Shown here one piece after another: positions 1-60,603 of a stretch of DNA of 60,603 nt. How positions within the stretch are numbered: the first letter of the stretch is position 1; each line of letters starts with the position of its first letter. Location of the stretch: positions 1 through 60,603 of the forward strand of contig JAUWZR010000001.1 of NCBI GenBank assembly GCA_030615235.1, read 5' to 3'. This DNA comes from Promethearchaeota archaeon. Lineage in GTDB: Archaea > Asgardarchaeota > Lokiarchaeia > Sigyniarchaeales > SOKP01. Both the position numbers and the translations under genes were made by a program. The notes under the pieces are model-generated. The model had not been told where the DNA came from. It worked only from the letters and a program-made list of their open reading frames with translations, and made no database searches.

Positions 1-225
1 CATAACAGTTGTACATGGGGTAAAAAGAAAGAAGACGGTACGAGGATGTTTAAAAGTAGTAAAGTTTGGGGTACGACCAGTGTTCAGCAGACTGCTAAAA
101 AAGGCGGTTTAACAAGAAGCGATAAGATGTATTATTGTAAAACGTGTGCTAAGAAAGTGTACATCGAGAGAGACGATAATAGCAATGCTTATTGTACTGA
201 TTGTGGCGTGAAAATGTTCGGTTAA
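1..225 (+). CDS. 3' part of an ORF open from the window edge; zinc-ribbon protein (element-borne)
   Basis: Frame 1 is open from position 1 to the TAA at 223-225. The C-terminus reads YYCKTCAKKVYIERDDNSNAYCTDCGVKMFG, a CxxC-x16-CxxC ribbon. Confidence 0.4.
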   Translation, partial: HNSCTWGKKKEDGTRMFKSSKVWGTTSVQQTAKKGGLTRSDKMYYCKTCAKKVYIERDDNSNAYCTDCGVKMFG

Positions 226-278
226 TTTTATTTAATTTTAAAAATTTGTTTTTCTTTTTTTTTTTGGTGTTGTAAAGT

Positions 279-455
279 ATGTCGAAAGTAAAAGAAATTA
301 TGATAATGATAAGTATGATTGAAAAAAGTTTTAAATTAATAAAAACAGAAAAATGTGATAATTGTAAAAATTGGAAATTTGGTTGTGAGTTGTCTGGAAG
401 TTTCCGTAGGCAATGTAAAAATAATAATTTTAAAGATTATAATCCAAAAAATTAA
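279..455 (+). CDS. 58-aa Cys-containing mini-protein (not in the ORF track because it is under 60 aa)
   Basis: ATG at 279 to TAA at 453-455. Product is MSKVKEIMIMISMIEKSFKLIKTEKCDNCKNWKFGCELSGSFRRQCKNNNFKDYNPKN. Same strand and compositional style as its neighbours. Confidence 0.3.
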   Translation: MSKVKEIMIMISMIEKSFKLIKTEKCDNCKNWKFGCELSGSFRRQCKNNNFKDYNPKN

Positions 456-475
456 AATTTGGGATGTAGTTTAAT

Positions 476-1153
476 GTGGTAAAAATTAAAGAACTTACGA
501 TGATGGTGTATCGGAAGTACACTAAAGATTTTGATTCGTTAGGTTTTAGGTTTGGGGTGACTGTAGATTTGGAAGGGGGTGATCCGAGAGATTCGTGGTA
601 TCAGGGGCGGTTGTTTTTAGGCGAAAGGATTAAAGAAGAAGAAAAGTTGGTGATAAAGAAATTTGAGTGGCTGGCAAAAAAGAAAAAGATTGATGTTAAA
701 AGTGAGTCTATGAAAGGTGTAGAATTAGTGGAAATACCTAAATTGATGGAAATACCTAAAAGTGAAAAAAAAGTAGATAAACGGAGTTTTGTGTGGGTGG
801 AAGATTCTGATGATGCGTACCATAGGATAATGTTTGAGACTAATTTTAAAAAGGATGATATTGAGAGACAAATTGAAAGAGCTAAAGGAATGGGAATAAG
901 TGAAAAAAATGCGTTAATTGAGTTTGCTGGAGAACATGAAATTTATATAAGGTTTAAAGATAGCAAACCTAAAGTTTTTAAGGAAGTGTTGGGTATAGGT
1001 TATCGGATAAGAAGGATAATGAAAGCGACAGGTTTAACGAAAGATGTTATTGAAAAAATGGTGGAAGGAAAAATAGGTGACTTGAAGGGAAAAATTAGTA
1101 GGGATGGTGCTATTTTTGTAGTAGAAAAGGAGTTAGGTGTTGATATAAAATGA
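476..1153 (+). CDS. Hypothetical protein of the element (225 aa, Lys/Glu-rich)
   Basis: Long ORF on the element's coding strand. Its stop overlaps the next start (ATGA at 1150-1153). I recognise no motif. Confidence 0.5.
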   Translation: MVKIKELTMMVYRKYTKDFDSLGFRFGVTVDLEGGDPRDSWYQGRLFLGERIKEEEKLVIKKFEWLAKKKKIDVKSESMKGVELVEIPKLMEIPKSEKKVDKRSFVWVEDSDDAYHRIMFETNFKKDDIERQIERAKGMGISEKNALIEFAGEHEIYIRFKDSKPKVFKEVLGIGYRIRRIMKATGLTKDVIEKMVEGKIGDLKGKISRDGAIFVVEKELGVDIK

Positions 1154-1473
1154 GTTTGATGGGAAGAGAAAAGAAAGCGTGGGAAAGGTTGAGAAAGGTA
1201 GAGAAAGAAAATATAGCGGAAATTAAGAAGTTGCTTAGGTTTTGGAAAAAGAGAAAAAGAAAGTTGCATCATTGCGATTATAGAATGTTAAGGGTTGAAT
1301 GGGATGAATATAGATTGTTGTATGGTGTGGCTGTAGTGGAATGTAATGAGTCTGTAGATGGGTGGTTGGTTGTGGATAATGCTGAATACGGTAATAGGGT
1401 AAACTATTGTCCGTTCTGTGGTTATAAGGCAATAATACAAATGAAGTTGAGTCGTAAGGTGAAAAAAAGGTGA
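1150..1473 (+). CDS. Hypothetical protein with a C-terminal CxxC (YCPFCGY), element-borne
   Basis: 107-aa ORF with start and stop both overlapping its neighbours. Basic N-terminus, Cys-containing C-terminal half. Confidence 0.45.
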   Translation: MSLMGREKKAWERLRKVEKENIAEIKKLLRFWKKRKRKLHHCDYRMLRVEWDEYRLLYGVAVVECNESVDGWLVVDNAEYGNRVNYCPFCGYKAIIQMKLSRKVKKR

Positions 1474-1625
1474 AAAAGTATTATTGTGAAGTGTTTGAAT
1501 GTCTAGGTAGGGCTGAATATCAATGTGTTGAAAATCAAAAAATGTATTGTAGAAATTGTAAAATATTAATGAATGTAAATGGTGCAGGAATGGAAATTAA
1601 TGATTATAGTTTTAAAAGGTTATGA
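1470..1625 (+). CDS. 51-aa zinc-ribbon mini-protein, copy 1 of a tandem pair
   Basis: GTG at 1470 overlaps the previous stop (GTGA). Product is VKKYYCEVFECLGRAEYQCVENQKMYCRNCKILMNVNGAGMEINDYSFKRL. Same length and same KK-[YH]-YCEV start as the next ORF. Confidence 0.4.
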   Translation: MKKYYCEVFECLGRAEYQCVENQKMYCRNCKILMNVNGAGMEINDYSFKRL

Positions 1626-1777
1626 AAAAACATTATTGTGAAGTGTGTGGGAGAGTAACATTGCATTATATGAATTTTCCAGTAAATTTTGAATTAAAGG
1701 AGCGATCAGAAAGGGTTGTGGTGTGTCGTGAGTGTTGGAATGTGAATGCAATAGTTTACAAAGCGTTTGAAAAATGA
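1622..1777 (+). CDS. 51-aa zinc-ribbon mini-protein, copy 2 of a tandem pair
   Basis: ATG at 1622 overlaps the previous stop (ATGA). Product is MKKHYCEVCGRVTLHYMNFPVNFELKERSERVVVCRECWNVNAIVYKAFEK, with CxxC ... CxxC. Confidence 0.4.
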   Translation: MKKHYCEVCGRVTLHYMNFPVNFELKERSERVVVCRECWNVNAIVYKAFEK

Positions 1778-1793
1778 TTTATAGTCTCTATTC

Positions 1794-2900
1794 TTGGGGG
1801 TAAAAATGGTAATAAAGTTAAAGGTTGAGTATCATCGAGAGGGTATGTTTTATACGGTAAGGGGTAAAAGGCTAAGAGATTTGAACTCGTTAAAGGATAT
1901 GCGGGAACGGATTATGATGGTAAAGAATGCGGTTTGGAAGTGGCATGTTGTTTTGACGTTTGATCCTAAAAGTTTATATCATTATTTTAGGTCGTATGGT
2001 GATGTTGGGGTAGCGTTGTCTGATTATTTTGATAAGGTAAGAGGGAAATTCTGGGGTGTAAAGTATTTCTGGAAGTACGAAGAAGGTCAAAAAGTGTGGT
2101 GTATAGCTTGCGATAAAAAAGTAGATTTTATTTATGTTGTGGGTCGTGAAGGGTGGGTTATTTGTGAAGAGTGTGGAAAAGAAATTAAGGGGGGCGATTT
2201 ACCACACTTTCATTTGTTGTATGATTTTGTGAATCGGGGTGTGAGGTGTAGGTTAGATAATGTTGTTAAAACTTTAAAAAAGATAAAAAAAGTGAAGGTG
2301 AAACAAACGCCTAAAGGGAAGCTTATGTTGTTGGAGTGGGTTGAAAAAGAATTGAAGGTGTTACCAATGAAAAAGTTGATATTTCCAAAAAATTGGAGTG
2401 TGTTTGATTGGAAAAAATGGGAAAAGGATCAGCGAAAGTATGAAAATAACAAAAATAAAACTTTGTTGGAGTTGTTGGTGGGTTATTATCATTTTAAGAA
2501 ATGGGGTAATGGGTTGGTGCTTGCAAGGAAAATAAGAAATTATATGGATTTGAAAAAGTATGTAAAGAAAGATTTTTTTAAATATACGGAAGCTAAGTAT
2601 TTAAAGGGGGGTAAAAGAAAGTGGACTAATAGTTTGAATCTGTTGTATGAAAAAGGTGGTGAAGTAAGTGAAGGATGGGTAATGGTGTTAGAGACAATTG
2701 GTAAGTTTGAACCTGAAGAAGCGTTAGTTATGGTAATGAGGAGTAAAGAAAATATGATTGAGTATTATGATGGAAGGGGTCAAATTGGTAAATATATCTA
2801 TAAAAGAGTGATTGATGATATTAAAGGTTTTATTGTTGTTAAAAAACAGAAAATAATAAAAGTTAAAGAAAAGGTACAAGAAAGGTTTGATGTTTGGTAA
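1794..2900 (+). CDS. rep: Rolling-circle replication initiator (HUH-superfamily Rep) with an inserted zinc ribbon
   Basis: Motif I-like WHVVLTFDP, HUH motif II LPHFHLLYDF and motif III-like KKYVKKDFFKY (YxxK) occur in the canonical order. CIAC-x20-CEEC lies between motifs I and II. The real start is probably the ATG at 1806. Confidence 0.6.
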   Translation: MGVKMVIKLKVEYHREGMFYTVRGKRLRDLNSLKDMRERIMMVKNAVWKWHVVLTFDPKSLYHYFRSYGDVGVALSDYFDKVRGKFWGVKYFWKYEEGQKVWCIACDKKVDFIYVVGREGWVICEECGKEIKGGDLPHFHLLYDFVNRGVRCRLDNVVKTLKKIKKVKVKQTPKGKLMLLEWVEKELKVLPMKKLIFPKNWSVFDWKKWEKDQRKYENNKNKTLLELLVGYYHFKKWGNGLVLARKIRNYMDLKKYVKKDFFKYTEAKYLKGGKRKWTNSLNLLYEKGGEVSEGWVMVLETIGKFEPEEALVMVMRSKENMIEYYDGRGQIGKYIYKRVIDDIKGFIVVKKQKIIKVKEKVQERFDVW

Positions 2901-2937
2901 ACAGAGGGATTTGTAATTGTTGTCGGTATAAAGTTGT

Positions 2938-3035
2938 CAAGACTCGCAGTGTTTCAAAATACCGTCGTTTTCTTTTAGAATATGGAGGACGGAAATCTTT
3001 TTTCTTTTGCGACGGTGTTTTGTTGCGAGTCTTGG
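2938..3035. repeat. Long imperfect inverted repeat (hairpin) just downstream of rep
   Basis: CAAGACTCGCA (2938-2948) pairs with TGCGAGTCTTG (3025-3035), and CCGTCG (2962-2967) pairs with CGACGG (3010-3015). An extra CAAAA/TTTTG pairing lies between them. The ~42-nt apical region contains TTTTCTTTT twice. Confidence 0.65.
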
Positions 3036-3133
3036 GTTCAAAAGAAAACTTTTTCCGTAATTGTACTAATTATTCTTATTGCTTTGCTTATTCCTATTGT
3101 TTTTCGTTTAAGTTAATGTAGTGGTTGTCGTCT

Positions 3134-3154
3134 CTCGGGCGAAACCGAGTTTTT
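3134..3154 (+). terminator. Short stem-loop followed by a T-run at the element/chromosome composition boundary
   Basis: CTCGG (3134-3138), loop GCGAAA, CCGAG (3145-3149), then TTTTT (3150-3154). Confidence 0.35.
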
Positions 3155-3223
3155 ATTAATATAAATCTAAATATAATAATATAATTGGAATCTATCTTCA
3201 AATTTTAATTTTTACAATAAGTA

Positions 3224-4111
3224 GTGAATAAAATCAAAGCAACAGACAATATAACTTCAAGTATCATTAAATATTTACAGACAAATTTAAAAGGCGATAT
3301 TATTAGTATCTTTGGTATTGGTAGTTATTTTGATAAAAATCTTCCATCCGATTGGAGAAATACTGATATTGATGTAATTGTAATCGTATCTACCTTGGAT
3401 AAAATTACGAAACTCGATTGGACTGATGTTCGTTACGAAGTTAGAAAATTTGATAACCATAATACATGGATAGGATATAACACCATTCAAGGACTAAAAA
3501 CAAAAAAGCTTTTCGTTCAGGAATCCTTCGCAAATTATGAATGGAGTTTAATGGATTTAAAATTTAAAGAAAATTCTCAACTTTTATATGGAAAAGATAT
3601 TAGAGAGCAAGTTCCAGACCCTTTTAATTTTGATTTTGATTATAACGATATTTTAGCTAGATGCCTTTATCATTTGGATAAAAGTCTAAAAGCGAGCCAA
3701 ATTCGGGGGAATTCAGAACAAGCCATGATCGAATTTACAAAAGCGGTATTTAAATTTGGATTCTATTTGTGCCTTTTCTTCAGTAAAAGGTACTATCTGA
3801 CTTCAGTTCATAACATTTCATTACAACTTGATAAATTGTTATTGGATAACGATATACAGACCTCCATGCTTAATTTCATGAAGGAATCCATAATTTTTAG
3901 GAGAACAAATAAATTTTCTAAAAGATTCGAAATAATTAGAAAAAATTATGTGTTATTTACGCTTTTCCTACTCAGAAGTGGAATTCTTCATAGAAAGTAT
4001 GAGTTTCAAGAGTTGTTGATATTCCTCAAAAAAAAGTTTAATGGTATGCCTTATCTTATCTCTTACCTTAAGAAAGCAAAAAACATATTTTATTCTACTA
4101 AAACAAATTAA
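3224..4111 (+). CDS. Nucleotidyltransferase-domain protein (Pol-beta/MNT/KNTase-like fold)
   Basis: The block IFGIGSYFDKNLPSDWRNTDIDVIV fits the G[SG]-x(9-13)-DxD NTase signature. The C-terminal part looks helical. Confidence 0.6.
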   Translation: MNKIKATDNITSSIIKYLQTNLKGDIISIFGIGSYFDKNLPSDWRNTDIDVIVIVSTLDKITKLDWTDVRYEVRKFDNHNTWIGYNTIQGLKTKKLFVQESFANYEWSLMDLKFKENSQLLYGKDIREQVPDPFNFDFDYNDILARCLYHLDKSLKASQIRGNSEQAMIEFTKAVFKFGFYLCLFFSKRYYLTSVHNISLQLDKLLLDNDIQTSMLNFMKESIIFRRTNKFSKRFEIIRKNYVLFTLFLLRSGILHRKYEFQELLIFLKKKFNGMPYLISYLKKAKNIFYSTKTN

Positions 4112-4223
4112 CTTATATTTTTATCATCCCTTCGTTGACACATTTAAATTCAGATTGATAAAGTTAAAAAAAAATAAATTATAAGATCTTACTCAAACTA
4201 TAAAAAAAATAATACGATTTTTA

Positions 4224-4451
4224 ATGTTATTTATACTCCTACAAATCAACGGGTTTCAAGTTCCCTCATTAACTATATGGATATTAGCATGGATTTTTCT
4301 CATAATTGGATTATTAGCTTTGAGTACTTTAGTCGTCTATACTAAATACGGCAGAGAAATATCCATTAAACTCTCTATTATATCGATCAGTATTTCTGCG
4401 GTGTTGTTGGGCTTTTCTTTACACTTCTTCCTAATTACATTTGGGATATAA
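4224..4451 (+). CDS. Small membrane protein (2-3 predicted TM helices)
   Basis: 75-aa ORF made almost entirely of hydrophobic stretches. Confidence 0.4.
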   Translation: MLFILLQINGFQVPSLTIWILAWIFLIIGLLALSTLVVYTKYGREISIKLSIISISISAVLLGFSLHFFLITFGI

Positions 4452-4636
4452 TTCTGCTTGGCGTAATTGAGGATTGACCTTCTTCTAATACAAATACGCT
4501 TTTAAATATTGTAATGAGTTAATTCTTATTTCTTAAAAAATCAGTATTATATTTAATAAATATTTATAAAAGAAGGAGAGTATGTTTTCTTAATTTAAAA
4601 AATAAACTTACTTAAATATTTAATTGGAGCGTAAAA

Positions 4637-5056
4637 ATGTTATTTCAACTAGATCCTACTTTAATGTTTATTCTATGGTTAATTTTAGCAACTGTCATTG
4701 TCGCATTAATCCTATACATTTCGGTATTACTTATAGCATCAAAAACTAAAGCTTCTGATAAAAAATTTGTAATAGTCATCTTAGCTTTTATCTTTGTTTT
4801 GATAATTCCAATAATTCTTGGAGCTATAAATCAAGTGCTAGGCGCAATAGGTGACTTAGTAGCTTTTAGTGGTTCAAACTATTTAACTCAGTTAACACCA
4901 ATCATTGGATTTCTAATAATTTTAGTATTAACTAAATTTTTCATCAGTATTCCGTGGGATCAGGCTGTATGGATATCCCTATTGACACTGTTTTTCCTGT
5001 TCCTTCTCTATACTATGATACCAGAGCTTTATAATTTCTTAGGGTTTGGGCTTTAA
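4637..5056 (+). CDS. Membrane protein (about 4 TM helices)
   Basis: 139-aa hydrophobic ORF, convergent with rpoB. Confidence 0.5.
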   Translation: MLFQLDPTLMFILWLILATVIVALILYISVLLIASKTKASDKKFVIVILAFIFVLIIPIILGAINQVLGAIGDLVAFSGSNYLTQLTPIIGFLIILVLTKFFISIPWDQAVWISLLTLFFLFLLYTMIPELYNFLGFGL

Positions 5057-5077
5057 TTTTTTTAATTTTTTTTTTTT
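5057..5077 (+). terminator. Oligo-T tract, archaeal-type terminator candidate
   Basis: T7-AA-T12 follows directly after the TAA at 5054-5056. A-runs at 5111-5135 could do the same for rpoB on the other strand. Confidence 0.35.
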
Positions 5078-5141
5078 ATAAAATAGTAATTACAGCTTCT
5101 TTGTTCAACCAATAAAAAAGAGTGTAAAAAAGATAATTTAC

Positions 5142-8100
5142 TTAAATTTTTTCTTTCAACTTGAGCCTAGGAGCTAATCCGAGAGACATCATTTCTTGGA
5201 GAAGAAGTTTGAATGCATAAGAGCATACAACCTTAGATATGATCGTTCCTTCCCCACACACCGGACAATATCTCTTATCTCTGTTCCTATCATAAACTGC
5301 AAGAAGCCCACACTTCTCGCAAACTAAGACAACAGTTCTATCGGATTCATCAAGAAGCCTCTCCTTTAATAACAAAGCAGATCCGTGCCCTACTAAACAA
5401 TCTCTTTCCATCTCGCCAAACCGTAATCCACCTTCTCTTGCTCTGCCTTCTGTTGGTTGCCTTGTTAAGATTTGAACGGGTCCTCTCGCCCTAGCGTGGA
5501 GTTTATCAGCAACGAGGTGATATAATTTCTGGTAATAAATCGGGGCGCAGTAGATTCCAGCTTCGTATTGTTTACCCGTAATACCGTTATACATTACTTC
5601 CCTACCGTTAAATTCAAATCCCGCTTCAACCAATTGTTCTTGGAGTTTAGTGATGTCTTTCCACTCGAAGGCAGTTGCGTCTCCTAATTTACCGGTTGAA
5701 CAGGCTATCTTACCGCTAATACCTTCAAAAAGTTGTCCAAGCGTCATTCGTGAAGGCATTGCGTGAGGATTTACAATTATATCTGGAATTACTCCCTTGG
5801 ATGTGAAGGGCATATCTTCAGCTGGTTGAACTAATCCAAGCACTCCTTTCTGTCCATGCCTGGAAGAAAATTTATCTCCTAATTCCGGAATGCGTAAATC
5901 TCTGACTTTAATCTTTACCAGTTTATTTCCATCAACGGTTTCTGAAATGATAACCGTGTCAACAATGCCTTTTTCGTTATGACGCATGTTTTTTGATGTT
6001 TCCCGCCTATTAGGCTGCATTAATTCAAATTCTTCGTAGGATTTAATAAACCGAGGAGGTGAAGTTCTACCGATAAGGACATCACCGCCCTTAACAGTAG
6101 TTTCAGGTTCGATAATACCATCCTCTTCAGAAAGTAATCTATATGATTCAGCAGATTTAAACCCTCTTACGCCTCTCTCTGGTATCTCAAATTTATCTAA
6201 CTCTCCTCCTGGATATTTTCTTTCTTCGGCGTCGTATGTTCTAAAGAAGTGACTCCGAGCTAATCCTCGCTCGATGGAGGCTTTGTTAATTATTATCGCG
6301 TCTTCAATGTTATACCCCTCAAAACTCATCATCCCGATTATGAAATTCTGTCCAGCAGGTCTACGATTAATTCCTATTATTTCCACAGGGCTGGTTTTTA
6401 CGAGCGCTTGTTGGGGGTAATGAAGCGTATGACCCCGCGTATCAAGCCGTAGATGCATGTTTGCCGCGAATAACCCTAAAGCTTGTTTAACCATTCCTGC
6501 TTCGTACGTATTTCGTGGAGACTGGTTATGTTCTGGAAATGGAATAATAGAAGCGCAAATTCCTAATATAGCTGCTGGAGAGATTTCTAAATGTGTGTGT
6601 TCGGCCGTGATATCTTCTTCAAACATCGCAATATAGGCGTTTTCTTCTTCTTCTGCGTCTAAGTATTCTATAACGCCTTTCTGAATTAAATCGGACCAAA
6701 TATACTTACCTAGCTTGAGTTTTTCAATATCTTCCTTTGTAATCAATAATTCCTTATTTTTGATGATAAATAGTGGTCGCGTGGCTCGTCCAGCGTCACA
6801 ATTAATTTGCACCTCTTTAGAATCGTGATAATACCCAATATTAACATGTACACCAATTTCACCTTTCCGCCTCTTTTCTCGAAGTTGATTTGTGAATGGG
6901 TTATATTTTTGATGAATCCCAACTAATTTTCCGTTTAGAAAAATGTTCACTTTTTCTCCTCTTACGCTTTTTACTTCACTTATCGGGATTACTCCGAGAT
7001 CAAATAGTATATTTTCTAAAATTCTTTCGTCTACCCCAACAGAAATTATTGAAGCAAGCGCAAGATTTTTAACTAGCCCACAGTTTGGTCCTTCTGGTGT
7101 TTCTGCAGGACAAATCTTCCCCCACTGCGTAGGATGTAAATCTCTCGCCTCAAAATGGGGTTGACTTCTGCTTAATGGAGATATAACTCTCCTTAAATGG
7201 CTTAAAGTTCCTACGTGATTCGTTCGGTTTAATAATTGACTAACGCCTGCTTTTCCTCCAACCCAGTTACCAGTTGCCAAAGCGTGCCTAATTCTTTCCG
7301 TAATTACATCTGCTCTCACAGCAGTTTTAATATTAGGAGCTCGTCCTCGTACCGCGGTACGTTCTAATTGATATTTTATATCTTTTACTAAGTTCAGAAA
7401 CGCAACTCTAAAAAGAGAAGTGAATAATTCTCCAGCTAATTTCAACCTTTTGTTAGCGTAATGGTCTTTATCATCGGCTTCTCGAAGCCCTAAGTTAAGT
7501 TCCATAACCTTTTGAGCCATCTGTCCTAAGTAGTAAGCTTTTTTGATACGGTCTTCTTCGGCATTTCCAATGTGAGGTAAAAGATACCTATCTAAAACTT
7601 GAAGCGCTCTCCGAATACGGTAGTCTTTTGTTTGGCCAATGGCGACTCTTTTTCCAATGTAATCTAATGAGTTTTGTTGGGATTTCTCAGAGTCTTTTAA
7701 AACCTGGATTTCGGACGCAACATCTATAACTGGAATTAATTCTTTTTGGATATCTTCATTTTCCGAGATAGCTTCAAAAATTTCTTTATCCGAGTGTAAT
7801 CCTAAAGCACGCATTAATATCGCGAGGGGAATCTTCCCAGGAACCGAAGGAAAAGAAACTCTTAAATTACCATCTTTCTTTCTCTCAATAGTTACTGGTG
7901 CCCGAAATCCACTTCTCGTTGAAAAAACCTTTGCTTGGTGTGTGGCACTCGAGCTTCGACTTGCCTCTTCGGCTAAAATTCTATTAGGGGCTAAATCTTC
8001 TTGAGTCACCAGTACGCGCTCTGTTCCATTAATGATAAAATATCCTCCTGGATCAAGTGGATCTTCTCCTCGATTAACTAACTCTTGTTCAGTCAAATTT

Positions 8101-8513
8101 TCTAAAGGGCATCGACAACTTTTTAGCATTATAGGAATCTTACCAATATATATGTCTAATGTTTCTTCTGCCTCCTCCCTTTGAGTTCGTTCGTCTATCG
8201 TTATAGGAGTCATTTCTAGCGTAATATCTGCTGCATAACTTAACTCTCGTATCCTAGCCTCAATGGGCGTGATTTCCATAGTAGCCCCATCTGCTTCTCT
8301 AACTTTTGGTATTCCTACTTTGATCTTCCCGAAATTGATTTTGAATCCCGGGATATCTGGTATTACCTCGCCAGATTCAACGACGATACTTCGCATTTCT
8401 TCTTCAATAAAACTATTGTAAGAATCAAGGTGTTGGCGAACTAACCCTTTTTCGTCAAATAAGCTTTTTAGCACGACCCACTTGTCGTTATTGGATAATT
8501 TTTCAGAACTCAA
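5142..8513 (-). CDS. rpoB: DNA-directed RNA polymerase subunit B (Rpo2), unsplit
   Basis: 1123 aa. Contains GGLRFGEMERDCLVGHG and the C-terminal Zn-ribbon CEKCG...CPVCG typical of the second-largest RNAP subunit. Lies directly downstream of rpoH. Confidence 0.97.
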   Translation of the reverse strand: MSSEKLSNNDKWVVLKSLFDEKGLVRQHLDSYNSFIEEEMRSIVVESGEVIPDIPGFKINFGKIKVGIPKVREADGATMEITPIEARIRELSYAADITLEMTPITIDERTQREEAEETLDIYIGKIPIMLKSCRCPLENLTEQELVNRGEDPLDPGGYFIINGTERVLVTQEDLAPNRILAEEASRSSSATHQAKVFSTRSGFRAPVTIERKKDGNLRVSFPSVPGKIPLAILMRALGLHSDKEIFEAISENEDIQKELIPVIDVASEIQVLKDSEKSQQNSLDYIGKRVAIGQTKDYRIRRALQVLDRYLLPHIGNAEEDRIKKAYYLGQMAQKVMELNLGLREADDKDHYANKRLKLAGELFTSLFRVAFLNLVKDIKYQLERTAVRGRAPNIKTAVRADVITERIRHALATGNWVGGKAGVSQLLNRTNHVGTLSHLRRVISPLSRSQPHFEARDLHPTQWGKICPAETPEGPNCGLVKNLALASIISVGVDERILENILFDLGVIPISEVKSVRGEKVNIFLNGKLVGIHQKYNPFTNQLREKRRKGEIGVHVNIGYYHDSKEVQINCDAGRATRPLFIIKNKELLITKEDIEKLKLGKYIWSDLIQKGVIEYLDAEEEENAYIAMFEEDITAEHTHLEISPAAILGICASIIPFPEHNQSPRNTYEAGMVKQALGLFAANMHLRLDTRGHTLHYPQQALVKTSPVEIIGINRRPAGQNFIIGMMSFEGYNIEDAIIINKASIERGLARSHFFRTYDAEERKYPGGELDKFEIPERGVRGFKSAESYRLLSEEDGIIEPETTVKGGDVLIGRTSPPRFIKSYEEFELMQPNRRETSKNMRHNEKGIVDTVIISETVDGNKLVKIKVRDLRIPELGDKFSSRHGQKGVLGLVQPAEDMPFTSKGVIPDIIVNPHAMPSRMTLGQLFEGISGKIACSTGKLGDATAFEWKDITKLQEQLVEAGFEFNGREVMYNGITGKQYEAGIYCAPIYYQKLYHLVADKLHARARGPVQILTRQPTEGRAREGGLRFGEMERDCLVGHGSALLLKERLLDESDRTVVLVCEKCGLLAVYDRNRDKRYCPVCGEGTIISKVVCSYAFKLLLQEMMSLGLAPRLKLKEKI

Positions 8514-8558
8514 TTTTGATTAACCTATTAAAATATTATTTTTAATTAAAAAGTTTTT

Positions 8559-8816
8559 CTACACTTTTTCTTTCTTGATATAACGATAATAATCTATATG
8601 TTTTACTGTTGTATGAGATTCCCTAACAATCTTTACGATATCGCCTTCTTTTGCACCAATTGCTACTGAAACCGGGTCTTTTTCAAACATTTGGGGTAAA
8701 TCAGAAATATTAATTTTGTATTTTTCTAATAAATTCTTTGATTCTTCTTTCGTTAAAAGGTAATGTTTCGGGACTAGTTCATGAAACAAAACATCTATTT
8801 TTCTTTTCTTTGTCAA
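8559..8816 (-). CDS. rpoH: RNA polymerase subunit H (Rpo5)
   Basis: 85 aa with the HELVPKH block characteristic of RpoH/Rpb5 C-terminal domains. It is 45 nt upstream of rpoB. Confidence 0.9.
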   Translation of the reverse strand: MTKKRKIDVLFHELVPKHYLLTKEESKNLLEKYKINISDLPQMFEKDPVSVAIGAKEGDIVKIVRESHTTVKHIDYYRYIKKEKV

Positions 8817-8959
8817 AAAAATCCTCTTTCCTCGCTAATTATTTCAAAAAATATTCTATTTCTAAAAAATTTTTCCATTTTTACTATTATTCTCTTAAAT
8901 TTTTACAAACGCTAACCGTGGTATCGATATTTTAAATGATGAAGACTTCAACATTTCGC

Positions 8960-9598
8960 CTAAATTGACACTAAGCTGAAAATCCAATATCCTGATCTCT
9001 TAAAAGTTACGTTTATCTTTTCGTATAAACTTGAAAGATTTTGGATTAAATAATTGTAAATATAATTTGCTCCCATTTTTTTTTTTATTACAAATTGAAA
9101 TTGTCCATTTCTTTTCAGAAATGTTGGCATATCTTTGCACAATGCGAGAAATTCTTTTCTACCATTTCTTAGTGGAGGATTCATATAGATCGCTTCAAAT
9201 TTTATATTTTTGTTTTGTAAAGGTTTAAAATAGCTACCATGTAAAACTATTACTTTACCCGATCTTTCGGATAAATTATGCCTTATGTTCTCCCTAGTGC
9301 ACCAGAGTGCTCTTCTATTTGTATCAATTAAATAAACAGAGCTTCGCGGATTCAAATACGCTAGAACTATCCCTATAGCCCCATAACCACATCCCAAATC
9401 AAGTAAATAACCCTCTTTTTTAGGAAGAGTCATGTGTTCAATAAACACTTTTGTACCCAAATCTAACTTTTTATAGGAAAAAACTCCTGTAACCGTTTTA
9501 AACAAGTACAAATGGCGATGTAGGCTTACTGGAACTGTAAAGACTTTAACTCCAACGTTAGGAAATTGTGAAGAATAGTGTTGGTTTTTTTTCTCCAT
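8960..9598 (-). CDS. Class I SAM-dependent methyltransferase (MTS / RsmC-like small-domain family)
   Basis: LLDLGCGYGAIG (motif I) and MNPPLR (NPPx motif IV). Confidence 0.75.
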   Translation of the reverse strand: MEKKNQHYSSQFPNVGVKVFTVPVSLHRHLYLFKTVTGVFSYKKLDLGTKVFIEHMTLPKKEGYLLDLGCGYGAIGIVLAYLNPRSSVYLIDTNRRALWCTRENIRHNLSERSGKVIVLHGSYFKPLQNKNIKFEAIYMNPPLRNGRKEFLALCKDMPTFLKRNGQFQFVIKKKMGANYIYNYLIQNLSSLYEKINVTFKRSGYWIFSLVSI

Positions 9599-9614
9599 GT
9601 TCGTCGATCTTTTC

Positions 9615-10625
9615 CTATTTAGTTTTTATTTCTGACCACCTTGGATAGATGCCTCGTTCCATAAAAATTTTATTCGTTTTAGCAATGATTCCTGATTTCG
9701 CTTTGTAGATTTTCATGGCTCCCATTATGGCTGTGCCAAAACCTATTAATTCTTTTTTGAGGGTCATATACACAATTTGCATGTTAGATTGAATTCTTGC
9801 ATCAATGTAACACACTCCAGCAGAAGCTAGGTCTGCTCCATGGCATAAAGCGTCAACGGCAGTATCTCTCACATAAATTTTAGGGAGGTGTGATACGATC
9901 TTCTCCATAGGAAAAACAATTTTCCTTAAAAAAGAATCATCACTTTCATTTCTGTAAATGGTGTAAGCATCTTTTAGATTTTGTAGAGTTATTAAACTCT
10001 CATCTTCTCTAAAATGACCCACCCTCGTTCGTCTTAACTCCAGCATATGAGCTCCCGAGCATAAAGCTTCACCGATATCAAAGCAAAGTTTTCGAATATA
10101 CGTACCTGCTTCACATCCAACTTTAAACAAGATGTGGTTATTATTTACTTCTAGGACTTTTGCGTAGTAAATCTCTCTTACTCTTAATTTTCTCACAACT
10201 GAGGATTTAATTGGGGGAGTCTGATAAATTTGGCCCGTAAAAATTTTGAACACTTTTTCAATTTTTTTTAAATTTTCGGGTGCATGTAATAGCATAACTC
10301 CTACATATTCTTTCCCCGCATACAATAATGCCGAAAGAACTCGGGTAGCTTTACCAAGTGCACATGGTAATACGCCAGTAACTTTTGGATCTAATGTCCC
10401 CCCATGTCCTGAATTATCAATTTCTATAATTTTACGCGCCCACGAAACTACTTCATGACTTGTGGGACCACTTGGTTTATCTAAATTTATAACTCCATAT
10501 TTTAATAAGTCCTCTATCTTTCTTTTATCAGGTTCACATCCATAATCTGCATTAGTAACATCTTGGGATTTTACGAGCAATTGTTCTGATTCATCAGAAG
10601 GCAATCTAAATTCTGAATCTTGCAT
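9615..10625 (-). CDS. cbf5: H/ACA RNP pseudouridine synthase Cbf5 (TruB family)
   Basis: NLDKPSGPTSHEVV and GHGGTLDPKVTG catalytic blocks, with a C-terminal PUA-like region. 336 aa. Confidence 0.92.
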   Translation of the reverse strand: MQDSEFRLPSDESEQLLVKSQDVTNADYGCEPDKRKIEDLLKYGVINLDKPSGPTSHEVVSWARKIIEIDNSGHGGTLDPKVTGVLPCALGKATRVLSALLYAGKEYVGVMLLHAPENLKKIEKVFKIFTGQIYQTPPIKSSVVRKLRVREIYYAKVLEVNNNHILFKVGCEAGTYIRKLCFDIGEALCSGAHMLELRRTRVGHFREDESLITLQNLKDAYTIYRNESDDSFLRKIVFPMEKIVSHLPKIYVRDTAVDALCHGADLASAGVCYIDARIQSNMQIVYMTLKKELIGFGTAIMGAMKIYKAKSGIIAKTNKIFMERGIYPRWSEIKTK

Positions 10626-10772
10626 ATGGATTAACTGAAAAGGGATAATATTACGAATAGTAATTCACGGTGGAATTAATGTTTATCGATTGTTGGATTC
10701 AAACTAAAAGATGAAAAACGATCACATATTTTTGATTTACACTTTATTGTAATACGGAATTATAGAGAATTG

Positions 10773-10876
10773 CGGGCCATGTGGGAATTTCGGGTTTGTA
10801 CTACGCGAACAAACATATCGAACCCACGACCTTCAGGTTAAAAGCCTGCTGCGCTACCTGCCTGCGCTAATGGCCC
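10773..10876 (-). tRNA. tRNA-Lys(UUU) with a ~30-nt intron in the T-loop (non-canonical position)
   Basis: The reverse complement reads GGGCCAT-TA-GCGC-AGGCAGGTA-GCGC-A-GCAGG-CTTTTAA-CCTGA-AGGTC-GTGGG-TTCGA[~30 nt]TT-CCCAC-ATGGCCC-G. The acceptor and T stems pair perfectly only if about 10788-10817 is removed. There is one G.A mismatch at 27:43. Confidence 0.75.
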
Positions 10877-11024
10877 AAATCTTAAGATTAGAGTCGAGAT
10901 AAGATGCAAAACTTGTTAAATTGTTATTTAAATAAAAATACAATAGATCAAATCTATAATAATTTATAACTTTTTCTGTAATCATCTATGTAGTACCTTC
11001 TGTGAATGATTTCCTTAAGTTAAG

Positions 11025-12041
11025 CTATCTGAAATGTTCATAGCCTTGATTTTTTAGTTCAAACCTTTTACTCTTTTTTAAAAAATAGATTTTCTCGTCA
11101 GAAATTGCTTTTCCCACTTTAAATAGCCTCCCTCCTTTAGATTTAACTAACCGTTGAGCTTTATCAAAATCATCTGGATCAATTGCAAATAGATGAATGA
11201 ATTCCTCTCCTCCTTCAAATATCAATTTTTCTAACGATATAGAAAATTCTATTGAGTATTCCTTAGCTTCTTCGTGAATCAAATTGTCATTGAAATCAAT
11301 TTCAAAGCCCAAGTTAGGATTAGATAAAGCAAAGTCTTTTAAAGTTTTTGATAAGCCATCAGAAGAGTCTATACTGGCCGTAGCTAATTTATTATCTGCC
11401 AGAATATAAGCTTCATTTCCCAAGTCGTTTGGTTCCAGAACACTATTTATTGCCACGCGATATTTAGAGAAATCTTTAACATTCACATCTCTGTGTAAGA
11501 GGATATCAAAACCTACACCAGTTAGGCCAAATTTGTTGTTTATTGCTAGTAAATCCCCTGGGTTTATACCTTTCCGATAGATTATCTCCGTAGGATTCTT
11601 AAAACCAAACACAGTTGGATTTATGATAATCTCTTTAGAAGTGTTAAGATCGCCCCCAAGATAATTAAGATTCCATTTATTCGAGTAGTCGACAATACCC
11701 TCTATTAATCGTTTAAAATTTTCGACAGATAAATCATTAGGAAGCCCTAACGAAACTATAATACCTTCTGGTTTTACACCCTTAACAACAAGATCGCTAA
11801 GATTCATGAGAACAGACTTAAGCCCCATCTGATAGAAATTCATCTGTTTTGGAGCATCAGTTGTAGCGTTAAACATGTCTGAATTAAGAACAAGACATTT
11901 TCCTTCTTTTAGGTATCTATATTTAAAAAAAAAAGAATCGTCTCTTCGTAACCTTTTACCTGTTTTGCCATAAATTACCTTATCTATTAATTCTATTAGT
12001 CCCAATTCACCTAAAAAATTAATATTTTCGTTCTGTTTCAT
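11025..12041 (-). CDS. thiL: Thiamine-monophosphate kinase-like protein (PurM/AIR-synthase superfamily)
   Basis: GELGLIELI, LVLNSDMF, NLSDLVVKGVKPEGIIVSLGLP, GGDLN and INPGDLLAINNKFGLTG occur in the order typical of ThiL. Confidence 0.7.
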   Translation of the reverse strand: MKQNENINFLGELGLIELIDKVIYGKTGKRLRRDDSFFFKYRYLKEGKCLVLNSDMFNATTDAPKQMNFYQMGLKSVLMNLSDLVVKGVKPEGIIVSLGLPNDLSVENFKRLIEGIVDYSNKWNLNYLGGDLNTSKEIIINPTVFGFKNPTEIIYRKGINPGDLLAINNKFGLTGVGFDILLHRDVNVKDFSKYRVAINSVLEPNDLGNEAYILADNKLATASIDSSDGLSKTLKDFALSNPNLGFEIDFNDNLIHEEAKEYSIEFSISLEKLIFEGGEEFIHLFAIDPDDFDKAQRLVKSKGGRLFKVGKAISDEKIYFLKKSKRFELKNQGYEHFR

Positions 12042-12093
12042 TAGTAAAATTTTATAATTTTCTAAAATTTATAATTTCTATATTAATTCGTTT

Positions 12094-12183
12094 GCCTTTG
12101 TGGCTTAGTCGTAGAGCGACTGATTCGTAAAATCCTCGATTCGAATCATCAGTAGGCCGGGGGTTCAAATCCCCCCAAAGGCT
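12094..12183 (+). tRNA. tRNA-Thr(CGU) with an ~18-nt canonical (37/38) intron
   Basis: GCCTTTG-TG-GCTT-AGTCGTA-GAGC-G-ACTGA-TTCGTA[12130-12147]A-TCAGT-AGGCC-GGGGG-TTCAAAT-CCCCC-CAAAGGC-T. Discriminator is U. Confidence 0.8.
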
Positions 12184-12187
12184 CTCG

Positions 12188-13204
12188 TTAAAGGGCTTGA
12201 GTTTCAATAAATTTTCTAATTATTTGTAAAGCAAGCATTTTGAAGGCATCGTTTATATTTTCTCCTGTTTTTGCGGAGGTTTCGATATAAGTCAATGTTA
12301 ATTTTTGCGCTAATACCTCTCCTTCGTCGCGAGATACTACTCTCTCAGACTCTAAGTCTATTTTATTTCCCACTAAAAGGAGGGCAATATTAGGGGAAGC
12401 TTTTTTAATCTCAAGATACCAATTTTTATTAATATTTTCGAAACTAGATCGATTAGTTACGTCGTAGACTAAAATACCCGCTTCGGCGTTAGATAGATAC
12501 GACTGTCTAACGCGTTTAAACTGAGCTTGACCCGCTAAATCCCATATTATGAACCTTATAGTGCTTTCAAGTTCTTTAAACGTGCACTCCTTCTTCATAA
12601 TAGAAGTCCCAATAGTGGATTTATAATCCGTTTCAAACTCATTTTCAACATATCTATGCACCATACTCGTTTTACCTACTGCTCCGTCACCTCCTAGAAT
12701 TAATTTAAAGGCATATTCTCTTGATTTGATTTTAACTTTTTGAAGTTTATTCAGTCTTCGCTGAATAGTGTCAGTACTACTCTCTGCAACTAATTTAGGT
12801 ATAACGGGGCTTACAGTTCTACCGTCAAAAATTCTTGCGATTTTCTCAGCAGCCAAGTAAGCATAAGGGAAAACTGAATCAATACCTGCTATAGCATCCA
12901 GAACAGTAACTAAAACTGCTTCTGGACCAGATTCGCAAAATATGAACCTATAATCTTCTGTATCGAAGGTTCCCGTTCCAAAGGATCCTGAATTAAATTC
13001 TTTAGTAATTCTAGTTAAAACAGGTTCTACTAAAGCATTTACACCGCTGATTATTTCTTCGTCAAGCGATTTTTCTGAAGACCCTACTAAAGAATCCATG
13101 ATCAATCCGTCTCTATTTACTACAAGAGCAGCAACTAAATTATCACCAAGACTCTGCTTGTACCACCCTAATAACGCAGCTAATTTTTTTGTATCGACTG
13201 ACAA
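12188..13204 (-). CDS. Roadblock/LC7 (MglB-like) domain fused to a Ras/Rab-like small GTPase
   Basis: The N-terminal ~130 aa has a Roadblock-like pattern (LVAALVVNRDGLIMDS ... AVLVTVLD). The C-terminal half has G1 GDGAVGKTS, G3 DLAGQ, G4 NKIDL and G5 ETSAK. Confidence 0.85.
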   Translation of the reverse strand: MSVDTKKLAALLGWYKQSLGDNLVAALVVNRDGLIMDSLVGSSEKSLDEEIISGVNALVEPVLTRITKEFNSGSFGTGTFDTEDYRFIFCESGPEAVLVTVLDAIAGIDSVFPYAYLAAEKIARIFDGRTVSPVIPKLVAESSTDTIQRRLNKLQKVKIKSREYAFKLILGGDGAVGKTSMVHRYVENEFETDYKSTIGTSIMKKECTFKELESTIRFIIWDLAGQAQFKRVRQSYLSNAEAGILVYDVTNRSSFENINKNWYLEIKKASPNIALLLVGNKIDLESERVVSRDEGEVLAQKLTLTYIETSAKTGENINDAFKMLALQIIRKFIETQAL

Positions 13205-13345
13205 TTTTTTAAAACATCTTTTTTTAAGAATTAAATAGCACTTTGATATTAATATGTAAATGTTCTTGCATAAAAATTTTTTTACTATAAAAAAGTAGGA
13301 ATTAACTGGTTAGACGATTGCATCAACAAAAAAACGCTGGGAAAT

Positions 13346-14191
13346 TCATTCACCTTTAAAAACTGGTTTTCTCTTCTCCAAGAACGCATTAATACCTTCT
13401 TGAAAATCTTTAGTCTTAGCACAAATTTTTATCTTTTCAGATTCATTTTTTAAATGCGATATAAAATCGTTTTTATAGGAATTATTTAACAAATCTTTTA
13501 TATTTTGATAAGCGATCGTAGGACCTTGGCTTATTTTTAATGTTATTTTCTTTACTTCGGTTAAGAAATCTTTTTCATCTGAAATAGTCATCGATACTAA
13601 TCCAAAATTCTTTGCTTCCTTTGCTGTAATTGTTCGATTTAAGAGGATCATTTCTGTTGCAAGGGATAAACCTACTAATTTTGGTAAGTAATAGGATGTT
13701 GAAGAATCAGGTGATAATCCAATCCCTGCGAAAGCAGCTCCAAAATTTACACTGTCGCGGCAAATTCTTATATCGCAGCTACAAGCATAACCGAGAGACG
13801 CTCCAAAACATGGGCCATTAATCGCCGCTAAAGAGACAACGCCCAAATCCTTCAATAATATTATCCCTTCGTGTAATTTATTTGCTAGTTTACCCATAAA
13901 CTCTTGAGGTGCCTTGGCTTCTTTAAATTCCTTTATATCACCCCCCACCGAAAAAATTTCCCCCATTCCCGTGATAATAAGGCATTTTAAAGATTTTAAA
14001 GATTTTAAATCATTAATAGCTAAGCAAAAATCACTTACAAGGTTAAAATTAAAAGCATTCCTTGATTTTGGTCTGTTAAAATAGAGGGTTACGATTCCAT
14101 TGGATTCGTTTAACTCAACTTTAATATTATCGTACTTAAACATATAAATCAGTTCTAAAAAAATACTTAAATGATAATAGAATCTAAACAA
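13346..14191 (-). CDS. Enoyl-CoA hydratase/isomerase (crotonase) family protein
   Basis: TLYFNRPKSRNAF, GGDIKEF and AAINGPCFGA blocks. The likelier start is the internal Met (MFKYDN) at 14143. Confidence 0.85.
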   Translation of the reverse strand: MFRFYYHLSIFLELIYMFKYDNIKVELNESNGIVTLYFNRPKSRNAFNFNLVSDFCLAINDLKSLKSLKCLIITGMGEIFSVGGDIKEFKEAKAPQEFMGKLANKLHEGIILLKDLGVVSLAAINGPCFGASLGYACSCDIRICRDSVNFGAAFAGIGLSPDSSTSYYLPKLVGLSLATEMILLNRTITAKEAKNFGLVSMTISDEKDFLTEVKKITLKISQGPTIAYQNIKDLLNNSYKNDFISHLKNESEKIKICAKTKDFQEGINAFLEKRKPVFKGE

Positions 14192-14292
14192 ATAAAATTT
14201 TTAACATTTCATTAATTTAATTCGATTAAAATAAGTTTTATTTGTATTTAATTCTTATAAAGAAATATAACTTTTTTTACTCGTAATATCAA

Positions 14293-14377
14293 GCAGGAGT
14301 TGCCAAGCCTGGTCAACGGTGCTAGACCGAGGCTCTAGTCTCATAGGAGTTCGAGGGTTCGAATCCCTCCTCCTGCA
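14293..14377 (+). tRNA. tRNA-Leu(GAG), class II with a long variable arm
   Basis: GCAGGAG-TT-GCC-AAGCCTGGTCAAC-GGT-G-CTAGA-CCGAGGC-TCTAG-[TCTCATAGGAGTTC]-GAGGG-TTCGAAT-CCCTC-CTCCTGC-A. The D-arm is typical of archaeal tRNA-Leu, with G37 and A73. It is followed by a T-run. Confidence 0.85.
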
Positions 14378-14440
14378 TTTTTTATTTAATCTGTAATCTA
14401 CATAAAACCTAAAATAAAATATAAAACAAATATTAAAAAG

Positions 14441-15667
14441 TTGACAAGTATTGAGAAATTTATGAATACCATTTTAAGCTTAAACCTAAATCATCTAGAT
14501 GCCTCAATAAATCATGTTAAGGCTTTAGCTTATACTCGTTCGCCTTTCTCCACGGGAGAAACTAAAGCAGCTCTGTACATCAGAAATGAGATGAATAAGG
14601 AGGATATAGAATGCAGTACTAATTATTTCGACTTTACTGGAGCTAAAAGGATATTTATGAGACTGACTTATATCATTTTATTTACTTATCTGATAATTTT
14701 TCGTTTGTTATTAGTACTCGTTGCTTATTTTTCTATCAAGTACGTTTTTGCACGCTTCCGAAATTACTCGTTAGTAGGAAAGGAGGAATCAAAAAATGTA
14801 GTTGCAAAAATTAAATCTGCCAAAAAGCAGGAGAAACCTCCAGTTGTAATATTGTCCGCTCATTACGACACTTTTTCCGCAAATCTTCCGTATGGGTTAC
14901 AAAAAGTTATCTTCTTCTTTTTTAGAATTATTTTTATCCCTTATGTTATATTCGCTTTGCTTGTTGTATACGTCATTTTTTTCATTGAAGGACAGAGAGA
15001 AACAACTGAGTTGATACTTACATTTACGTTAGTTGAATTTGTTATGACAACAATTATCTTTTTACTTATATACGATAATAACCGCTCTAAGGGATCTATT
15101 GATAACGCTAGTGGAGTTGCCATTTTAATTGAACTAACAAAATTATTCAAAAGGAATCCCCTTGAAAATTACGATGTAATTGTATTATGGAGTAGCGCTG
15201 AAGAATGGGGTTTAAAAGGATCGAAAGCTTTTTGTAAGAGACACCGCGATTACTTAAGAAATAACTATGATTTAAATCGTTCTTTCAACATAAATGTAGA
15301 TATGATCGGATCATACATAGGACTTGAAACCAAACGCTCATTACATTTAAGACGTAGGAAAGATTTGTTTGACTTAAATAAAAAACTTGAAGAAACCGCA
15401 AATGATTTGAATATTCCAATGACTGTGACTGATAAAATCTTAGGATCTAAAGCAGATCACAAATCTTTTCGATCATTTGCTAAAAAAACTAAATCATCGT
15501 TTCAAGTTGCCTACTTTCATTCTGCAAAAGATTCTAAATTCATACATTCCTCTAAAGACACTCCTGATAAATGCCACCCCGAAAATTTGAATGGTTGCTT
15601 GGAAATTTGTTATACTACAATAAGATCTATTGATGTAATGGATTTTTCTTCAAAAGAAATTAGATAA
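14441..15667 (+). CDS. M28-family metallopeptidase with membrane-spanning segments
   Basis: VVILSAHYDT, DNASGVAILIEL and EEWGLKGS are M28 metal-ligand blocks. Strongly hydrophobic stretches lie before and between them. Confidence 0.75.
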   Translation: MTSIEKFMNTILSLNLNHLDASINHVKALAYTRSPFSTGETKAALYIRNEMNKEDIECSTNYFDFTGAKRIFMRLTYIILFTYLIIFRLLLVLVAYFSIKYVFARFRNYSLVGKEESKNVVAKIKSAKKQEKPPVVILSAHYDTFSANLPYGLQKVIFFFFRIIFIPYVIFALLVVYVIFFIEGQRETTELILTFTLVEFVMTTIIFLLIYDNNRSKGSIDNASGVAILIELTKLFKRNPLENYDVIVLWSSAEEWGLKGSKAFCKRHRDYLRNNYDLNRSFNINVDMIGSYIGLETKRSLHLRRRKDLFDLNKKLEETANDLNIPMTVTDKILGSKADHKSFRSFAKKTKSSFQVAYFHSAKDSKFIHSSKDTPDKCHPENLNGCLEICYTTIRSIDVMDFSSKEIR

Positions 15668-18600
15668 CTTCTGTTGCTTAATCTTAGGATTATTCGTGAG
15701 ACTTTCAACGTATTCTGCTATTAGTTCCATCCGTTGTATAGTATAAGCGTCCAAATTAAAATCTCTGCTAATTTTTAAAGCTTTTGGGATATATTTTTCA
15801 ATTCCACCGCGATTGACTGTCAATATAACGTTACCTCCACATTTTAGACACTTTCCCGCATTTGAAAGGGGTGGACGTCTATATTTCTCGTTACATTTCA
15901 CGCACCTAAAATTCTGTACAGCATATTTTCTTAGGTTTCCCATAATATCGGGATTAAAGTGTGTTGTCAAAATCTTCTCAGCAACCTTTTTATCGTTGAC
16001 TGCTTTTATAATTTTAGCTAGGTACAGTTGCGCGTTTATTTTATCTTCCATACTTGCATAGGTCTTATATGCTGTAGTTGTAGGACCTTCGTTAATATCG
16101 TTTGTTGGTATGTTAAAACCTAGGTTTTCGTATTGCGCTGACGTTCCTAACCGGCTTTTCACTAAATTCATTTTCTTTTCTAGCTCAAATGGCATAAGAT
16201 ATTTTTGTGTTGCTGTATAAAACTCTAGAGGATATTTAAACAATGTGTCGATATTATGAGCTTCATTATCGATTTCATTCGGGTCTAATAAAGAGGATAT
16301 CACTAAGGTAGCGTCCATTCTACCTCCTATTTTGTTTGGTAAATAATACCTCGAGAAATTTAACAATGGATCTAAAAGAAGCATAATCCCATCTTCGTCT
16401 CCATCGCAGTTTCTGCGTTTCGCTGCATGCCAAAAGGGATGGGCGTAAATCGATCTTGCGGGCGAAAAACCAATGATTCTACCGATAATTCCTGCGCTAG
16501 TATGAGGAGCAAGTCCTACAACTAAATGGCCAATCAAATCTTCTCTCTTAGTGACGCTGTAAAATTTGTCTAGATTATAAAACAATTCTAATTCATCGTC
16601 TATAAACTTAGCAATTTTAATAAAGTACTTAGCGCAATCGTCTGAAAGGATGACGTCCTGCACTTGAAGCTCTATAATCTGATTTTCGTTATCTAATTCG
16701 TTAGCTTTATAGTCAAATTTATATCCTAATTCGATTAACCTGCTTACAGGAGTTGCAATTTCTTTAGGTTTGAAATGAGTTAATGGAATATCTGTAGCGT
16801 CGTATCGAACTTCTGCGGTTTTATACACTAATAACCCATTTTTTGCTCTTAGAATTCCCTTCATTAACGGTTCTGGGACTTTAAATTGATTTGTCAATCC
16901 TAGAATTCCTTTAAATTTATCCGGTAATGACATATTTAATGAGCTGAGTATTGTTTTTGAATAATTTCGTATATTAAAAGAAGCTTTCTTAGAGGAGTTT
17001 AATAAGCCTCCGCATTGTTGGCACTTTTCCTCGCTTTTATTGTAATATTTATTACATTTTAGACATATTTTCTGAAATTCGGTATGAAATCCACATTCAG
17101 GGCATAGGTTAAATGGAGTAATGGATGAACAATTCGGACATTTCTTTCTACATATATCAATTTTTATTCTTTCCAGCTCAATCGCCTTCTTTACCAATCT
17201 TGTATTACCAACTTTATCGCTGAGAGGAAATAAGCTTTGAACGCCTTTCATGCTCTTTCTTTCAGACTTCTCAGGGCGTCCCATGCGAGTCCCCATAAAA
17301 TACGGAGCTTTATTTCTAATTTCGATAGGAGAAATGCTCGAAAAATAATTGAAGACATTGTCTTCATTTTTCATATCAACAAGTTCTTTATGGTTTAAAT
17401 TGAATATTGTTTCGTATATTTCCGTCGTTGTGTCATCTAGAATAATATAACTTTCATTAACTATATGAGGAACAAATGCTCTTTCTAAAATTTCCTTAAT
17501 GCTAGTACTATTTTTTAAATTTATTTTCTTAAGTTTATCATCATAGCTGGTAGTTAAAGCTTCTCTTAAAGTACTCAAATCACTTACGGAAATATTACCC
17601 CAAAAATCAGTGTATTTAGGATGCAAGGGCACAGCAAATTTTTTTGCTAAACTAATGGCCTCTTTTGCTGAGGGAATGTTATTAAAAGGATCTTCGATAA
17701 ATTTACTTAAATCACTGTTTGATCTTTGTTCCGTTTTTAATGCTTCTTCTAATTCTAAAGCCCACCATTCTTCAACATACCCAGATGGAACCAATTTGTG
17801 ATTATTCTCAGAGAACTCCCCAAATCCAAAGAGAATATCTCCCAGAAAAAGAATTTCTTTTATATCTTGAAAGATTTCTTTTGCCTTTATTGCGCTCGAA
17901 ATCCTAACTATGTTTCCATTTTTGAGTTTTACTATAGGTGATTCTATCGAGTTCACAGGACAAATACTGGTACTTTTTCCAGGTCTTTCAATTCTCAATT
18001 GTGTTCCAATTGCTATAAACCCGTCTAAAATAGTCATAGTCGCAGGATGGAGTCCCGCCGCAGCTAATCCTGTATTACGCGATCTTCCATAACGTATTCT
18101 GTGTCCGCCAATTTTGGAAGGATGGCTAAAAACTGGTCGTCCAGCGAGAATATCAGAAACATATTTAGAGTTAGGTGTGATTCTAATAGTAGATTTGCTC
18201 TCTAAATCATCCTTTTTATTTACCTTCTCATCCTTTTGTGCGATATCTTTTAGTTTTCCTAACCAATTCCAACCTTCTAATTTCATATTTTGAGCAATCT
18301 TAAGAAGTTTTGGAGCTTTAAGTAATATTCCATCGTTTAATACTAAACAAGCACCTCCTCGAATTTTATTCGTTTCGATTCTAGGTAAGCCCCTAAAAGC
18401 TGATACTTCTTCATCTTCAGTAGGATCTCCAGTTATCTCAACAGGTAAATGTTCAACGGCGTATCGAATTTCATCGTTAGATGAGGGATATTGCAAGTGA
18501 ACTCTCCGATCGTATAATTTGACTTCTTCAACGTATCTTCCTATTTCACCTTCAGTCGCTTCATATTTTGGAATATTTGATCGTTTCCTAACATAATCCG

Positions 18601-19084
18601 CAATCAGAACGCATAAAGCAGCTGTCGTACCTCCAGCAGCCCTAATTGGACCTGAGAAATATAAAGATAAATATTTGTTGTTGTGGTGATCTTCTCGTAT
18701 TAATATTTTTGATATACCTTCAAGGGGAGCACTAACAACACCCATAGTTTTTACTGCAAGACCCACCCGGATAGCCCTTTCAACCCTTTCCTCTAAGGAG
18801 TCAATTTTTCCTATTTTTTGGCTAAGAATGTCAGAAACTACTTGAAACACAATCTCATCTTCGTTTTTTCCTTGATTTTTTAAATCTCTTATCACATCAG
18901 CGACGCCCTTTGGTCCTACAAGTTTTTCTACTCTTCCTGCTAAATCTTTAGCTTGAGGAGATTCTACAAAAGTTTCAGGATCAAGTCCTTTTTGACGTGC
19001 TTTTTCTGCGATTTCGTAGCACTTATCAATGTCTCTTTGCAACAGAGAAAAGTAGTCTTCCACCTTTTTACTCATTTCTACCAT
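15650..19084 (-). CDS. dp2: DNA polymerase D (Pol II) large subunit DP2
   Basis: 1144 aa. The N-terminus (YF..L..DIDKCYEIAEKARQKGLDPETFVE) and several Cys-cluster zinc modules are typical of DP2. The size argues against an intein. Confidence 0.95.
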   Translation of the reverse strand: MVEMSKKVEDYFSLLQRDIDKCYEIAEKARQKGLDPETFVESPQAKDLAGRVEKLVGPKGVADVIRDLKNQGKNEDEIVFQVVSDILSQKIGKIDSLEERVERAIRVGLAVKTMGVVSAPLEGISKILIREDHHNNKYLSLYFSGPIRAAGGTTAALCVLIADYVRKRSNIPKYEATEGEIGRYVEEVKLYDRRVHLQYPSSNDEIRYAVEHLPVEITGDPTEDEEVSAFRGLPRIETNKIRGGACLVLNDGILLKAPKLLKIAQNMKLEGWNWLGKLKDIAQKDEKVNKKDDLESKSTIRITPNSKYVSDILAGRPVFSHPSKIGGHRIRYGRSRNTGLAAAGLHPATMTILDGFIAIGTQLRIERPGKSTSICPVNSIESPIVKLKNGNIVRISSAIKAKEIFQDIKEILFLGDILFGFGEFSENNHKLVPSGYVEEWWALELEEALKTEQRSNSDLSKFIEDPFNNIPSAKEAISLAKKFAVPLHPKYTDFWGNISVSDLSTLREALTTSYDDKLKKINLKNSTSIKEILERAFVPHIVNESYIILDDTTTEIYETIFNLNHKELVDMKNEDNVFNYFSSISPIEIRNKAPYFMGTRMGRPEKSERKSMKGVQSLFPLSDKVGNTRLVKKAIELERIKIDICRKKCPNCSSITPFNLCPECGFHTEFQKICLKCNKYYNKSEEKCQQCGGLLNSSKKASFNIRNYSKTILSSLNMSLPDKFKGILGLTNQFKVPEPLMKGILRAKNGLLVYKTAEVRYDATDIPLTHFKPKEIATPVSRLIELGYKFDYKANELDNENQIIELQVQDVILSDDCAKYFIKIAKFIDDELELFYNLDKFYSVTKREDLIGHLVVGLAPHTSAGIIGRIIGFSPARSIYAHPFWHAAKRRNCDGDEDGIMLLLDPLLNFSRYYLPNKIGGRMDATLVISSLLDPNEIDNEAHNIDTLFKYPLEFYTATQKYLMPFELEKKMNLVKSRLGTSAQYENLGFNIPTNDINEGPTTTAYKTYASMEDKINAQLYLAKIIKAVNDKKVAEKILTTHFNPDIMGNLRKYAVQNFRCVKCNEKYRRPPLSNAGKCLKCGGNVILTVNRGGIEKYIPKALKISRDFNLDAYTIQRMELIAEYVESLTNNPKIKQQKLSNFF

Positions 19085-19352
19085 AATACAATCCGCACAC
19101 CGATAAGATAATTAATCCTATTGTTGAAAATTAGGTTACATAATGTTAAATATCTAGGTTCAAAATAAAATGTTTTATTAATAGGTTAGTTGAATCGTAC
19201 TATTTGAATTTGAGGAGATTTAAAGTTTTTGATAAAAGTATGAAAATTAGCATGCCCTTCTAATAATTATAAACATTGTTTATTCTTTAATAATAAACAA
19301 TTTATCTTTATCTTTAAATAAATATAATAATTCTATTTAGGGAGAATCAGAC

Positions 19353-21131
19353 TTGGAAACCGGAACCACAGAGCAGAAGAAGGTTATTTTAAATAAACTT
19401 ATAAATTCAGGGATAAATATATCTCCTACAATGTTAGAAAACATTCTAACCATGAATAATCAGTTGAAAAACTTAAATCTCCTTATTAAGGAAACCAGTT
19501 TTATTCCCTCATTTAAGAGTCACTTAACCGAAACTGTTATAAAAGACATTTCAGACGAAAAACTTAAAAGAGTGTTGAAACGCACCATATCTAAAACCAA
19601 TTCTCTACTAATACAAGAAGAAACGAAAAAACCCATCGAATATTCCAATCCTCAACAAGAAGTAGTTATGGGTTTTTTAAGGGATAAAAGTCTACAATCA
19701 GAATTTTCACCCCTTTTTGAAAAATCTAACACAGAATACAAAAACCAAGAAAGTTCTAATGCAGATCTCTTGCCCAAGCAAATTACCAAAATGAAAAACA
19801 CAAAAAAAACTCCAAGATTCGAATCCACCAAATCTATCTTTACCTTCAAACCTATCGCTAAAGAATATAAATCTAACTATGAAGTTATTCAAGATCCTTC
19901 AAGTAAATTATTTACTACCGGAAAATACGATGATTTTTACGAATTAACGCTTGACAAATATAATAAGCTTAGAAATCTCATCAGAAAAAGACCAGAAGTA
20001 AGCTCGGCTACTAAGATCAATAACATATTTAGGATATCTAATAGTATTGAAATATCAACATTAGGTTTAGTAGATAATATTCATCAAACAAAAAAAGGGA
20101 ATTTTCTTTTTACTTTGGAGGATTTAACTGGAAAAATTAGTGTATTGATTCAAAACAAATCGGAAAACTTTGATTCCGTTAAAATTATACAAAGAACTCT
20201 CAATGATCAGATGTTGTTCGTTAAGGGTTTGTATAATCCTGGTGAAAATGGGAGAAAAGGAATAATTTTTGCTTCCTACATCTCAAAAATAGATATTCCG
20301 ACAGATTTTCAACCTAATTTATCTCCTGATCCTCTCTCTATCGCTTTAATTTCAGATATTCACATTGGAAGCAAAGAGTTTGAAGAAGGATTATTTGCTA
20401 AATTTATTAATTTTTTAAACGGTAAAAGTAAAAATAAACTCTTAAGAGAAAAGGCTGGAAGAATAAAATACTTAGTCATCAATGGCGATCTAATTGATGG
20501 AGTAGGTATATATCCTAACCAACAAGAAGATCTCGTTATCGCAGATATTTATAAACAATTCAAAAAAGCTTCAGATCTTCTTTTGGAAATTCCGGATTAT
20601 ATTAAAATATTTTTTGTTTCTGGAAATCACGAACCAGTAAGAAATGCTATACCACGACCCGCAGTACCCAAGAAATATTGCGAAGATTTAGTTAACATGG
20701 GAATCAAATGTCTGGGCAACCCTTCTTTAATTAAAACTCATAATGTCAACACGCTTATATATCATGGGGAGGGAATGCACGATATTAATAGATTCATTCA
20801 TGATTTAGACATAAATAAACCGATCGAGACCATGAAGGAATTTCTAATATGTAGACATCTTGCTCCAATATTTGGTGAAAAAACGCAAATAGCACCTGTA
20901 AACACTGATCATCTAATAGTAGAAAAGATTCCTGATATCTTTCATACAGGACACATACATATAAACGGGATAGGAAAATATAGGAATGTAACTCTCGTAA
21001 ATTCTGGATGTTTTCAAGCTCAAACTGACTTTATGAAAAGTTTTGGGATAATACCTACTCCAGGTATAGTACCAGTAATTGAGTTGGATTCTTTAGATTT
21101 TTTATCACTCGATTTTAAAAAAATTAATTAA
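19353..21131 (+). CDS. dp1: DNA polymerase D small subunit DP1 (Mre11-like phosphoesterase fold)
   Basis: ALISDIHIGS, INGDLIDGVG, SGNHE and TGHIH calcineurin-like phosphoesterase motifs sit in the C-terminal half. Divergent from dp2. The start in the track is a TTG. Confidence 0.9.
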   Translation: METGTTEQKKVILNKLINSGINISPTMLENILTMNNQLKNLNLLIKETSFIPSFKSHLTETVIKDISDEKLKRVLKRTISKTNSLLIQEETKKPIEYSNPQQEVVMGFLRDKSLQSEFSPLFEKSNTEYKNQESSNADLLPKQITKMKNTKKTPRFESTKSIFTFKPIAKEYKSNYEVIQDPSSKLFTTGKYDDFYELTLDKYNKLRNLIRKRPEVSSATKINNIFRISNSIEISTLGLVDNIHQTKKGNFLFTLEDLTGKISVLIQNKSENFDSVKIIQRTLNDQMLFVKGLYNPGENGRKGIIFASYISKIDIPTDFQPNLSPDPLSIALISDIHIGSKEFEEGLFAKFINFLNGKSKNKLLREKAGRIKYLVINGDLIDGVGIYPNQQEDLVIADIYKQFKKASDLLLEIPDYIKIFFVSGNHEPVRNAIPRPAVPKKYCEDLVNMGIKCLGNPSLIKTHNVNTLIYHGEGMHDINRFIHDLDINKPIETMKEFLICRHLAPIFGEKTQIAPVNTDHLIVEKIPDIFHTGHIHINGIGKYRNVTLVNSGCFQAQTDFMKSFGIIPTPGIVPVIELDSLDFLSLDFKKIN

Positions 21132-21166
21132 ATTCTTCTACATTTAATTGTATTGGGTGTTTTAAA

Positions 21167-21850
21167 TTGAATTTTGCTATTCCACGGGGAAATACCTCAA
21201 AAATGGTTTTACATATTTGGAAAATAATAGAGCTTCCAAGTTTAAGTCGAGATGATTTATCACACAAAATTACTTTTGAGCTATTTCTTTTCTCGCCTAA
21301 AGAGGCAAAGGAATTCATGAATATAGCTATTCATAAAGGTTATCTAATTATAGAAAGCGATGGGCAAATTAAAATATCAGAATCTTTAGCTCTCGAGTTA
21401 AACAAATGGCATGAAAAGAGAAAAATAAACATTTCAAAAAAGATAAAAGATGTCAACGATCTCAACGAATTCGGCGATGATTCTAAAAAAAATGGCATAA
21501 ACAAGTTCAAAATTTTATTAAAAGCTTTACTTGATAAAGGAACTATAAATAGAGCGGTAGCAGAGTCTGACAGCGCATATAAATTTAGAATAATCGATTC
21601 TGGTCAAAAAATTATTAAAGCTGAAGTTCAGGGTTCTCAGAAGATTCCGTATAACATTGATATAAACATAAGTGAAAAAGTGATAAAACATAATTGTCAT
21701 GATTTTCGGACTAAAAGAGCAGTAAATAAAAAATTCTGTAAACACTTAGCGAAATTATTTCTCCTCTTAAAAATAAAAAACGCAGATTTAGCGTCGTACA
21801 TTCTTGAGAGTATTACCAAAGATATTAATAATTGGAATTTCCTTGCTTAA
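21167..21850 (+). CDS. Hypothetical protein with a C-terminal SWIM-like zinc-finger remnant
   Basis: HNCHDF-x12-CKHLAKLF resembles the CxC-xn-CxH SWIM motif with the second Cys replaced. The likelier start is the ATG at 21203. It overlaps the orc1 stop by 4 nt on the opposite strand. Confidence 0.4.
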   Translation: MNFAIPRGNTSKMVLHIWKIIELPSLSRDDLSHKITFELFLFSPKEAKEFMNIAIHKGYLIIESDGQIKISESLALELNKWHEKRKINISKKIKDVNDLNEFGDDSKKNGINKFKILLKALLDKGTINRAVAESDSAYKFRIIDSGQKIIKAEVQGSQKIPYNIDINISEKVIKHNCHDFRTKRAVNKKFCKHLAKLFLLLKIKNADLASYILESITKDINNWNFLA

Positions 21851-23172
21851 ATTAGCTTTTTAAACACCATATTCTTTATCTTAACTTTATCGGTCTGGAG
21901 TATTATCGGTTTATAATCCAATAATCGATACTCTTTTATTTTCTTAATCTGAGACAAAACTCGTTCTATTAAGTTAAAATCGATGTCAAGTTTTACAATT
22001 TTCGTTCGTCCATAATGACCCATCGATTTTGTATATGTTATTATTAATCCTGATAACGATAATTCATTAACATAGTCACTAATCCTTCTATGCGTCAATT
22101 GTTTCACATTTGGAATGAATTGTGCTAATTCTGAATGAACTTCGTAGATATCGCCTGAAGTAATTATGTGTTCTTTAGAGTATTTTGACAATAAAAAGAT
22201 GGCCGTTAAAGTTAGTTTTACTTGAAGGGGCATCGAAAAGATATATTCAACAATGTGATCTTTATCTATATCTTTTTGAGCTTTTTCTACATGATTTTCC
22301 ATTATTTTTTTAGTTTGATTTCGTTCAGCGATTTCTCCAGCTTTTCTTAATAATTGAAGAGCTTTTCTCGCATCACCATGTTCTTTTGCTGCTAAACCTG
22401 CACATAGCTTTATAACTCCATCGTCAATAACGCCTTCCTGAAAAGCTACATCTGCTCTTAATTTAAGGATATCGTAGAGTTGGTTAGCGTTATAAGGATG
22501 AAAGACAATTGGTTCTTCTTCCTCTAGATTAGATGTAACTCTCGCATCGAGGAATTCCATGAATTTTAGCTTATTAGAAATCCCAATAACACTCGTTCTA
22601 CAGTGATCTAAGTTCTCATTTAATCTCGTTAAGTTATACAAGATTTCATTTCCTCCTTTTTTTTCAATTAGGATATCTATTTCATCTAATACAAGAAAAC
22701 ATATGCTATCTTTGATATATTGGTCCAATAAACCTAGCAATTTCTTGAGAATTACGTCTTTAGGTAAACCCGTTGATGGGATTTTTTCTTTACCAACTAT
22801 CGTATTGTAGATATGAGCTAAGATTCTATAAGGTGTAGACACTACTGTACAATTAATATATACCCACCAAGGAGGTTTTGTAGAGCAATGTTGCGCAAGT
22901 TTTTGTGAAATGTACCTTACAGTAGCCGTTTTACCCGTACCAGTCATCCCATAACACAAAAAATTGGAGGGAACATCACCTTTTAGCGCACAAGCAGTTA
23001 TGCCAGCTATCTTCTCGATCTCCGAATTCCTGTGAGGTAATTCATCAGGAATAAACGATGGTTCGAGAGCTTCTCGTTTTTTAAAAAGTTTCGGACCTTT
23101 TAAGTAATTCCGGTAAAATTTATCGATATTGAATGAATACATGCCTTTTTCATTATGGTTAGTCAACACCAA
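21847..23172 (-). CDS. orc1: Orc1/Cdc6 replication initiator
   Basis: LPHRNSEIEKI, Walker A GMTGTGKTA and Walker B LVLDEID, with a C-terminal winged-helix region. The track start is a TTG, and an ATG lies 10 codons in. Confidence 0.93.
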   Translation of the reverse strand: MVLTNHNEKGMYSFNIDKFYRNYLKGPKLFKKREALEPSFIPDELPHRNSEIEKIAGITACALKGDVPSNFLCYGMTGTGKTATVRYISQKLAQHCSTKPPWWVYINCTVVSTPYRILAHIYNTIVGKEKIPSTGLPKDVILKKLLGLLDQYIKDSICFLVLDEIDILIEKKGGNEILYNLTRLNENLDHCRTSVIGISNKLKFMEFLDARVTSNLEEEEPIVFHPYNANQLYDILKLRADVAFQEGVIDDGVIKLCAGLAAKEHGDARKALQLLRKAGEIAERNQTKKIMENHVEKAQKDIDKDHIVEYIFSMPLQVKLTLTAIFLLSKYSKEHIITSGDIYEVHSELAQFIPNVKQLTHRRISDYVNELSLSGLIITYTKSMGHYGRTKIVKLDIDFNLIERVLSQIKKIKEYRLLDYKPIILQTDKVKIKNMVFKKLI

Positions 23173-23469
23173 TTCCCACCATGTAAATTTTTTCCACTCG
23201 AAATAATGTCAATATTTGATATTTCGATTCCGCGCTATTTAAATTTATTTATTAATCGAAAAAGTAAGCATAATATGTTAAAGGTTTAATATGCTAGTTT
23301 TGATTTGCAGCGATCAAATCGATAGTTTATAATAATATTGTCGGAACTTTAAAAGATAATTATTTATGAAGCAATATTATTAAGGGTTTAGTATAATTTG
23401 TTATATTTGCCAAAATTTAATTTTAATTAAAAATTATTAAACATATTCATTTTAATTACTTGAAAATTT
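23173..23469. promoter_or_regulatory. AT-rich divergent intergenic region upstream of orc1; candidate replication origin and promoters
   Basis: 297-nt non-coding gap next to orc1. Inverted repeats are TCGAAATA (23198-23205) / TATTTCGA (23220-23227) and GATTTG..CAAATC. TTCCAC / CCCACC elements lie near 23173-23197. I could not define a clear ORB consensus by eye. Confidence 0.3.
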
Positions 23470-24240
23470 ATGTCTAGAAATAATAAGGGTGATATTAACC
23501 GAAGAGATATAAAGCTCGCTATAATATTGACTTTAATGTTTATCAGTTTGCTTTTTTTTAACTTTCTGATTATCTCTATCATCTTTACATGGGCTGATTG
23601 GTTAGCGACTTTAATTTTTAGTATGCTTTTTATTGTCCCAGCATATTTTTCGAACGCAGGAATGGTTATTGTCGGTGGTGGAAAACCATTAGATAAGGGA
23701 AAATTTTGGCGCGATGGCCGTAGAATTTTAGGAGATCATAAAACAATATCTGGACTTGTCAAAGGACCTTTATACATAGGGATACCCTTAAGCAGCGCAT
23801 TATTCTTGCTATTTTTTATTTTATGGCCCGTAATACAACAGATTCCAATTGAGGGTGCTTCTTATGGAGTTTACATTTTATATTCTGAATTATCTTATTA
23901 TCAGTATTATTTTGTTGGAGGTTCATTTCCAATAGGAATAGTTATTATACTTTTTAGGATTGTCTTTTGTTCATATGGTGCAGCTTTTGGAGATTTAGCT
24001 GGATCTTTTCTGAAAAGAAGGTTTAATATTAAAAGTGGAGCGCCTTTTTGGATCGTAGATCAATTAGATTTTGCGGTAGGAGCTCTGATTTTTGCTTTAA
24101 TACCAGCTATTTTTTTCCCAGGGTTATACTTGATCCCAGATATGAACATCGTTATTTTTCTTCTCATTTTAACCCCCTCTGTAAGCCTTATATCTAATAC
24201 AATAGCGTATCTAATTAATTTAAAAGATGTGCCTTGGTAA
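23470..24240 (+). CDS. carS: CDP-archaeol synthase
   Basis: PAYFSNAGMVIVGGGKPLDKG, DGRRILGDHKTISG and GDLAGSFLKRR blocks are typical of CarS. It is a multi-TM protein, and 256 aa is longer than I expect for the family. Confidence 0.75.
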   Translation: MSRNNKGDINRRDIKLAIILTLMFISLLFFNFLIISIIFTWADWLATLIFSMLFIVPAYFSNAGMVIVGGGKPLDKGKFWRDGRRILGDHKTISGLVKGPLYIGIPLSSALFLLFFILWPVIQQIPIEGASYGVYILYSELSYYQYYFVGGSFPIGIVIILFRIVFCSYGAAFGDLAGSFLKRRFNIKSGAPFWIVDQLDFAVGALIFALIPAIFFPGLYLIPDMNIVIFLLILTPSVSLISNTIAYLINLKDVPW

Positions 24241-24249
24241 TAAAAATGC

Positions 24250-24765
24250 TTATATTTTAACTACATCACACTTAATTCTAACTTGAAATCTGGTGTTATT
24301 AACAAAAATAACGCACCGTTCGAAAATCTCGTTAACTGCTTTTATGTAATTACCGTTACAACCTACAGCTATTCCTCGTTCCTCGTACGAAAGAAAACCT
24401 ACCATTACATACATTTTTCCAGTATAATTGTTTCTTTCGATTATAACTGTGTGAATATAAGGATCTGGAAAAAACCCATAAACTAAGTTAACTAGTACGT
24501 CTTCTTCCCGTACAATCATGATTTTCCTATGCTGAAATTTCTTTCGAAGATAGGGTAATTTTGACTTTGCACTAAAATAATTTTCATTTTTTAGGAAAAA
24601 AAAAACAAATTCGTTTACTACAATCACATTTTGCGGAAAAACCTTAGTAATTTCATGAAAAAAGTGAAAAAGTAAAAGCTCTTCATTTGAAAACTTCTTT
24701 TTTATAGTTAACTTTTGATAAAAAAGCAAATTATAAACAAATGCGTTATGAACTGTACTCAACAT
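24250..24765 (-). CDS. Hypothetical protein, possibly a divergent two-KH (archaeal NusA-like) fold
   Basis: The C-terminal block YVMVGFLSYEERGIAVGCNGNYIKAVNEIF resembles a KH GxxG segment. The similarity is weak and motif-level only. Confidence 0.3.
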   Translation of the reverse strand: MLSTVHNAFVYNLLFYQKLTIKKKFSNEELLLFHFFHEITKVFPQNVIVVNEFVFFFLKNENYFSAKSKLPYLRKKFQHRKIMIVREEDVLVNLVYGFFPDPYIHTVIIERNNYTGKMYVMVGFLSYEERGIAVGCNGNYIKAVNEIFERCVIFVNNTRFQVRIKCDVVKI

Positions 24766-24865
24766 ATAATTACAATTTCAGAACTATTATTTTAAACTCC
24801 TAGGAAAATTAAATCAGACAACAAAAAGTTTAAATTTAAACGAGACTATTTATAGTAATTTTATA

Positions 24866-25324
24866 ATGAAAAAAATTAGGTTTCACATGAAAAAAGCAGG
24901 ATTTGAGTTTAGAGAGCATACTGCAGATGTTCAGGTAAGAAGTTGGGGATCATCATTAGAAGAAGCTTTTTCGCAAACTGCTTATAGTTTAATGGCGACA
25001 ATAACACCAAACTTAATAAAAATAACTCCTATAGTCGAAAGAGAAATAACTGTTGTGGCTGAGGATAAAGAAGCCCTATTATTTGATTTTCTTTCTGAAT
25101 TTTTATATATTTTTGATGTTGATGAGCTTGTTTTTAATCAAATCTATGTGCATTCAATTGAAAAATTCAACGATAATTATAAGTTGCATGCTACTCTAAA
25201 AGGTGAAAAATTCGACTTAGATAAGCACGAAATAGGAATTGAAGTTAAGGCCATAACTTATTCCTTCTTAAATATAGAAGAAAAATACGAAAGCACCATA
25301 ATAGATATAGTATTTGATATTTAA
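24866..25324 (+). CDS. Archease (RtcB activator)
   Basis: FEFREHTADVQVRSWGSSLEEAF and GIEVKAITY blocks. The likelier start is the ATG at 24887 (MKKAGFEF). Confidence 0.9.
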   Translation: MKKIRFHMKKAGFEFREHTADVQVRSWGSSLEEAFSQTAYSLMATITPNLIKITPIVEREITVVAEDKEALLFDFLSEFLYIFDVDELVFNQIYVHSIEKFNDNYKLHATLKGEKFDLDKHEIGIEVKAITYSFLNIEEKYESTIIDIVFDI

Positions 25325-25433
25325 CTTCGAAATATTTTTTGGATAATGATATCATTTAAAATTTTATCATGAAATAATAAAAAAAATATTTCTTTTTTTG
25401 GAAAATTCAATTTAAATAAGAAGAAGTTGATAT

Positions 25434-26906
25434 TTACCCTTTTACAACGCCAATTGGAACTAACCTTACAATTTTTTCCACAATGCCGAGATCTTGGCTC
25501 ACTTGGACAACCTGATCTATGTCTTTATATGCTCCAGGAGCTTCTTCCGCAATTATTTTAGGCGAGGCAGCTCTTACGGTAATTCCTTTTTTCCTTAGAT
25601 CTTCCTTTATTTTAGCGCCCCAATATTGTTTCGTTGCCTTAGACCTTGACATCAAACGCCCAGATCCATGAGCTGTAGAACCAAAAGAAAGATCCATTGC
25701 TTTTTTTCTACCCACACATAAATACGAAGCGGTTCCCATAGTTCCAGGAATCAAAGCTGGTTGACCTATACTTTTATAATCACGGGGTATATCTGGATGC
25801 TCTGGTGGGAAGGCTCTCGTTGCGCCTTTTCTGTGGACATTTAATTTCATTTTTTTCCCGTCAACATCATGTTCTTCTATCTTTAAGATATTATGGCAAA
25901 CACCATAAATCAATTTAAAGTCCAGATCGTCCAAACTCCTTTTAAAATGTTTTTGGAACGATTCTCTTAGCCAATGCGTTATTAACTGGCGATTAGTAAA
26001 CCCAAAATTTGCAGCACACGCCATATTTTTCAAGTATTGCATTGCCTCCGGAGTATCGGCTGGTACACAAGCTAATTCGCGATCTGGTACTTTTATTTTG
26101 TATTTTCTCATTGCTTGTTCGATATTTCTAAGTGAATCCGTGCACACTTGATGACCAAGAGCCCGAGAACCAGTATGAACCATGATAGCTATTTGATCTT
26201 TATCAATGATTCCCAACTTCTTTGCCACTGACTCGTTATAAATCTCATCAACCTTTTGTATTTCGAGAAAATGGTTACCGCTTCCTAAAGAACCGAGTTG
26301 TTTTATTCCTCTTTGCTTTGCTTTTTGAGATACTAATTTCGAATCAGCGTTTTTCAAAACACCGTTTTCTTCGCAATGCTCTAAATCCTCTTTTATAGCA
26401 TAATCATTATCTAATGCCCAATTTAAGCCGTTATCTAAAACATCATCTAATTCCGAGGAATTGATGCTTAATTTTCCTTTACTTCCTAATCCGGATGGTA
26501 TATTCTTAAAAATAGTGTCTAGTAGGTTAGGAATTGAACTTTCAATATCTTTAAGGTGAAGATTTGTTCTTAGAATTCTCACACCACAGTTTATATCGTA
26601 TCCTACACCACCTGGGGAAATCATTCCAGAATAAGCGTCTGTTCCTGCTACACCCCCAATACAAAACCCATAGCCTTGGTGTGCATCAGAGAGAACGATA
26701 GCGTGTTTTTGTATGCCGGGGAGACAAGCTACATTACTAATTTGATCCAAAGTTCTATCGTTTTTAATTTTTTCTAAAATGTAATCGTTAGCATAAATAT
26801 GGACTGGTACTTTCATTTGAAATTTTGCGATCTTTCCTTCCACTCGAGCCATTAAAGTTTTTTGAGGGATTTCGTAGATGTTTTCATCTATTTTATTCAC
26901 ATTCAT
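25434..26906 (-). CDS. rtcB: RNA-splicing ligase RtcB
   Basis: GYDINCGVR, GSGNHFLEIQ and HTGSRALGHQ blocks. 490 aa, with no intein-sized insertion. Confidence 0.95.
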   Translation of the reverse strand: MNVNKIDENIYEIPQKTLMARVEGKIAKFQMKVPVHIYANDYILEKIKNDRTLDQISNVACLPGIQKHAIVLSDAHQGYGFCIGGVAGTDAYSGMISPGGVGYDINCGVRILRTNLHLKDIESSIPNLLDTIFKNIPSGLGSKGKLSINSSELDDVLDNGLNWALDNDYAIKEDLEHCEENGVLKNADSKLVSQKAKQRGIKQLGSLGSGNHFLEIQKVDEIYNESVAKKLGIIDKDQIAIMVHTGSRALGHQVCTDSLRNIEQAMRKYKIKVPDRELACVPADTPEAMQYLKNMACAANFGFTNRQLITHWLRESFQKHFKRSLDDLDFKLIYGVCHNILKIEEHDVDGKKMKLNVHRKGATRAFPPEHPDIPRDYKSIGQPALIPGTMGTASYLCVGRKKAMDLSFGSTAHGSGRLMSRSKATKQYWGAKIKEDLRKKGITVRAASPKIIAEEAPGAYKDIDQVVQVSQDLGIVEKIVRLVPIGVVKG

Positions 26907-27059
26907 ACTAATTAGATTAGTGAAATTTTTTTCATAAATTTTATGTTTACCAATTTTAATAGGACAAGCTTATTTAATTTAATAAAAATAGAAAAATAAG
27001 CCAACTCAGATTCAAGAAATTAGAATATGTAGGTTATAGGTTTTATGAAAAAATTTGTA

Positions 27060-27659
27060 TTATTTTACATCAATAAACTTGAGCAAGCCAAGATCATCTA
27101 AATCATCGATCATTACATCAATCTCCGCTTTTGGAACGCCAGCTTCCTCTGCTATATCTGCAACAGTGTGAAAACCATCGGCCAAATGAGCAATCTTATA
27201 CTGTTCCTTGTTTAAAAAACCCTGAACGATTACTTGGGTAGGAAGACGTTTTGAAGCCCATGCGGGTTTCTGGTCTCGCACTTTCCGCAAATCTTCTTCC
27301 GAAAGCACCATACCCTTCTTATTTAGAAATTTCTGAGATTTTACAAAGTCTTTTTCATAGATTTTTAAAATAGGAATCTTTATTGGGACTTCTGCTATGT
27401 GACCTTTTTTTAACATGTCATCCATAACATTTTCAAATCCTTTAAACATCCTAACATCTCCTGACCAATCTTTCATTAGGTTTCCATACTTTTCCAGGAA
27501 TTTGTCAATAATATCGCTTAATATTTTATGTGTTATTTTAGAATCGTCATTCTTGTCAGCAGCTGCTGTGCACAGGATTCCTTCCTTAAAAACAAGAAGG
27601 AGATAGAATATTTGCATATCAATGATTTTCAATTCACCCGATCCTTTCGAGAACTCCAC
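27060..27659 (-). CDS. Roadblock/longin-like domain protein with a C-terminal winged-helix-like tail; N-terminus probably extends upstream
   Basis: The track ORF starts at a GTG, but the frame stays open 62 codons further, to 27845. The upstream part encodes protein-like sequence (...IVILHNVYLISNFTGICLIHRKYGTIEFNQDLVSGFLTALKDFS) with no ATG, GTG or TTG. The C-terminus TVADIAEEAGVPKAEIDVMIDDLDDLGLL looks HTH-like. Confidence 0.5.
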   Translation of the reverse strand: MEFSKGSGELKIIDMQIFYLLLVFKEGILCTAAADKNDDSKITHKILSDIIDKFLEKYGNLMKDWSGDVRMFKGFENVMDDMLKKGHIAEVPIKIPILKIYEKDFVKSQKFLNKKGMVLSEEDLRKVRDQKPAWASKRLPTQVIVQGFLNKEQYKIAHLADGFHTVADIAEEAGVPKAEIDVMIDDLDDLGLLKFIDVK

Positions 27660-28056
27660 TGAAAAATCTTTTAATGCTGTTAAAAAACCAGATACTAAAT
27701 CTTGATTAAACTCTATCGTCCCATACTTTCTATGGATTAAACAAATGCCCGTAAAATTTGATATTAGGTAAACATTATGAAGGATTACAATCCACTCCTT
27801 ATAGCATAAATATTTTTTTTTTATTAATAATATAAGTTCTACTATTTATAATTTCATTTAAGAAAAAATAGCAATTCCTAGATAAAAAAGCATAGAAGAA
27901 ATATTAAAATTAAAATCTGTGTTTTCTCCCTTATGCAAAAATGATTTATAAATGAGTATTAGCTTAATTCTTTTTGTTTATGAATTTTTATATCGTAATT
28001 AGATTGAAATTGGTTTGTTCATTATTAGAATCAGATATCATACCTAAGGGAAAAAG

Positions 28057-28365
28057 ATGGATTATTACACATTTTTTGTTACTGTACCTAATTTTGAAGA
28101 GGGTACAAAAATTGCAAACTTATTAGTAGAAAATAAATTAGCAGCCTGCGTAAATATCATACCTAATTTAACTTCTATATATTGGTGGGAAGGAAAAATA
28201 GAAAGAAATAACGAGTTACTATTAATAATTAAAACTACTGAAAAAAATTGCGACTTTATAATTCAAAAAATCAGAGAAGTTCATAGTTATTCGAACCCCG
28301 AATGCGTTGCTTTCAAAATCGAGAAGGGATCTAAGAATTATTTGGATTGGATTAACGAACTGTAG
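28057..28365 (+). CDS. cutA: Divalent-cation tolerance protein CutA
   Basis: 102 aa. The blocks LAACVNIIP..TSIYWWEGKIE...ELLLIIKT are typical of CutA1. Confidence 0.88.
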   Translation: MDYYTFFVTVPNFEEGTKIANLLVENKLAACVNIIPNLTSIYWWEGKIERNNELLLIIKTTEKNCDFIIQKIREVHSYSNPECVAFKIEKGSKNYLDWINEL

Positions 28366-28394
28366 ATTAATATAAGTACTGCATTGTAAATATA

Positions 28395-29204
28395 ATGACA
28401 TTTGACATCTTTCAAGTTGATTGGATTACAGTTGATATTATCATAATTATATTATTAACCTTGCTTTTAATCGGTGTAAAGGTACTTAAAGAAATATATA
28501 GGTGGAGATTTTTTTTTTCAAATGCTTCAACGATTAGGAGAGTTGATAACCTTCTGGATATTAACGATAAGCTTTCGTCTATATCTATAAAAAAGTGCAA
28601 TTTGAATAAACCTCGCGTTTTTCAGCAAGAAGATTTAATAAAACCGACAATAATCTTGATAAGAAGGTATCGAAAACTTATGTTGTTGAAAGCACTTACC
28701 GAGGCATTTTGTTCATCGGGATATAATGTGATAAGCCTTCGGTTTAAAATGTTAACTAAAAACTTAACGGAACGATTGAAATTAGATATCGAAAAAGAGT
28801 TGCAACAAGCTTTTCCTGCTATTGTAATGATTTACAATCAAGATATTAACGTGTTGAGTCAAATTTATAATGTTATTGATTTTACAAAAAAATTATTACC
28901 TTTGAATCTTCTTTTGAAAGACGACTATTGTAGGAACATAATTTTGATTAATCCCCGCTTAAAATCCTATAACCTGGAAGCTCTTTCAACCTTATTAAAC
29001 GATTCTAACAAATTTTCTAAAATAATTACGATATTTAGTGAGAATTTAAATCCATTTTTTAAAAACAAGAATGTAAAAAAGATACTACTAAATAATGAAA
29101 CATTTAAAAACAGCAAACATACCATTATTCAAAAAGCTAAAAGCACATTCAAGTATTATGAAACATTACTTTTAAGCGTAATAATTAGATATATAGAGAA
29201 ATAG
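28395..29204 (+). CDS. Hypothetical protein with an N-terminal TM helix
   Basis: 269-aa ORF with no motif I recognise. Confidence 0.4.
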   Translation: MTFDIFQVDWITVDIIIIILLTLLLIGVKVLKEIYRWRFFFSNASTIRRVDNLLDINDKLSSISIKKCNLNKPRVFQQEDLIKPTIILIRRYRKLMLLKALTEAFCSSGYNVISLRFKMLTKNLTERLKLDIEKELQQAFPAIVMIYNQDINVLSQIYNVIDFTKKLLPLNLLLKDDYCRNIILINPRLKSYNLEALSTLLNDSNKFSKIITIFSENLNPFFKNKNVKKILLNNETFKNSKHTIIQKAKSTFKYYETLLLSVIIRYIEK

Positions 29205-29232
29205 TAAATAAGATAAAAACGATTAATTTCTA

Positions 29233-29940
29233 ATGAAACAAAATAAAATTCTAAGAGATCATTTTAATACCGTTACATACTCTGAAAATCACTTGAAACT
29301 TTTACAACACAAAAGAGAAAGATCTAAACTACTATTGGAAATGTTCACTAAAGAGGGTTTGAACCCATTTATATATGGTAGTATTGCTCGAGGAGATGTT
29401 CATAATGATAGTGATATAGATATTGTTTTAATACAATTAATTGCTCCGTATCAAATCGAAATAATACTCGAAAAGAATGGTTTTAATAATTACTTCAGAG
29501 AAATTATTATGGCAACTCCCGCTGACACTTTGAAACTCTACATTTATTTAAACGAGTTAGAGAGTATAACAATTCCATTATCTAAGTTCGATAAAAAATC
29601 AAGAGAATTTTACGATTTTGGAGGAAAAATTAAACTAAACCAGGTAAAAAATAGTATTAGGGTGCCTGGAATCGATAAAAGGTTAGTCCTAATTCAACCT
29701 ATTACTGATGGACATGAAGAATATTCGATTATTGGAAATGAACATTTAGCTGCGAAGCAATTGAATGTTAGTATTGATTTAATTAATGAAAGAAAAAAAA
29801 TTCTTTTAAAAAGAGAAAAGTTTGGAAAAACAGGCGTATTTTTGAGGAGACCAATTGCAATACCAGAAACAACAGAGCTCGTTTTAAAAAAATTAGCTAA
29901 TAAAAAATCTATTGTGAGAAAAAAGTTGTTACAGAGATGA
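29233..29940 (+). CDS. Nucleotidyltransferase-domain protein (Pol-beta superfamily)
   Basis: YGSIARGDVHNDSDIDIVL fits GS-x(9-13)-DxD. Its stop overlaps the next start. Confidence 0.65.
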   Translation: MKQNKILRDHFNTVTYSENHLKLLQHKRERSKLLLEMFTKEGLNPFIYGSIARGDVHNDSDIDIVLIQLIAPYQIEIILEKNGFNNYFREIIMATPADTLKLYIYLNELESITIPLSKFDKKSREFYDFGGKIKLNQVKNSIRVPGIDKRLVLIQPITDGHEEYSIIGNEHLAAKQLNVSIDLINERKKILLKREKFGKTGVFLRRPIAIPETTELVLKKLANKKSIVRKKLLQR

Positions 29941-31088
29941 GAGAACCAGTTATTGTAGAATCTAAAGCACACACATTTTACATAAAAAAAAGGGGAATTC
30001 CTAAAGGATGTGAGCAATGTTTAAGGGGTACTAAAGCAGTATTATTTCTTAATGGAATCTGTCAGAATCCAAAACATTGTTGGTGGTATTGCCCGATTTC
30101 TGAAAAACGAAAAGGTAAGAAGGATACTTATATAAATGAGATTCAAATATCTTCTAAAGATCAGATTCTACACGAACTTAAGGCTATTAACGCGAAAGGC
30201 ATGAGTATTACGGGTGGAGACCCTTTATATGAACCTAACTTAAAAATAACGCTAGAATATATCAAATTTATCAAAGAAAATAAAGGAAAAAAGTTTCATA
30301 TTCACCTTTATACCAACGGTCTTAATTTTAGCGAAGAAATAGCTGTTAAACTCGCTCGTGCAAAGTTAGACGAAATTAGATTCAACCCATCAAGAGAAAA
30401 TTGGAAAGTGATAAAATTTGCATTAAACAAGAGTATGACCGTAGGAGCTGAAGTTCCTGTGATTCCAGAAGTGGAATATGTAGAAAATGTGAAAGAATTC
30501 ATTTTTTATTTGAATAAAATAAACGCAGATTTTATCAATTTGAATGAATTTGAGTATTGTTTACCAAATAGTCAAAACCTTAAAGACCGAAATTTCAAGT
30601 TGGAAGCAGGTACAATAGCATCTGTAAAGAATAGTAGAGAATATGCAATTAAGCTCATACATGATATCGTTCCAAAAGTTTCAATAAAAATTCATTTTTG
30701 TACGATTATAGCTAAGGATTATTGGCAATTGAGAGAAAGGTATTTACGACGAGCAAAAACTATTAAATTACCATACGAAGAAATCACGAGAGATGGTTTG
30801 CTTTTATACGCTCTATTAGAAGGCAAGAAGAGGGATATTAAAGAATTTTATAATCTTTTATTAAATGAACTAAAAATCCCTCAAAACATCTTCTCTCACG
30901 AAGCAACTAATATTAAATTACCTATCAAGTTTGTTTTGGAAGAATTTTTTATGGATTTACTAATTCAACACAATTTAAAAGGAAATATAATAGAAATGAC
31001 ACCGTTTCGAGGAGATAAATACCACCAAATAACGGAAAAAACACCTATCAAGGTATTCAAAGAAGAGATGGGATTAAATGATTATTGA
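29937..31088 (+). CDS. Radical-SAM-like Fe-S protein (related to pyruvate formate-lyase activase-like uncharacterized archaeal proteins)
   Basis: A Cys-rich N-terminus (CEQC ... CQNPKHCWWYCP) is followed by SITGGDPL. The Cys spacing is not the canonical CxxxCxxC. Confidence 0.5.
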   Translation: MREPVIVESKAHTFYIKKRGIPKGCEQCLRGTKAVLFLNGICQNPKHCWWYCPISEKRKGKKDTYINEIQISSKDQILHELKAINAKGMSITGGDPLYEPNLKITLEYIKFIKENKGKKFHIHLYTNGLNFSEEIAVKLARAKLDEIRFNPSRENWKVIKFALNKSMTVGAEVPVIPEVEYVENVKEFIFYLNKINADFINLNEFEYCLPNSQNLKDRNFKLEAGTIASVKNSREYAIKLIHDIVPKVSIKIHFCTIIAKDYWQLRERYLRRAKTIKLPYEEITRDGLLLYALLEGKKRDIKEFYNLLLNELKIPQNIFSHEATNIKLPIKFVLEEFFMDLLIQHNLKGNIIEMTPFRGDKYHQITEKTPIKVFKEEMGLNDY

Positions 31089-31524
31089 TACCGTTACTCT
31101 TGAGGATTTAGATGAAATCTACAATTTAGAAAGAAAATCTTTTAAGAAGGACTCATTTTCTAAAGATTTAATTCTTAATTTGATATTAAAGAACGAATAT
31201 TTTTTTAAGCTCATTAATGACGAACTATCGAACGATATCATAGGATTCATCATTGTTATTCAAGATCGAGACGATAGCGTAAACATGATTAACCTTTTAA
31301 TTAGAAACGGGGAAAGAAAAAGAGGCTATGGGAGTTTTCTTTTAAAATACACCCTGAAAAAAGTGATTGCATTGGATAAGATAAAAACAATTGTATTGAA
31401 TGTGAACTCTAAAAATAAAGCTGCTATAAGCTTGTATCAAAAATTTAATTTTCGAATTGTCCAAAGAATAGAAAACTATTATCGGGATAAGCAAAGCGCT
31501 TACTTAATGATATTGAACATTTAA
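31078..31524 (+). CDS. GNAT N-acetyltransferase (RimI/Ard1-like)
   Basis: The RKRGYGSFLL acetyl-CoA motif (Q/RxxGxG/A) is followed by LNVNSKNKAAISLYQKFNF. It overlaps the previous gene by 11 nt. Confidence 0.8.
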   Translation: MIIDTVTLEDLDEIYNLERKSFKKDSFSKDLILNLILKNEYFFKLINDELSNDIIGFIIVIQDRDDSVNMINLLIRNGERKRGYGSFLLKYTLKKVIALDKIKTIVLNVNSKNKAAISLYQKFNFRIVQRIENYYRDKQSAYLMILNI

Positions 31525-31633
31525 TCATTTTCTAAAAACCAAGACTTATAAATAAATTCTATTATAAATTTTGTATAGAACGCATTAATAATGTGCTCAA
31601 AAAAGGAAACAAAACTAAAAGTATTGAGTGATT

Positions 31634-31789
31634 ATGACGCCCTTAGGTAACGAATTAAAAGATGAAATTAAAAAAGGTGTTACTCTCCAAAAGGTTGACG
31701 ATGAGGATATGAAAAAGCGTGAAGAAGAGAAAAAGAAACGAATGGAAGAATTAGAAAAAGTTAAAGAAGCCTTAGGAGCAAAAGATTAA
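31634..31789 (+). CDS. 51-aa protein with a WH2-like (actin-monomer-binding) motif; absent from the ORF track
   Basis: ATG at 31634 to TAA at 31787-31789. Product is MTPLGNELKDEIKKGVTLQKVDDEDMKKREEEKKKRMEELEKVKEALGAKD. NELKDEIKKGVTLQKVDD follows the WH2 pattern LLxxIxxGxxL[KR][KR]V plus acidic residues. Confidence 0.45.
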   Translation: MTPLGNELKDEIKKGVTLQKVDDEDMKKREEEKKKRMEELEKVKEALGAKD

Positions 31790-31916
31790 ATTTTATGTGT
31801 TTTTTGTATTTTATTATTTTTTTCTTTATTCTTAGTTAACTCACAAATCCCTAAGCAAGATCCAATTTAAATGTATTAAACTTAATTGTGTGGGTTAATT
31901 ATAAAAATTAAGAATT

Positions 31917-33008
31917 TTGAGTTTGAAGTGCCCAATGAAAATTCTGGATATTGATAAAAAGGAGGAAATCATTTCATTAAGAACCGAAGATTTAAACGAT
32001 CTATGGACGCTCTATAATATAATTGCCAAAAACGACCATATAACTGCACGAACAAACCGTAGAATAGTATTAAAAGAAGGTTCAAAAGGAGAAAGAAAAC
32101 AAATGAAATTGAAAATAAAGGTCGATTCTATCGCATTCCACGAATTTTCAAATCGGTTAAGAGTGAAAGGAACTATCTTAGAAGGGCCAGAGGATTTTGT
32201 TTCATACGGGACATATCATACATTAAATATAGAACCAAGGCAAAAATTAACAATTAAAAAACCTAAGTGGTTAAAAAGTGAGATTAAACGCCTTAGGAAA
32301 TCGCCTCGATTTCAAACTGATTTTGTCATGTTAATAATTGCGATCGAAACAGGGTTAGCAACGATCGCTCTCATAACAAATTATAGCCATAATCGAGTCG
32401 CTACAATAAAAAAAAATATACCTGGTAAAAGATACGAGCAATCTTATCGAAATAAAGCGTTTGAAGAATTCTATAGTGATATTAGTAGTATAATTAAAGA
32501 AAAAACAGAAAGTGTAGACTTAAAAATCATTATAATATGTGGCCCTGGGAGCACAAAGAATCGCTTTACACAATTTATTAAAGAAAAAGCTCAAATAACA
32601 AGGTTGCCGAAAATCATAAGCATTCAAGCTAGTTCTGGAACTGAAAGTGCTATCCTAGAAACTCTTAAATCAAAAGAACTCAAACTCCTAAAGAAAAATG
32701 TTAAAATTTTCCTTGAAGCTGAGAAAATTGAGGAAATTTTACAGCTGTTCAGTACTAATTCAGATTTAATTGCAATTGGATTCGATGAAATCTCGAATGC
32801 TATTGAAAAAAGAGCAGTAAAAGAACTATTTTGCGCTGATATTCTTATAAGAGGCGCATCAAAAAAACAGAAATTAAGAATAGAACAAATTTTAAACGGT
32901 GTAGAATCTATAGGTGGAGAAATCCATATATTAAGTAGCGAACACCCAACAGGGCAACAAATAATTGATTTGGGCTCTATCGTCGCTATTTTAAGATTTA
33001 AAATTTAA
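31917..33008 (+). CDS. pelA: Pelota (Dom34 homologue, mRNA surveillance / ribosome rescue)
   Basis: MKILDIDKKEEIISLRTEDLNDLWTLYNII is a typical Pelota N-terminus, and the C-terminal domain is eRF1-like. The likelier start is the ATG at 31935. Confidence 0.92.
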   Translation: MSLKCPMKILDIDKKEEIISLRTEDLNDLWTLYNIIAKNDHITARTNRRIVLKEGSKGERKQMKLKIKVDSIAFHEFSNRLRVKGTILEGPEDFVSYGTYHTLNIEPRQKLTIKKPKWLKSEIKRLRKSPRFQTDFVMLIIAIETGLATIALITNYSHNRVATIKKNIPGKRYEQSYRNKAFEEFYSDISSIIKEKTESVDLKIIIICGPGSTKNRFTQFIKEKAQITRLPKIISIQASSGTESAILETLKSKELKLLKKNVKIFLEAEKIEEILQLFSTNSDLIAIGFDEISNAIEKRAVKELFCADILIRGASKKQKLRIEQILNGVESIGGEIHILSSEHPTGQQIIDLGSIVAILRFKI

Positions 33009-33039
33009 GAACTATAAAATCATACCATTTATTCTAACA

Positions 33040-34080
33040 ATGAATGATAAAATACAATATATAGACAAAACCTCGAAAATCCCTCTAATGGGAGTAGATT
33101 TTTTAGGGATCATTGATAGAGGGACAAATGTAATCGAACTTAAACCAATTACTCTTTGTAATCTCAAATGCAAGTACTGTTTTGTAAGTTCTGGTAATTA
33201 CGACACTAACTTCGTCGTAGATTCCAACTACTTAATTGAAAAAGTTCTAGATCTTGTCAGAATAAAAGGAGATTATAATCTCGAAATTCACCTTTCACCT
33301 TATGGAGAGATATTACTTTACAAAGAACTCGAAAACCTTTTAAAAAAACTCTCAGGTATCAAAGGAATCTCAATTACATCAATGCAATCTAATGGCTTAT
33401 TACTTTCGAAACCAGTTATTAATAAATTAAAAAAATCCAAACTCACTCGGATTAACATAAGCTTAAATAGTTTAAAAGAGGAGATGGATCGTTATCTATG
33501 TAATTGTACTCAGTATGATATCGACAAGCTTATTAAAAATATTTATACACTGATGAACTCCAACATACAGGTGTTGATCGCACCAGTATGGTTTCCCGGA
33601 GAAAACGACAAGGATATTGAAGAAATTATAGAATTTGTTCTTAATGTAAGGAATGAGGGATATTCAGAGAGTCAATTACAAATAGGTATCCAGAAATATT
33701 TAATTTACAAGACTGGTAGAACCCTAAAAAAAGTACAATCAAAATCTTGGGATTATTTTTATTTATATTTATCTAGGTTGGAGAAAAAATTCAAGATAAA
33801 ATTAAAACTTGGCCCTAAAGATTTTGGAATTCATAAACGAAAAAGCGTATCAACTTTGAATCTTAAGAAAAAAGACTTAATTAAAATAGAAATAGTTTCC
33901 AGGGGAAGGTGGGAAAATGAGTGTATTGGTAAAATCCATAATTCTCTTGGGATAAAGGTATTATTGAAAAAACCACTTGTTTTTTCGGATGAACTAATTG
34001 GAAAATTTATTGAAGTAGAGGTAATTAAAGCAAATTATAAAGATAATATACTCACTGCCTTATTTCCTCATAAATTGTAA
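33040..34080 (+). CDS. Radical SAM protein
   Basis: Canonical CNLKCKYC (CxxxCxxC) lies near the N-terminus. The C-terminal ~70 aa could be a beta-barrel (TRAM-like) domain. Confidence 0.8.
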   Translation: MNDKIQYIDKTSKIPLMGVDFLGIIDRGTNVIELKPITLCNLKCKYCFVSSGNYDTNFVVDSNYLIEKVLDLVRIKGDYNLEIHLSPYGEILLYKELENLLKKLSGIKGISITSMQSNGLLLSKPVINKLKKSKLTRINISLNSLKEEMDRYLCNCTQYDIDKLIKNIYTLMNSNIQVLIAPVWFPGENDKDIEEIIEFVLNVRNEGYSESQLQIGIQKYLIYKTGRTLKKVQSKSWDYFYLYLSRLEKKFKIKLKLGPKDFGIHKRKSVSTLNLKKKDLIKIEIVSRGRWENECIGKIHNSLGIKVLLKKPLVFSDELIGKFIEVEVIKANYKDNILTALFPHKL

Positions 34081-34163
34081 CTTAATAAAAAGACTAAAAA
34101 TTATAATTATGAATTTATATAAGAAGAGTATAGCAATTTAACATTAATCAATATTTTTTTAGT

Positions 34164-34796
34164 TTGATTGTAATGAGTCCAATTATAACGCATGAAGATG
34201 AACTTGAATTATCAAGTATGGAAAAAGAATTAGTGACCCAAATAAGGAAACTAGCAAAAACTCAGAGTACATTAATTGATTCTCAAAAAAAATACGCCGA
34301 AAATTTAAAAAAAGCAACACTTACTCGAGAAATGCTTAATAGAACATTTAGAGATGTATTGAAACACATGCAAACTCTAGTACGAGAGAGAAGATCAAAT
34401 ATTAAAGATAAAGAAGTGAAATTATACCAAGATATCATCCACAAAAACGATGAATACATAGAAGTAAACAACAAATATATTGATTCGATTAAAAACCTCG
34501 CCGTAAAAAAAGACTACTTAGTCGAAAAAAAATACGAATTTGCTTCGGCATTAAGCGAAGTAGCAAACAAAAGAAGCATGGTCATCAAAAAAGCATTATC
34601 TGTTGAGAAAAAAAAAAACAATTTAATCGAAGGAGAAAAAATGAAACTTTTAGAGTCTGGATTGAACGATTTGCAAAGAGACTTTGATCGTGCCCGAGAT
34701 ATTTTAATAAAAAAAATAGACCAATTTTTGCAGGTTAAGAACGAAGTAGATGAATTGTGGGTAAATTTGAAAAATAGCGTCAACAAATCAAGCTGA
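34164..34796 (+). CDS. Coiled-coil protein, function unknown
   Basis: 210 aa, Lys/Glu/Leu-rich heptad-like sequence throughout. Confidence 0.45.
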   Translation: MIVMSPIITHEDELELSSMEKELVTQIRKLAKTQSTLIDSQKKYAENLKKATLTREMLNRTFRDVLKHMQTLVRERRSNIKDKEVKLYQDIIHKNDEYIEVNNKYIDSIKNLAVKKDYLVEKKYEFASALSEVANKRSMVIKKALSVEKKKNNLIEGEKMKLLESGLNDLQRDFDRARDILIKKIDQFLQVKNEVDELWVNLKNSVNKSS

Positions 34797-34928
34797 CTTT
34801 AAACTTTTTTTTATTTTATTTTTGTACAAATTATCAAGTATGAACTTAAATTTATTAAATAGTTCAAATATATAATTATTAGAAAAAATACTTAGATAAA
34901 TCGCAATTATTAAATTAGAGAGAATAAA

Positions 34929-35366
34929 ATGGCAGAAGAATTCGCAAATTTCATGCAAGAAGCAAAAAAGGCTCCAATAGAAGAAAAACTAAACGCATTT
35001 GGAGACATTGTTGAAAGAATGATGTCTGTAATTCTAAAAATACCCGATTTAGTAGATCAGTCTTTAGCTACCGTAAATCAAAAAATATCTACATTGGAGT
35101 CGCGATTTACTACGATTAACAATGATTTATCAGCATTACGGACCAGGGGTGTTGGGGCATCCCCAGTAATCGCTGCACCTACTTCTCCAAACAACGCACC
35201 ACCTCCTTCTGGAGGTCCGCCCGGAGGTCCACCATCTCCGCCTGGGGGTCCACCTGGAGGTCCGCCACCACCAGGAGGTGCTCGTCCAGCTAGCCCTGTG
35301 AGCTTAAGAGGAGCGATAATGGGCGAATTAAAGCAGCTTTTTTCTAAGAGAAATCAATCCGGCTAG
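34929..35366 (+). CDS. Protein with a coiled coil, a Gly/Pro-rich tract and a short amphipathic C-terminal helix
   Basis: The N-terminal ~75 aa is helical. It is followed by PTSPNNAPPPSGGPPGGPPSPPGGPPGGPPPPGGARP, then VSLRGAIMGELKQLFSKR. The tract is encoded by a locally GC-rich imperfect GGAGGTCCNCC repeat at about 35205-35285. Confidence 0.6.
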   Translation: MAEEFANFMQEAKKAPIEEKLNAFGDIVERMMSVILKIPDLVDQSLATVNQKISTLESRFTTINNDLSALRTRGVGASPVIAAPTSPNNAPPPSGGPPGGPPSPPGGPPGGPPPPGGARPASPVSLRGAIMGELKQLFSKRNQSG

Positions 35367-35676
35367 TTAATTTACGATTTATTTTTCTAAAATAAATTCG
35401 CTCCAAACCTTTGCGATTGAAGAAAAGTTTCTCTATATATTTAAATATGGTTTAACTTGAAGACGATTTAGTTTCAGTCGTTCACTTTTAAATATTAACC
35501 TAAGTGTTTTTAAAATCAATTAAAATTAAAACTAAAAAAAAAAATATATTACTATAAGAAGTGTTCTGTTTTGATTAGATTTCTTTGGTGTAAGAATTAT
35601 CATTAATAGTTCAAAAGTAAACAAGGTAAATGTTGCTCACGATCTACAAAGACAAATCCTAGAAATTACGTCCCTC

Positions 35677-37323
35677 GTGAGGGTTTTAAATAATTATTAT
35701 TATAAAAAAGCAAAGATCAAAAAAAAACTAAAACCTCTTGCACTAAAAAGATCTAAAGATGAGTTAAAAAATATTAAAAATGATGGAGATTGGCTTCACA
35801 CCGTTCCGCTAGCTTTAAACTCTTTAAGTGACGATTTGATTGTCAAGAAAGATTCTTTCAAATTTCCGGATAGTATAATTTTATTTGAGGCGTGGATGAA
35901 ATTAGGTTTTGGAGCGCTTTTTCCTAGATTAGCGCTCCATTACAAATTTCCTGGATTTTTAAAAGGAGAAAAAACGAGGAATGTTTTCCAATTCACATAT
36001 TCAACTTCTAGAGGTTTCGGATTCCCCATTTATTTTGGTCCAGAATTCTATGGGTATATCTTAACTATAGGTAAATTTTTAGAACCTTTGTTTAAATGGA
36101 GCCACACTATCTGTCACAGAGCAAATCAAGCGATTTATCTTGTTGGAAAAAAATATGGAATTACAAGACATCACCCTGGAGAATTTGAATCTGTAATTAT
36201 ATCAGAGTATAAAGACAACCTTTTTAAAGGAATTGACACCCTTTTACACGGTTATTACACGCAAGACCCAAAAACACTTGGTGTGTTTTCAAGTTTAGAA
36301 AATGCACTTGATAGCGTTATATTTTCTTATTCTGTAGGAGATCATGCAATGTCTGTCGAAAGCGAAAAATCAAAAGATACAATTAGCGTACCGTTAATTA
36401 CGCATGATACTATCGTTCGTAAATACAACGTGAATTTTTACGACTATTTAGATAACTTATTGGCAACAGAAAAGTTGATAAAAAGAAAGATCATCCGCTT
36501 TAAACAGCTAAGAAAAGATTTTATTAGTAATTTAAAGAGAATCGATAGAATTAAATTTAGGATCGATCAAACTAAATCATTTTCAGTTCCAAGTTTGAAA
36601 ATTTCTCAAAAATTTTCTAAAATTCAAGAATGTTCTCTTCATATTCGACTTATGGAAATAATTGTGAAGATGCTATGGACAACACCCCTTTATACCCATA
36701 CGATTCATAAAACTATTAGTGACGAAATCTATCTTCAAAATCAGAAACGAAATGATTTCATTACTGATTCTAATAACCTATCAATGGATTCAATTTTTTT
36801 ACTCTATATAAAAAAATTCGAAGAAATAAACTCATTTTCTTTCAAAGAAATGGAAGTTACCAATGAACTGGTTAAACTTAAAGACAAAATGGGGACTATG
36901 TGGCTTTATTTTAAGGAGAAACATTTCAATTTTGCTTTGAAAAAACTAAAGGATCTCTCTGTTTTATCGTTGGATGACTTAAGTTATAGAAAAGTTGTAA
37001 ACGAATACATAGACAACCTTATTCCTATTTTTTCAATTTATGAAATTTTTAATAGAGCTCTTTCAGAGTCAGTTTATCCAGAATCAGTTCCTCAAACAAA
37101 ACGGTTGGGAGGGTATTTAGCAAGTATATTAACTTCAAGGTTTAATCCCTTCGGAGTAAATCTAATGAATCTTTTTAATAAATTAGCATTTAATAACTGG
37201 AGCTATCTAATAATAAACCGAAAATTAAATCGAAAACAGTTTTTCAAATTGATAGTGAAACTTCCATTATGGAAAAATATTCCTAAAACTATTAAAAAGG
37301 AAATTTTGAACCCAGACTTTTAA
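35677..37323 (+). CDS. Hypothetical protein (548 aa)
   Basis: Long ORF with a GTG start and no motif I recognise. Confidence 0.5.
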   Translation: MRVLNNYYYKKAKIKKKLKPLALKRSKDELKNIKNDGDWLHTVPLALNSLSDDLIVKKDSFKFPDSIILFEAWMKLGFGALFPRLALHYKFPGFLKGEKTRNVFQFTYSTSRGFGFPIYFGPEFYGYILTIGKFLEPLFKWSHTICHRANQAIYLVGKKYGITRHHPGEFESVIISEYKDNLFKGIDTLLHGYYTQDPKTLGVFSSLENALDSVIFSYSVGDHAMSVESEKSKDTISVPLITHDTIVRKYNVNFYDYLDNLLATEKLIKRKIIRFKQLRKDFISNLKRIDRIKFRIDQTKSFSVPSLKISQKFSKIQECSLHIRLMEIIVKMLWTTPLYTHTIHKTISDEIYLQNQKRNDFITDSNNLSMDSIFLLYIKKFEEINSFSFKEMEVTNELVKLKDKMGTMWLYFKEKHFNFALKKLKDLSVLSLDDLSYRKVVNEYIDNLIPIFSIYEIFNRALSESVYPESVPQTKRLGGYLASILTSRFNPFGVNLMNLFNKLAFNNWSYLIINRKLNRKQFFKLIVKLPLWKNIPKTIKKEILNPDF

Positions 37324-37353
37324 TTATTCAGGTGGGAGTCGATTTTAACGATA

Positions 37354-37884
37354 TTAGAATTCAAGAAAGCCTGGATCGTCAAAAATATCTTCGATTTTTT
37401 TTGCCTTCTTCATGTCACTCTCGTCGTGCTCTGTAAATAAAGACTCGTCATCTGTTCTTATTCCCTTCTCTAATTCAAGGGAGTCTAGTTGGAGTAATGC
37501 ATCCTTTTCTAACCTTTTATATTCTTCTGCTTTCATTTTCCATTTATTAACTACGTCAAGGTTGACACCGTCTTCATCATCTAAGGCTTCAGCGGCTTTA
37601 TATTTGCAAATATCCGATAAAATAGAATAAACTAGAACTAATTCCCCCCATTCATTTTTCGGTTTAAGTTTCTCGACGCGTTTTTCTAATCTCTGAAGTT
37701 CTTGATCAACGTAATGAATATCGATAAAATCTCCAAAAGCGTCAACGGGTTCTGATATAGAATTAATTAAAACATCCTTTGTTAAGTCACAATGACCACA
37801 CTTCACTGTAGCAATTAAGCTTTTCCGAATATTCTTAACCTTGACAGATTTTTCACCGCAATCCATATTAAATGGGAGATCCAT
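37354..37884 (-). CDS. elf1: Elf1 (transcription elongation factor 1)-like protein with a long acidic, coiled C-terminal extension
   Basis: FNMDCGEKSVKVKNIRKSLIATVKCGHCDLTKDVLINSISEPVDAFGDFID lines up with eukaryotic Elf1/ELOF1 (F.CPFC..E.S..V.......G...C..C.......I..LSEPVDVYSDWID). The first CxxC is reduced to a single Cys. Confidence 0.6.
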   Translation of the reverse strand: MDLPFNMDCGEKSVKVKNIRKSLIATVKCGHCDLTKDVLINSISEPVDAFGDFIDIHYVDQELQRLEKRVEKLKPKNEWGELVLVYSILSDICKYKAAEALDDEDGVNLDVVNKWKMKAEEYKRLEKDALLQLDSLELEKGIRTDDESLFTEHDESDMKKAKKIEDIFDDPGFLEF

Positions 37885-38213
37885 TTAGTTATTTGGGCAT
37901 GTGAAAATCTTTGGAACTCTTTTGATTCTTTTATATGTTTGTTGTTTACGTTTCCTTCTTCCCATTATTCAAACACTAATAATTGTATATACTAGATAAG
38001 AAAAACATGACAAAAAAGTTTTGTTACAATAATTTATAGTAGTCATAAAAAACATTTTTTTTAAGAGAAAAAAGAGTTCTAAGAATTTTAGAAACAGTTT
38101 AGAGCCAAATTTTGGTATAAATCGAAAAATTTTTTAGGAATGCTTAATTTATTTACTTACTCTTTTTAGCTGAATTGTCTTAACAGTTTAAAAAAAATGA
38201 GTGGATTTTAGGT

Positions 38214-39722
38214 ATGGAACATAATAAATTATCTTTAGAATATGATAGAAATTTAATCAATAGCATCCTAAATAATAAAAATACTAAATACACGATTCTC
38301 TATTTATACATAATTAGAAAAGACTTATTTAACAATTTAGATGAGTATCTAATACATCAATATGAAAGAGCGATAATCTTGGATGACATTTACAAGAATG
38401 ATGTTGAATTACTTTGGGATCAAGAATTTATTGAAAAAGTGATAGACTTCAGGTTATTTAAGAATATTAGAAGTTATAGAGAATATGATCAAAAAGAAGG
38501 TAATTTTATTATAAAAATGGGAGAATATACAATAACTATTGAAAAAAACACAATATTAACCCCAAAAGAAACACTTTTCCGTATAATTACAAAGAGATTT
38601 AAATCACTAAATCGGAGAGATTTTGAATTAGGTCTTACTAAGCTAAAAGAAGTAAGATGTGAGGTGAGTGGGATGGTACATCACTTTATATATGAAGTCG
38701 GAGATGATGACTATGTATTGTCTGATGATTTTTATGATATTCTAGATCAATTTGGTAATATTTACCAAGCTATTAAAATTGAGCCTACTTCTGATGGATT
38801 ACTTGAAATATGCAAAGAAATTAAAAAGAAAATTTATAATATTGTTATGATTTTCGATCCAATCTTGAATAATAAAAGTGTTATTAAGAAACTTAACAAA
38901 GCTTTAGATATCAATAAAAAAGAAGACGAACTCGAAATTACAGAAATCGCTATTATGCTTAAAATGTTAGAGAAGGATATTATCCTTTCAATATCAAATA
39001 TAGATTTCCAAATATTATGTAATTATCAAGATGAAATGGAGAGAATCAATAAACAATTAATGAAGATTAAATCCAATTATACTGGAAATCAGGATTATCT
39101 TAAATTTCTTGAAAATATTCCATTAGAAATTAAGGAAATTCAAGAAACTTTGATAAAAATAAGAGATAATGCATCAGGAGCAAAAAGAGCAGTATCAGAA
39201 TTAGAAAATAGAATAAAATCTAGAGTTTCTGGTGAATTTGATATTTTACGTGAGAAGAAGGAAATTTTTTATCAAGAAATTGAAATTGACTCTTCAATTG
39301 ACTCATTACTTCAAGCTTGTAAAGAAATTAAAGATAAGACTGTTAATATTATCCGAATTTTTACTCCAATTTTGAATAATGAAGTTATTATTGGAAAAAT
39401 TAAAAAAACATTAGAAAAAAATGAAGATTTTGTTAACCTTAAAGAAAAAAAAACACTTGAGATAGCAGAAATATCTCTTAATCTAAGAGTAATACACAAA
39501 AATATTAGATTATCATTATCAAATACAGATTTTCAAATATTAACAAACTATAAAGATGAATTGGAAACATTATATAAAAAATTAAATGATATTGAGTCAG
39601 GTGCAACAGAAGATAAAATTTCTCAAGAGAATTTAAATGAAATGAGAGAAAATATTATAGGAGCAAGAAAATCGGTTTTAGATATAGAAAATAGAATGAT
39701 TATAATAAAAAATAACAAATGA
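38214..39722 (+). CDS. Island gene 1: coiled-coil protein with an internal ~170-aa tandem duplication
   Basis: Unit 1 has LLEICKEIKKKIYNIVMIFDPILNN ... SNIDFQILCNYQDEMERINKQL ... GAKRAVSELENRI. Unit 2 has LLQACKEIKDKTVNIIRIFTPILNN ... SNTDFQILTNYKDELETLYKKL ... GARKSVLDIENRM. Confidence 0.6.
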   Translation: MEHNKLSLEYDRNLINSILNNKNTKYTILYLYIIRKDLFNNLDEYLIHQYERAIILDDIYKNDVELLWDQEFIEKVIDFRLFKNIRSYREYDQKEGNFIIKMGEYTITIEKNTILTPKETLFRIITKRFKSLNRRDFELGLTKLKEVRCEVSGMVHHFIYEVGDDDYVLSDDFYDILDQFGNIYQAIKIEPTSDGLLEICKEIKKKIYNIVMIFDPILNNKSVIKKLNKALDINKKEDELEITEIAIMLKMLEKDIILSISNIDFQILCNYQDEMERINKQLMKIKSNYTGNQDYLKFLENIPLEIKEIQETLIKIRDNASGAKRAVSELENRIKSRVSGEFDILREKKEIFYQEIEIDSSIDSLLQACKEIKDKTVNIIRIFTPILNNEVIIGKIKKTLEKNEDFVNLKEKKTLEIAEISLNLRVIHKNIRLSLSNTDFQILTNYKDELETLYKKLNDIESGATEDKISQENLNEMRENIIGARKSVLDIENRMIIIKNNK

Positions 39723-39733
39723 AAATGATTTAA

Positions 39734-40699
39734 ATGGAATGTCCATCTTGTAAGGTTGAAATGGAACCATTGGTTGTAGGAATTTTTCAATGTCCTCAAT
39801 GTAGAAAAATAATTAAAGAAAAAGATAAAGAAGCTGATACTTCGGCGGAATTAAAAATAGAGGAAGGAGATTTTCAAGATGGGGAATATTTTCATAAAAA
39901 AGTTAGCATAAATAAGAAATATGAAGTATGTGAGAAAGGGATTACTATAAGTAAAACAGAAAGTCGTCTACTTGCAGCATTGATTTGTCATAGTTCTTAT
40001 TTGAAAGAGGAGAAATATGTTAGATTGTCATGGTGGAAAAATTCACAGCATGCAGGTATGTTTAAAATTTATGATAAAGATGTACTTAATAATATTATTA
40101 TAGTTTTGGAAGAATTTGAGGAATCCTTCGATGATTTTTGGACTTGGAATGGAAAATATGGAAAGCAAGAACCAAAAACAGAAAAAGAATTAGAAAAAGA
40201 AAAAACTTTAGAAATTATCAAATATAGAATTCTTGAAAATAAAACATGTCCAAAATGTTCAAAGAAAATGGATAAAAAGAAATCCTATTATGAGTGTCGA
40301 CACTGTGGAGAAATAGTTATCTTAGAAGGATATAATCAACCCATTTTCAATATTATGACAGCAGATCTCGATTTACGCTTTCATGGAAATTTTCCAATAA
40401 ATTTCTACTTACCAGTAAGTGGTATAACTGTAAAATGGTTGATGGGTGAATGGAAAGCATTAGTAGTTATCTATTCAAAAGACAATCCAAATAAAAAATG
40501 GTTAAGATTTTACTGGTGGGCACGAGATCTAAGTACCTTTTTAAAAAATGGACAAAGAGAAATGGGAGAAGGGACTCAAATGGGTTGGAAAGCTCAAAGA
40601 GGAATGTCTTCCCCAAATATTTATGATAAAAAGCTTGTTAGACCTCTAATTAACGCTTTAAAAAAAATATCAATTGAATTAAAATGGGAAAATAAATAA
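39734..40699 (+). CDS. Island gene 2: protein with two modules, each a zinc ribbon plus a WW-containing segment
   Basis: Module 1 is CPSC-x14-CPQC then YVRLSWWKN. Module 2 is CPKC-x12-CRHC then WLRFYWWAR. Confidence 0.55.
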   Translation: MECPSCKVEMEPLVVGIFQCPQCRKIIKEKDKEADTSAELKIEEGDFQDGEYFHKKVSINKKYEVCEKGITISKTESRLLAALICHSSYLKEEKYVRLSWWKNSQHAGMFKIYDKDVLNNIIIVLEEFEESFDDFWTWNGKYGKQEPKTEKELEKEKTLEIIKYRILENKTCPKCSKKMDKKKSYYECRHCGEIVILEGYNQPIFNIMTADLDLRFHGNFPINFYLPVSGITVKWLMGEWKALVVIYSKDNPNKKWLRFYWWARDLSTFLKNGQREMGEGTQMGWKAQRGMSSPNIYDKKLVRPLINALKKISIELKWENK

Positions 40700-40715
40700 T
40701 AATGAGGAAATTCAT

Positions 40716-41969
40716 ATGTCAATTCTAGAATCTAAATGGGAAGGATTATTAGATGTCTTTTCTGAAGGATTAGAAAAAGCAATTGAAGAATTGAAGAATA
40801 AAGATGTTGAAAATATCCCTGGAGCTAAAGATGCCCTATTAGATAGACTAAATGTTCTAAAAATCCAATTTACTCGAAATAAAGGAGAGCTCTTCGAAAG
40901 AGTTATAGATAATTCTATTCAAAATGCCTTCTTTCCAAAAACTTCGAATTTTGCAGAAGCTTTTAGTAAAATCCTTAAATCTAGAACTCATGAGCAAGAT
41001 TACATCATCAACGAATTATTAAATGGATTTGTGACTTCAAAAGTTAAAGCTATTGCATCCTATAATCAAGGGCCAATAATCGATAGAATGGTTGAAGCGT
41101 TTGCTAAAAGAAGTGATTTTCATATAGTTGATCATCAATTTTTTGCTATGTTTGGAGATCCTAATAAACCGCGTAATTATGTGAAGAAACAACTTGAAGG
41201 GCTTGTCAATTTGTTTGGACTCGTATCCAAAGAACTCGTAATTAAAAAGGATGTTAGAAGTAGCGAAGAAAAAGTATACACTTTCTATACATTTCCTCCC
41301 GAAATATTAGCAATTTTAAAGGAGAAGTACATAATTATCGAAGAAAATGAAAATGAAGTAGAAAAAGGCGAATTAGAAGAGGAGGATAAGGAAATTGAAC
41401 TTGCAATTAGTGTGGATAAAAAAACTAATATAAATGCTTTAGTTTATGCGCATGTATCAGAAGCTTTTGATAGGAATGTGTTTATAAGCCTCTTTTTAGC
41501 AAATATTGCTGTAAATAGAAAAGACTCCGAAGAAATAGGTGGCTCATATACCATAAATGGTATCTCTGCTATTTTTGCTTTAATTCTTTTATTAAGTCTT
41601 TTACCTAAACTAAATGTACAAGCAACTAATCCAATTCTAAAAGATCCATCTTTTGATGATCAAAAAATGAGTATAATCCCTAAATCTTGGATGGTGAAGC
41701 AAGTATTAGAAGCGTTATTCGAGCCGTTAATAAAGATTGTTGCTTTTAGGTTAGGTGGAGGACTTTGGTTAAATCAAATAAAAGATACAGAAATTAATAA
41801 AAAAATTCATAATCAAATAAGATTTCTTTTAAAAGACGTTAATAAATGGATTTTAGGTAATTTATGTCGTGTTGAAATTCCAATTTTCGTAGAACTATCA
41901 AATATATATACAGAAGTTACATTAGATGTCGGTAGAAATGAGAAGTCATTAGAGGATGATGATGAGTAG
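40716..41969 (+). CDS. Island gene 3: hypothetical protein (417 aa)
   Basis: Operonic ORF with short gaps and an acidic C-terminus. No recognised motif. Confidence 0.5.
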   Translation: MSILESKWEGLLDVFSEGLEKAIEELKNKDVENIPGAKDALLDRLNVLKIQFTRNKGELFERVIDNSIQNAFFPKTSNFAEAFSKILKSRTHEQDYIINELLNGFVTSKVKAIASYNQGPIIDRMVEAFAKRSDFHIVDHQFFAMFGDPNKPRNYVKKQLEGLVNLFGLVSKELVIKKDVRSSEEKVYTFYTFPPEILAILKEKYIIIEENENEVEKGELEEEDKEIELAISVDKKTNINALVYAHVSEAFDRNVFISLFLANIAVNRKDSEEIGGSYTINGISAIFALILLLSLLPKLNVQATNPILKDPSFDDQKMSIIPKSWMVKQVLEALFEPLIKIVAFRLGGGLWLNQIKDTEINKKIHNQIRFLLKDVNKWILGNLCRVEIPIFVELSNIYTEVTLDVGRNEKSLEDDDE

Positions 41970-43251
41970 AAGAAGATTTACTGAAAGAGTTAGATCGGGA
42001 AGAAGCAGGGAAAAGTGGACGGATATTTTACCTAAATATCTGACACATATTAGTCATATGCAGCCAGTCCTTAAAGAAACGCGGAGGATCATAATTGAAT
42101 TAGATCCTATAATATTTTTAGAGCCTGAATTAGAAATATTAGATCAAATTAGGCAGGAAGAAGAAAAAAGAGGCAGACGTACTGTAAGAGCCTTATCTGA
42201 ATTTTCGGCTATGTATAGATCAAATATATATGAAATTATTATAAATTTTATCATAAATTTTAGAGGAAAAATCGAACCAATTGAATTAAAAGATTACATC
42301 ATAGATCATTTATATGAGGCTATTAAAGCATTGGATATCTTACAAAAAATCACTAATCCAGACCAACGGGATTTAGATAAAACATATCTTTACCTTTTAG
42401 TTAAGTTCATTGAAGAAATTATATTTCCAAAGGGTAATAATATAGAAAATAGATATGATAAATTGCTTTTAAATTCAAAAGATTACTATGAATGTCAAAG
42501 ACATTTATTACAAACTCATACGTTTTATCGAGAAAAGTTAAAAAATCCAGAAGGTTTCACTATTCCCGGTATTTCTCCTAAAGTTTATCAAATAATTAAT
42601 AATATAACTTCATTGTTTAATTTGGAACCTAACTACGGAGAATTTCCTGAAAGATCTGGCTACGAGATTCCTCTTCTTTTGAAAAATGATGTGTTTGAAC
42701 CATATATTGAATCAATTGCAAATGCTGAAGAAGAAGCAATTGAAAATATTGCTGAAAGAATAGGACTAAGAGTTTTGGATGGCATCTTTCTAGCCCCACA
42801 GGCAGCATTTGTAGAGATATTACTAAAGCATAATTTTTTAAGGGAAGAAACTCAAGAAGATGGGAAAATCCGTTATGTTCCTCAATTTAGTAACGAAACC
42901 TTAGTTTTGTATTATTCCGCGTTTGCATCTTTACGAAGGGGTTTTTTATCGAAAGAGCTCGTTAATTGGATAGCAATGAATTTCGCGCTAGTTATATATA
43001 TGGGAATTTTAAAATGGAAGTTGTCGGATGATAATATATTCTATGGAATCTTCAAAGATTTGCAGACCAGTGAAAAAATCTTGCCTTATTTAATGAAACT
43101 CTCTAGTTTCCCTAACTATTTAGGAATGGAAAAAATGAAAATCCGAGATAGTATTCAATATAGAAAGGAAATATTCAATTTTATCGGATCTCAAATTGAT
43201 AATTTAAAAGAATTAATTGATGAAGTATCAAAATATTGTGATCAAATTTAA
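41956..43251 (+). CDS. Island gene 4: hypothetical protein (431 aa)
   Basis: Overlaps gene 3 by 14 nt. No recognised motif. Confidence 0.5.
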   Translation: MMMSRRRFTERVRSGRSREKWTDILPKYLTHISHMQPVLKETRRIIIELDPIIFLEPELEILDQIRQEEEKRGRRTVRALSEFSAMYRSNIYEIIINFIINFRGKIEPIELKDYIIDHLYEAIKALDILQKITNPDQRDLDKTYLYLLVKFIEEIIFPKGNNIENRYDKLLLNSKDYYECQRHLLQTHTFYREKLKNPEGFTIPGISPKVYQIINNITSLFNLEPNYGEFPERSGYEIPLLLKNDVFEPYIESIANAEEEAIENIAERIGLRVLDGIFLAPQAAFVEILLKHNFLREETQEDGKIRYVPQFSNETLVLYYSAFASLRRGFLSKELVNWIAMNFALVIYMGILKWKLSDDNIFYGIFKDLQTSEKILPYLMKLSSFPNYLGMEKMKIRDSIQYRKEIFNFIGSQIDNLKELIDEVSKYCDQI

Positions 43252-43356
43252 AATGAAAGTATAATTTAAGAAAACATTATAAAGAGATGAATTAAAATTA
43301 CTGAAGATAAGTATAAACCAGAAGAAATTAAAGCTCTACTTGATAAATATGGTACC

Positions 43357-44571
43357 GTGTATTTTGAACTGGATATAATTGAAGAAGTAGATGATATAGA
43401 AGGTAATGAAGACCAAAAAGAAAGGTTAGATGATTTTTTTAGAACATTGAATAATTATACAAAATTTGCAAATAAATTAAAAAAAACTAAATTATCACCT
43501 AATTTAACAATGCTCTTATATGGCCCTCCAGGCACAGGAAAAACATCATTAACAAGAGCTTATTCTCTAAAATATAATATTCCCATCTGTGTTGTAGAAT
43601 CTAATAGATTAGTCTCTTCTTTATTAGGTGATACAATTAAAAATATTCGAAGAGTGATTGAAATTGCTGCTGATATATCAAAAAAGAATGGTAATTTCAT
43701 TCTATTTTTTGATGAAATTGATGCGATTGGTTCCGAGAGATCTAATGTACATGAAGTCGGGGAAATTAAACGAGCAGTAATAGCTTTTTTGCAAACTATT
43801 GATTTAATTAGTTATAAAAGCCTCCCTTTAGCTATAATTGGGGCCACTAACCATCAGCAGCAACTAGATTCGGCAATATGGCGACGATTTACATTTCATC
43901 TTCAATTCGATTTTCCTAATTATGAAATTAGATCAAAAATAATAAAATCTTTTATAAAAAGAATAGAAGATGCTGGGATAGCAGTTAACGATTCTATTTC
44001 TGATGAAATCGATTTAGAATATAATAAAATTCGATTAATTATAGAAGGAATAGAAAATTCTGATGATAAATTAAATAATAATCTTATCATGAAGGAAGTT
44101 AAAAATCAGGAAATAAACGGATTAATTACATTAACTGATGGATATTCTGGATCTGATATTGAGAGAGGTGTAAGAGTTGCATTATTCAAAGCAATTGGCT
44201 CGTTTCCTACTGTTGAGAATATAGATTATGATATTCTTTATAAATCACTAAAGTTAGTTGGAGGAACAGCAGTTCATGTAAATCGACAGGAAATTCTCAG
44301 CCTCTCGGGTCCAAGTTTTGAAAAATTAGATGAATTTGATGATAAACTTGCTTTATCCGATTTTAATGTAGAATTTAAAAATTTTGAAGAATTGCTAGCA
44401 CAGTCACACAAATTAACACCAATATTAAAAGAAATTAATAATATCTTGGAACATCGGGAGGGTTTAAAAAATGATTATCATCAACGAATAAGTGAAGAAT
44501 TCGTAAACTTTATTACGACATTAAAAGATTTAAGCAAAATATTAAAAGATAAAAATATTGTAAAAGATTAA
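43357..44571 (+). CDS. Island gene 5: classic-clade AAA ATPase (Vps4/katanin/CDC48-module-like) with a C-terminal helical extension
   Basis: Walker A LLYGPPGTGKTSL, Walker B ILFFDEIDAIG, and a second region of homology GATNHQQQLDSAIWRRF. The frame is open upstream to an ATT at 43291, so the start is uncertain. Confidence 0.85.
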   Translation: MYFELDIIEEVDDIEGNEDQKERLDDFFRTLNNYTKFANKLKKTKLSPNLTMLLYGPPGTGKTSLTRAYSLKYNIPICVVESNRLVSSLLGDTIKNIRRVIEIAADISKKNGNFILFFDEIDAIGSERSNVHEVGEIKRAVIAFLQTIDLISYKSLPLAIIGATNHQQQLDSAIWRRFTFHLQFDFPNYEIRSKIIKSFIKRIEDAGIAVNDSISDEIDLEYNKIRLIIEGIENSDDKLNNNLIMKEVKNQEINGLITLTDGYSGSDIERGVRVALFKAIGSFPTVENIDYDILYKSLKLVGGTAVHVNRQEILSLSGPSFEKLDEFDDKLALSDFNVEFKNFEELLAQSHKLTPILKEINNILEHREGLKNDYHQRISEEFVNFITTLKDLSKILKDKNIVKD

Positions 44572-44591
44572 AATAGAAAAAAGTAGAAAAA

Positions 44592-45044
44592 ATGTTTGAT
44601 TTAGATTATGATACAAAATACGTCTCTGTAGTTATTGAGTTTAAATATAACTCTAAGAGTAGTAAAAATATACCTAATGAAGTCAGAGAGGCTTTTATGG
44701 GGTTATATCCTCCTAAACACCCAAGTGGAAGAGGAAGTCCAATTTTAAGGGATATTAATAACTTATGCAATCCTAATGAAGAGGTTCTTTATCCGATTCA
44801 CTTTTCTTTAATTAAAAAGCCCGTTAAAATCGATTTGCCTGGAGTAAGAGAATATAAATTAAAAAATACAGCTGTGGGGGCAATAATTTTATATGAATAT
44901 ATAGGCCTTCTTGATGATTATAAAGATTGCTGCCTTAAAATAGCTGACTTTTTAGAGAAAAAAATTAAAAAACCTAAATGGTATTCAGAAATCACTTCAA
45001 TTAAACTAATTATAGGGTACGATTTAAAGGATGTCGCAAAATAA
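44592..45044 (+). CDS. Island gene 6: 150-aa protein, paralogue of 47206-47670
   Basis: Shares REAFMG, PPK.P.GRGSP, PIHFSLIKKP and NTAVGA.ILYEY.GL blocks with the 154-aa ORF on the other side of the Rad50-like gene. Confidence 0.6.
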   Translation: MFDLDYDTKYVSVVIEFKYNSKSSKNIPNEVREAFMGLYPPKHPSGRGSPILRDINNLCNPNEEVLYPIHFSLIKKPVKIDLPGVREYKLKNTAVGAIILYEYIGLLDDYKDCCLKIADFLEKKIKKPKWYSEITSIKLIIGYDLKDVAK

Positions 45045-45165
45045 AAAAATAATAGAAGAAATTGTTGATTATATTGAATCTTCAATTCGAGATGGTTTAG
45101 ATGAAGCAATTTTTATTAAAGAATTTCGGAATAAAATAGAAAAATATCTGAGTGAAAAGCAATAA
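45031..45165 (+). CDS. Possible 44-aa helical mini-protein translationally coupled to the Rad50-like gene
   Basis: The ATG at 45031 overlaps the end of the previous gene. Its stop forms TAATG with the 45165 start. Product is MSQNKKIIEEIVDYIESSIRDGLDEAIFIKEFRNKIEKYLSEKQ. Confidence 0.3.
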   Translation: MSQNKKIIEEIVDYIESSIRDGLDEAIFIKEFRNKIEKYLSEKQ

Positions 45166-47174
45166 TGAAAGCAGTCTTAAAATTAGTAAATATTGGGCAA
45201 AGAGAAGGGGAAGAAACTTGGGAATTTAACAGTGGAGTAGTAACAGAGATCAGAGGACGAACAGCTTCTGGTAAAAGCAGAATACTTAAATCTTGTGCAT
45301 TAGCTTTATCAATTCCAATAATCTCAGAAGAAATTAGAAATACTGCTATAAGTTTTGGAATTGCAAAAGCAGATAATGCAAAATTTTCACCCCTATTGAA
45401 TTCGAATAAAGAAAAAGCCATTATTGAACTTCATTATGATGAAGTTAAAAAACTTGTTGAAATAAATCGTGATGGTTCTGAAAAAATAAATATTCCTGGA
45501 AATCAAAAATTTATTTATTGTAGTATGCTAGTAGAAAATTCTAAAATACAAAATTATATCGATCATGGCCTATCTGATTTTTCATGGATAGTAACTGAAA
45601 TGTCCTTAGCAAAAGATTATGAATCAATAAAGGACATTGTTGGATCTTATACAGATTTAATTACAGCTAAAAAAGAAGAAATTCAGATAAAGGAGAATAA
45701 TAAAAAAAAGTTTGAGGGAGAATTTAAAAAAAAAAAAAGTGACCTAGCAGAAGTAATTGAGAAAATAAGACTACTCGAAGTTAATATTGAACAGGAGCTA
45801 GAAAAAATTGAATCGAATACAGAATTGAAAAATGAACGTAAGAAAATTATTGATGAACTCAAAGATAGACAAAAAATTATTATGGATACTGAAAAGAAAT
45901 TCCTTAGTCTAAAGAAAACTGTTACTGATCTAGATAATAAGATAAACGAAAAAAACACACAAATTGAAGATGAAACGGAAAATTTGGATAAATTGGAACA
46001 GAAAAAAAAGAAATATATGAAAATAGATGTGAGAAAATTAAATAACGAAATTAATCAGCTACATGAAGAAAATACGATGAATCTTGAAAAACAAAAGTTA
46101 TTATTACCTGAGATTAGTATATTAGAAAACAGCAAAAAGAAGTACGAAGGTATTTTAAGAGAACTAGATAAGACAAAAGAAAAAAAGGTTCTCTGTTGGG
46201 TTTGTGGGGGAAAAGAAATAGAAAGAAATGATATTGAAAACGATTTAAAAAGCACAAGAGATAAATTAACTCCTAAACGCGAAAAATATAGAGATTTAGA
46301 CTCTCAGATCGAAGAAAATAAGAATAATATAGATGATAAACAGAAAGATAAGGCAAAAAATGCTAAACTTCCTGATGTAAAGAAAAAAGTTGCATTGTCA
46401 AGAAATAAATTGATAAAACTAGCAGAAGAAAATAGCATTAATGTAGAACAAAAAAATAAGGAAGATATGGATATAAAAAGGTTTACAACAATTATCGAGA
46501 GTCGGAAGAAAACCATTAATCAATTAATAGAAAAAAGAAATGAAATCGAAAAACAAATAATTGATGATTCTCAAATGAACAAAACGAGGGAAGAAACCAA
46601 AACACAAAATACGAATAAGGGTGCTATTGAAAACCAAATCTCAAATTTAGAATTAGCCATAGATGATTGTAAAAGTATAGAAATTTTTAAAAAAGAATTT
46701 GATCTTTTAAAAGCAAAAAAAATTGTTCAAGAATTTGATGACATCTTTGATAATATTAATTTTCATCTAGAATTGAATATAAAAAAACAACGAGAAGGAG
46801 CTGCACATAAGTTCAATGAAAATATTGAAAAAATAATTGAAGAACTTAAATTGCCTAAATTTGAAAAAATTTATCTAGATATTGAAGATAATAATAAATT
46901 AAAAATTATAAGAAAAGGTAACCCTGACCCTCAAGCAATTAACTCTCTGAGCGGGGGTGAGAGAGTAATTGTTTCATCATTACTACAAATATCTGCTAAA
47001 GAAACTTACAATCCTGAGATACCCTTTATTGTTGGTGATGATATTATTATAAAAATGGATGAAGATCGTAGAGAAATTTTCTATAACTATTTAAAGAATA
47101 TTGCTAAAGATAATGATTGGTTTGTGATATTAACCAGAGTTACTGATGAAGATTTGGTAAAAGTAGAAATTTAA
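45165..47174 (+). CDS. Island gene 7: Rad50/SbcC/DndD-like SMC-family ATPase with a central CxxC hook
   Basis: N-terminal P-loop GRTASGKS, about 450 aa of Lys/Glu-rich coiled coil with CWVCGG at its centre (46194-46211), C-terminal signature LSGGERVIVSSLL, and Walker B-like PFIVGDD. Confidence 0.8.
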   Translation: MKAVLKLVNIGQREGEETWEFNSGVVTEIRGRTASGKSRILKSCALALSIPIISEEIRNTAISFGIAKADNAKFSPLLNSNKEKAIIELHYDEVKKLVEINRDGSEKINIPGNQKFIYCSMLVENSKIQNYIDHGLSDFSWIVTEMSLAKDYESIKDIVGSYTDLITAKKEEIQIKENNKKKFEGEFKKKKSDLAEVIEKIRLLEVNIEQELEKIESNTELKNERKKIIDELKDRQKIIMDTEKKFLSLKKTVTDLDNKINEKNTQIEDETENLDKLEQKKKKYMKIDVRKLNNEINQLHEENTMNLEKQKLLLPEISILENSKKKYEGILRELDKTKEKKVLCWVCGGKEIERNDIENDLKSTRDKLTPKREKYRDLDSQIEENKNNIDDKQKDKAKNAKLPDVKKKVALSRNKLIKLAEENSINVEQKNKEDMDIKRFTTIIESRKKTINQLIEKRNEIEKQIIDDSQMNKTREETKTQNTNKGAIENQISNLELAIDDCKSIEIFKKEFDLLKAKKIVQEFDDIFDNINFHLELNIKKQREGAAHKFNENIEKIIEELKLPKFEKIYLDIEDNNKLKIIRKGNPDPQAINSLSGGERVIVSSLLQISAKETYNPEIPFIVGDDIIIKMDEDRREIFYNYLKNIAKDNDWFVILTRVTDEDLVKVEI

Positions 47175-47205
47175 AAATTCATAGGTATTATCTTGAGGTA
47201 TTTAA

Positions 47206-47670
47206 ATGAATAGTGGAGATAGATATGTTTTAGTAATAGCTGAATTACAATATGATTCGAAAAAACCTAGATCAATAGTAAATGATATTAGAGAAGCTTT
47301 TATGGGAATTGTACCTCCTAAATATCCCGAAGGAAGAGGAAGTCCAAATATTTCGAAAAAAATTAGAGATATGTGTAAAATTGATAAAGATATTATTGAT
47401 CCTATTCATTTCTCTTTAATTAAAAAACCTGAAAAAATAGTCAATGCTGAAGGAAGGACCTACACAATAAGAAATACTGCCGTTGGTGCTATGATATTAT
47501 ATGAATATTTAGGTTTAGCTAAAGATTTGAGAAGATTCCTCAATATTTTTGATGAATACCTCAAAAGATTGATAGAAAGCAAAAAACCACAATTTTTCTC
47601 TTATATTACTAACTACGATATAATAATAGGTAATAAAATAAATGATATTTCAGTAACTGAAAACATATAA
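47206..47670 (+). CDS. Island gene 8: 154-aa protein, paralogue of 44592-45044
   Basis: Carries the same conserved blocks as gene 6. Confidence 0.6.
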   Translation: MNSGDRYVLVIAELQYDSKKPRSIVNDIREAFMGIVPPKYPEGRGSPNISKKIRDMCKIDKDIIDPIHFSLIKKPEKIVNAEGRTYTIRNTAVGAMILYEYLGLAKDLRRFLNIFDEYLKRLIESKKPQFFSYITNYDIIIGNKINDISVTENI

Positions 47671-47740
47671 AGGGATTTATCTAAAATTCTATTTAATTAT
47701 GTTATTTTTTATGTCTTAAACCCTAAATATTTAAAATATA

Positions 47741-48343
47741 ATGAAAATACCAGATTTTTCAGAAAAAGATTTTATTGGGATAAATGGAGTAGGAAGAGCA
47801 CAATTATATCATCCTCATTTTGATGTTTGGCAATCTTTTTTCAGAAATAGTTTTAGAATTGAGGGAAGCATAAGTAGTATAATTTTTTTGCCGTGTGCTG
47901 CTATTAAACCCTATTATAATTCTCCAATCCATCGAGTTTTCAATAAAACTATTGACAAATACAAAAATATTCAAAAATTTGTCATATCAAACGCGGGTTT
48001 AATACCCTATGAATTCTGTGATCGGTATCCATTCGAATCTTATGATTGGAATCCACTTTTTGAGACAGAAGAAATAAAAAATGAATATATGGAAGCTATA
48101 AGTACAAGAATATTTGACTTCTTTAAGAATAGAAAAATTAATATTAAAGTTAAATTCATTTCTTATTTAAGGAACGATTCAGAATCGCTGAACTCACTAA
48201 AAATTGCTTTCAAAAAATTAAAAATGAATTTGGAAATAATAAAAATAACTGGAAAACTTCATGAGACAGCAGATACTGACTTATTATTAACATTAGAAGA
48301 AAATTTAATACGATTAAATAAAAAGTTAAAATCATTTGAATAA
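47741..48343 (+). CDS. Island gene 9: DUF5591-like (archaeosine-synthase ArcS C-domain-like) protein
   Basis: IIFLPCAAIKPYYNSPIHRVF resembles the PC-x3-KPY-x-S-x-H block I associate with the ArcS/DUF5591 domain. It lies 8 nt upstream of a TGT-like gene. Motif-level call only. Confidence 0.45.
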   Translation: MKIPDFSEKDFIGINGVGRAQLYHPHFDVWQSFFRNSFRIEGSISSIIFLPCAAIKPYYNSPIHRVFNKTIDKYKNIQKFVISNAGLIPYEFCDRYPFESYDWNPLFETEEIKNEYMEAISTRIFDFFKNRKINIKVKFISYLRNDSESLNSLKIAFKKLKMNLEIIKITGKLHETADTDLLLTLEENLIRLNKKLKSFE

Positions 48344-48351
48344 GTATTTTT

Positions 48352-49404
48352 ATGGATTATTGGGCAGGAGAATTAGGAAATAATTTTATCGAAGGAATAC
48401 AACACGGCAATGTCATGGATAGTGTGTATAATTTTCTGAAATCAGAGGAGCCCAAAATAAAATATCCCTACGAAAATTTATTTTTAGACAATGGCGCCTT
48501 TTCAATATTTAAGAATAACTATAACAAGAAAAAGAATGAAGTACAAATAAATCTTAATAGCATCATCGATATCCAAGAAAAACTCAAACCAAAATTTACA
48601 ATTCCTTTCGATTATCCATTAGATCCCCAAATGAATATTAAAAATATGGAACAAAATTGGCAAAAAACAGTGAAAAATGTTGATTATTGGACTAGTTGTA
48701 CTAATCTTAATCTTGTTCCTGCGCTGCATGGATGGAACAAAACTTCTCTAAATAAAAATCTTCATTTATTACAAAAAAAAGATTTTGATTACATAGCTTT
48801 AGGAAGTGCCTTTATTCTAAAGGAGAAATTCAAAGGATTTTTTGGAGATCGCCAACCAAATAAAAACATTTATGAAGCATTTTTATACCTCAGTTCCCTA
48901 GGTAAAAATCTAGGTATTGATATTCATGTATTTGGACTTGGAGCTTCTCCATTGACTTATCATTTTGCTGCGTTCTGTGAAATCAAAAGTTCTGATTCTT
49001 CAGGATATAGGAGAAAAGCAGCATACGGAAAAATTATCTTACCTCAAACAGCAGAAAGATATGCCGGTAATGGAAGTGCTACTTTTGGATTAAAAACTAA
49101 AAATGGATTGACTTATAAGAAAATCTTTTCTAATGAAGAAAAGAAAAAATTAGCCGAGTGTGGGTGCCCTGAATGCCGAAAAATATCCAAACATGGATAC
49201 CGTCGATGGAAACATTTATGTTCCGATTGGAAAATTAGAGCAATTCATAATAAATGGGTAATGGAACAGGAAGAAAAGATTTCCCACGAGTTAATTCAAC
49301 AAGGTTGGGATTGTTATGAAGAATTTATTAATAAAATGATGGAGAAATCTCGCTTAAAATGGCTTTGGGCTTTTATAAGAAAAACAAAACAAAAATATTT
49401 TTAA
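48352..49404 (+). CDS. Island gene 10: small tRNA-guanine-transglycosylase-superfamily protein without a PUA domain (DpdA-like candidate)
   Basis: The TGT zinc site and following helix are CGCPEC-x21-AIHNKW (CxCxxC ... HN). FLDNGAFSIF resembles the catalytic DSGGFQ block. At 350 aa it lacks the N-terminal ArcTGT start motif and PUA. Confidence 0.65.
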   Translation: MDYWAGELGNNFIEGIQHGNVMDSVYNFLKSEEPKIKYPYENLFLDNGAFSIFKNNYNKKKNEVQINLNSIIDIQEKLKPKFTIPFDYPLDPQMNIKNMEQNWQKTVKNVDYWTSCTNLNLVPALHGWNKTSLNKNLHLLQKKDFDYIALGSAFILKEKFKGFFGDRQPNKNIYEAFLYLSSLGKNLGIDIHVFGLGASPLTYHFAAFCEIKSSDSSGYRRKAAYGKIILPQTAERYAGNGSATFGLKTKNGLTYKKIFSNEEKKKLAECGCPECRKISKHGYRRWKHLCSDWKIRAIHNKWVMEQEEKISHELIQQGWDCYEEFINKMMEKSRLKWLWAFIRKTKQKYF

Positions 49405-49539
49405 TATAATTATATTCTTGAACGATATTATTTCTTCCAGTCTCAGGATATTTCTTTTTGTAGTTTATTCTCAATATATTTAATTATGTTCTTTGGTATA
49501 ATTTTTCTTCAAACCATTAAAATAAATTTAAAAAATAAA

Positions 49540-51879
49540 TTAATTTATAAAAGGAAATTTAATTTCTACAGGGTCATGTTTTCCCATGCTCGTAATATAA
49601 GCATGTCCTTGTGGAAGATGTTTCAGTCGTTCTATATCTTGCTTATTATTAAAGTATTCCTTCAAGTAGTTGCTTCCACTTCCTTGTGTCTGAAGGAATA
49701 TTTTGGTATTACACAGATCAATAATTTCTTTTTTCACATCCATGATACTCTGGGTCGCAAATGCTACTCCATAGTCTCTTTTCCTACCACGATGTACGAT
49801 TTCGTCTAAGAATTTAACAATGCGCTTTAAGTATTCCGAATCTGATTGTGATTTCGATTTGGGAAGGAGACGTTGGATTTCATCCAAATGTAAGAAAACT
49901 TTAAGTTTTTCTTTTCCTTTCAAAGCACGTTTATGAAGAATAGCTAATAAATATAACGCTACAATTCGTTGATGTGAATCTCTCAAAATGTACGAATTAA
50001 TTACTGTTATATTACCAGGGATTAACATGGATTCAAAATCTATTGGTTCTACTTCGGGCAAATCGAAGATTCTTAGAGAGATGGAATTCAACGCCCTTCT
50101 TATTGCGGACTTAGTTCCAGATGTTGCGCTATATATCTCATTTTCCATATAATAGAAAATAAATTTCTTTAGTTCTGGAAGTGTAAACTCCTTTCCCTTA
50201 TTTTCTTCAATAATATCATAAATTATTGTTTGCAAAGTATCGTGAGATATTGGTGTCAATTCGTGTAAGAAATAGGGTAAATCAACAGGATCAATCGCTT
50301 TTAAGGTAAGGCAAAAACCTTTATCTGTATCTATATTAATGAACCTAAATTTATTGATGTTAAGAGCATTAATTCTATGTAGCTTCATTAATTTCTCTGA
50401 TTGCTTGGTAGAAGGAATATTTGCTAAATTACCATATTCTCCTTCATTATCAAGTATAATTTGTGCTGGAGAATCTTTCTCTTGAGCAATTAAAAGTGAG
50501 AGTAATTTCAATGCTGATGTTTTCCCAGAACCTTGTTGCCCACTCATGAACACACTTTGATATAAAGTTCTTATTTTAAGCAAATATGGAACTCCTGTAT
50601 TTAACCCTTGTATGCTTGCAATTTCTATTCCATTTTGAGGAATTTTTTTAAATTCACAGAACTCGTTTTGCGTTGGTATTTTGATTTTTCCGCCTATTAT
50701 CGTTTGTGGGTTCAGTGCCTGATATCCTTCAGGTGTAAATTGCCCAACGGGAATCAATGTAATTTTATAGTTATATTCTTTATGACTTGAAGTTTCTCCA
50801 GGAAAATAATCTTCAGAGCATTCTATTTTTTTAACAATGCACATTATTCTCACTCCATCCTCCTCTTTTTCAACAATCACACAATATCCATCTCTTACGA
50901 GGTGTGCTTTATTAGGATATAAATATCCTTTCATCTGGTTATCACCGCCCATTACAAGCTCAAGAGGTTTTCCCTTTACAGTGTTAATGCTTCCTAAACA
51001 ATAATCATCATCTTCAGATATCCCGTTAGAATTATATTGATTCCACGGATCACTGGGTGGTGTGGTTGGTGCAGATGTATTATGTAATTCACTTATTTTG
51101 GCATGGCTCTCTTTAACATCATTATGATCTTCATCATTTTCAGAGGTAAACTCAAAAGTAATACCGTTAAAACCTTCAAATGCTGTATTCATAGCAAATT
51201 TTACTGCAGTTTCCCTTAAATCATCCGTAAATTTATAAGAGACAACTTTATTTGGAAAATATACTAACTGAACGACTCCGCATTTCTGATGCCTCGCTTT
51301 TTCAAAAATAATTCCATATAGGCAAGTTTGCATAAATTCTCTATGATTTTTTAAATTTAAATTGCTCATTTCATCATTTTTGTTTAATTCATACGATTTA
51401 AATTCTCTTATTATAAATTTCTCTGAATCTAGCTCAACCAAACAATCAACTCGAGCATTAATTTTCAAGCCACCAATTTTTCCAATCTCTTCAACTTCAA
51501 AAGAAGCTTCTCCACCAAAGAATTCAATTTCAATCTTTTTTGGTATAACAATAGCATAATTATTTTTAGATTGCATTTTCGCAACTCTGCGTATATCTTG
51601 ATGTAAAGAATTTAATAACACTTTAGTGTCCTCATGATATATCTCATAATCAGGATTCTTTTTGATATCTGCCAAGATATCAATCTTATACTTTGTCAAA
51701 TTCTGACTGAAAACTCTATAATTCATTTTGTTTCTTTTATTCCCCCCTTTGAAAATTCTTTTATAATATGTTGTGGATGCTTGATGTAAAACTCTTCCAC
51801 GTATTCCCCCATGCTCATATATTACCTTACCATAGACATTATCTAATAAACCACTTACAGATTTTTTACATTGATTCAT
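49540..51879 (-). CDS. PD-(D/E)xK (Cas4/RecB-like) nuclease domain fused to a HerA/FtsK-type (DUF87) ATPase
   Basis: The N-terminal part has RVDCLVELDSEKFIIREFKSY (D ... ExK) and MQTCLY (QxxxY). The C-terminal part has Walker A GQQGSGKTS, Walker B VFLHLDEIQRLLP, and FATQSIMDVKKEIIDLCNTKIFLQT, typical of HerA-like ATPases. Confidence 0.75.
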   Translation of the reverse strand: MNQCKKSVSGLLDNVYGKVIYEHGGIRGRVLHQASTTYYKRIFKGGNKRNKMNYRVFSQNLTKYKIDILADIKKNPDYEIYHEDTKVLLNSLHQDIRRVAKMQSKNNYAIVIPKKIEIEFFGGEASFEVEEIGKIGGLKINARVDCLVELDSEKFIIREFKSYELNKNDEMSNLNLKNHREFMQTCLYGIIFEKARHQKCGVVQLVYFPNKVVSYKFTDDLRETAVKFAMNTAFEGFNGITFEFTSENDEDHNDVKESHAKISELHNTSAPTTPPSDPWNQYNSNGISEDDDYCLGSINTVKGKPLELVMGGDNQMKGYLYPNKAHLVRDGYCVIVEKEEDGVRIMCIVKKIECSEDYFPGETSSHKEYNYKITLIPVGQFTPEGYQALNPQTIIGGKIKIPTQNEFCEFKKIPQNGIEIASIQGLNTGVPYLLKIRTLYQSVFMSGQQGSGKTSALKLLSLLIAQEKDSPAQIILDNEGEYGNLANIPSTKQSEKLMKLHRINALNINKFRFINIDTDKGFCLTLKAIDPVDLPYFLHELTPISHDTLQTIIYDIIEENKGKEFTLPELKKFIFYYMENEIYSATSGTKSAIRRALNSISLRIFDLPEVEPIDFESMLIPGNITVINSYILRDSHQRIVALYLLAILHKRALKGKEKLKVFLHLDEIQRLLPKSKSQSDSEYLKRIVKFLDEIVHRGRKRDYGVAFATQSIMDVKKEIIDLCNTKIFLQTQGSGSNYLKEYFNNKQDIERLKHLPQGHAYITSMGKHDPVEIKFPFIN

Positions 51880-51885
51880 TTTTTA

Positions 51886-52236
51886 TCACATCTCATTTTG
51901 TTCAAACAATTCAAAATATCCTTCAGAGTTTCTGATTAAATCTAGCACATCTAAAGTTGTTTTATTAAGGAATAACGAATCATTTTTTTCTGCTAAAAAC
52001 TTCGAAAATATCTCTAATGAATTTTCAAATTGGGAATAATTTTCAGAAATAAGATTTCTTAATAAAATCTGGCGCTCTAATAGAGAATATTGAGTTAATA
52101 TTTCCTTTATAAAAACATCAACATCGTCGAAATAAATTACATTACCAAATTTTAAATTAGCTAAAATATTTTTAATTTTCTCATAAATATGGCAATTTTC
52201 TTCTTTAAATTTTGAGAAAAAAGTATTATTGTTCAA
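51886..52236 (-). CDS. Hypothetical 116-aa protein, co-operonic with the nuclease-HerA gene
   Basis: Lies 6 nt upstream of the 779-aa gene on the same strand. No recognised motif. Confidence 0.45.
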   Translation of the reverse strand: MNNNTFFSKFKEENCHIYEKIKNILANLKFGNVIYFDDVDVFIKEILTQYSLLERQILLRNLISENYSQFENSLEIFSKFLAEKNDSLFLNKTTLDVLDLIRNSEGYFELFEQNEM

Positions 52237-52397
52237 ATAACCACCTCAACTTATTTTTATCTAGCTTTTTTTCGTATATAAACTTAGCTAATATTATTAT
52301 TAAAGTTAATATTTATAAATCTTTCGATATTATTAATTAAAATAAGATTTATATATAAATTAAGTTATAAACTAGATAGTAAAGATAAGGTGAATTT

Positions 52398-53921
52398 ATG
52401 TCAGATTTAACAACCCAAAACAAAATTTTAACCGTTTTAAGTAAAGCGTATCTCCCGTTAACAGCTAGGGAAATTTCTCAAATTGCAGAACTAAACATCA
52501 ATACTACTAGAACTATTTTACCACAAATGGTTAATAGAGGAGAAATTGAGCCAATAAAAATGGGTCCTGGGACTAAAAACTTATATATGTATAAAAAAAT
52601 CGAGGATGAAGGAACTGTAGAAATCCTTGTTATAGGAAAATGGATGAAGAAGAATTTAGAAAGTTATGAAAAAAAAGAAATAGAGGAACCTATTGAAGAA
52701 CAATTAGAATTAAAAAATCATTTAAATTTCAATTTATTTCAGTGTGTTGGCCTCATAAATTTCTATGATCTCCGAAAAATTTGTGGAATTCATAGATATA
52801 CATCCCCAGATAAAATAAATGAAATAGGAATGGGTGTGCAAAGACAAAGGCATGACAAATGGGTCGAGGAATTGAAAGAGGGATTAAAATCTTCCAAAGC
52901 TGAAATGTGGTCTACGGCAATAATATATTTTGATAAAGAAAAAATAGAATACACTAAACTTCGGGATTATAATGGTCAAGAAATAGGAGTTATAATCATT
53001 AATTATGATGGTCATGTATATGATGCTGAAAAACCAGGTTGGATTTTAGACGGACAGCAGAGAATGTGGGCTTTAGAGAATATCGCAATTGCTTCAGAAG
53101 ATCCAGATTCTCTGAAATTGACAGGACCAGTAACTATTGCTATTGGGGAATTTTACTACAAAGATATAGGAACTAAGCTTAATTTTATCCGAAGAACTTT
53201 TTCACATGCAAATAAAACTCAAAATCTTCCTAAGAATTTCAGGAAGGATTTAATAGGCACATTAGATGATTACAGTCAAGAAACAATGACCAAGAAAGAT
53301 AAAAAAGACGCTTTAATATCCTCAATAATTAGGTACTTAAATACAGATTATGATAGTCCTTTTAAAGAAATAATTGATATGCAAAATCGAGGTTTACCAA
53401 GAATTCAAGGAGAATTGATATCATGGGGGGCTATGAACTATATAATCCAAGAAATTTTAGAATATGAAGCGTTTAATAAGGAAGATTTACCTATTCCTGA
53501 ATCAGATAATCGATATAAATTTAATTTAGAATTAATTAAAGATTACTTCAATGCGATAAAATATATTTATCCATCTGAATGGGGGCAAACAGTTCAAAAT
53601 TCAAGGCTTCGGAGTAGGCTAGTGCTTTCTAGCTTTTCTATGCTTATTGGAAAAATACTGCATATTTCAATTGCGTTATCATCTGATCGCGAAACAAGAT
53701 TTAAGGAGATTGTTAGAGAAAATCTAAAAATTTCAGAAGATGAAAGAGTAAGTTTTGATGTAAACAGCCCATTGATACTAAACTTAAAAAACAATCAAGC
53801 TGATATAAAAACTTTAACCGAAAATTTAATAAAGATTTATGCTCAAAATTCCCAATATAATCCTGAAGAATTGTTAATTGTAAAAATTTATGAAGAATGG
53901 AGAGAATTACTGGAATATTGA
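52398..53921 (+). CDS. ParB/DndB/DUF262-superfamily protein (DGQ[HQ]R motif) with an N-terminal winged helix
   Basis: GVQRQRHDKWVEEL followed by WILDGQQRMWAL matches the QR ... DGQ(H/Q)R arrangement of DndB/DpdB-like DGQHR and DUF262 domains. The N-terminus LPLTAREISQIAELNINTTRTIL is HTH-like. Confidence 0.65.
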   Translation: MSDLTTQNKILTVLSKAYLPLTAREISQIAELNINTTRTILPQMVNRGEIEPIKMGPGTKNLYMYKKIEDEGTVEILVIGKWMKKNLESYEKKEIEEPIEEQLELKNHLNFNLFQCVGLINFYDLRKICGIHRYTSPDKINEIGMGVQRQRHDKWVEELKEGLKSSKAEMWSTAIIYFDKEKIEYTKLRDYNGQEIGVIIINYDGHVYDAEKPGWILDGQQRMWALENIAIASEDPDSLKLTGPVTIAIGEFYYKDIGTKLNFIRRTFSHANKTQNLPKNFRKDLIGTLDDYSQETMTKKDKKDALISSIIRYLNTDYDSPFKEIIDMQNRGLPRIQGELISWGAMNYIIQEILEYEAFNKEDLPIPESDNRYKFNLELIKDYFNAIKYIYPSEWGQTVQNSRLRSRLVLSSFSMLIGKILHISIALSSDRETRFKEIVRENLKISEDERVSFDVNSPLILNLKNNQADIKTLTENLIKIYAQNSQYNPEELLIVKIYEEWRELLEY

Positions 53922-54005
53922 TATATCTTAATTCCAATTGCTAATAAAATTTATAAAAATTACTATATTACCTGGATTAATATATTCGAAATCCTTTTAA
54001 TATTC

Positions 54006-55379
54006 ATGAAAAAGGATTTTGAATTGAAAGAAAAGACAGCTATAAATTTTCTTAAAAAGTACAATAAAAATGCTTATGTCTGTTTTTCAGGGGGTAAAGA
54101 TAGTCTAGTCGCCCTTGATTTAGCCATTAAAGGCGGAATTGATAATGTTGTATTTTGCGATACTACTATGGAATTTCAAGAAACTCTTGATTACATTAGA
54201 AGAGTAGAAGAATTTTATGATATAAGGGTGGAATCAGTGACTGCCCCTGTGCCATTTTTTGAACTTGTATATAAAATTGGGGTCCCATCGAGAAGATTGA
54301 GATGGTGTTGCAAGGTTTATAAATTTTCTCCACTCGCGGTATTCGCAAGAGAGAACAAGGTTAAATCTTATATAACAGGCTTAAGAAGTGAAGAGAATGT
54401 TAGACGTAAGCATTATAGCAAAAATGATGAGAATCATTTAATAGATTCAAAACAAATAAATCCTATTCTTGATTGGTCAAGTCAAGATATTTGGGATTAT
54501 ATTATGCGAAATAATCTACCTGTTAATCCACTGTACAATTTAGGATTTAAAAGAATAGGGTGTTGGCCATGCCCATTTAAATCTAAGGTAGATTGGAGTT
54601 TGATTAAGAAGTTCTTCCCAGATAAATCAAAATTACTAGATAAAACCTTGAGATCTATCTTAAAGAATTGCGAAGGTGTGGGAATTAAGAATTTAGATGA
54701 TTTCATAAAAAATTTTAAATGGACTGCTTATAGTAGGCCGCAAAACTCTGAATTACAAGGGAAAATAGAATTTATTGATGGTACATCTTTAATTCATTTA
54801 GAAAATACGAGCGATCTCAAAAAAGTAGAAAAAATTATTCCAATATTATCAAAAGAATATGAGGTAATTAGAAATTCGATTATGATAAAAAGCAAACTCC
54901 GCAAGCAAAGTCTCAAAATCCTCGTAGAAAAAGCTCTAAATTGTGTAGGTTGTGGTACATGCGTTGCTTTTTGTAAGTCTTTAAGAATAGAAAGAAACCA
55001 TTTAGTTGTTGATAGTCAAAATTGTACTTCATGTTTAAGATGTATTAAAACTAGTACAATGAGGGGAGCTTGTATAATGAGAAATTTTTCTCCATATCGT
55101 ATTGAAATTGGTACTTGCCAAAATTTTTCAGTAGAAAATGAAATTCCTTCATTAAATAGTCGTGTTGGCTTGATTAGAACAAGAGCTAAACTGGAAGATA
55201 TAATAGAAAAATTAGAAAAACATGCTGAAATTAAAAAATTCACTCAATATGTCTCCATAAAAAACGGAAAATTGTCAGCAACAGCATATAAGTCAAGAGG
55301 GTATGTGGAAATTAAAATTTACCCTAACAATAATGACTTAGAAATTACAATGAATTATTTCAGAGGGATAATCACTTAA
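54006..55379 (+). CDS. PAPS-reductase-family PP-loop ATP pyrophosphatase (DndC-like) with a C-terminal 2x[4Fe-4S] ferredoxin-like domain
   Basis: PP-loop VCFSGGKDSLVALDL, RWCCKVYKFSPL and GCWPCP blocks of the PAPS reductase/DndC family. CVGCGTCVAFC and CTSCLRC Cys clusters follow. Confidence 0.75.
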   Translation: MKKDFELKEKTAINFLKKYNKNAYVCFSGGKDSLVALDLAIKGGIDNVVFCDTTMEFQETLDYIRRVEEFYDIRVESVTAPVPFFELVYKIGVPSRRLRWCCKVYKFSPLAVFARENKVKSYITGLRSEENVRRKHYSKNDENHLIDSKQINPILDWSSQDIWDYIMRNNLPVNPLYNLGFKRIGCWPCPFKSKVDWSLIKKFFPDKSKLLDKTLRSILKNCEGVGIKNLDDFIKNFKWTAYSRPQNSELQGKIEFIDGTSLIHLENTSDLKKVEKIIPILSKEYEVIRNSIMIKSKLRKQSLKILVEKALNCVGCGTCVAFCKSLRIERNHLVVDSQNCTSCLRCIKTSTMRGACIMRNFSPYRIEIGTCQNFSVENEIPSLNSRVGLIRTRAKLEDIIEKLEKHAEIKKFTQYVSIKNGKLSATAYKSRGYVEIKIYPNNNDLEITMNYFRGIIT

Positions 55380-55449
55380 AAATTTATATAATAAAAAATT
55401 TCTAAACATGTAAAGAATTGTCCTTCCAAATTTGGTGGATTAAAATTAC

Positions 55450-56343
55450 ATGACAAAATATGATTTATTCAACTTGGAAAAAATCCAAGAATTAACTAGC
55501 CCGATTGAAGAATTTGAAGGAAAAATAGTCAATTTTGGGATTAACTTTGAAAGATTTCGCAAAACTAGAAATAAAACTCTCCATAAGATAAAAGATCAAT
55601 TATTTATAGAAGAAATTGAACAAATCTTTCTTGAATTTGACACACTCTATAAGCAATTATCTAAACAATCAATTAATATTATTTTAAAATTTCTCTTTTT
55701 TCAAGAAAAACTTACGAAAGAACATGCAATTTTATTCAAACAAAAATTAAAAGATTCTAATTTAAGATTAAACGAATACGGATTACATTTAATTGAAACT
55801 AAAAAAATCCGTAGAATTCATGATAACACCTTAGTGATCTTTGCCCCATCTTTAGATCTATGGTTAGAAGTATTAAACTCATTAAAGAGAAATTCTCTAT
55901 ATTTATCTTTTATAGAGAAGGCTAAGATTATTTTAAAAACTAAGGAATATATACCTATTGAAGAAATTTCTACTCAAAATGAACAAACAATAGAAAAAGA
56001 ATCTAAATCTGAACTTAATAAATATGAAGAATATCTTAAATATACGAATAAGGAATTTCAAAAAAGGAGACGGAGAGAAAAAAGAACTAATTTAGTAAAA
56101 CTTCAAGAAAAACCAGCTATCCAAATTGAGGTAACTAAGGAGGTAACAGAGAAAATTGAAGAATATAAATCTAAAATGAAAACTGACTTCAATAGGAAAT
56201 ATTTTATTCAAAAAGATGAAGAAAAAGATCCAGTATCGTTAATAAAAGATTTAAAAAAAAAAAAAAAGGAAGAATACAAAATACATTTAGAGAAAATACA
56301 GAAAAAGAAATCAGGTGAAAATTCAGATACTAGAACGAATTAA
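55450..56343 (+). CDS. Hypothetical protein with a Lys/Glu-rich C-terminal half
   Basis: 297-aa ORF that overlaps the next gene by 29 nt. Confidence 0.45.
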   Translation: MTKYDLFNLEKIQELTSPIEEFEGKIVNFGINFERFRKTRNKTLHKIKDQLFIEEIEQIFLEFDTLYKQLSKQSINIILKFLFFQEKLTKEHAILFKQKLKDSNLRLNEYGLHLIETKKIRRIHDNTLVIFAPSLDLWLEVLNSLKRNSLYLSFIEKAKIILKTKEYIPIEEISTQNEQTIEKESKSELNKYEEYLKYTNKEFQKRRRREKRTNLVKLQEKPAIQIEVTKEVTEKIEEYKSKMKTDFNRKYFIQKDEEKDPVSLIKDLKKKKKEEYKIHLEKIQKKKSGENSDTRTN

Positions 56344-57847
56344 TATAGCAGATAATGAAATTGATATAAAAAATCAATTTACACTTATACTAGGTAAATT
56401 TAAAAAAGAACAAATAAATCAGTTTCAAGAATTTAATACATATGATTTATTTGAGGATTTTAATGTTATATCTTTTGAGACAATTTTAACTATATTTAAA
56501 AATGAAATACATAATGTAAACTTTCTAAGATTTGTTGAAATTCTTGATCCTTTTCTTAACACTACCAAATTTTTTATTCAATTAATAGGAAAATACAGTG
56601 AATTAACTCAATTTTTTGATCAATCTTTACGACTTAGGATATTTGCAAGTGAAAATGAGAATTTAGAAAAACTCTTAGAAATTCGGAAGAAAATAGATGA
56701 AAAAAACACACCAAAAGTAAAAGAAATTTTAGATGAAATCAGAGATTTAAATAATTTGATTATCGAAGAAATAAAAACATTAAATTATTTAGAAGAGGAT
56801 TTTATTAACCAAAAAATGAAAATTGATCGATTTAACAAATCAATAAACAATCTTCAGATAAAATTAAAGAATTTAGACACACAAAAAAAAAAGGCGCTTA
56901 AAAAAATTAGTGTAATAACAGGAGAAAATGAAGATTCAAGAGATATGGATGAGGAATTAACAGATTCTCAAAGGATTTTAAAATTTCAACAACAAGTTAG
57001 AGATTTTAATTATGAAATGAAGAAAATTAATGAGAATATTCATAAAGAGAGTACCGAATTTCGAGAGTTTAAGCTCAATTTTTTGATAATCGAAGAAGAT
57101 TATAAACTTCTCAAAAGCACAATAAATGGTTATAATAACAAATTAAATGAACTTAAAAAAGAATTATCTAAAATTATTGATACAGAATTAGGTGATTTTG
57201 AAATGTCCGATCTCCTCAAATCACATAATCAAATTATTAAACATTTCGAAGAAAATGACCTTAAAATAAAAAATATTCAAAAACATAAATTTTTTGACAA
57301 AAACCAATCCGATGCTCTATCAACTATATATAAAGAATTAGTTAATATCAAGTCTAATCTAACTAAAAATAAAATTAATTTTACTAAAGATGATATAGAA
57401 AAATCTGTAGATTTTTATCAAAATATTGAATCTAAAATTATAATATTAGAAGAAATAATCAATAAATTTTTAATGCAAATCTATTTGAAATATTCCCTCG
57501 AAATTACAATAAATGATAATAAGAATTTATTTATTAAACAAAAATTCTTCCAAATAAGAAAAAAAACCACTCTAAACTTCAATGAATTGACAACTCCAGA
57601 AAAAATTTTTTTCTTAATTGTCTTAGATATTTCATTGAGAATTTTATTTAATAAAAAAATAATTTATTCGAATATGTTTTTACCAGTAATCTATAATAAA
57701 CAAGGTTCAATATTTCGAACTTTAAAAAAAATTATTCCAGTGTTCGAAAGGGAAACTGAACTTCAAGACATTAGTTTGATCTTTATTTTATCTAATATAG
57801 AAATGAAAGAAAGAATAACGAATTTAGATGTTATCAAAATCAAATAA
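56315..57847 (+). CDS. SMC/Rad50-like coiled-coil protein with degenerate ATPase motifs
   Basis: The N-terminus KIQILERINIADNEIDIKNQFTLILGKFKKEQ has the strand pattern of an SMC head, but GKFKKE replaces GxxGxGKS/T. A long coiled coil follows. The C-terminal LTTPEKIFFLIVLDISL sits in place of LSGGE. Confidence 0.45.
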   Translation: MKIQILERINIADNEIDIKNQFTLILGKFKKEQINQFQEFNTYDLFEDFNVISFETILTIFKNEIHNVNFLRFVEILDPFLNTTKFFIQLIGKYSELTQFFDQSLRLRIFASENENLEKLLEIRKKIDEKNTPKVKEILDEIRDLNNLIIEEIKTLNYLEEDFINQKMKIDRFNKSINNLQIKLKNLDTQKKKALKKISVITGENEDSRDMDEELTDSQRILKFQQQVRDFNYEMKKINENIHKESTEFREFKLNFLIIEEDYKLLKSTINGYNNKLNELKKELSKIIDTELGDFEMSDLLKSHNQIIKHFEENDLKIKNIQKHKFFDKNQSDALSTIYKELVNIKSNLTKNKINFTKDDIEKSVDFYQNIESKIIILEEIINKFLMQIYLKYSLEITINDNKNLFIKQKFFQIRKKTTLNFNELTTPEKIFFLIVLDISLRILFNKKIIYSNMFLPVIYNKQGSIFRTLKKIIPVFERETELQDISLIFILSNIEMKERITNLDVIKIK

Positions 57848-57882
57848 AGAAGTGAAGATATCTGAGTAAAAATCAAAAAGAA

Positions 57883-58365
57883 ATGATAAGAGAAATTGCA
57901 AAGCTAATTTTAACAAATAAAAAGAAAATGGTAAAAGAAGAAGATTTAATAAGACTCTATGATAAATCTACTTCGGATTTTGACGAAACTTTTAAAGATC
58001 TATATGAACAATTTAATAAACTAGGTTTTGAACTTATAAAGTCAGAATTTCAAGGGAATAATTATTATGTTTTAACATCAGAAGGTAAGGATGATAATAT
58101 AACTCCAAGCCAATATGGTAGTTTAGCACTTATTGCTGCATTATCTAAGGAAGTAAATGAGAACATAAAAATTGAGGATCTAAAAGAAATATTCAAAGAT
58201 CAATGGAATTTAGATATTAAATTTCTTATAGATAATGATTTTTTAAGGAAAATTGACGATTTGGGAATAGTTAAAATAACTCCAATCGGAAAAGCTATAT
58301 TAAAAGAAATTCTGCCTGATTTATCACTAGACACACTATTAGATATATTTGAAGTTGAAGAATAA
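57883..58365 (+). CDS. Hypothetical 160-aa protein, last gene of the island (possible winged-helix)
   Basis: Operonic with the preceding genes. It has a weak resemblance to small wHTH partners of SMC-like proteins, which is not enough for a call. Confidence 0.35.
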   Translation: MIREIAKLILTNKKKMVKEEDLIRLYDKSTSDFDETFKDLYEQFNKLGFELIKSEFQGNNYYVLTSEGKDDNITPSQYGSLALIAALSKEVNENIKIEDLKEIFKDQWNLDIKFLIDNDFLRKIDDLGIVKITPIGKAILKEILPDLSLDTLLDIFEVEE

Positions 58366-58388
58366 ATCTAAAAATAAAAAAATATAAA

Positions 58389-58772
58389 TTAGTCTTTATC
58401 TAAATCGATTTTAAATTGGTCGTAAATTTTTTTCACGCGATCAGCAGAAGGGCCAGTACCTCTCACACCATCTTCATTTACGATAATTTTCCCATTTAAA
58501 ATAGAAATTATGTTTTGATCTTCTATATAATTCACATGCCCTTTGGAAAAAATTGTTGCGATTCTGTCTGCTAATGCGGCCATAGGAAACGGTTCTTCTT
58601 CAACAGTTACATAACGATAATACGAACTTCTAATCATTAGTTTTGGGAAAACTTTACCTTTTTCATTTTTAACGTTTGTAAGAATGAGATTACTGTCCTC
58701 TGAAACTCCTTTGAGTTGTCCTACGAAGAATTTATCCTTATCAAGATAAATTTTAACGATTTTATCGATCAA
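58389..58772 (-). CDS. Sm-like (LSm) domain protein with a C-terminal extension
   Basis: IVKIYLDKDKFFVGQLKGVSEDSNLILTNV ... KLMIRSSYYRYVTV fits the Sm1/Sm2 pattern. Confidence 0.5.
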   Translation of the reverse strand: MIDKIVKIYLDKDKFFVGQLKGVSEDSNLILTNVKNEKGKVFPKLMIRSSYYRYVTVEEEPFPMAALADRIATIFSKGHVNYIEDQNIISILNGKIIVNEDGVRGTGPSADRVKKIYDQFKIDLDKD

Positions 58773-58904
58773 TAAACCTAATTCGGTATTATATTGCCTT
58801 AGACTGATATTTCAACACCTTCAATAAAAAATATTTTTTACTTTATTATTATCTTTATTTGCTTTTATTTTTAATTTAATTTCTATGTCAATAATTTATA
58901 TATT

Positions 58905-59564
58905 TTAATTGGAAAATAGTTCTTTTACTAATTCGGGTATATTTTCTTCTGTAATAGCACTGGTTGTAATCACTTTAATATTCGGATTTATTTCAATAGC
59001 ATCTCTAATCATTTCTTCGAGATTAACTTCGATTACATCAAGTAGATCTATTTTATTTATTACTGCTATATCAGAAAATTTAAATAGTATAGGATGTTTA
59101 CGAATTACCCATGGGCCTTCAGTAATTGAGACTACTACAATCCGTTTATTAGTTCCTAAAATAAAATCTGAGGGACATATTAGATTACCCACATTTTCTA
59201 TAAAAACAACATCAAAATTATTTAAATCATAGTTTTTTATTACTTGAGAGATATGATATGAATTTAAAGCACATTCTCTTCCTGTGTTAATCTGAACGGT
59301 TTTTACGCCATGTTTTTCAATGCGATCAGCATCAATTCGTGTGGCAACATCCCCATTTATAACTAAAACTCTCTTATTTCTTGAGATATTTTTCGAAATT
59401 GACTCCAATAAAGCAGTTTTTCCTGCACCTATAGCACCAACAATATCAAATGACTTTATATTATGTTTCTTGAATATTTCTTTATTCCGAGCCGCTAGAT
59501 TCTCATTATTTTCAATTAAATCCTCGTTTAATTCAATAACTTTTGATAATCCATCTTCAGACAT
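58905..59564 (-). CDS. hypB: Hydrogenase nickel-incorporation GTPase HypB
   Basis: P-loop GAIGAGKTALLE, ENVGNLICPSDF and INKIDL, which are G3E-family HypB blocks. Confidence 0.88.
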   Translation of the reverse strand: MSEDGLSKVIELNEDLIENNENLAARNKEIFKKHNIKSFDIVGAIGAGKTALLESISKNISRNKRVLVINGDVATRIDADRIEKHGVKTVQINTGRECALNSYHISQVIKNYDLNNFDVVFIENVGNLICPSDFILGTNKRIVVVSITEGPWVIRKHPILFKFSDIAVINKIDLLDVIEVNLEEMIRDAIEINPNIKVITTSAITEENIPELVKELFSN

Positions 59565-59663
59565 ATTAATTTAATGATTTAATTAATTTAAGATAAAAAA
59601 AATAAGATTTAATCGTTGATATTTTTTACTAATTCCAAAAAAAATAAAAAAAGTTAATTTTTA

Positions 59664-60596
59664 TCACATAAACATTCTATACTTAAATACTAAATATGAT
59701 CCTAATATTCCACCTAATTCAGGGAGATAGTAGAGAAAATATAGGAATGACCCACTGAACCCAAATAATAATCCGGGAATTAATCTAAATAGAATAATAA
59801 TAAGTAAAAAACTTTTTCCACTCATCCTGATTGGAATTATTGTTACTAGTGCTGTTAATCTTTGATTCATTGCAGGGAAAATTATAAAAGTAAACAAGCC
59901 GAATAGGCCCCCCCAAACTAATCCAACACTATCAAAATAAGAAAGACTGTCTAAAGGATAATAAAATGTTATCCCAAGCCTCAATAAAATATAAAATATA
60001 AATGAAACAAACCCGGAAAATAAGAATAATTTTACTAAGAATCTCGTTCCAAAAGCTGATTCAATTATTTTCCCCATTGAATAAGCGAAGTAAAACATTA
60101 TTAATATAAGAATTATTGAAAAGAAGAAGAAATAATCGAATGGATTAATAGAATATATAAAAAGAGATGTAATAAAAGTATGAAACGTATATTTGTAAAT
60201 TATAGCATTTAAGCTTAAAAAAACATACTCTTCCATACCCAGACTTCTAAAAATTATCGCTACTACTGAAAAGGAGATAATTAGTAAAAGTATCACTTTA
60301 ATACCTTGATGTTGTGATTTCTTAGACGAGTACCTGCGCATTTGTTTTAAAGATTTTTTCTCCAGTCTTTTTTGTCTTCTTATATATTTACTAACATCTA
60401 TAGTTCCTTTATTGGAAATACTATGTTTAAGTTTAGATTCTTTAAGAGCTGAAGTTATGACAGGAATATGTTTTGATTCAAAACTACATTGGTGATTCTC
60501 AGGTAAACGATGTTCTTTACAATACGCTCCTCCGCAATACTTACATTTAAATGGTAAGAAGGGTATTTTTTCCCCACAATGTTCGCAAAATGTCAT
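59664..60596 (-). CDS. AN1-type zinc-finger domain fused to a polytopic membrane domain (rhomboid-like?)
   Basis: The N-terminus CEHCGEKIPFLPFKCKYCGGAYCKEHRLPENHQC matches the AN1 finger Cys/His pattern. About 6 TM helices follow. I could not place rhomboid catalytic Ser/His motifs convincingly. Confidence 0.6.
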   Translation of the reverse strand: MTFCEHCGEKIPFLPFKCKYCGGAYCKEHRLPENHQCSFESKHIPVITSALKESKLKHSISNKGTIDVSKYIRRQKRLEKKSLKQMRRYSSKKSQHQGIKVILLLIISFSVVAIIFRSLGMEEYVFLSLNAIIYKYTFHTFITSLFIYSINPFDYFFFFSIILILIMFYFAYSMGKIIESAFGTRFLVKLFLFSGFVSFIFYILLRLGITFYYPLDSLSYFDSVGLVWGGLFGLFTFIIFPAMNQRLTALVTIIPIRMSGKSFLLIIILFRLIPGLLFGFSGSFLYFLYYLPELGGILGSYLVFKYRMFM

Positions 60597-60603
60597 GGAT
60601 TAT

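Follow-up and report, generated by a model that had tools for sequence, protein, structure and literature searches.

A PUA-less TGT-fold transglycosylase and an ArcS-core protein as a predicted 7-deazaguanine DNA-modification module in a lokiarchaeal defence island

Two adjacent genes on the forward strand of the window (the whole stretch of 60,603 nucleotides analyzed here) encode a stand-alone DUF5591 protein of 200 aa and a PUA-less TGT-fold transglycosylase of 350 aa. Both ORFs were found at the coordinates and on the strand given in the original prediction, with the DUF5591 gene first and a gap of 8 nt between them (48344-48351). The pair lies within an island of ~20 kb (roughly 38.2-58.4 kb), which is most likely a defence island with the pair as its modification module. 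The genes of this island are as follows.

38214-43251, forward strand: four conserved genes with no assigned function (502, 321, 417 and 431 aa), syntenic in the related loci L009, L018 and L019.
43357-44571, forward strand: IetA-like AAA+ ATPase, 404 aa (PADLOC IetA 202 bits; NCBIfam IteA 182 bits, cutoff 510).
44592-45044, forward strand: c153a, 150 aa, a paralogue of c153b (130-nt repeat D1, 72% identity).
45031-45165, forward strand: conserved 44-aa ORF between c153a and the SMC-like gene.
45165-47174, forward strand: SMC/Rad50-like ABC ATPase of the archaea-specific SMC-related type, 669 aa (NCBIfam ASRP 183 bits, cutoff 300).
47206-47670, forward strand: c153b, 154 aa, directly upstream of the pair, a paralogue of c153a with no family matches.
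47741-48343, forward strand: stand-alone DUF5591/ArcS-C1 ("ArcS2-like") protein, 200 aa (Pfam DUF5591, motif, viral and PDB relatives).
48352-49404, forward strand: PUA-less TGT-fold transglycosylase of a new DpdA-like clade, 350 aa (Pfam TGT, catalytic residues, fold).
49540-51879, reverse strand: HerA/FtsK-type ATPase with a long N-terminal region, 779 aa (PADLOC HerA 60 bits, mad8 59 bits).
51886-52236, reverse strand: small protein paired with HerA, 116 aa.
52398-53921, forward strand: winged-helix (wHTH) and DGQHR (DGQQR) ParB-like protein, DpdB/SspE-like, 507 aa (TIGR03187 and DpdB scores).
54006-55379, forward strand: PP-loop enzyme of the PAPS-reductase fold, BrxP/SspD-like, whose C-terminal region is of the 4Fe-4S ferredoxin type, 457 aa (Pfam, PADLOC).
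55450-58365, forward strand: three genes with no assigned function (297, 510 and 160 aa), without significant matches and partly syntenic in L009 and L019.

The whole block from 38.2 to 58.4 kb is syntenic in lokiarchaeal relatives whose TGT-like proteins are 70-91% identical to that of the window, and the IetA-like gene is syntenic in five related loci (L009, L018, L019, L026 and L030). A 23-nt direct repeat bracketing the pair (47690-47712 and 49477-49499) was considered as a cassette scar and rejected; although it is unlikely by shuffling, it belongs to a set of 18 comparable short repeats in this part of the DNA and is absent from all related loci, and it was therefore not counted as evidence.

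The 350-aa protein matches the Pfam TGT family (PF01702) with 35.4 bits, above the gathering score of 26.3, and contains the segments FLDNGAFSIF, CGCPEC and AIHNKW as originally quoted. Among 25 TGT-like homologues, the general acid/base Asp D46, the base-recognition Asp D87 and the nucleophile Asp D215 are invariant, as is a Cys3-His zinc site (C270/C272/C275/H299); these residues align with D95, D130, D249 and C279/C281/C284/H307 of ArcTGT, and the three corresponding Asp residues are essential or invariant in DpdA and TGTs (PMC10164549). The AlphaFold model (pLDDT 85.7) is a TIM barrel of the TGT fold, whose best PDB folds are the catalytic domains of ArcTGT, QTRT1 and bacterial TGT (Foldseek top matches 1iq8, 7nq4 and 1q2r; E ~1e-10, TMq 0.63-0.67). 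Only helices follow the zinc subdomain in the model, without any further C-terminal domain, and family searches returned no PUA match, in agreement with the claim that the protein is PUA-less. The DpdA-like condition that had been ascribed to it holds insofar as the protein is PUA-less and catalytically intact, but it is not a member of the bacterial DpdA or ArcTGT models, scoring 24.2 bits against ArcTGT (TgtA, TIGR00432; equivalog cutoff 350) and 15 bits (NF041059, cutoff 200) or 14 bits (PADLOC) against bacterial DpdA; no DpdA structure was matched in a PDB profile search. Judged by these sequence scores, the TGT-like protein defines its own clade, outside bacterial DpdA and ArcTGT.

The 200-aa protein matches Pfam DUF5591 (PF17884) with 44.6 bits (gathering score 26) and contains PCAAIKPYYNSPIH, which reads PC-x3-KPY-x2-S-x2-H. 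The block foreseen by the original prediction is thus present, but the spacing given there, x-S-x-H, was slightly wrong. P51, C52, K56, P57, Y58 and S61 are invariant and H64 is nearly so in 25 DUF5591 homologues. Against the ArcS equivalog (NF040592, cutoff 440) the protein scores 36.7 bits over profile positions 293-355 only, and it consists of a single domain rather than the full ArcS architecture of N-terminal TGT-like, C1, C2 and PUA domains. Its sole PDB relative, by sequence or by fold, is AF0587 (2q07). As both domain assignments, like that of the DGQHR domain described below, are matches above curated thresholds, they do not reflect chance resemblance. The pair is therefore supported as a catalytically intact PUA-less TGT with a stand-alone ArcS-core protein, the former a predicted DNA guanine/7-deazaguanine base-exchange enzyme and the latter a predicted tailoring enzyme for the 7-substituent of the inserted deazaguanine.

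The two proteins share the fold, the catalytic Asp, the zinc site and the ArcS C1 motif with ArcTGT and ArcS, and it could be argued that they are a paralogue of ArcTGT/ArcS or stand in for them, as a minimal archaeosine machinery that is split over two genes and works on tRNA. The TGT-like enzyme would then insert preQ0 at position G15, and the DUF5591 protein would make G+. This is consistent with the best PDB sequence and fold matches (ArcTGT, and AF0587 for the DUF5591 protein), with catalytic and zinc residues that are those of ArcTGT, and with the split ArcS and ArcTGT genes known in archaea (PMC10516641). Similarity was also tried as a means of telling DNA from tRNA enzymes and was rejected, as tRNA TGTs and phage DpdAs score alike in PDB sequence and fold searches and in BFVD; in sequence and fold, the TGT-like protein stands no further from tRNA enzymes than from viral DpdAs, and similarity alone therefore cannot decide between the two substrates. 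However, the pair is without the tRNA-binding domains of these enzymes (C1-C3 and PUA of ArcTGT; N-terminal, C2 and PUA of ArcS), and its scores are far under the equivalog cutoffs (24 against 350 for ArcTGT, 37 against 440 for ArcS). In addition, its genes are accessory and island-borne, the TGT-like family is sporadic (nine GTDB species genomes), and its islands always include helicase, nuclease, HerA or PCNA-like genes. A tRNA-directed machinery is thus very improbable, and the two genes most likely serve to replace guanine by a 7-deazaguanine in DNA rather than in tRNA and then to tailor the new base.

The TGT-like gene is the anchor of ~80 non-redundant archaeal loci, and the family is apparently undescribed, sporadic and restricted to archaea; with two family-invariant peptides as the query, nine loci were found among 185,579 GTDB species genomes. 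Outside this clade, roughly 300-570 second-tier paralogues were detected. Besides the Loki lineage, it is present in Methanobacteria, Nitrososphaeria, Bathyarchaeia and other Asgard lineages, and a cellular archaeal pair of this kind, originally described as unusual, is thus not a lokiarchaeal oddity. In nearly all of the ~80 loci the TGT-like gene has either DUF5591 or a PCNA-like clamp protein as its partner. Among the 41 loci with enough flanking sequence for partner counts, 21 have a protein of ~417 aa with a PCNA/9-1-1-like N-terminal half immediately downstream of the TGT-like gene (Pfam PCNA_N, PCNA_C or Rad9 scored above threshold in 11 of 23 such proteins), and another 15 have DUF5591 immediately upstream. 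A stand-alone PCNA-like protein was also detected in five of these 15 DUF5591-type loci (hhalign 90-97%). The type of partner tracks the TGT clade, and three effector modules shuffle among the clades: R1 (an AAA protein, a DpdJ-like helicase with a PADLOC score of 136 bits, an MZB-domain protein and a DpdK-like PLD nuclease), R2 (a large AAA protein, NurA and HerA) and R3, the lokiarchaeal gene set around the pair in the window. QueC occurs in five TGT-like loci in all, two of which are duplicates. Cultured carriers of the family are Methanothermobacter sp. EMTCatA1 and Methanobacterium formicicum BRM9; in the latter, BRM9_1170 is the TGT-like gene and BRM9_1171 encodes DUF5591, a PCNA-like gene lies upstream and module R1 downstream. 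The family is also carried by the complete genomes CP006933.1, CP147778.1 and OZ244732.1. In the island of the window, no PCNA-like partner was found, and the seven unannotated genes yielded no PCNA-like or R1/R2 protein and no PADLOC or Pfam matches. The two paralogues c153a and c153b were considered as half of a split PCNA-like clamp and rejected (hhalign <=1.5% against the c417, c254a and c254b profiles).

The DGQQR ORF, with the motif "WILDGQQRMWAL", starts 2994 nt after the stop of the TGT-like gene. Its product scores 83.2 bits against the DGQHR domain (TIGR03187, cutoff 58.85), 82.8 bits against DpdB in NCBIfam (NF041060, cutoff 300) and 98.8 bits against DpdB in PADLOC (positions 25-366 of 370). 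The proposed DpdB-like neighbour at a distance of 3 kb is therefore present and DpdB-like by score, but it is not a dedicated partner of the TGT-like gene, as its orthologues (30-50% identity) belong to a conserved operon of HerA, DGQHR, ~147-aa, 45-aa, SMC-like, PglZ and PAPS-reductase genes (L101-L104) from which TGT and DUF5591 are absent. Several further genes of the window have counterparts in this operon. The 779-aa HerA-type protein is orthologous to DUF87 genes of 778-782 aa in L101 and L104, the 116-aa protein to a 122-aa gene of L104, and c153b, a possible adaptor, to the ~131-149-aa gene that comes after DGQHR in all four loci; the SMC-like ATPase shares 37% identity with the product of the 641-aa gene in the L104 operon, and the 44-aa ORF is 57% identical to the 45-aa product of L104 (tblastn, E 1e-11). 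PglZ is present in L101-L104 and in L024, and tblastn with PglZ from L104, L103, L101 and L024 detected none in the window, where the pair occupies the place held by PglZ in the related operons. The PAPS reductase (Pfam PAPS_reduct 137.9 bits with Fer4 matches; PADLOC BrxP 173 bits, SspD 72 bits) directly adjoins the DUF5591-TGT pair in L024 and L025, which are rearranged, and adjoins TGT in L037. The HerA-type protein is a predicted translocase, possibly a nuclease, of the restriction side, and PD-(D/E)xK-like motifs were seen in its N-terminus by eye only; PDB sequence searches with this protein and with the DGQHR protein gave no match. The genes around the pair are a BREX-type-4/Ssp-like unit that exists also without the pair. 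As the DGQHR/SMC/HerA/PAPS-reductase unit is found elsewhere on its own, its coupling to the pair could be mere co-location.

The BREX-related capture (BRC) systems and the type-4 BREX/Ssp phosphorothioation systems (PMC12839542) combine a HerA/FtsK translocase with a PAPS reductase carrying a Cys-rich ferredoxin-like region, as in the window; their PglZ is matched in relatives of the window, and a TGT homologue is among their optional extra modification genes (PMC12839542). In contrast to these systems, the window is without DUF6079/BrxC, STAND, DUF4007, GNAT, BrxL, cysteine desulfurase and PglZ, and has DGQHR, the SMC-like ATPase, two ~150-aa proteins, the 44-aa ORF and the IetA-like AAA+ ATPase. 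DUF5591, present in the window, has not been reported for BRC.

The bacterial Dpd system (DpdA/DpdB/DpdC with DpdD-K) follows the same logic, with a TGT paralogue that marks DNA beside helicase and nuclease genes, and it has likenesses in the DpdJ-like (136 bits) and DpdK-like proteins of sister loci and in the DGQHR/DpdB-like protein of the window. However, the usual partner of the TGT-like family is a PCNA-like clamp or DUF5591 instead of DpdB, the DGQHR protein of the window belongs to a separate conserved operon, and DpdC (DUF328) was not seen in the window or in the examined related loci. We class the pair and its neighbours as Dpd-like, with the TGT-like protein in a new DpdA clade. With the TGT-like gene placed among effector-like genes, the enzyme might instead be an effector that excises or exchanges guanine, or viral 7-deazaguanine, in invading DNA and leaves adducts or abasic sites. 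Defence glycosylases are known that act specifically on phage DNA carrying 7-deazaguanine (bioRxiv 10.1101/2025.10.29.685425), and a clamp partner could serve to scan foreign DNA. Marking is nevertheless a better fit for a full base-exchange apparatus with its zinc site, the ArcS-type pairing and the QueC genes of some loci, and separate nuclease and helicase modules are already there, which makes an effector role quite unlikely.

The pair as such is not unprecedented, since a viral DpdA and ArcS2 pair has already been documented: viruses are known to carry DpdA beside a DUF5591-only "ArcS2", and archaea to carry the C1 domain as a protein of its own; in E. coli, plasmid DNA acquires dG+ through DpdA2 and ArcS2 of phage nt-1, and STSV2 DNA contains dCDG (PMC10516641). 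In STSV1, STSV2 and nt-1, likewise, a PUA-less TGT-fold gene lies beside a DUF5591-only ArcS core with PC-x3-KPY-x2-S-x2-H. The only phage or viral matches obtained for both window proteins include the adjacent DpdA and ArcS2 genes of the Sulfolobus viruses STSV1 and STSV2, with STSV2_15 and STSV2_16, also neighbours, as their best viral matches. The TGT-like protein matches STSV2_15 DpdA (tblastn 3e-8, blastp 4e-15) in an alignment that stops before the Cys cluster of the window protein, and a D-x-S-x-YR-x-KA-x-x-G-x-x-x-LP-x-x-x-ERY-x-G stretch after the nucleophile Asp is common to STSV2_15 and the TGT-like family. A profile comparison with nt-1 DpdA2 gave no meaningful alignment (probability 9%). 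The DUF5591 protein is 33% identical to the ArcS2 STSV2_16 (tblastn, E 1e-9) and 30% identical to the ArcS2 of nt-1 (tblastn). Relative to the STSV pair, identity is only ~25% (TGT) and 33% (DUF5591) and the gene order is reversed; in contrast to the viral pairs, the window pair is cellular and chromosomal, and it stands beside restriction-like modules instead of serving as a viral anti-restriction device.

All experimentally characterised DpdA and ArcS2 pairs are such viral anti-restriction devices, which raises the question of whether the window pair is a mobile-element device that shields its own DNA from host restriction and is functionally unrelated to the flanking defence genes. The G+C content of the island (0.25-0.30) is below that of the flanks (~0.33), and the Methanobacterium virus PhiF1 carries a DUF5591 gene 46% identical to that of the window. 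On the other hand, the island yielded no gene for an integrase, capsid, terminase or replication protein, a search of 2.9 million IMG/VR contigs returned a single partial match, phage matches were confined to the STSV viruses and two cyanophages, and the pairing with restriction-like modules is kept across clades. A mobile-element origin of this kind therefore has only a slim chance of being correct.

Comparison supports DNA over tRNA as the substrate well, on the basis of the sporadic distribution, the defence-island neighbours, the PCNA-like partner in sister clades and the DpdA and ArcS2 relatives in STSV1 and STSV2. The DNA 7-deazaguanine pair of the original prediction is supported in part and remains a prediction. 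The analysis establishes what the two genes are, their catalytic motifs and fold, how the family is distributed and that its gene neighbourhoods are conserved or modular; the use of DNA, the inserted base, its product and the coupling to neighbouring genes we infer. We consider it probable that the pair is the 7-deazaguanine DNA-modification module of a lokiarchaeal defence island whose neighbouring genes act against unmarked DNA. We propose that the TGT-like enzyme would flip guanine out of double-stranded DNA and, with D215 as the nucleophile and D46 as the general acid/base, would pass through a covalent enzyme-DNA intermediate and swap guanine for a free 7-deazaguanine. This would most likely be preQ0 from the host archaeosine pathway; preQ0 synthesis genes were not found in the island of the window. 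On DNA, the DUF5591 protein would then act on the 7-substituent and most likely turn it into the formamidino group found in 2'-deoxyarchaeosine, or into a related amide or amidine, though STSV2, the closest characterised relative, carries dCDG instead of the expected dG+, and the product is thus not confidently predictable. The mark would label self DNA, and the HerA-type translocase, the SMC-like ATPase, the IetA-like AAA+ ATPase, the DGQQR NTPase and the PAPS reductase may discriminate against unmarked invading DNA.

Bacterial DpdB is an ATP-dependent, ParB-like protein, and in contrast to it a base-exchange enzyme recurrently fused to or paired with a PCNA-like clamp would have gained a new route to processive DNA access. 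More broadly, we tentatively suggest, at somewhat less than an even chance, that several archaeal phyla (Asgard, Methanobacteria, Nitrososphaeria and Bathyarchaeia) mark their own chromosome with 7-deazaguanine through an unrecognised DpdA clade, which works with a PCNA/9-1-1-like clamp or an ArcS2-type enzyme instead of DpdB, and that the lokiarchaeal module was grafted in place of PglZ into a BrxP/SspD-type, phosphorothioation-like HerA/SMC/DGQHR system, so that the island would write two chemically different marks. The window would illustrate the swapping of modification modules into BREX/Ssp-like HerA systems of Asgard archaea.

DNA 7-deazaguanines are on record from bacteria, from phages and from archaeal viruses, and not from cellular archaea; a review-type paper of 2026 still names the first three alone (PMC13329287). 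As members of the distinct archaeal DpdA clade occur in cultivable methanogens, the question is directly testable by LC-MS/MS. In practical terms, 7-deazaguanine marks would affect restriction digestion, nanopore basecalling and the cloning of archaeal DNA. If true, our proposal would mean that archaea have an equivalent of the bacterial Dpd restriction-modification system, with restriction modules that can be plugged in.

Products of both genes in the pair, which lie 8 nt apart, and of a third gene nearby pass the thresholds of their domain models:

47741-48343, +, DUF5591 protein, 200 aa (Pfam DUF5591, 44.6 bits against a gathering score of 26)
48352-49404, +, TGT-like protein, 350 aa (Pfam TGT, 35.4 bits against a gathering score of 26.3)
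52398-53921, +, DGQQR protein, starting 2994 nt downstream of the TGT-like gene (DGQHR domain model, 83.2 against 58.85, passed)

The NCBI equivalog scores lie far under threshold, with 24.2 against a cutoff of 350 for ArcTGT and 15 bits against 200 for DpdA in the TGT-like protein (PADLOC DpdA, 14 bits), and 36.7 against 440 for ArcS in the DUF5591 protein. Taken with the Pfam matches, these scores indicate that the pair are true members of both superfamilies and of no curated functional family. The sequence motifs quoted in the original prediction were confirmed in the window, and the lack of a PUA domain that it had claimed is borne out by the AlphaFold model of the TGT-like protein (pLDDT 85.7), in which a TGT TIM barrel and zinc subdomain are followed by nothing C-terminal. 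The top Foldseek matches of this model were ArcTGT, human QTRT1 and Z. mobilis TGT in the PDB, and phage DpdA-type proteins, including those of nt-1 and phiST, in BFVD, with scores similar to those of the tRNA-TGT matches in the PDB.

Among 5.8 billion proteins searched, 190 proved homologous to the TGT-like protein, and those with a named source are all archaeal (Loki-, Hel- and Freyarchaeota, Methanobacterium, Methanothermobacter and Nitrosopumilaceae). Alignment of 25 of these 190 revealed invariant D46 (LFLDNGA), D87 (PxDYP), D166/R167 (GFFGDRQP), G195/G197/S199/P200, D215 (DSSGYRRKAA), C270, C272, C275 and H299. Searched against the PDB, the profile of this alignment gave a single genuine relative, P. 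horikoshii ArcTGT (E 3.9e-8), in which D95, D130 and D249 correspond to D46, D87 and D215, and the zinc ligands to the Cys/His residues; a Gloeobacter Glr2806 chain (E 0.0067) had no significant aligned stretch and looks spurious. D46 is the general acid/base, D87 recognises the base and D215 is the nucleophile; these three aspartates do not vary among TGTs and DpdA, and DpdA requires them (PMC10164549). Judged from sequence, both the base-exchange active site and the zinc site are intact. All 108 homologues of the DUF5591 protein carry PF17884. Across 25 homologues, P51, C52, K56, P57, Y58 and S61 are invariant and H64 nearly so, which is exactly the ArcS-specific motif. The sole match of its model (pLDDT 87.9) was AF0587 (2q07), and the partner of the TGT-like protein is an ArcS catalytic core.

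The pair is homologous to viral DpdA and ArcS2. Among 50,697 phage and virus records, tblastn with the TGT-like protein matched only the Sulfolobus viruses STSV1, STSV2 and SSV-4 and two Synechococcus phages, and the DUF5591 protein matched these records together with Vibrio phage nt-1, its close relative CZ01 and Methanobacterium virus PhiF1. The STSV2 matches are the neighbouring genes STSV2_15 and STSV2_16, which have been named DpdA and ArcS2, and dCDG is present in STSV2 DNA (PMC10516641). The window protein matches STSV2_15 at E 4e-15 (blastp), and a family-specific stretch after the nucleophile Asp is common to both. In E. coli, nt-1 DpdA2 and ArcS2 together produced dG+ in plasmid DNA, and DpdA2 alone produced dPreQ0 (PMC10516641). 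That the pair serves the self-protection of a mobile element is made less probable by the absence of mobility and virion genes from the island, and by the near absence of the TGT-like family from viral collections (only one partial match in IMG/VR). The DUF5591 gene of PhiF1 (L007, MK994522.1, 72368-73018) is 46% identical to that of the window, and an in-frame stop upstream of its annotated start suggests truncation; since tblastn found no TGT-like gene in this virus, PhiF1 may depend on a TGT-like enzyme of its host. The sole plasmid match (L105, Aulosira laxa NIES-50 plasmid6, AP018313.1, 11501-12562) is a bacterial TGT-like protein 28% identical to that of the window. Its gene follows those of a 'putative exonuclease' and a 1041-aa protein, neighbours that are SbcCD-like by size and annotation only, and the cyanobacterial plasmid is mobilizable.

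The distribution of the pair is accessory and island-borne. With two invariant peptides as probes, the TGT-like family was found in nine loci among 185,579 GTDB species, one genome each, and such rarity is incompatible with a housekeeping archaeosine enzyme. In an exhaustive profile search, the core family amounted to about ten clusters at 50% identity, with a gap in score before the next 300-570 PUA-less, non-canonical TGT paralogues. A split ArcTGT/ArcS with a role in tRNA is disfavoured by the rarity of the family, as well as by its missing RNA-binding domains and its genomic context. The second tier of paralogues (proteins P0238-P0376, ~300-570 clusters) lies between the core family and ArcTGT or DpdA, scoring 41-122 bits with the ArcTGT model and 21-61 bits where the DpdA model matches; in some, additional regions are fused at the C-terminus (690-717 aa), and one of these has a Csa3-like HTH.

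Using family-specific peptide probes, we collected 98 loci with a TGT-like family member, mostly metagenomic fragments, of which 80 remained after near-identical loci were dropped. ORFs were called in six frames and clustered by single linkage from all-against-all BLAST, and partners were counted where the flanks reached at least 1.5 kb upstream and at least 1.3 kb downstream, which left 41 loci.

Partners of the TGT-like gene and the three neighbouring effector modules (R1-R3)
~417-aa protein directly downstream: 21 of 41 loci
DUF5591 directly upstream: 15 of 41 loci
Neither: 5 of 41 loci
R1: AAA ATPase, 315-aa protein, DpdJ-like helicase (PADLOC 136 bits), MZB-domain protein, DpdK-like PLD nuclease
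R2: 282-aa protein, ~1185-aa AAA protein, NurA, HerA
R3: Loki set as in the window

The two partners are nearly mutually exclusive in these 41 loci, and partner type tracks the TGT clade in a simple neighbour-joining tree, with the three downstream/upstream modules shuffled between clades. The N-terminus of the ~417-aa protein is a PCNA/9-1-1-like clamp (PCNA_N 34.9, Rad9 31.3 and PCNA_C 27.6 bits in one representative, all over threshold; PCNA_N or PCNA_C matches in 11 of 23 members), and many DUF5591 loci have a stand-alone ~254-aa protein homologous to the clamp half (hhalign 97.5% and 90%). Base-exchange enzymes do not appear to have been described with a clamp of their own before, and the clamp partner argues directly for DNA as the substrate. 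The neighbours are DNA-clamp, helicase, nuclease and translocase genes. The hallmark of restriction-modification-type defence systems is such an arrangement, in which an anchor modification gene keeps a co-evolving partner and helicase, nuclease or translocase modules are swapped around it. Occasional neighbours include QueC, nucleoside-deoxyribosyltransferase-like, HAD and PD-(D/E)xK genes. It is possible that the TGT-like enzyme is instead an effector excising or exchanging bases in invader DNA, as anti-deazaguanine glycosylases are known (bioRxiv 10.1101/2025.10.29.685425), but this role fits poorly with a tailoring enzyme and with the QueC linkage.

The ~417-aa protein lies directly 3' of the TGT-like gene in 42 loci (e.g. 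L003, L005 and L059), and the C-terminal domain fused to its clamp shows homology (hhalign 95%) to a segment of the gene that comes first in the NurA/HerA module. In loci L003/L004, L005 and L045-L049 (Nitrososphaeria, Freyarchaeia), nucleoside 2-deoxyribosyltransferase-like, QueC, HAD-phosphatase and PD-(D/E)xK genes recur right beside the TGT-like gene and may supply or salvage the deazaguanine base.

The DGQQR protein had been placed in the family to which DpdB belongs, and its likeness to DpdB extends across almost the entire PADLOC profile (98.8 bits). Among its 28 detectable homologues, the four more distant ones that were located (30-50% identity) come from Asgard metagenome and MAG contigs (L101-L104), and in all four loci the DGQHR gene sits in one conserved operon, in the order HerA (~780 aa, opposite strand), small protein, wHTH-DGQHR, ~131-149-aa protein, 45-aa protein, SMC-like ATPase (~640 aa), PglZ (930-950 aa) and PAPS reductase (466-484 aa), with a TGT or DUF5591 gene in none of the four. 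By tblastn, the window has orthologues in HerA779, a 116-aa gene, DGQHR, the paralogous small proteins c153a and c153b, a 44-aa ORF, the SMC-like gene and PAPS reductase, and no match to the relatives' PglZ. From the window order (c153a, 44-aa ORF, SMC-like, c153b, DUF5591, TGT), the pair and the duplicated c153 occupy the PglZ position of the relatives. The order is PglZ, PAPS reductase, DUF5591 and TGT in locus L024 (70% TGT identity), and PAPS reductase again abuts the pair in L025. This reductase has the BrxP/SspD architecture, a PP-loop domain with a Cys-rich ferredoxin-type region, known from type-4 BREX and Ssp phosphorothioation systems (PMC12839542). In our reading, the DGQQR protein is part of a BREX-4/Ssp-like HerA system rather than the dedicated DpdB of this TGT, with which it may cooperate in a hybrid island. 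'BRC' systems, built on HerA and PglZ, may optionally include a TGT homologue (PMC12839542); they are an analogue and not the same system. The L101-L104 operon has the look of an Asgard BREX-type-4/Ssp/Dnd-like system that has not yet been described, of which window segments 44592-47670 and 49540-55379 represent a PglZ-less version.

The block from 38214 to ~58365 is syntenic in the Loki relatives L009 (Loki_b32), L018 and L019, and the island, whose G+C is below that of its flanks, lies between the housekeeping genes eRF1, an Elf1-like gene, Lsm and HypB. The unannotated 44-aa ORF (45031-45165, +; MSQNKKIIEEIVDYIESSIRDGLDEAIFIKEFRNKIEKYLSEKQ) overlaps both neighbours, c153a at its end and the SMC-like gene at its start, and is 57% identical to the 45-aa gene in the same position of L104. 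A 23-nt direct repeat (20/23 identical; 47690-47712 and 49477-49499) brackets the pair exactly and is unlikely by shuffling; since related loci do not share it, chance or an AT-rich, promoter-like element is the probable explanation. In the N-terminal ~250 residues of HerA779 (49540-51879, -), D...E-F-K and QTCLY motifs seen by eye are reminiscent of RecB/Cas4-type PD-(D/E)xK nucleases, with no match in Pfam, PADLOC or PDB. Positions 1-3000 have a very strong GC skew (+0.62 to +0.66) and + strand ORFs at 476-1153 and 1794-2900, the second with an HUH-like motif (LPHFHLLYDF); no tandem repeats were found there, and a rolling-circle Rep or a small element integrated at this end of the contig is possible. 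In addition, 29233-31524 and 33040-34080 hold a cluster of nucleotidyltransferase, radical-SAM (383 aa) and GNAT acetyltransferase genes, with a second radical-SAM gene (346 aa) beside eRF1.

The 7-deazaguanine chemistry and the DpdA and ArcS2 pairing in viruses are already known, as is Dpd restriction-modification in bacteria. Neither this archaeal TGT clade nor its PCNA-like partner turned up in the searchable literature, and we came across no report there of 7-deazaguanine in the DNA of cellular archaea. Our case for a DNA-modification pair is built on sequence, predicted structure and gene neighbourhood. We propose that the TGT-like enzyme would swap guanine in double-stranded DNA for a free 7-deazaguanine by double displacement, as in TGT and DpdA. 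The inserted base would probably be preQ0 from the archaeosine pathway of the host, since the window island has no preQ0 synthesis genes. The DUF5591 enzyme would next tailor the 7-substituent on DNA, yielding dG+ by the nt-1 precedent, a product made uncertain by the dCDG of STSV2. More speculatively, from its adjacency to the pair in three arrangements and nothing else, the PP-loop PAPS reductase might act on deazaguanine carboxylate/nitrile chemistry, instead of or besides making phosphorothioate. The 7-deazaguanine mark would tell self from invader for the adjacent HerA/SMC/AAA+/DGQHR machinery.

What the first reader, a model, noticed from the sequence alone, without database searches (positions are those of the whole stretch)
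49540..52236. Single-polypeptide fusion of a Cas4/RecB-like nuclease and a HerA/FtsK-type ATPase, with a small upstream partner
The N-terminal ~230 aa carries D...ExK (VDCLVE...REFKSY) and QxxxY (MQTCLY). The C-terminal half is a DUF87/HerA-type ATPase (GQQGSGKTS; VFLHLDEIQRL; FATQSIMDV...CNTKIFLQT). HerA normally works with a separate NurA nuclease. In bacterial defence, HerA pairs with Sir2 or DUF4297 nuclease effectors. A covalent nuclease-HerA fusion, transcribed convergently with the modification genes, is a plausible restriction or effector module for the island.
Basis: partly seen in the sequence, partly recalled or inferred. Interest (0 to 1): 0.6.

Follow-up and report, generated by a model that had tools for sequence, protein, structure and literature searches.

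The report
Asgard nuclease-HerA motor with swappable partner
A Lokiarchaeal gene fuses a Cas4/RecB-type DNA nuclease to a HerA ring ATPase, and its small upstream partner shares a 19-residue end-piece with unrelated partner proteins elsewhere, so this is probably the DNA-destroying arm of a rare Asgard DNA-modification defence cluster; fusions of this kind are known, but this family and its tail are not described in the papers I searched.

Summary
ORF 49540-51879 (-) encodes 779 aa in four parts: a Cas4/RecB-family PD-(D/E)xK nuclease (1-234), a disordered linker (235-291), a HAS-barrel, and a HerA ATPase. All catalytic residues are invariant across 26 homologs. ORF 51886-52236 (-) is a real, conserved 116-aa partner.

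The family occurs only in Asgard archaea and is accessory (1 of 25 genomes of the genus). A census of 47 loci and a tree give three clades.
- Clade A (the window): always divergent from a DndB/DGQHR-like gene, with a BrxP-like PAPS reductase in every locus long enough to show it.
- Clade B: paired with an NYN RNase partner and a wHTH-TPR giant, never with modification genes.
- Clade C (27% identity): again inside DndB-like/PglZ-like/ASRP clusters.

The new point is that the window's partner is a chimera. Its N-domain matches clade C partners. Its C-terminal tail (TTLDVL..I..SEG..ELF) matches the NYN partners of clade B. The tail is probably a docking peptide.

A covalent nuclease-HerA fusion is not unprecedented, because DndH has one. 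I rate this a new variant of a known kind. All functions are inferred.

The parts
49540..51879 (-). Nuclease-HerA fusion gene (779 aa, P0001)
   Evidence: ORF and translation. About 100 full-length homologs, all from Asgard MAGs or metagenomes. Single copy in its own genome.
51178..51879 (-). Residues 1-234: Cas4/RecB-family PD-(D/E)xK nuclease domain. It has invariant E117, D145, (E/D)159-x-K161 and Q184xxxY188, and no four-cysteine Fe-S signature.
   Evidence: Alignment. PF12705 in homologs. AF2 model plus Foldseek top hits to Cas4, ACE1, AdnAB and AddAB.
51007..51177 (-). Residues 235-291: acidic linker of variable length, predicted disordered; acts as a flexible tether
   Evidence: pLDDT below 50 over residues 235-291. 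This stretch is unconserved and gappy in the alignment.
50590..51006 (-). Residues about 292-430: beta-rich HAS-barrel-like N-terminal domain of HerA
   Evidence: All-beta secondary structure in the full-length model. Foldseek alignments to whole HerA chains span 515-600 columns.
49540..50589 (-). Residues 431-779 plus stop codon: HerA/FtsK-type RecA-like ATPase. It has Walker A GQQGSGKT (447-454), Walker B LDE (665-667), the sensor ATQS and an arginine-finger block HRGRKR (696-701).
   Evidence: PF01935 above cut-off. PADLOC HerA and mad8 hits. Invariant motifs. Foldseek hits to HerA.
51886..52236 (-). Partner gene (116 aa, P0002), same operon, TTG start with GAGGTG 5 nt upstream
   Evidence: Twenty homolog clusters. 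Found immediately upstream of the fusion in 10 of 10 clade A loci.
51973..52236 (-). Partner N-domain (residues 1 to about 88, here called 'P2N'), fold unknown. It is homologous to the partners of the 27%-identical clade C fusions.
   Evidence: BLASTP against the L029 partner: 36% identity over residues 6-78, E 5e-10. HMM hits in L099 and L103. No Pfam family matched.
51904..51960 (-). Partner C-terminal tail TTLDVLDLIRNSEGYFELF (residues 93-111). It is shared with the NYN-domain partners of clade B and is a probable docking peptide for the fusion protein.
   Evidence: hhalign aligns only this tail between the two partner families (probability 82%, E 1e-5). The motif occurs only in partner proteins among 360 ORFs. 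It is present in nearly all of the 36 partners listed. Identity by codon position is 0.65/0.86/0.47, and invariant residues use 3-5 synonymous codons, so selection acts on the protein.
52237..52397 (.). 161-nt AT-rich divergent intergenic region between the partner-fusion operon and the DndB-like gene, with a TATA-like TTTATATA about 35 nt upstream of the TTG start
   Evidence: Sequence. The same divergent layout occurs in 14 of 15 loci that hold both genes.
52398..55379 (+). Context: DndB/DpdB-like DGQHR protein (52398-53921) and BrxP-like PAPS reductase with a ferredoxin domain (54006-55379). These are the genes that consistently accompany clade A and clade C fusions.
45165..49404 (+). Context: ASRP/SMC-like ATPase (45165-47174), a 154-aa protein, a DUF5591 gene and a TGT-like gene (47741-49404), convergent with the fusion. 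The TGT pair is dispensable because it is absent in L024.

Best explanation
This is a two-gene accessory module of Asgard archaea. The large protein is most likely a hexameric HerA-type dsDNA translocase. Each subunit carries, on a roughly 55-residue flexible tether at its N-terminus, a Cas4/RecB-family PD-(D/E)xK nuclease. That N-terminal side is the HAS-barrel face, where NurA, SIR2 and DUF4297 sit in solved HerA complexes. ATP-driven threading of DNA would feed it to the tethered nucleases, giving processive destruction.

The small upstream protein is probably an adaptor. Its C-terminal 19-residue tail would dock on the fusion protein. Its N-domain would set what the motor is coupled to. 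In most relatives that N-domain is an NYN RNase, with a wHTH-TPR giant encoded divergently. In the window's clade it is a different domain of about 88 aa, found only beside DndB-like clusters.

In this window the module would be the restriction or effector arm of the cluster made of the DndB-like DGQHR protein, the BrxP-like PAPS reductase and the ASRP ATPase (plus, here, the TGT/DUF5591 pair). That cluster presumably marks self DNA.

Shown here: domain architecture, conservation of catalytic residues, patchy distribution, the context census, the phylogeny, and the shared tail under protein-level selection. Inferred: hexamer formation, DNA degradation, tail docking, and coupling to DNA modification.
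For: Architecture and motifs.

Accessory status: found in 1 of 41 related genomes and only 8 loci, all Asgard, among the 185,579 species genomes held in the GTDB-232 collection. The genome has a separate 505-aa HerA.

Context census of 47 loci that include the gene's 5' end:
- Clade A (84-100% identity): 10 of 10 have a P2N-type partner and a DndB-like neighbour.
- Clade B (42-68%): 21 of 32 have an NYN partner directly upstream, 22 of 32 have a wHTH-TPR neighbour, and 0 of 32 have a DndB-like gene.
- Clade C (26-27%): 5 of 5 sit in clusters with DndB-like and ASRP genes, with a PglZ-like gene in 4 and a PAPS reductase in the 2 longest; the others are cut by contig ends.

Tree: clade C is sister to A+B, and clade A is nested within NYN/TPR lineages (support 99/94 and 100/99). 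The association with the DndB-like cluster therefore arose at least twice.

Partner chimerism: the N-domain is homologous to clade C partners, while the tail is shared with clade B NYN partners and is under protein-level selection.

Precedents in the literature: REase fused to HerA/FtsK in DndH and the 'HerA/FtsK capture' systems (PMC10853773); the BREX-related capture system with HerA, PglZ and TGT (PMC12839542); DUF4297-HerA as an ATPase-nuclease defence complex (PMC11291478).
Against: There are no experimental data of any kind, and all sequences come from MAGs or metagenomes.

Clade A loci are close relatives with conserved flanking synteny (cobW, Lsm_C). Their 10 of 10 linkage therefore counts as one event, so there are only two independent associations (clades A and C).

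Clade B shows that the motor works without any modification genes, so co-location in a defence island could be incidental.

One DndB-like cluster (L028) lacks the module and has SNF2 + NOV_C instead.

The docking role of the tail rests on conservation alone. The N-terminal model is only moderately confident (pLDDT 72.7, TM 0.3-0.46). The fold of the P2N domain is unknown. No modification chemistry has been shown.
Confidence: 0.6

Rival explanations
1. The module is an autonomous two-gene defence system, analogous to DUF4297-HerA or SIR2-HerA. It merely sits in a defence island, and the DndB-like, PAPS-reductase and TGT genes are unrelated neighbours.
For: Clade B has 32 loci with no modification genes. 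The module is transcribed opposite to all other island genes. Island content varies even between close relatives: four extra genes in L001, and the TGT pair missing in L024.
Against: Two fusion clades at 27% identity both lie directly divergent from a DndB-like gene, in 14 of 15 loci. The P2N partner domain is found only in DndB contexts (13 of 13) and the NYN partner never is. Clade A is nested in clade B, which implies a specific re-capture together with a partner-domain swap.
Confidence: 0.25
2. It is a DNA-repair end-resection machine: a HerA-NurA analogue with the nuclease fused, working with the neighbouring Rad50-like ASRP ATPase.
For: The HerA fold is closest to the HerA-NurA and defence HerAs. 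A zinc-hook SMC/Rad50-like ASRP gene lies 2.4 kb away, and ASRP genes accompany clade C as well.
Against: The gene is present in 1 of 25 genomes of the genus and absent from 16 more of the order. No NurA or Mre11 lies nearby. A separate HerA exists in the genome. The neighbours are defence-type (IetA-like, DpdB-like, BrxP-like). Clade B has no ASRP.
Confidence: 0.07
3. It is a mobile-element function: a DNA-pumping ATPase with a nuclease, used for packaging, conjugation or plasmid processing by an integrated Asgard element.
For: FtsK/HerA ATPases package the DNA of Asgard skuldviruses and other varidnaviruses (10.1101/2021.07.29.453957). There are weak VirB4/TrwB-type P-loop hits. The distribution is patchy.
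Against: No capsid, integrase or replication genes lie in any of the contexts read. The nearest tRNA genes in the window are about 35 kb away. Flanking host synteny is conserved in clade A. The best structural matches are HerA proper, with a HAS-barrel, not packaging ATPases.
Confidence: 0.05

Closest known systems
DndH of the DndFGH restriction system and other 'HerA/FtsK capture' systems (PMC10853773)
   Same: A restriction-endonuclease-fold nuclease lies N-terminal to a HerA/FtsK ATPase in one polypeptide. It is genomically linked to clusters containing DndB-type and DndC-type (PAPS reductase) genes. ATPases have been repeatedly 'captured' into such systems.
   Different: DndH is about 1700 aa with eight domains (inactive SNF2, TRDs, inactive methylase, and others) and works with DndF and DndG. 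The protein here is 779 aa with a Cas4/RecB-type nuclease and a HAS-barrel HerA. No DptH/DndH model hit it in PADLOC. It has a small tail-bearing partner instead of DndF/G.
DUF4297-HerA and SIR2-HerA (Nezha) anti-phage complexes (PMC11291478, 10.1101/2024.10.24.620088; PDB 8xav, 8zit, 8sub)
   Same: These are among the best structural matches to the C-terminal 490 residues. They are accessory ATPase-effector pairs in which a PD-(D/E)xK (Cap4-like DUF4297) or SIR2 effector sits on the HAS-barrel face of a HerA hexamer.
   Different: There the effector is a separate protein, whereas here it is fused in cis by a flexible linker. The nuclease here is Cas4/RecB-type, not Cap4-type. Those systems are bacterial and this one is Asgard. 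This one has an additional tail-docked partner.
HerA-NurA end-resection complex of archaea (PMC12977600; PDB 4d2i, 9x1m)
   Same: HerA fold with HAS-barrel. A translocase feeds DNA to an associated nuclease.
   Different: There is no NurA, Mre11 or Rad50 operon here. The gene is accessory rather than core. The nuclease has a different fold and is fused.
BREX-related capture (BRC) system (PMC12839542)
   Same: It combines a HerA/FtsK translocase with PglZ and, in some loci, a TGT-type DNA-modification enzyme, and it includes archaeal examples. Clade C loci here carry a PglZ-like gene, and the window carries a TGT-like gene.
   Different: The BRC core components DUF6079 (BrxC-like), STAND NTPase, DUF4007 and GNAT were not seen here. 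Instead there are a DGQHR/DndB-like protein, a BrxP-like PAPS reductase and an ASRP SMC-like ATPase. As far as I read, the paper does not describe the BRC HerA as carrying a fused Cas4-like nuclease.
Cas4 / ACE1 / AddB-AdnB RecB-family nucleases (PDB 4ic1, 9iac, 8d3l, 6ppr)
   Same: Top fold matches for residues 1-234. Same motif order: E, D, ExK, QxxxY.
   Different: There is no four-cysteine Fe-S cluster signature. It is not associated with cas1/cas2. It is fused to HerA.

Membership tests
HerA (PF01935/DUF87, HAS-barrel + RecA-like ATPase) | Sequence match to the HerA central domain above the curated threshold | tested here: met
   PF01935 scores 38 bits, E 2e-9, above cut-off on 49942-50601. 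PADLOC HerA hit at 4.5e-17. A plain hmmscan of the protein did not list PF01935.
HerA (PF01935/DUF87, HAS-barrel + RecA-like ATPase) | Walker A, Walker B, arginine finger and sensor conserved | tested here: met
   G447-T454, D666/E667, R697/R699/K700/R701 and T709/Q710 are invariant or nearly invariant in 26 sequences.
HerA (PF01935/DUF87, HAS-barrel + RecA-like ATPase) | Fold: N-terminal beta-barrel followed by the ATPase core, matching solved HerA structures | tested here: met
   Foldseek E about 1e-20 and TMt 0.54-0.62 to 8xav, 9x1m, 4d2i and 8wld.
HerA (PF01935/DUF87, HAS-barrel + RecA-like ATPase) | Hexameric ring that translocates dsDNA | not testable with these tools
   Only a monomer could be predicted, and there is no biochemistry.
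Cas4 sensu stricto (PF01930) | RecB-type motifs D, ExK and QxxxY in a PD-(D/E)xK fold | tested here: met
   D145, E159-x-K161 and Q184xxxY188 are conserved. Fold matches to Cas4, ACE1 and AddAB. PF12705 in homologs. Cas4 PADLOC models hit the clade C homolog at about 1e-4.
Cas4 sensu stricto (PF01930) | Four conserved cysteines coordinating an Fe-S cluster | tested here: not met
   Only C200 is invariant in the nuclease domain. C147 and C186 vary, and no C...CxxC...C pattern is present.
Cas4 sensu stricto (PF01930) | Association with cas1/cas2 adaptation genes | tested here: not met
   No cas genes appear in any of the contexts read.
HerA-NurA-Mre11-Rad50 repair operon | Adjacent nurA, mre11 and rad50, with near-universal presence in the lineage | tested here: not met
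   The neighbours are DndB-like, TGT-like and the P2N partner. The gene is present in 1 of 41 related genomes.
DUF4297-HerA / SIR2-HerA (Nezha) | A separate DUF4297 or SIR2 effector gene next to herA | tested here: not met
   The upstream gene has no Pfam or PADLOC family. The nuclease is fused and is Cas4/RecB-like.
DndFGH (DndH/DptH) | DndH of about 1700 aa with inactive SNF2, TRDs, inactive methylase, REase and HerA/FtsK, plus DndF and DndG | tested here: not met
   The protein is 779 aa. No DptH/DndH, DndF or DndG hits in PADLOC. Only the order REase then HerA is shared (PMC10853773).
BREX-related capture (BRC) system | PglZ + DUF6079 (BrxC-like) + STAND NTPase + DUF4007 + HerA/FtsK, with or without GNAT and TGT | tested here: not met
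   The window has HerA and a TGT-like gene but no PglZ-like, DUF6079, STAND or DUF4007. Clade C loci have a PglZ-like gene and ASRP instead of DUF6079.

The most novel reading that the evidence does not exclude
The 19-residue C-terminal tail, (S/T)T(L/I)(D/E)(I/V)L..I..(S/T).G.(F/L).L(F/Y), is a portable docking peptide that plugs interchangeable partner domains into a nuclease-HerA motor. Those partners include an NYN RNase, the P2N adaptor and others. The tail tracks the motor clade, while the N-domain tracks the genomic system. Using such adaptors, an undescribed Asgard DNA-modification system (DGQHR/DndB-like + BrxP-like PAPS reductase + ASRP, with or without PglZ and TGT) has twice independently recruited this motor as its restriction arm. 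This would be a minimal, modular counterpart of DndH.
Probability: 0.4. Interest if true: 0.7.

Novelty: new variant of a known kind. Interest (0 to 1): 0.55.

Why it matters
HerA-based defence complexes (SIR2-HerA, DUF4297-HerA, DndH) are a current focus, but so far they are bacterial and mostly have effectors in trans. This family gives three things. First, it is a compact cis-fused version in Asgard archaea, the closest prokaryotic relatives of eukaryotes. Second, it has a natural 'plug-and-socket' design: a short conserved tail on interchangeable partners, which can be tested directly by pull-down or structure prediction. Third, it provides comparative evidence that a rare, uncharacterised Asgard DNA-modification cluster uses this motor as its nuclease arm. 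If the tail does dock, it would show how one translocase-nuclease is rewired between an RNase co-effector and a modification-sensing adaptor. It would also identify the restriction component needed to reconstitute the DndB-like system.

Tried and rejected
- Sequence searches of the protein and of the N-terminal profile against PDB gave nothing useful.
- Direct Pfam and NCBIfam scans of the fusion gave only weak P-loop or VirB4-type hits.
- Pfam, NCBIfam and PADLOC gave no family for the partner or for the clade C partners.
- I considered that the 116-aa partner might be a truncated NYN. I rejected this because hhalign aligns only the tail.
- I considered that tail conservation might reflect an RNA or RBS constraint on the downstream start. 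I rejected this because third codon positions are the most variable and invariant residues use several synonymous codons.
- I considered the antisense ORF 49486-49809 to be a shadow of the fusion gene.
- The housekeeping-HerA and mobile-element readings were rejected on distribution and context.
- Iyer et al. 2004 (PMC521647) could not be read.
- The mention of HerA in the Asgard virus preprint concerns packaging ATPases only.
Full report
**Observation**

The window has about 30% G+C and comes from a Lokiarchaeal (Promethearchaeota) MAG of 2.57 Mb in 339 contigs. ORF 49540-51879 (-) encodes 779 aa. ORF 51886-52236 (-) encodes 116 aa from a TTG start. That start lies 5 nt after GAGGTG, and the ORF ends 6 nt before the large gene's ATG.

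**Anatomy of the large protein**

I aligned 26 homologs spanning 41-89% identity. The following are invariant: E117, D145, K161 (preceded by E/D159), Q184 and Y188 in the N-terminal third; the Walker A (G447-x-Q-G-x-G-K-T454); the Walker B (D666-E667); and an HRGRKRxYG block (696-704) in the C-terminal half.

- Direct hmmscan against Pfam was uninformative.
- PF01935 (HerA central domain) scores above its cut-off in the six-frame genome search.
- PADLOC HerA models hit at 4.5e-17.
- Homologs carry precomputed PF12705 (PDDEXK_1) plus PF01935.
- An AF2 model of residues 1-245 (pLDDT 72.7) has as its best PDB matches Cas4 SSO0001, the Argonaute-associated Cas4-family protein ACE1, AdnAB, Cas4 in Cas4-Cas1-Cas2, and AddAB. 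The probability is about 1.0 but the TM-scores are modest, 0.3-0.46.
- The full-length model (pLDDT 80.4) shows a disordered linker at 235-291, a beta-rich domain at about 292-430, and an ATPase core.
- The full-length model matches HerA from DUF4297-HerA, HerA-NurA and SIR2-HerA complexes at E about 1e-20 and TMt 0.54-0.62.

Only one cysteine (C200) is invariant in the nuclease domain. The Fe-S signature of true Cas4 is therefore missing. The architecture is RecB/Cas4-like nuclease, flexible tether, HAS-barrel, then HerA ATPase. The nuclease sits on the side of the ring where NurA, SIR2 and DUF4297 bind in solved complexes. That last point rests on established knowledge of those structures, not on a test made here.

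**Distribution**

- The gene is single-copy in its genome.
- It is absent from the other 24 species genomes of the genus and from 16 more of the order.
- A scan of the species genomes held in the GTDB-232 collection found only 8 loci, all Asgard.
- In a library of 1.84 billion representatives, only 203 clusters match at E up to 0.001. A handful of more distant proteins (P0107, P0126, P0141, P0146) show the same PDDEXK/Cas4 + DUF87 architecture.
- The genome also encodes a separate 505-aa HerA elsewhere.

The gene is therefore accessory, not a housekeeping HerA.

**Context census**

I combined loci from the look-up of encoding contigs, the genome scan and a metagenome scan. I classified neighbours with HMMs built here. 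Among the 47 loci that include the gene's 5' end:

| Clade | Identity to the window protein | Loci | Upstream partner | Other neighbours |
|---|---|---|---|---|
| A | 84-100% | 10 | P0002-type in 10/10 | DndB/DGQHR-like gene divergent in 10/10; PAPS reductase whenever the contig is long enough |
| B | 42-68% | 32 | About 190-aa NYN RNase (PF11977 in 7/7 scanned) directly upstream in 21 | Divergent wHTH-TPR protein of 950-1400 aa in 22; DndB-like gene in none |
| C | 26-27%; PDDEXK_1/Cas4 + HerA by Pfam and PADLOC | 5 | P0002-type in 3 | 5/5 in clusters with DndB-like and ASRP genes; PglZ-like in 4; PAPS reductase in the 2 longest |

In 14 of the 15 loci that hold both genes, the partner-fusion operon is divergent from the DndB-like gene across about 150-235 nt. 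One DndB-like cluster (L028) lacks the module and has SNF2 + NOV_C instead.

**Phylogeny**

I built an IQ-TREE tree of 40 full-length fusions with four more distant HerA proteins as outgroup.

- Clade C is sister to A+B.
- Clade A is nested among NYN/TPR-associated lineages: L017 and L018 branch first, and clade A is sister to the 61-68% group. Support values are 99/94 and 100/99.

The most parsimonious reading is that the DndB-like cluster acquired a nuclease-HerA module at least twice. One caveat applies. Within clade A the loci share flanking synteny (cobW, Lsm_C), so the 10 of 10 linkage counts as a single event.

**The partner**

P0002 is a real gene with 20 homolog clusters. It has no BLAST similarity to the NYN partners. 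Even so, hhalign aligns its last 23 residues to their last 23 (probability 82%, E 1e-5).

- The motif (S/T)T(L/I)(D/E)(I/V)L..I..(S/T).G.(F/L).L(F/Y) lies at or near the C-terminus of nearly all clade A and clade B partners, and of no other ORF in the first 360 examined.
- Across 26 distinct tail sequences, identity by codon position is 0.65/0.86/0.47. The invariant T, L and G use 3-5 synonymous codons. Selection therefore acts on the peptide, not on an RNA signal.
- The N-domain of P0002 (residues 6-78) is 36% identical (E 5e-10) to the partner of the clade C fusion in L029.
- Clade C partners end in a diverged version of the tail, WLDIL.NS....K.F.IY.

The window's partner is thus a chimera. 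Its N-domain follows the genomic system (the DndB-like cluster). Its tail follows the motor clade (A+B). I infer that the tail is a docking peptide for the fusion protein and that the N-domain is an exchangeable adaptor or co-effector.

**Mechanism proposed**

Every step here is inferred. The fusion forms a HerA-type hexamer, and ATP hydrolysis threads dsDNA through the ring. The six tethered RecB-like nucleases degrade the DNA at the HAS-barrel face. The partner docks through its tail. In clade B this adds an NYN nuclease under a wHTH-TPR sensor or regulator. In clades A and C the P2N domain couples the motor to the DndB-like/PAPS-reductase/ASRP machinery, which presumably marks self DNA. The shared divergent promoter with the DndB-like gene suggests co-regulation; DndB is a regulator in dnd systems (PMC10853773).

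**Comparison with known systems**

- Covalent REase-HerA/FtsK fusions are already known in DndH, and 'HerA/FtsK capture' into anti-invader systems has been described (PMC10853773).
- A BREX-related capture system combines HerA, PglZ and TGT (PMC12839542).
- DUF4297-HerA and SIR2-HerA are characterised ATPase-effector defence complexes (PMC11291478, 10.1101/2024.10.24.620088).

The present family is not a member of any of these (see the membership tests). It works like them, but it differs in four ways: its Cas4/RecB-type nuclease is fused in cis to a HAS-barrel HerA, it is restricted to Asgard archaea, it has a tail-bearing exchangeable partner, and its companion cluster is different. I found no description of this family or of the tail in the papers I searched.

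**Earlier notes of this scan**

Earlier notes had listed 'nuclease-HerA' as part of the Asgard cluster. I tested and extended that claim. They also described the TGT pair and the ASRP block. Another note reports a Cas4-HerA fusion in a different Asgard operon; I did not test it.

**Verdict**

I rate it a new variant of a known kind, with interest 0.55.

Noticed in passing
L017:4090-7242 (-), L018:3072-7205 (-), L019:3990-7199 (-), L021:2613-5468 (-), L025:6290-9241 (-), L026:6684-9860 (-): A large protein of 950-1400 aa has an N-terminal wHTH (MarR/PadR-like), an unannotated stretch of about 500 aa, and C-terminal TPR repeats. It is encoded divergently from the NYN-fusion operon in 22 of 32 clade B loci. 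It is probably the sensor or regulator of that three-gene system. It has no PADLOC match.
   Followed up: partly
L028:6244-19735: This DndB-like/ASRP/PglZ-like/PAPS-reductase cluster has no nuclease-HerA module. It is followed instead by an SNF2 helicase, a NOV_C-domain protein and an N6/N4 methyltransferase, which may be an alternative effector arm.
   Followed up: no
L001:9381-12164 versus window 49405-49539; L024:12391-14382: Island content varies among close relatives. Loki_b32 has four extra genes between the fusion and the TGT gene: a 251-aa SMC-like fragment, an Smr-domain protein, an Elf1-type zinc-ribbon protein and a 69-aa ORF. L024 lacks the TGT and DUF5591 genes altogether.
   Followed up: partly
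window 49486-49809 (+): This 107-aa ORF is antisense to the 3' end of the fusion gene. Its only 'homologs' are the same antisense stretch in other loci, so it is most likely a shadow ORF.
   Followed up: partly
L003:4825-9444; L019:919-2892; L021:640-2586; L002:33-767 and 8813-9994: Several clade B loci also carry a second, unrelated DUF87 ATPase of about 650 aa and a wHTH protein of about 390 aa upstream of the NYN gene. In L002 and L051 the wHTH protein takes the NYN position. L003 also has a GIY-YIG/NUMOD3 homing-endonuclease-like gene.
   Followed up: no
L014 and L019 (both from Promethearchaeota isolate H3B.172): One MAG carries two paralogous NYN + nuclease-HerA modules, at 67% and 42% identity to the window protein.
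   Followed up: no
G000 contig C305 (L110:6755-8272): The genome's other clear HerA (505 aa, PF01935 E 5e-32) is flanked by an FGGY sugar kinase, a 201-aa unknown and a CDC48 ATPase. No Mre11, Rad50 or NurA was among the five neighbouring ORFs scanned.
   Followed up: partly
L098:6282-6911 (+): In one clade C locus the partner is a 209-aa protein of a third, unannotated type. It carries the clade C tail (TWLDILYNSDNAGKSFKIY), and the module lies downstream of the PglZ-like gene rather than divergent from the DndB-like gene.
   Followed up: partly
window 43357-44571 and 55450-58365: An IetA-like AAA ATPase (PADLOC 3e-60) lies upstream of the ASRP block. Downstream of the PAPS reductase are three genes without annotation (297, 510 and 160 aa; the last has a faint MksE hit). 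They take the place that the PglZ-like gene holds in clade C clusters.
   Followed up: no

What the first reader, a model, noticed from the sequence alone, without database searches (positions are those of the whole stretch)
52398..55379. DGQ(H/Q)R ParB/DndB-like protein followed by a DndC-like PAPS reductase with a ferredoxin domain
The QR...DGQQR arrangement (GVQRQRHDKWVEEL ... WILDGQQRMWAL) with an N-terminal wHTH is followed 85 nt later by a PP-loop enzyme (SGGKDS, RWCCKVYKFSPL, GCWPCP). This enzyme carries two extra Cys clusters (CVGCGTCVAFC; CTSCLRC). This is the gene order and family content of dndB-dndC in DNA phosphorothioation operons. The same DGQ(H/Q)R family also supplies DpdB in 7-deazaguanine systems. 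No cysteine desulfurase (DndA/SspA) is in the window, and PAPS-reductase-ferredoxin fusions also exist in archaeal sulfur metabolism, so the assignment is open.
Basis: partly seen in the sequence, partly recalled or inferred. Interest (0 to 1): 0.7.

Follow-up and report, generated by a model that had tools for sequence, protein, structure and literature searches.

The report
Asgard archaeal DNA-modification defence gene cluster
The two genes are real, but they are not a dnd operon: they belong to a rare, apparently undescribed Asgard-archaeal gene cluster (ParB-like NTPase, iron-sulfur ATP-pyrophosphatase, Rad50-like ATPase, nuclease-HerA, and here also a DNA transglycosylase pair) that most likely marks the cell's own DNA, probably with sulfur and with a 7-deazaguanine.

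Summary
Both ORFs and every quoted motif are at the stated coordinates. The dndB-dndC reading is only partly right. The DGQ(Q)R protein carries the DpdB/SspE-type DGQQR motif and matches DpdB profiles, not DndB. The PP-loop enzyme matches DndC poorly (about 21 bits) and BrxP and archaeal PRK13795 models well (about 175 bits). It has an intact SGGKDS loop, an APS-reductase-type CC..CxxC cluster, a 2x[4Fe-4S] domain and no catalytic ECGLH cysteine.

About 35 related loci show the real unit. The DGQQR protein and PAPS-Fer4 travel with a Rad50-like zinc-hook ATPase (ASRP family), a 150-aa ferredoxin-fold protein, a 45-aa microprotein and often an AAA+ ATPase. Accessory genes are PglZ (the BREX hallmark), a PD-(D/E)XK-HerA fusion, or a DpdA-like TGT with an ArcS2-like DUF5591 protein. 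This window has nuclease-HerA and TGT/ArcS2 but no PglZ. The TGT/ArcS2 cassette was recruited into two distant variants.

Best reading: a BREX-type-4/Dnd-like self-marking defence system, probably phosphorothioation without a cysteine desulfurase, with an added 7-deazaguanine module that may use the same DGQQR NTPase. The chemistry is untested. This is a new variant of a known kind.

The parts
41956..43251 (+). p431, protein of unknown function immediately upstream of the AAA+ gene. Found only in the Loki 'type A' form of the cluster.
   Evidence: Conserved in the same position in L002/L003, L092 and L099. No Pfam or NCBIfam hit.
43357..44571 (+). AAA+ ATPase (classic AAA family), a frequent core partner.
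   Evidence: PF00004 E 8.7e-28. Homologues sit in the same position in Loki, type D and euryarchaeal/bathyarchaeal loci.
44592..45044 (+). s150 copy 1, a small core protein (150 aa).
   Evidence: 46% identical to 47206-47670. The family occurs immediately upstream of the m45/SMC-like genes in most DGQ loci whose contigs reach that far; exceptions are L107/L108, which lack the whole set, and L002/L003, where it lies downstream of the SMC-like gene.
45031..45165 (+). m45, a 44-residue microprotein gene that overlaps the s150 stop and abuts the SMC-like start.
   Evidence: Translation. The HMM family is found in more than 20 loci, always directly upstream of the SMC-like gene, including an Archaeoglobaceae locus.
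45165..47174 (+). Rad50/SMC-like ABC ATPase of the ASRP family, with a central zinc hook (CWVC).
   Evidence: NCBIfam ASRP 8.3e-54, 183 bits, below the 300 cut-off. Weak PDB sequence matches to Rad50 heads. A central CxxC is present in 25 of 25 homologues and Walker A in 23 of 25. It is linked to PAPS-Fer4 in every close-tier locus with enough flank except L005 (an unrelated SMC_N ATPase) and the M. congolense plasmid L090 (none).
47206..47670 (+). s150 copy 2 (154 aa). Predicted ferredoxin-like alpha+beta fold.
   Evidence: AlphaFold2 mean pLDDT 84. Best Foldseek matches are uS10, PII and IS200-TnpA-like folds at E about 2e-3, with no RHH/DndE. No Pfam or PDB sequence hit. hhalign gives 69% probability to the euryarchaeal e253 family.
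47741..48343 (+). ArcS2-like DUF5591 protein (archaeosine-synthase core domain).
   Evidence: PF17884 1.8e-11. The motif PC-x3-KPY-x2-S-x2-H is present as PCAAIKPYYNSPIH (motif from PMC10516641). 33% identity, E 4e-17, to STSV2_16 ArcS2.
48352..49404 (+). DpdA-like tRNA-guanine-transglycosylase-family protein (350 aa, no PUA domain).
   Evidence: PF01702 35.4 bits against GA 26.3. phrog_887 9.5e-12. The only matches in the phage collection are the Sulfolobus STSV1/2 and cyanophage DpdA genes. E 4e-15 to STSV2_15. Both Asp motifs (LDNGAF, SDSSGY) and the CxCxxC..H zinc site are present. It scores 24 bits against a cut-off of 350 for ArcTGT.
49540..51879 (-). PD-(D/E)XK nuclease fused to a HerA/FtsK-type ATPase (779 aa). 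Candidate effector.
   Evidence: PADLOC HerA 4.5e-17. The N-terminal 260 aa hit PF12705 at 25.2 bits (GA 22), as do two distant orthologues. D145, E/D159-x-K161, Q184 and Y188 are invariant. It lies divergent from the DGQQR gene in types A and B.
51886..52236 (-). s116, the small partner immediately upstream of the nuclease-HerA gene in the divergent operon.
   Evidence: Co-occurs with HerA in the window, L001, L092, L093, L096-L100 and L102-L105. No family hit.
52398..53921 (+). wHTH + DGQQR (ParB/Srx-fold, DpdB/DndB-superfamily) NTPase-like protein.
   Evidence: TIGR03187 83 bits; DpdB NF041060 2e-23. PADLOC DpdB 7e-29 over profile positions 25-366 of 370. DGQQRMWA and QR are invariant in 13 sequences. 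Only 21 of 1.84e9 representative proteins reach E 1e-30 or better.
54006..55379 (+). PAPS-Fer4: a PP-loop ATP-pyrophosphatase-type PAPS-reductase-family enzyme with a CC..CxxC cluster site, an alpha+beta middle domain, a 2x[4Fe-4S] ferredoxin domain and a C-terminal alpha+beta domain.
   Evidence: Family hits. Invariant residues. AlphaFold2 mean pLDDT 88. Top Foldseek matches are Fe-S APS reductases, then TtuA and LarE. In the residue alignment to 7lhr/2goy, CC and CxxC fall on the CC and CxxC of those Fe-S APS reductases, while SGGKDS replaces their degenerate loop.
55450..58365 (+). p297, p510 (coiled coil) and p160 (weak MksE-like). Three genes that follow the enzyme gene only in Loki type A loci and L002/L003; membership in the system is uncertain.
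   Evidence: Conserved order in L001, L002/3, L092, L096, L099 and L100. p160 hits MksE at E 3e-3, below threshold.

Best explanation
The DGQQR protein and the Fe-S PP-loop enzyme (PAPS-Fer4) are two subunits of a conserved archaeal DNA self-marking and defence system, mainly found in Asgard archaea. Its recurrent core is PAPS-Fer4, a Rad50-like zinc-hook ABC ATPase, a 150-aa ferredoxin-fold protein, a 45-aa microprotein and usually an AAA+ ATPase.

Inferred mechanism, by analogy with DndC+DndD, SspD+SspC and BrxP+BrxC: the ATPase complex and the wHTH-DGQQR NTPase load onto and scan DNA. PAPS-Fer4 then uses ATP (intact SGGKDS loop) and its three predicted [4Fe-4S] clusters to insert sulfur into DNA, most likely as a phosphorothioate. 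The sulfur would come from cluster-bound sulfide or a reduced persulfide, which would explain why no DndA/SspA-type desulfurase is encoded.

Unmarked DNA would be attacked by the linked effector. In this window that is the PD-(D/E)XK-HerA fusion with its 116-aa partner; in sister loci it is PglZ, with or without SNF2/NOV_C or a HerA/NurA-like pair.

In this window, and independently in one distant variant, a DpdA-like transglycosylase plus ArcS2-like cassette has been added. It probably installs a second mark, a 7-deazaguanine such as preQ0 or archaeosine in DNA. The resident DGQQR NTPase may play the DpdB role for it.

Shown here: gene content, conserved linkage, motif integrity and family scores. 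Inferred: the DNA substrate, the sulfur chemistry, the defence role and the sharing of the DGQQR protein.
For: Linkage. The DGQQR and PAPS-Fer4 genes stay in one cluster in 18 loci. DGQQR identity ranges from about 27% to 96% across hits and loci, and gene order changes between variants: adjacent DGQ>PAPS, adjacent PAPS>DGQ, or PAPS after PglZ. The only long-flank exception is L107.

Core set. The s150-m45-SMC-like trio accompanies DGQQR in nearly every locus long enough to show it. Euryarchaeal, bathyarchaeal, Archaeoglobaceae and one Actinomycetota locus keep PAPS-Fer4 + AAA + e253 (s150-like, hhalign E 4e-5) + SMC-like.

Defence context. PglZ is present in types B, C and D (Pfam 29.5 bits, GA 25). 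Nuclease-HerA is present in several variants. Neighbours include SNF2/NOV_C, Mrr, and N6-MTase with PLD. In L002/L003 a Dcm + HhH-GPD + Smr cassette sits after PAPS-Fer4, and that locus has no DGQQR, HerA or TGT/ArcS2 genes.

Enzyme. It has a canonical PP loop where APS reductases have a degenerate one, retained Fe-S ligands, eight further invariant Cys and no ECGLH. Its domain order matches that described for BrxP and some SspD in PMC12839542; the middle alpha+beta domain was seen in the model but not compared with Mog1p/PsbP. BrxP plus BrxC suffice for phosphorothioate synthesis (PMC11185695).

TGT/ArcS2. Catalytic motifs are intact and the pair is homologous to the STSV2 DpdA/ArcS2 pair. 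Between the window and L115 the cassette is 71% and 60% identical, while DGQ, PAPS and SMC are 27%, 38% and 32%, and the insertion points differ. DpdB needs its DGQQR-motif ATPase for DpdA activity (PMC10164549).
Against: No component has been tested experimentally, and the modification chemistry is pure inference.

The BrxP similarity is not specific. About 600-aa archaeal paralogues with no conserved neighbours score equally well (155-190 bits).

The closest solved structures, and a higher NCBIfam score than SspD or DndC, belong to assimilatory APS/PAPS reductases.

The SMC-like ATPase does not match DndD or BrxC models, and the small partner is not DndE-like.

This window has no PglZ, BrxL, SspB/DUF4007 or cysteine desulfurase.

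In Loki genomes the cluster sits at a fixed, syntenic, origin-proximal chromosomal site with flanking genes p431, p297, p510 and p160. That pattern could indicate a housekeeping role in chromosome biology.

One Loki lineage (L002/L003) keeps PAPS-Fer4 without DGQQR, so the pair is not obligatory.

No preQ0 biosynthesis genes are in the window.
Confidence: 0.55

Rival explanations
1. A canonical dndBCDE phosphorothioation operon: DGQ protein = DndB regulator, PP-loop enzyme = DndC.
For: The order ParB-like gene then PAPS-reductase-family gene matches dndB-dndC. Pfam DndB scores 29.3 bits, just over its cut-off. An SMC-like ATPase is nearby, as DndD would be.
Against: DndC models score 20-22 bits against a cut-off of 290. 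No DndB model is listed at E 0.01 in NCBIfam or PADLOC, and the motif is DGQQR. No DndD or DndE model is listed at E 0.01, and the small partner has a ferredoxin-like fold rather than 2xRHH. There is no DndA.
Confidence: 0.03
2. Essentially a Dpd-type 7-deazaguanine system. The DGQQR protein is the DpdB partner of the DpdA-like TGT, and PAPS-Fer4 is a tailoring or precursor enzyme acting on the 7-deazaguanine (QueC-like PP-loop chemistry on CDG/preQ0) rather than on the DNA backbone.
For: DpdB profiles are the best match, and the DGQQR motif is that of S. Montevideo DpdB. A TGT with intact catalytic motifs and ArcS2 lie in the same cluster. The cassette was recruited twice into DGQQR-containing systems. 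There is a weak QueC hit on residues 152-178.
Against: In the 33 DGQQR loci, the 11 further PAPS-Fer4 loci without DGQQR, and the other DGQQR loci whose contigs do not reach PAPS-Fer4, TGT/ArcS2 appear in only six: the window, L001, L092, L099, L100 and L115. So neither protein depends on TGT. DpdC and DpdD-K are absent. NF041060 DpdB scores 83 bits against an equivalog cut-off of 300.
Confidence: 0.12
3. A housekeeping archaeal chromosome-organisation or repair complex, not a defence system. The ASRP/ClsN-like SMC-related ATPase would have kleisin/kite-like partners, and PAPS-Fer4 would be an associated Fe-S enzyme with another substrate, such as tRNA or a cofactor.
For: The ATPase belongs to the ASRP family, which includes coalescin ClsN (PMC9389158). 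The Loki locus is syntenic, chromosomal and near Orc1/PolD. p160 has a weak MksE-like hit. No viral contig carries the DGQQR protein.
Against: Distribution is patchy: only L010-L018 among the 80 best-matching species-representative genome loci are close-tier, and they include one bacterial MAG. PglZ, nuclease-HerA, SNF2/NOV_C, Mrr, MTase and PLD are associated. The accessory cassettes are highly variable, which is typical of defence islands.
Confidence: 0.15
4. Two or more unrelated systems that merely lie together in a defence island, so the DGQQR-PAPS adjacency has no functional meaning.
For: L002/L003 has PAPS-Fer4 without DGQQR. L107 has DGQQR without PAPS-Fer4 or the SMC-like ATPase. Defence islands do accumulate unrelated systems.
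Against: The two genes persist together across 27-96% DGQQR identity and at least four different gene orders. In several loci they overlap or nearly abut the same core genes.
Confidence: 0.1
5. Assimilatory or archaeal sulfur metabolism: an APS/PAPS reductase-ferredoxin fusion.
For: The closest solved structures are APS reductases with the same CC..CxxC cluster. CysH and APS_reductase NCBIfam models hit at 87-111 bits.
Against: All those scores are below their cut-offs. The C-terminal catalytic ECGLH cysteine is absent in 28 of 28 sequences. The canonical ATP-PPase loop SGGKDS stands where APS reductases have SGAED or SNMADA. None of the roughly 35 related loci has sulfate-assimilation neighbours.
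Confidence: 0.02

Closest known systems
BREX type 4 (BrxP-BrxC-PglZ-BrxL), a phosphorothioate-based system
   Same: The enzyme follows the BrxP layout: PAPS-reductase domain, alpha+beta domain, Cys-rich 4Fe-4S domain. It matches the PADLOC BrxP model at 173 bits over profile positions 133-365, and up to position 515 in relatives. Sister loci encode a roughly 950-aa PglZ in the same operon. A P-loop NTPase accompanies the PAPS-family enzyme, as required for PT synthesis.
   Different: There is no BrxC/DUF6079, BrxL or DUF4007. The ATPase is a Rad50-like zinc-hook ABC protein with two small partners. A wHTH-DGQQR protein is present. This window has no PglZ at all. The BrxP score is shared by unlinked archaeal paralogues.
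Dnd system (DndA, DndB, DndC, DndD, DndE)
   Same: The logic is the same: a PAPS-family PP-loop Fe-S enzyme, a coiled-coil ABC ATPase, a small partner and a dispensable DGQ(H/Q)R ParB-like protein. As reported for DndDE cores (PMC10853773), the module can be combined with other modification enzymes: Dcm in L002/L003 and TGT here.
   Different: Each component fails the Dnd profiles. The small partner is not a 2xRHH protein. No DndA is present. The motif is DGQQR, not DGQHR.
Dpd system (DpdA-DpdB-DpdC plus DpdD-K) and the viral DpdA/ArcS2 pairs (Sulfolobus virus STSV2, Vibrio phage nt-1)
   Same: The DGQQR protein matches DpdB profiles over their full length and has the DpdB motif. A TGT-family protein and a DUF5591 protein homologous to STSV2 DpdA and ArcS2 lie in the cluster. 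In phage nt-1, DpdA2 plus ArcS2 makes dG+ in DNA (PMC10516641).
   Different: DpdC and DpdD-K are absent. The DGQQR protein carries an extra N-terminal wHTH and is usually found without any TGT. This is a cellular archaeal locus, not a virus. Scores are below the equivalog cut-offs for DpdA (15 against 200) and DpdB (83 against 300).
BREX-related capture (BRC) systems and HerA/FtsK capture systems (PMC12839542, PMC10853773)
   Same: PglZ (in relatives), a HerA/FtsK ATPase and a TGT are combined in one locus. HerA is coupled to a nuclease as the presumed effector.
   Different: BRC systems have DUF6079, STAND NTPase, DUF4007 and GNAT, and explicitly lack DpdB homologues and PAPS reductase. This cluster has DGQQR, PAPS-Fer4 and a Rad50-like ATPase instead.
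ASRP family (archaea-specific SMC-related proteins, including ClsN and Sph)
   Same: The 669-aa ATPase hits the ASRP model (8.3e-54) and has the central zinc hook. The M. evestigatum ASRP named in the ASRP paper may be the one next to PAPS-Fer4; this was not checked.
   Different: It is below the curated cut-off (183 against 300). No gene-neighbourhood link to a PAPS-family enzyme was reported in that paper.

Membership tests
Dnd (dndBCDE) | DndC: the PAPS-reductase-family protein matches the DndC equivalog model | tested here: not met
   TIGR03183 scores 21.5 bits against a cut-off of 290.4. PADLOC DndC scores 20-22 bits over residues 93-172 only.
Dnd (dndBCDE) | DndB: the DGQHR protein matches DndB models | tested here: inconclusive
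   Pfam DndB scores 29.3 bits against 29.1. No NCBIfam or PADLOC DndB model is listed at E 0.01. The motif is DGQQR in 30 of 31 family members.
Dnd (dndBCDE) | A DndD-clade ABC ATPase with a cognate DndE (two RHH domains) | tested here: not met
   The SMC-like protein hits ASRP and LmuB only. The small partner has no Pfam hit, and its AlphaFold2 model (pLDDT 84) has a ferredoxin-like fold.
Dnd / Ssp / BREX-4 | A dedicated cysteine desulfurase (DndA/SspA). It is often dispensable because housekeeping IscS or SufS can substitute. | tested here: not met
   None in the window, and none in the Pfam-annotated related loci. The rest of the genome was not available.
Dpd | DpdB: a DGQQR-motif ParB-like ATPase matching the DpdB model | tested here: inconclusive
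   PADLOC DpdB 7e-29 over profile positions 25-366 of 370. NF041060 scores 82.8 bits, below the equivalog cut-off of 300. The DGQQR motif is present. ATPase activity is not testable here.
Dpd | DpdA: a TGT-family DNA transglycosylase in the same cluster | tested here: inconclusive
   A TGT-family gene at 48352-49404 has intact Asp motifs and Zn site and is homologous to viral DpdA. NF041059 DpdA scores only 15 bits against 200. The gene is present in only 6 of the DGQQR loci.
Dpd | DpdC (DUF328) and the DpdD-K restriction genes | tested here: not met
   No such hits among the cluster proteins in Pfam, NCBIfam or PADLOC.
BREX type 4 | BrxP: PAPS reductase + alpha+beta domain + 4Fe-4S domain, usually fused to DUF4007 | tested here: inconclusive
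   BrxP model 172.9 bits and the same domain order. There is no DUF4007. Unlinked archaeal paralogues score the same or higher.
BREX type 4 | PglZ in the locus | tested here: not met
   Absent from the window: no hit of the PglZ HMM built from the sister loci. Present in sister loci L006-L009, L093, L104-L106, L109, L112, L113 and L115.
BREX type 4 | BrxC (DUF6079/ORC-Cdc6-type ATPase) and BrxL | tested here: not met
   No PADLOC, Pfam or NCBIfam hit. The ATPases present are Rad50-like ABC and classic AAA.
Ssp | SspD together with SspB (DUF4007) and SspC | tested here: not met
   The SspD model scores 72 bits, well below BrxP and PRK13795. No SspB or SspC hits.
Assimilatory APS/PAPS reductase (CysH) | Matches the CysH/APS reductase models above cut-off and has the C-terminal catalytic Cys (ECGLH) | tested here: not met
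   PRK02090 scores 110.8 against 154, TIGR02055 scores 102 against 235, and TIGR00434 scores 86.7 against 165. ECG[LIV]H is found in 0 of 28 sequences. An intact SGGKDS stands where the solved APS reductases have a degenerate loop.
Assimilatory APS/PAPS reductase (CysH) | Linked to sulfate-assimilation genes | tested here: not met
   None in the window or in any close-tier locus.
Archaeal PRK13795-type PAPS-reductase/ferredoxin proteins | About 570-830 aa with an N-terminal extension of roughly 220 aa; scores above the PRK13795 equivalog cut-offs | tested here: not met
   NF010367 scores 180.7 against 456. The window protein lacks the N-terminal extension. Bit scores are bimodal: at least 231 for the close tier and 111-156 for the roughly 600-aa tier.
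ArcTGT / ArcS (tRNA archaeosine enzymes) | Full-length ArcTGT (C1, C2, PUA domains) or ArcS (about 575 aa) above the equivalog cut-offs | tested here: not met
   TIGR00432 scores 24 against 350 for the TGT-like protein. NF040592 ArcS scores 36.7 against 440 for the DUF5591 protein. Both are short single-domain proteins.
ASRP (archaea-specific SMC-related protein) | Matches NF045487; head-coiled coil-zinc hook architecture | tested here: inconclusive
   E 8.3e-54 over profile positions 2-591 of 593, but 183 bits against a cut-off of 300. A central CxxC hook is present in 25 of 25 homologues.

The most novel reading that the evidence does not exclude
A single resident wHTH-DGQQR NTPase, riding on a Rad50-like zinc-hook scaffold, serves two chemically unrelated DNA-modifying enzymes in the same Asgard cell. 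One is a desulfurase-independent, three-cluster Fe-S PP-loop enzyme that thiolates DNA. The other is a DpdA/ArcS2 pair that writes archaeosine-type 7-deazaguanine into cellular archaeal DNA. That would make this locus a living link between the Dnd/BREX-4 (DndB-DndC) and Dpd (DpdB-DpdA) worlds, and the first cellular archaeal 7-deazaguanine DNA modification system.
Probability: 0.22. Interest if true: 0.85.

Novelty: new variant of a known kind. Interest (0 to 1): 0.7.

Why it matters
If the reading is right, four things follow.

- It adds a fourth architecture to the PAPS-reductase-based DNA-marking systems (Dnd, Ssp, BREX-4). This one is built on a Rad50/ASRP-type ATPase rather than DndD or BrxC, and it is found mainly in Asgard archaea, the closest prokaryotic relatives of eukaryotes.

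- It suggests a first functional context for part of the ASRP family, whose ancestral role the ASRP paper left open. It does the same for a branch of the widespread but uncharacterised archaeal PAPS-reductase-ferredoxin proteins.

- The enzyme's three predicted Fe-S clusters, together with the lack of a desulfurase, point to sulfide-based DNA thiolation suited to anaerobes.

- The repeated capture of a DpdA/ArcS2 cassette by a DGQQR-containing system makes the long-noted DndB/DpdB homology directly testable: can one ParB-like NTPase license different DNA-modifying enzymes?

In practice, DNA from these uncultured lineages may carry PT and/or deazaguanine marks. Such marks would affect sequencing, cloning and virus-host inference.

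Tried and rejected
1. DndE hypothesis for the 150-aa partner. There was no Pfam or PDB sequence hit. AlphaFold2 plus Foldseek gave a ferredoxin-like fold with only weak matches. Rejected.

2. Using the BrxP score as evidence for PT chemistry. Unlinked 600-aa archaeal paralogues score the same, so it shows only shared architecture.

3. Looking for a solved DndC, SspD, BrxP, DndB or DpdB structure. The PAPS-Fer4 profile and model matched only APS/PAPS reductases, TtuA and LarE, and the DGQQR protein matched nothing by sequence.

4. 'PglZ and TGT are mutually exclusive'. This looked true for the first loci but is refuted by L115, which has both.

5. Homology of the euryarchaeal e286 protein or the Loki p431 protein with the DGQQR protein. 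hhalign probabilities were below 1%. Not supported.

6. Equating e267 with p297. Not supported.

7. A viral origin. No relative was found in IMG/VR.

8. The radical-SAM genes at 29937-31088 and 33040-34080 as RaSEA/QueE partners of ArcS2. Only generic radical-SAM hits were found.

9. A reference phylogeny with DndC, SspD and BrxP sequences. It could not be built because no reference sequences were reachable. Profile scores were used instead.

11. The M. congolense plasmid hit carries a lone PAPS-Fer4 without the partner genes. This was uninformative.

Full report
**Observation**

The window is a low-GC (about 30%) archaeal chromosome fragment. It matches an NCBI contig of exactly 60,603 bp. 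Housekeeping genes fill the first 28 kb: RpoB, Cbf5, PolD DP2/DP1, Orc1/Cdc6, RtcB and a Ras-family GTPase. The closest homologues are Lokiarchaeial, for example Promethearchaeota Loki_b32.

They are 84 nt apart, and every quoted motif is present. The assignments are far beyond chance. PAPS_reduct scores E 4.7e-40, with Fer4 hits alongside. The DGQHR domain model scores 83 bits against a cut-off of 58.85.

**What the two proteins are**

*The enzyme.* An alignment of 14 homologues shows these invariant features:
- the PP loop SGGKDS;
- C101-C102 and C186-x2-C189;
- eight further cysteines in two CxxCxxC-type motifs (residues 313-356).

A residue-level alignment to the M. tuberculosis and P. aeruginosa APS reductases places CC and CxxC on their CC and CxxC, the motif known to ligate the Fe-S cluster in those enzymes. 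The same alignment puts SGGKDS opposite their degenerate loop, SNMADA or SGAED. The catalytic C-terminal ECGLH cysteine of APS/PAPS reductases is absent from all 28 distinct close relatives.

The AlphaFold2 model (pLDDT 88) has four parts: the PAPS-reductase domain, an alpha+beta domain, the ferredoxin domain and a C-terminal alpha+beta domain. Its best structural matches are Fe-S APS reductases, followed by the [4Fe-4S] sulfurtransferase TtuA and LarE.

| Model | Score (bits) |
|---|---|
| archaeal PRK13795.1-2 | 181 |
| BrxP | 173 |
| phrog_424 | 169 |
| CysH | 111 |
| SspD | 72 |
| DndC | 20-22 |

All NCBIfam scores are below their equivalog cut-offs. So the protein is a PP-loop ATP-pyrophosphatase-type member of the PAPS-reductase family with three predicted clusters. 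Its architecture is the one described for BrxP and a subset of SspD (PMC12839542). It is not DndC and not an assimilatory reductase.

*The DGQ protein.* It has an N-terminal wHTH (weak MarR-type hit). A DGQHR-superfamily domain follows, which matches DpdB profiles over their full length (PADLOC 7e-29, NCBIfam 2e-23). DndB is matched only at threshold. The motif is DGQQR, invariant in the family. That is the form found in S. Montevideo DpdB and in SspE, where it is needed for NTPase activity (PMC10164549).

The family is tiny. Only 28 clusters turned up in the 5.8-billion-protein search. Only 21 of 1.84 billion representatives reach E 1e-30 or better, after which the hits become ordinary DGQHR proteins of about 370 aa.

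**Surroundings in the window**

Upstream on the same strand lie:
- an AAA+ ATPase (43357-44571);
- a 150-aa protein (44592-45044);
- a 45-aa microprotein gene (45031-45165);
- a 669-aa Rad50/SMC-like ATPase of the ASRP family with a CWVC zinc hook (45165-47174);
- a paralogue of the 150-aa protein (47206-47670);
- a DUF5591 protein (47741-48343);
- a 350-aa TGT-family protein (48352-49404).

Divergent from the DGQQR gene are a 779-aa HerA-type ATPase and a 116-aa partner. The N-terminal 260 residues of the HerA protein are a PD-(D/E)XK nuclease: PF12705 above threshold in three orthologues, with invariant D145, E/D159-x-K161 and Q184xxxY188.

The TGT-like protein keeps both catalytic Asp motifs and the CxCxxC..H zinc site. 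The DUF5591 protein keeps the ArcS motif PC-x3-KPY-x2-S-x2-H. In the phage collection, the TGT-like protein matches only the DpdA genes of Sulfolobus viruses STSV1/2 and of cyanophages. Both window proteins align with the adjacent STSV2 DpdA and ArcS2 genes at E 4e-15 and 4e-17. Both score far below the tRNA ArcTGT and ArcS cut-offs.

**Related loci**

Contig look-ups supplied 13 loci. A scan of species-representative genomes gave 80, of which the nine close-tier ones (L010-L018) were compared. A metagenome scan gave 24. Family HMMs built here were then used to compare about 45 of these loci.

PAPS-Fer4 relatives fall into two clearly separated tiers.

- *Distant tier.* Proteins of 570-830 aa with an N-terminal extension, found across most archaeal groups, with no conserved neighbours. 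They are probably a different, possibly housekeeping, orthologous group.
- *Close tier.* Proteins of 353-488 aa. Almost every locus with enough flank is linked to the Rad50-like ATPase; the exceptions are L005, which has an unrelated SMC_N ATPase, and the M. congolense plasmid L090, which has none.

The gene orders seen are:

| Type | Loci | Gene order |
|---|---|---|
| A | window, L001, L092, L096, L098-L100 | p431 AAA s150 m45 SMC s150 ArcS2 TGT <HerA <s116 DGQ PAPS p297 p510 p160 |
| B | L006, L093, L104 | <HerA <s116 DGQ s150 m45 SMC PglZ PAPS |
| C | L007-L009, L106, L109 | PAPS DGQ s150 m45 SMC PglZ, then SNF2/NOV_C or HerA |
| D | L112, L113, L115 | PglZ PAPS ... DGQ AAA s150 m45 SMC e267 DGQ |
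| E | Methanohalobium, Bathyarchaeia, Nitrososphaerota, Archaeoglobaceae, one Actinomycetota MAG | e286 AAA e253 SMC e267 PAPS |

L094 and related loci bridge types D and E. The e253 family is probably homologous to s150 (hhalign E 4e-5).

PAPS-Fer4 is present in 18 DGQQR loci. It is missing only where contigs end, apart from L107. One Loki lineage (L002/L003) keeps the core and PAPS-Fer4 but lacks DGQQR, HerA and TGT. After PAPS-Fer4 it carries an s150 paralogue, an HhH-GPD glycosylase, a C5 DNA methylase and an Smr protein instead.

So the DGQQR-PAPS pair is a real, recurrent association. It is embedded in a larger system, and DGQQR is a frequent but dispensable member, much as DndB is in Dnd.

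**The TGT/ArcS2 cassette**

The cassette occurs in type A loci and, separately, in the distant type D locus L115, at a different position between PAPS and the effector genes. Between the window and L115, TGT and ArcS2 are 71% and 60% identical, whereas DGQ, PAPS and SMC are 27%, 38% and 32%. The cassette has therefore been recruited into, or exchanged between, two variants of this system. That argues for a functional connection rather than a coincidence. It also parallels the DpdA-DpdB dependence shown in bacteria.

**Mechanism**

All experimentally established DNA products of PAPS-family PP-loop enzymes are phosphorothioates. Each such enzyme needs a P-loop NTPase partner: DndC+DndD, SspD+SspC, or BrxP+BrxC (PMC11185695). 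Here the partner set is a Rad50-like ATPase with two small proteins, an AAA+ ATPase and a wHTH-DGQQR NTPase. PglZ, the BREX hallmark, is in the operon in many relatives.

I therefore propose a BREX-4/Dnd-like self-marking system. The ATPase-DGQQR machinery positions PAPS-Fer4 on DNA. The enzyme activates the target with ATP and delivers sulfur using its clusters. That would make a dedicated desulfurase unnecessary, and none is seen in any locus. The nuclease-HerA fusion (here) or PglZ (elsewhere) would act on unmarked DNA. The DpdA/ArcS2 pair would add a 7-deazaguanine mark, possibly using the same DGQQR NTPase.

Gene content, linkage, motif integrity and scores are shown. The substrate, the chemistry, the defence role and the sharing of DGQQR are inferred.

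**Caveats**

- BrxP-likeness is shared by the unlinked 600-aa archaeal paralogues, so it is architectural and not diagnostic.
- The small partner is not DndE-like, and the ATPase is not DndD- or BrxC-like.
- The window has no PglZ.
- In Loki genomes the locus is syntenic and flanked by p431, p297, p510 and p160. p160 has a weak MksE hit, so a chromosome-biology role cannot be excluded.
- No preQ0 biosynthesis genes are in the window.
- I could not build a reference phylogeny with validated DndC, SspD and BrxP sequences.

**Comparison with the literature**

The 2024 Dnd and 2026 BREX comparative surveys describe several related things:
- DndD-DndE cores that can recruit methylases;
- BrxP with the same extra domains;
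- HerA capture systems;
- a 'BRC' system with PglZ + HerA + TGT that explicitly lacks DpdB and PAPS reductase.

None of them has the Rad50-like/DGQQR/PAPS-Fer4 combination. The ASRP paper did not examine gene neighbourhoods. Full-text searches found no description of this cluster.

I therefore rate it a new variant of a known kind: a PAPS-reductase-based DNA-marking defence system with a Dpd-like add-on. Overall confidence in the composite explanation is about 0.55. Confidence that the mark is specifically phosphorothioate is about 0.4-0.5.

Noticed in passing
window 1-4111: The first 4 kb have an extreme GC skew (+0.62, then +0.39). Their ORFs have no family hits. ORF 1794-2900 contains HVVLTFDP and HFHLLYDF, which by eye resemble rolling-circle Rep (HUH) motifs. 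This may be a small integrated element at the contig end.
   Followed up: partly
window 45031-45165 (+): A 44-residue microprotein gene overlaps the stop of the 150-aa gene and abuts the start of the Rad50-like ATPase gene. It falls below normal ORF-calling thresholds but is conserved in more than 20 loci, including Archaeoglobaceae.
   Followed up: yes
window 44592-45044 and 47206-47670: The small s150 gene is duplicated, with one copy on each side of the Rad50-like ATPase gene (46% identity). The sister locus L002/L003 also has two copies, but placed either side of PAPS-Fer4.
   Followed up: partly
window 55450-58365: Three genes follow PAPS-Fer4 only in the Loki loci (type A and L002/L003): p297, p510 (coiled coil) and p160. 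p160 has a weak MksE (condensin kite) hit at E 3e-3. They might be kleisin/kite-like partners of the Rad50-like ATPase.
   Followed up: partly
L002 7326-10499 / L003 10439-13612: In a sister Loki lineage, the slot after PAPS-Fer4 holds an s150 paralogue, an HhH-GPD glycosylase, a C5 DNA methyltransferase and an Smr-domain protein, and that locus has no DGQQR, HerA or TGT/ArcS2 genes. This is a cassette swap between two kinds of DNA base-modification gene sets.
   Followed up: partly
L115 6617-9706: Between TGT and DGQQR in the type D locus lie a 620-aa protein with Walker-like motifs seen by eye (possibly HerA-like) and a 400-aa protein with a sub-threshold NurA hit (E 3.4e-3). They may be a HerA-NurA-type effector pair.
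   Followed up: partly
window 12188-13204 (-): A Ras-family small GTPase (PF00071, 5e-51) with an N-terminal extension of about 150 aa, the kind of eukaryote-like GTPase typical of Asgard archaea.
   Followed up: no
window 15650-23172: PolD large and small subunits lie next to an Orc1/Cdc6 gene, so the cluster sits about 20-35 kb from a probable replication origin region (AAA HMM cross-hit).
   Followed up: no
window 34929-35366 (+): A 145-aa protein with a long Pro/Gly low-complexity stretch (PPPSGGPPGGPPSPPGGPPGGPPPPGG) after a coiled-coil-like N-terminus.
   Followed up: no
L090 (Methanobacterium congolense plasmid II, NZ_LT607757.1) 9920-11065: An 18-kb archaeal plasmid carries a lone close-tier PAPS-Fer4 homologue (37% identity) next to Hjc and CARDB-domain genes, without the ATPase partners.
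   Followed up: partly
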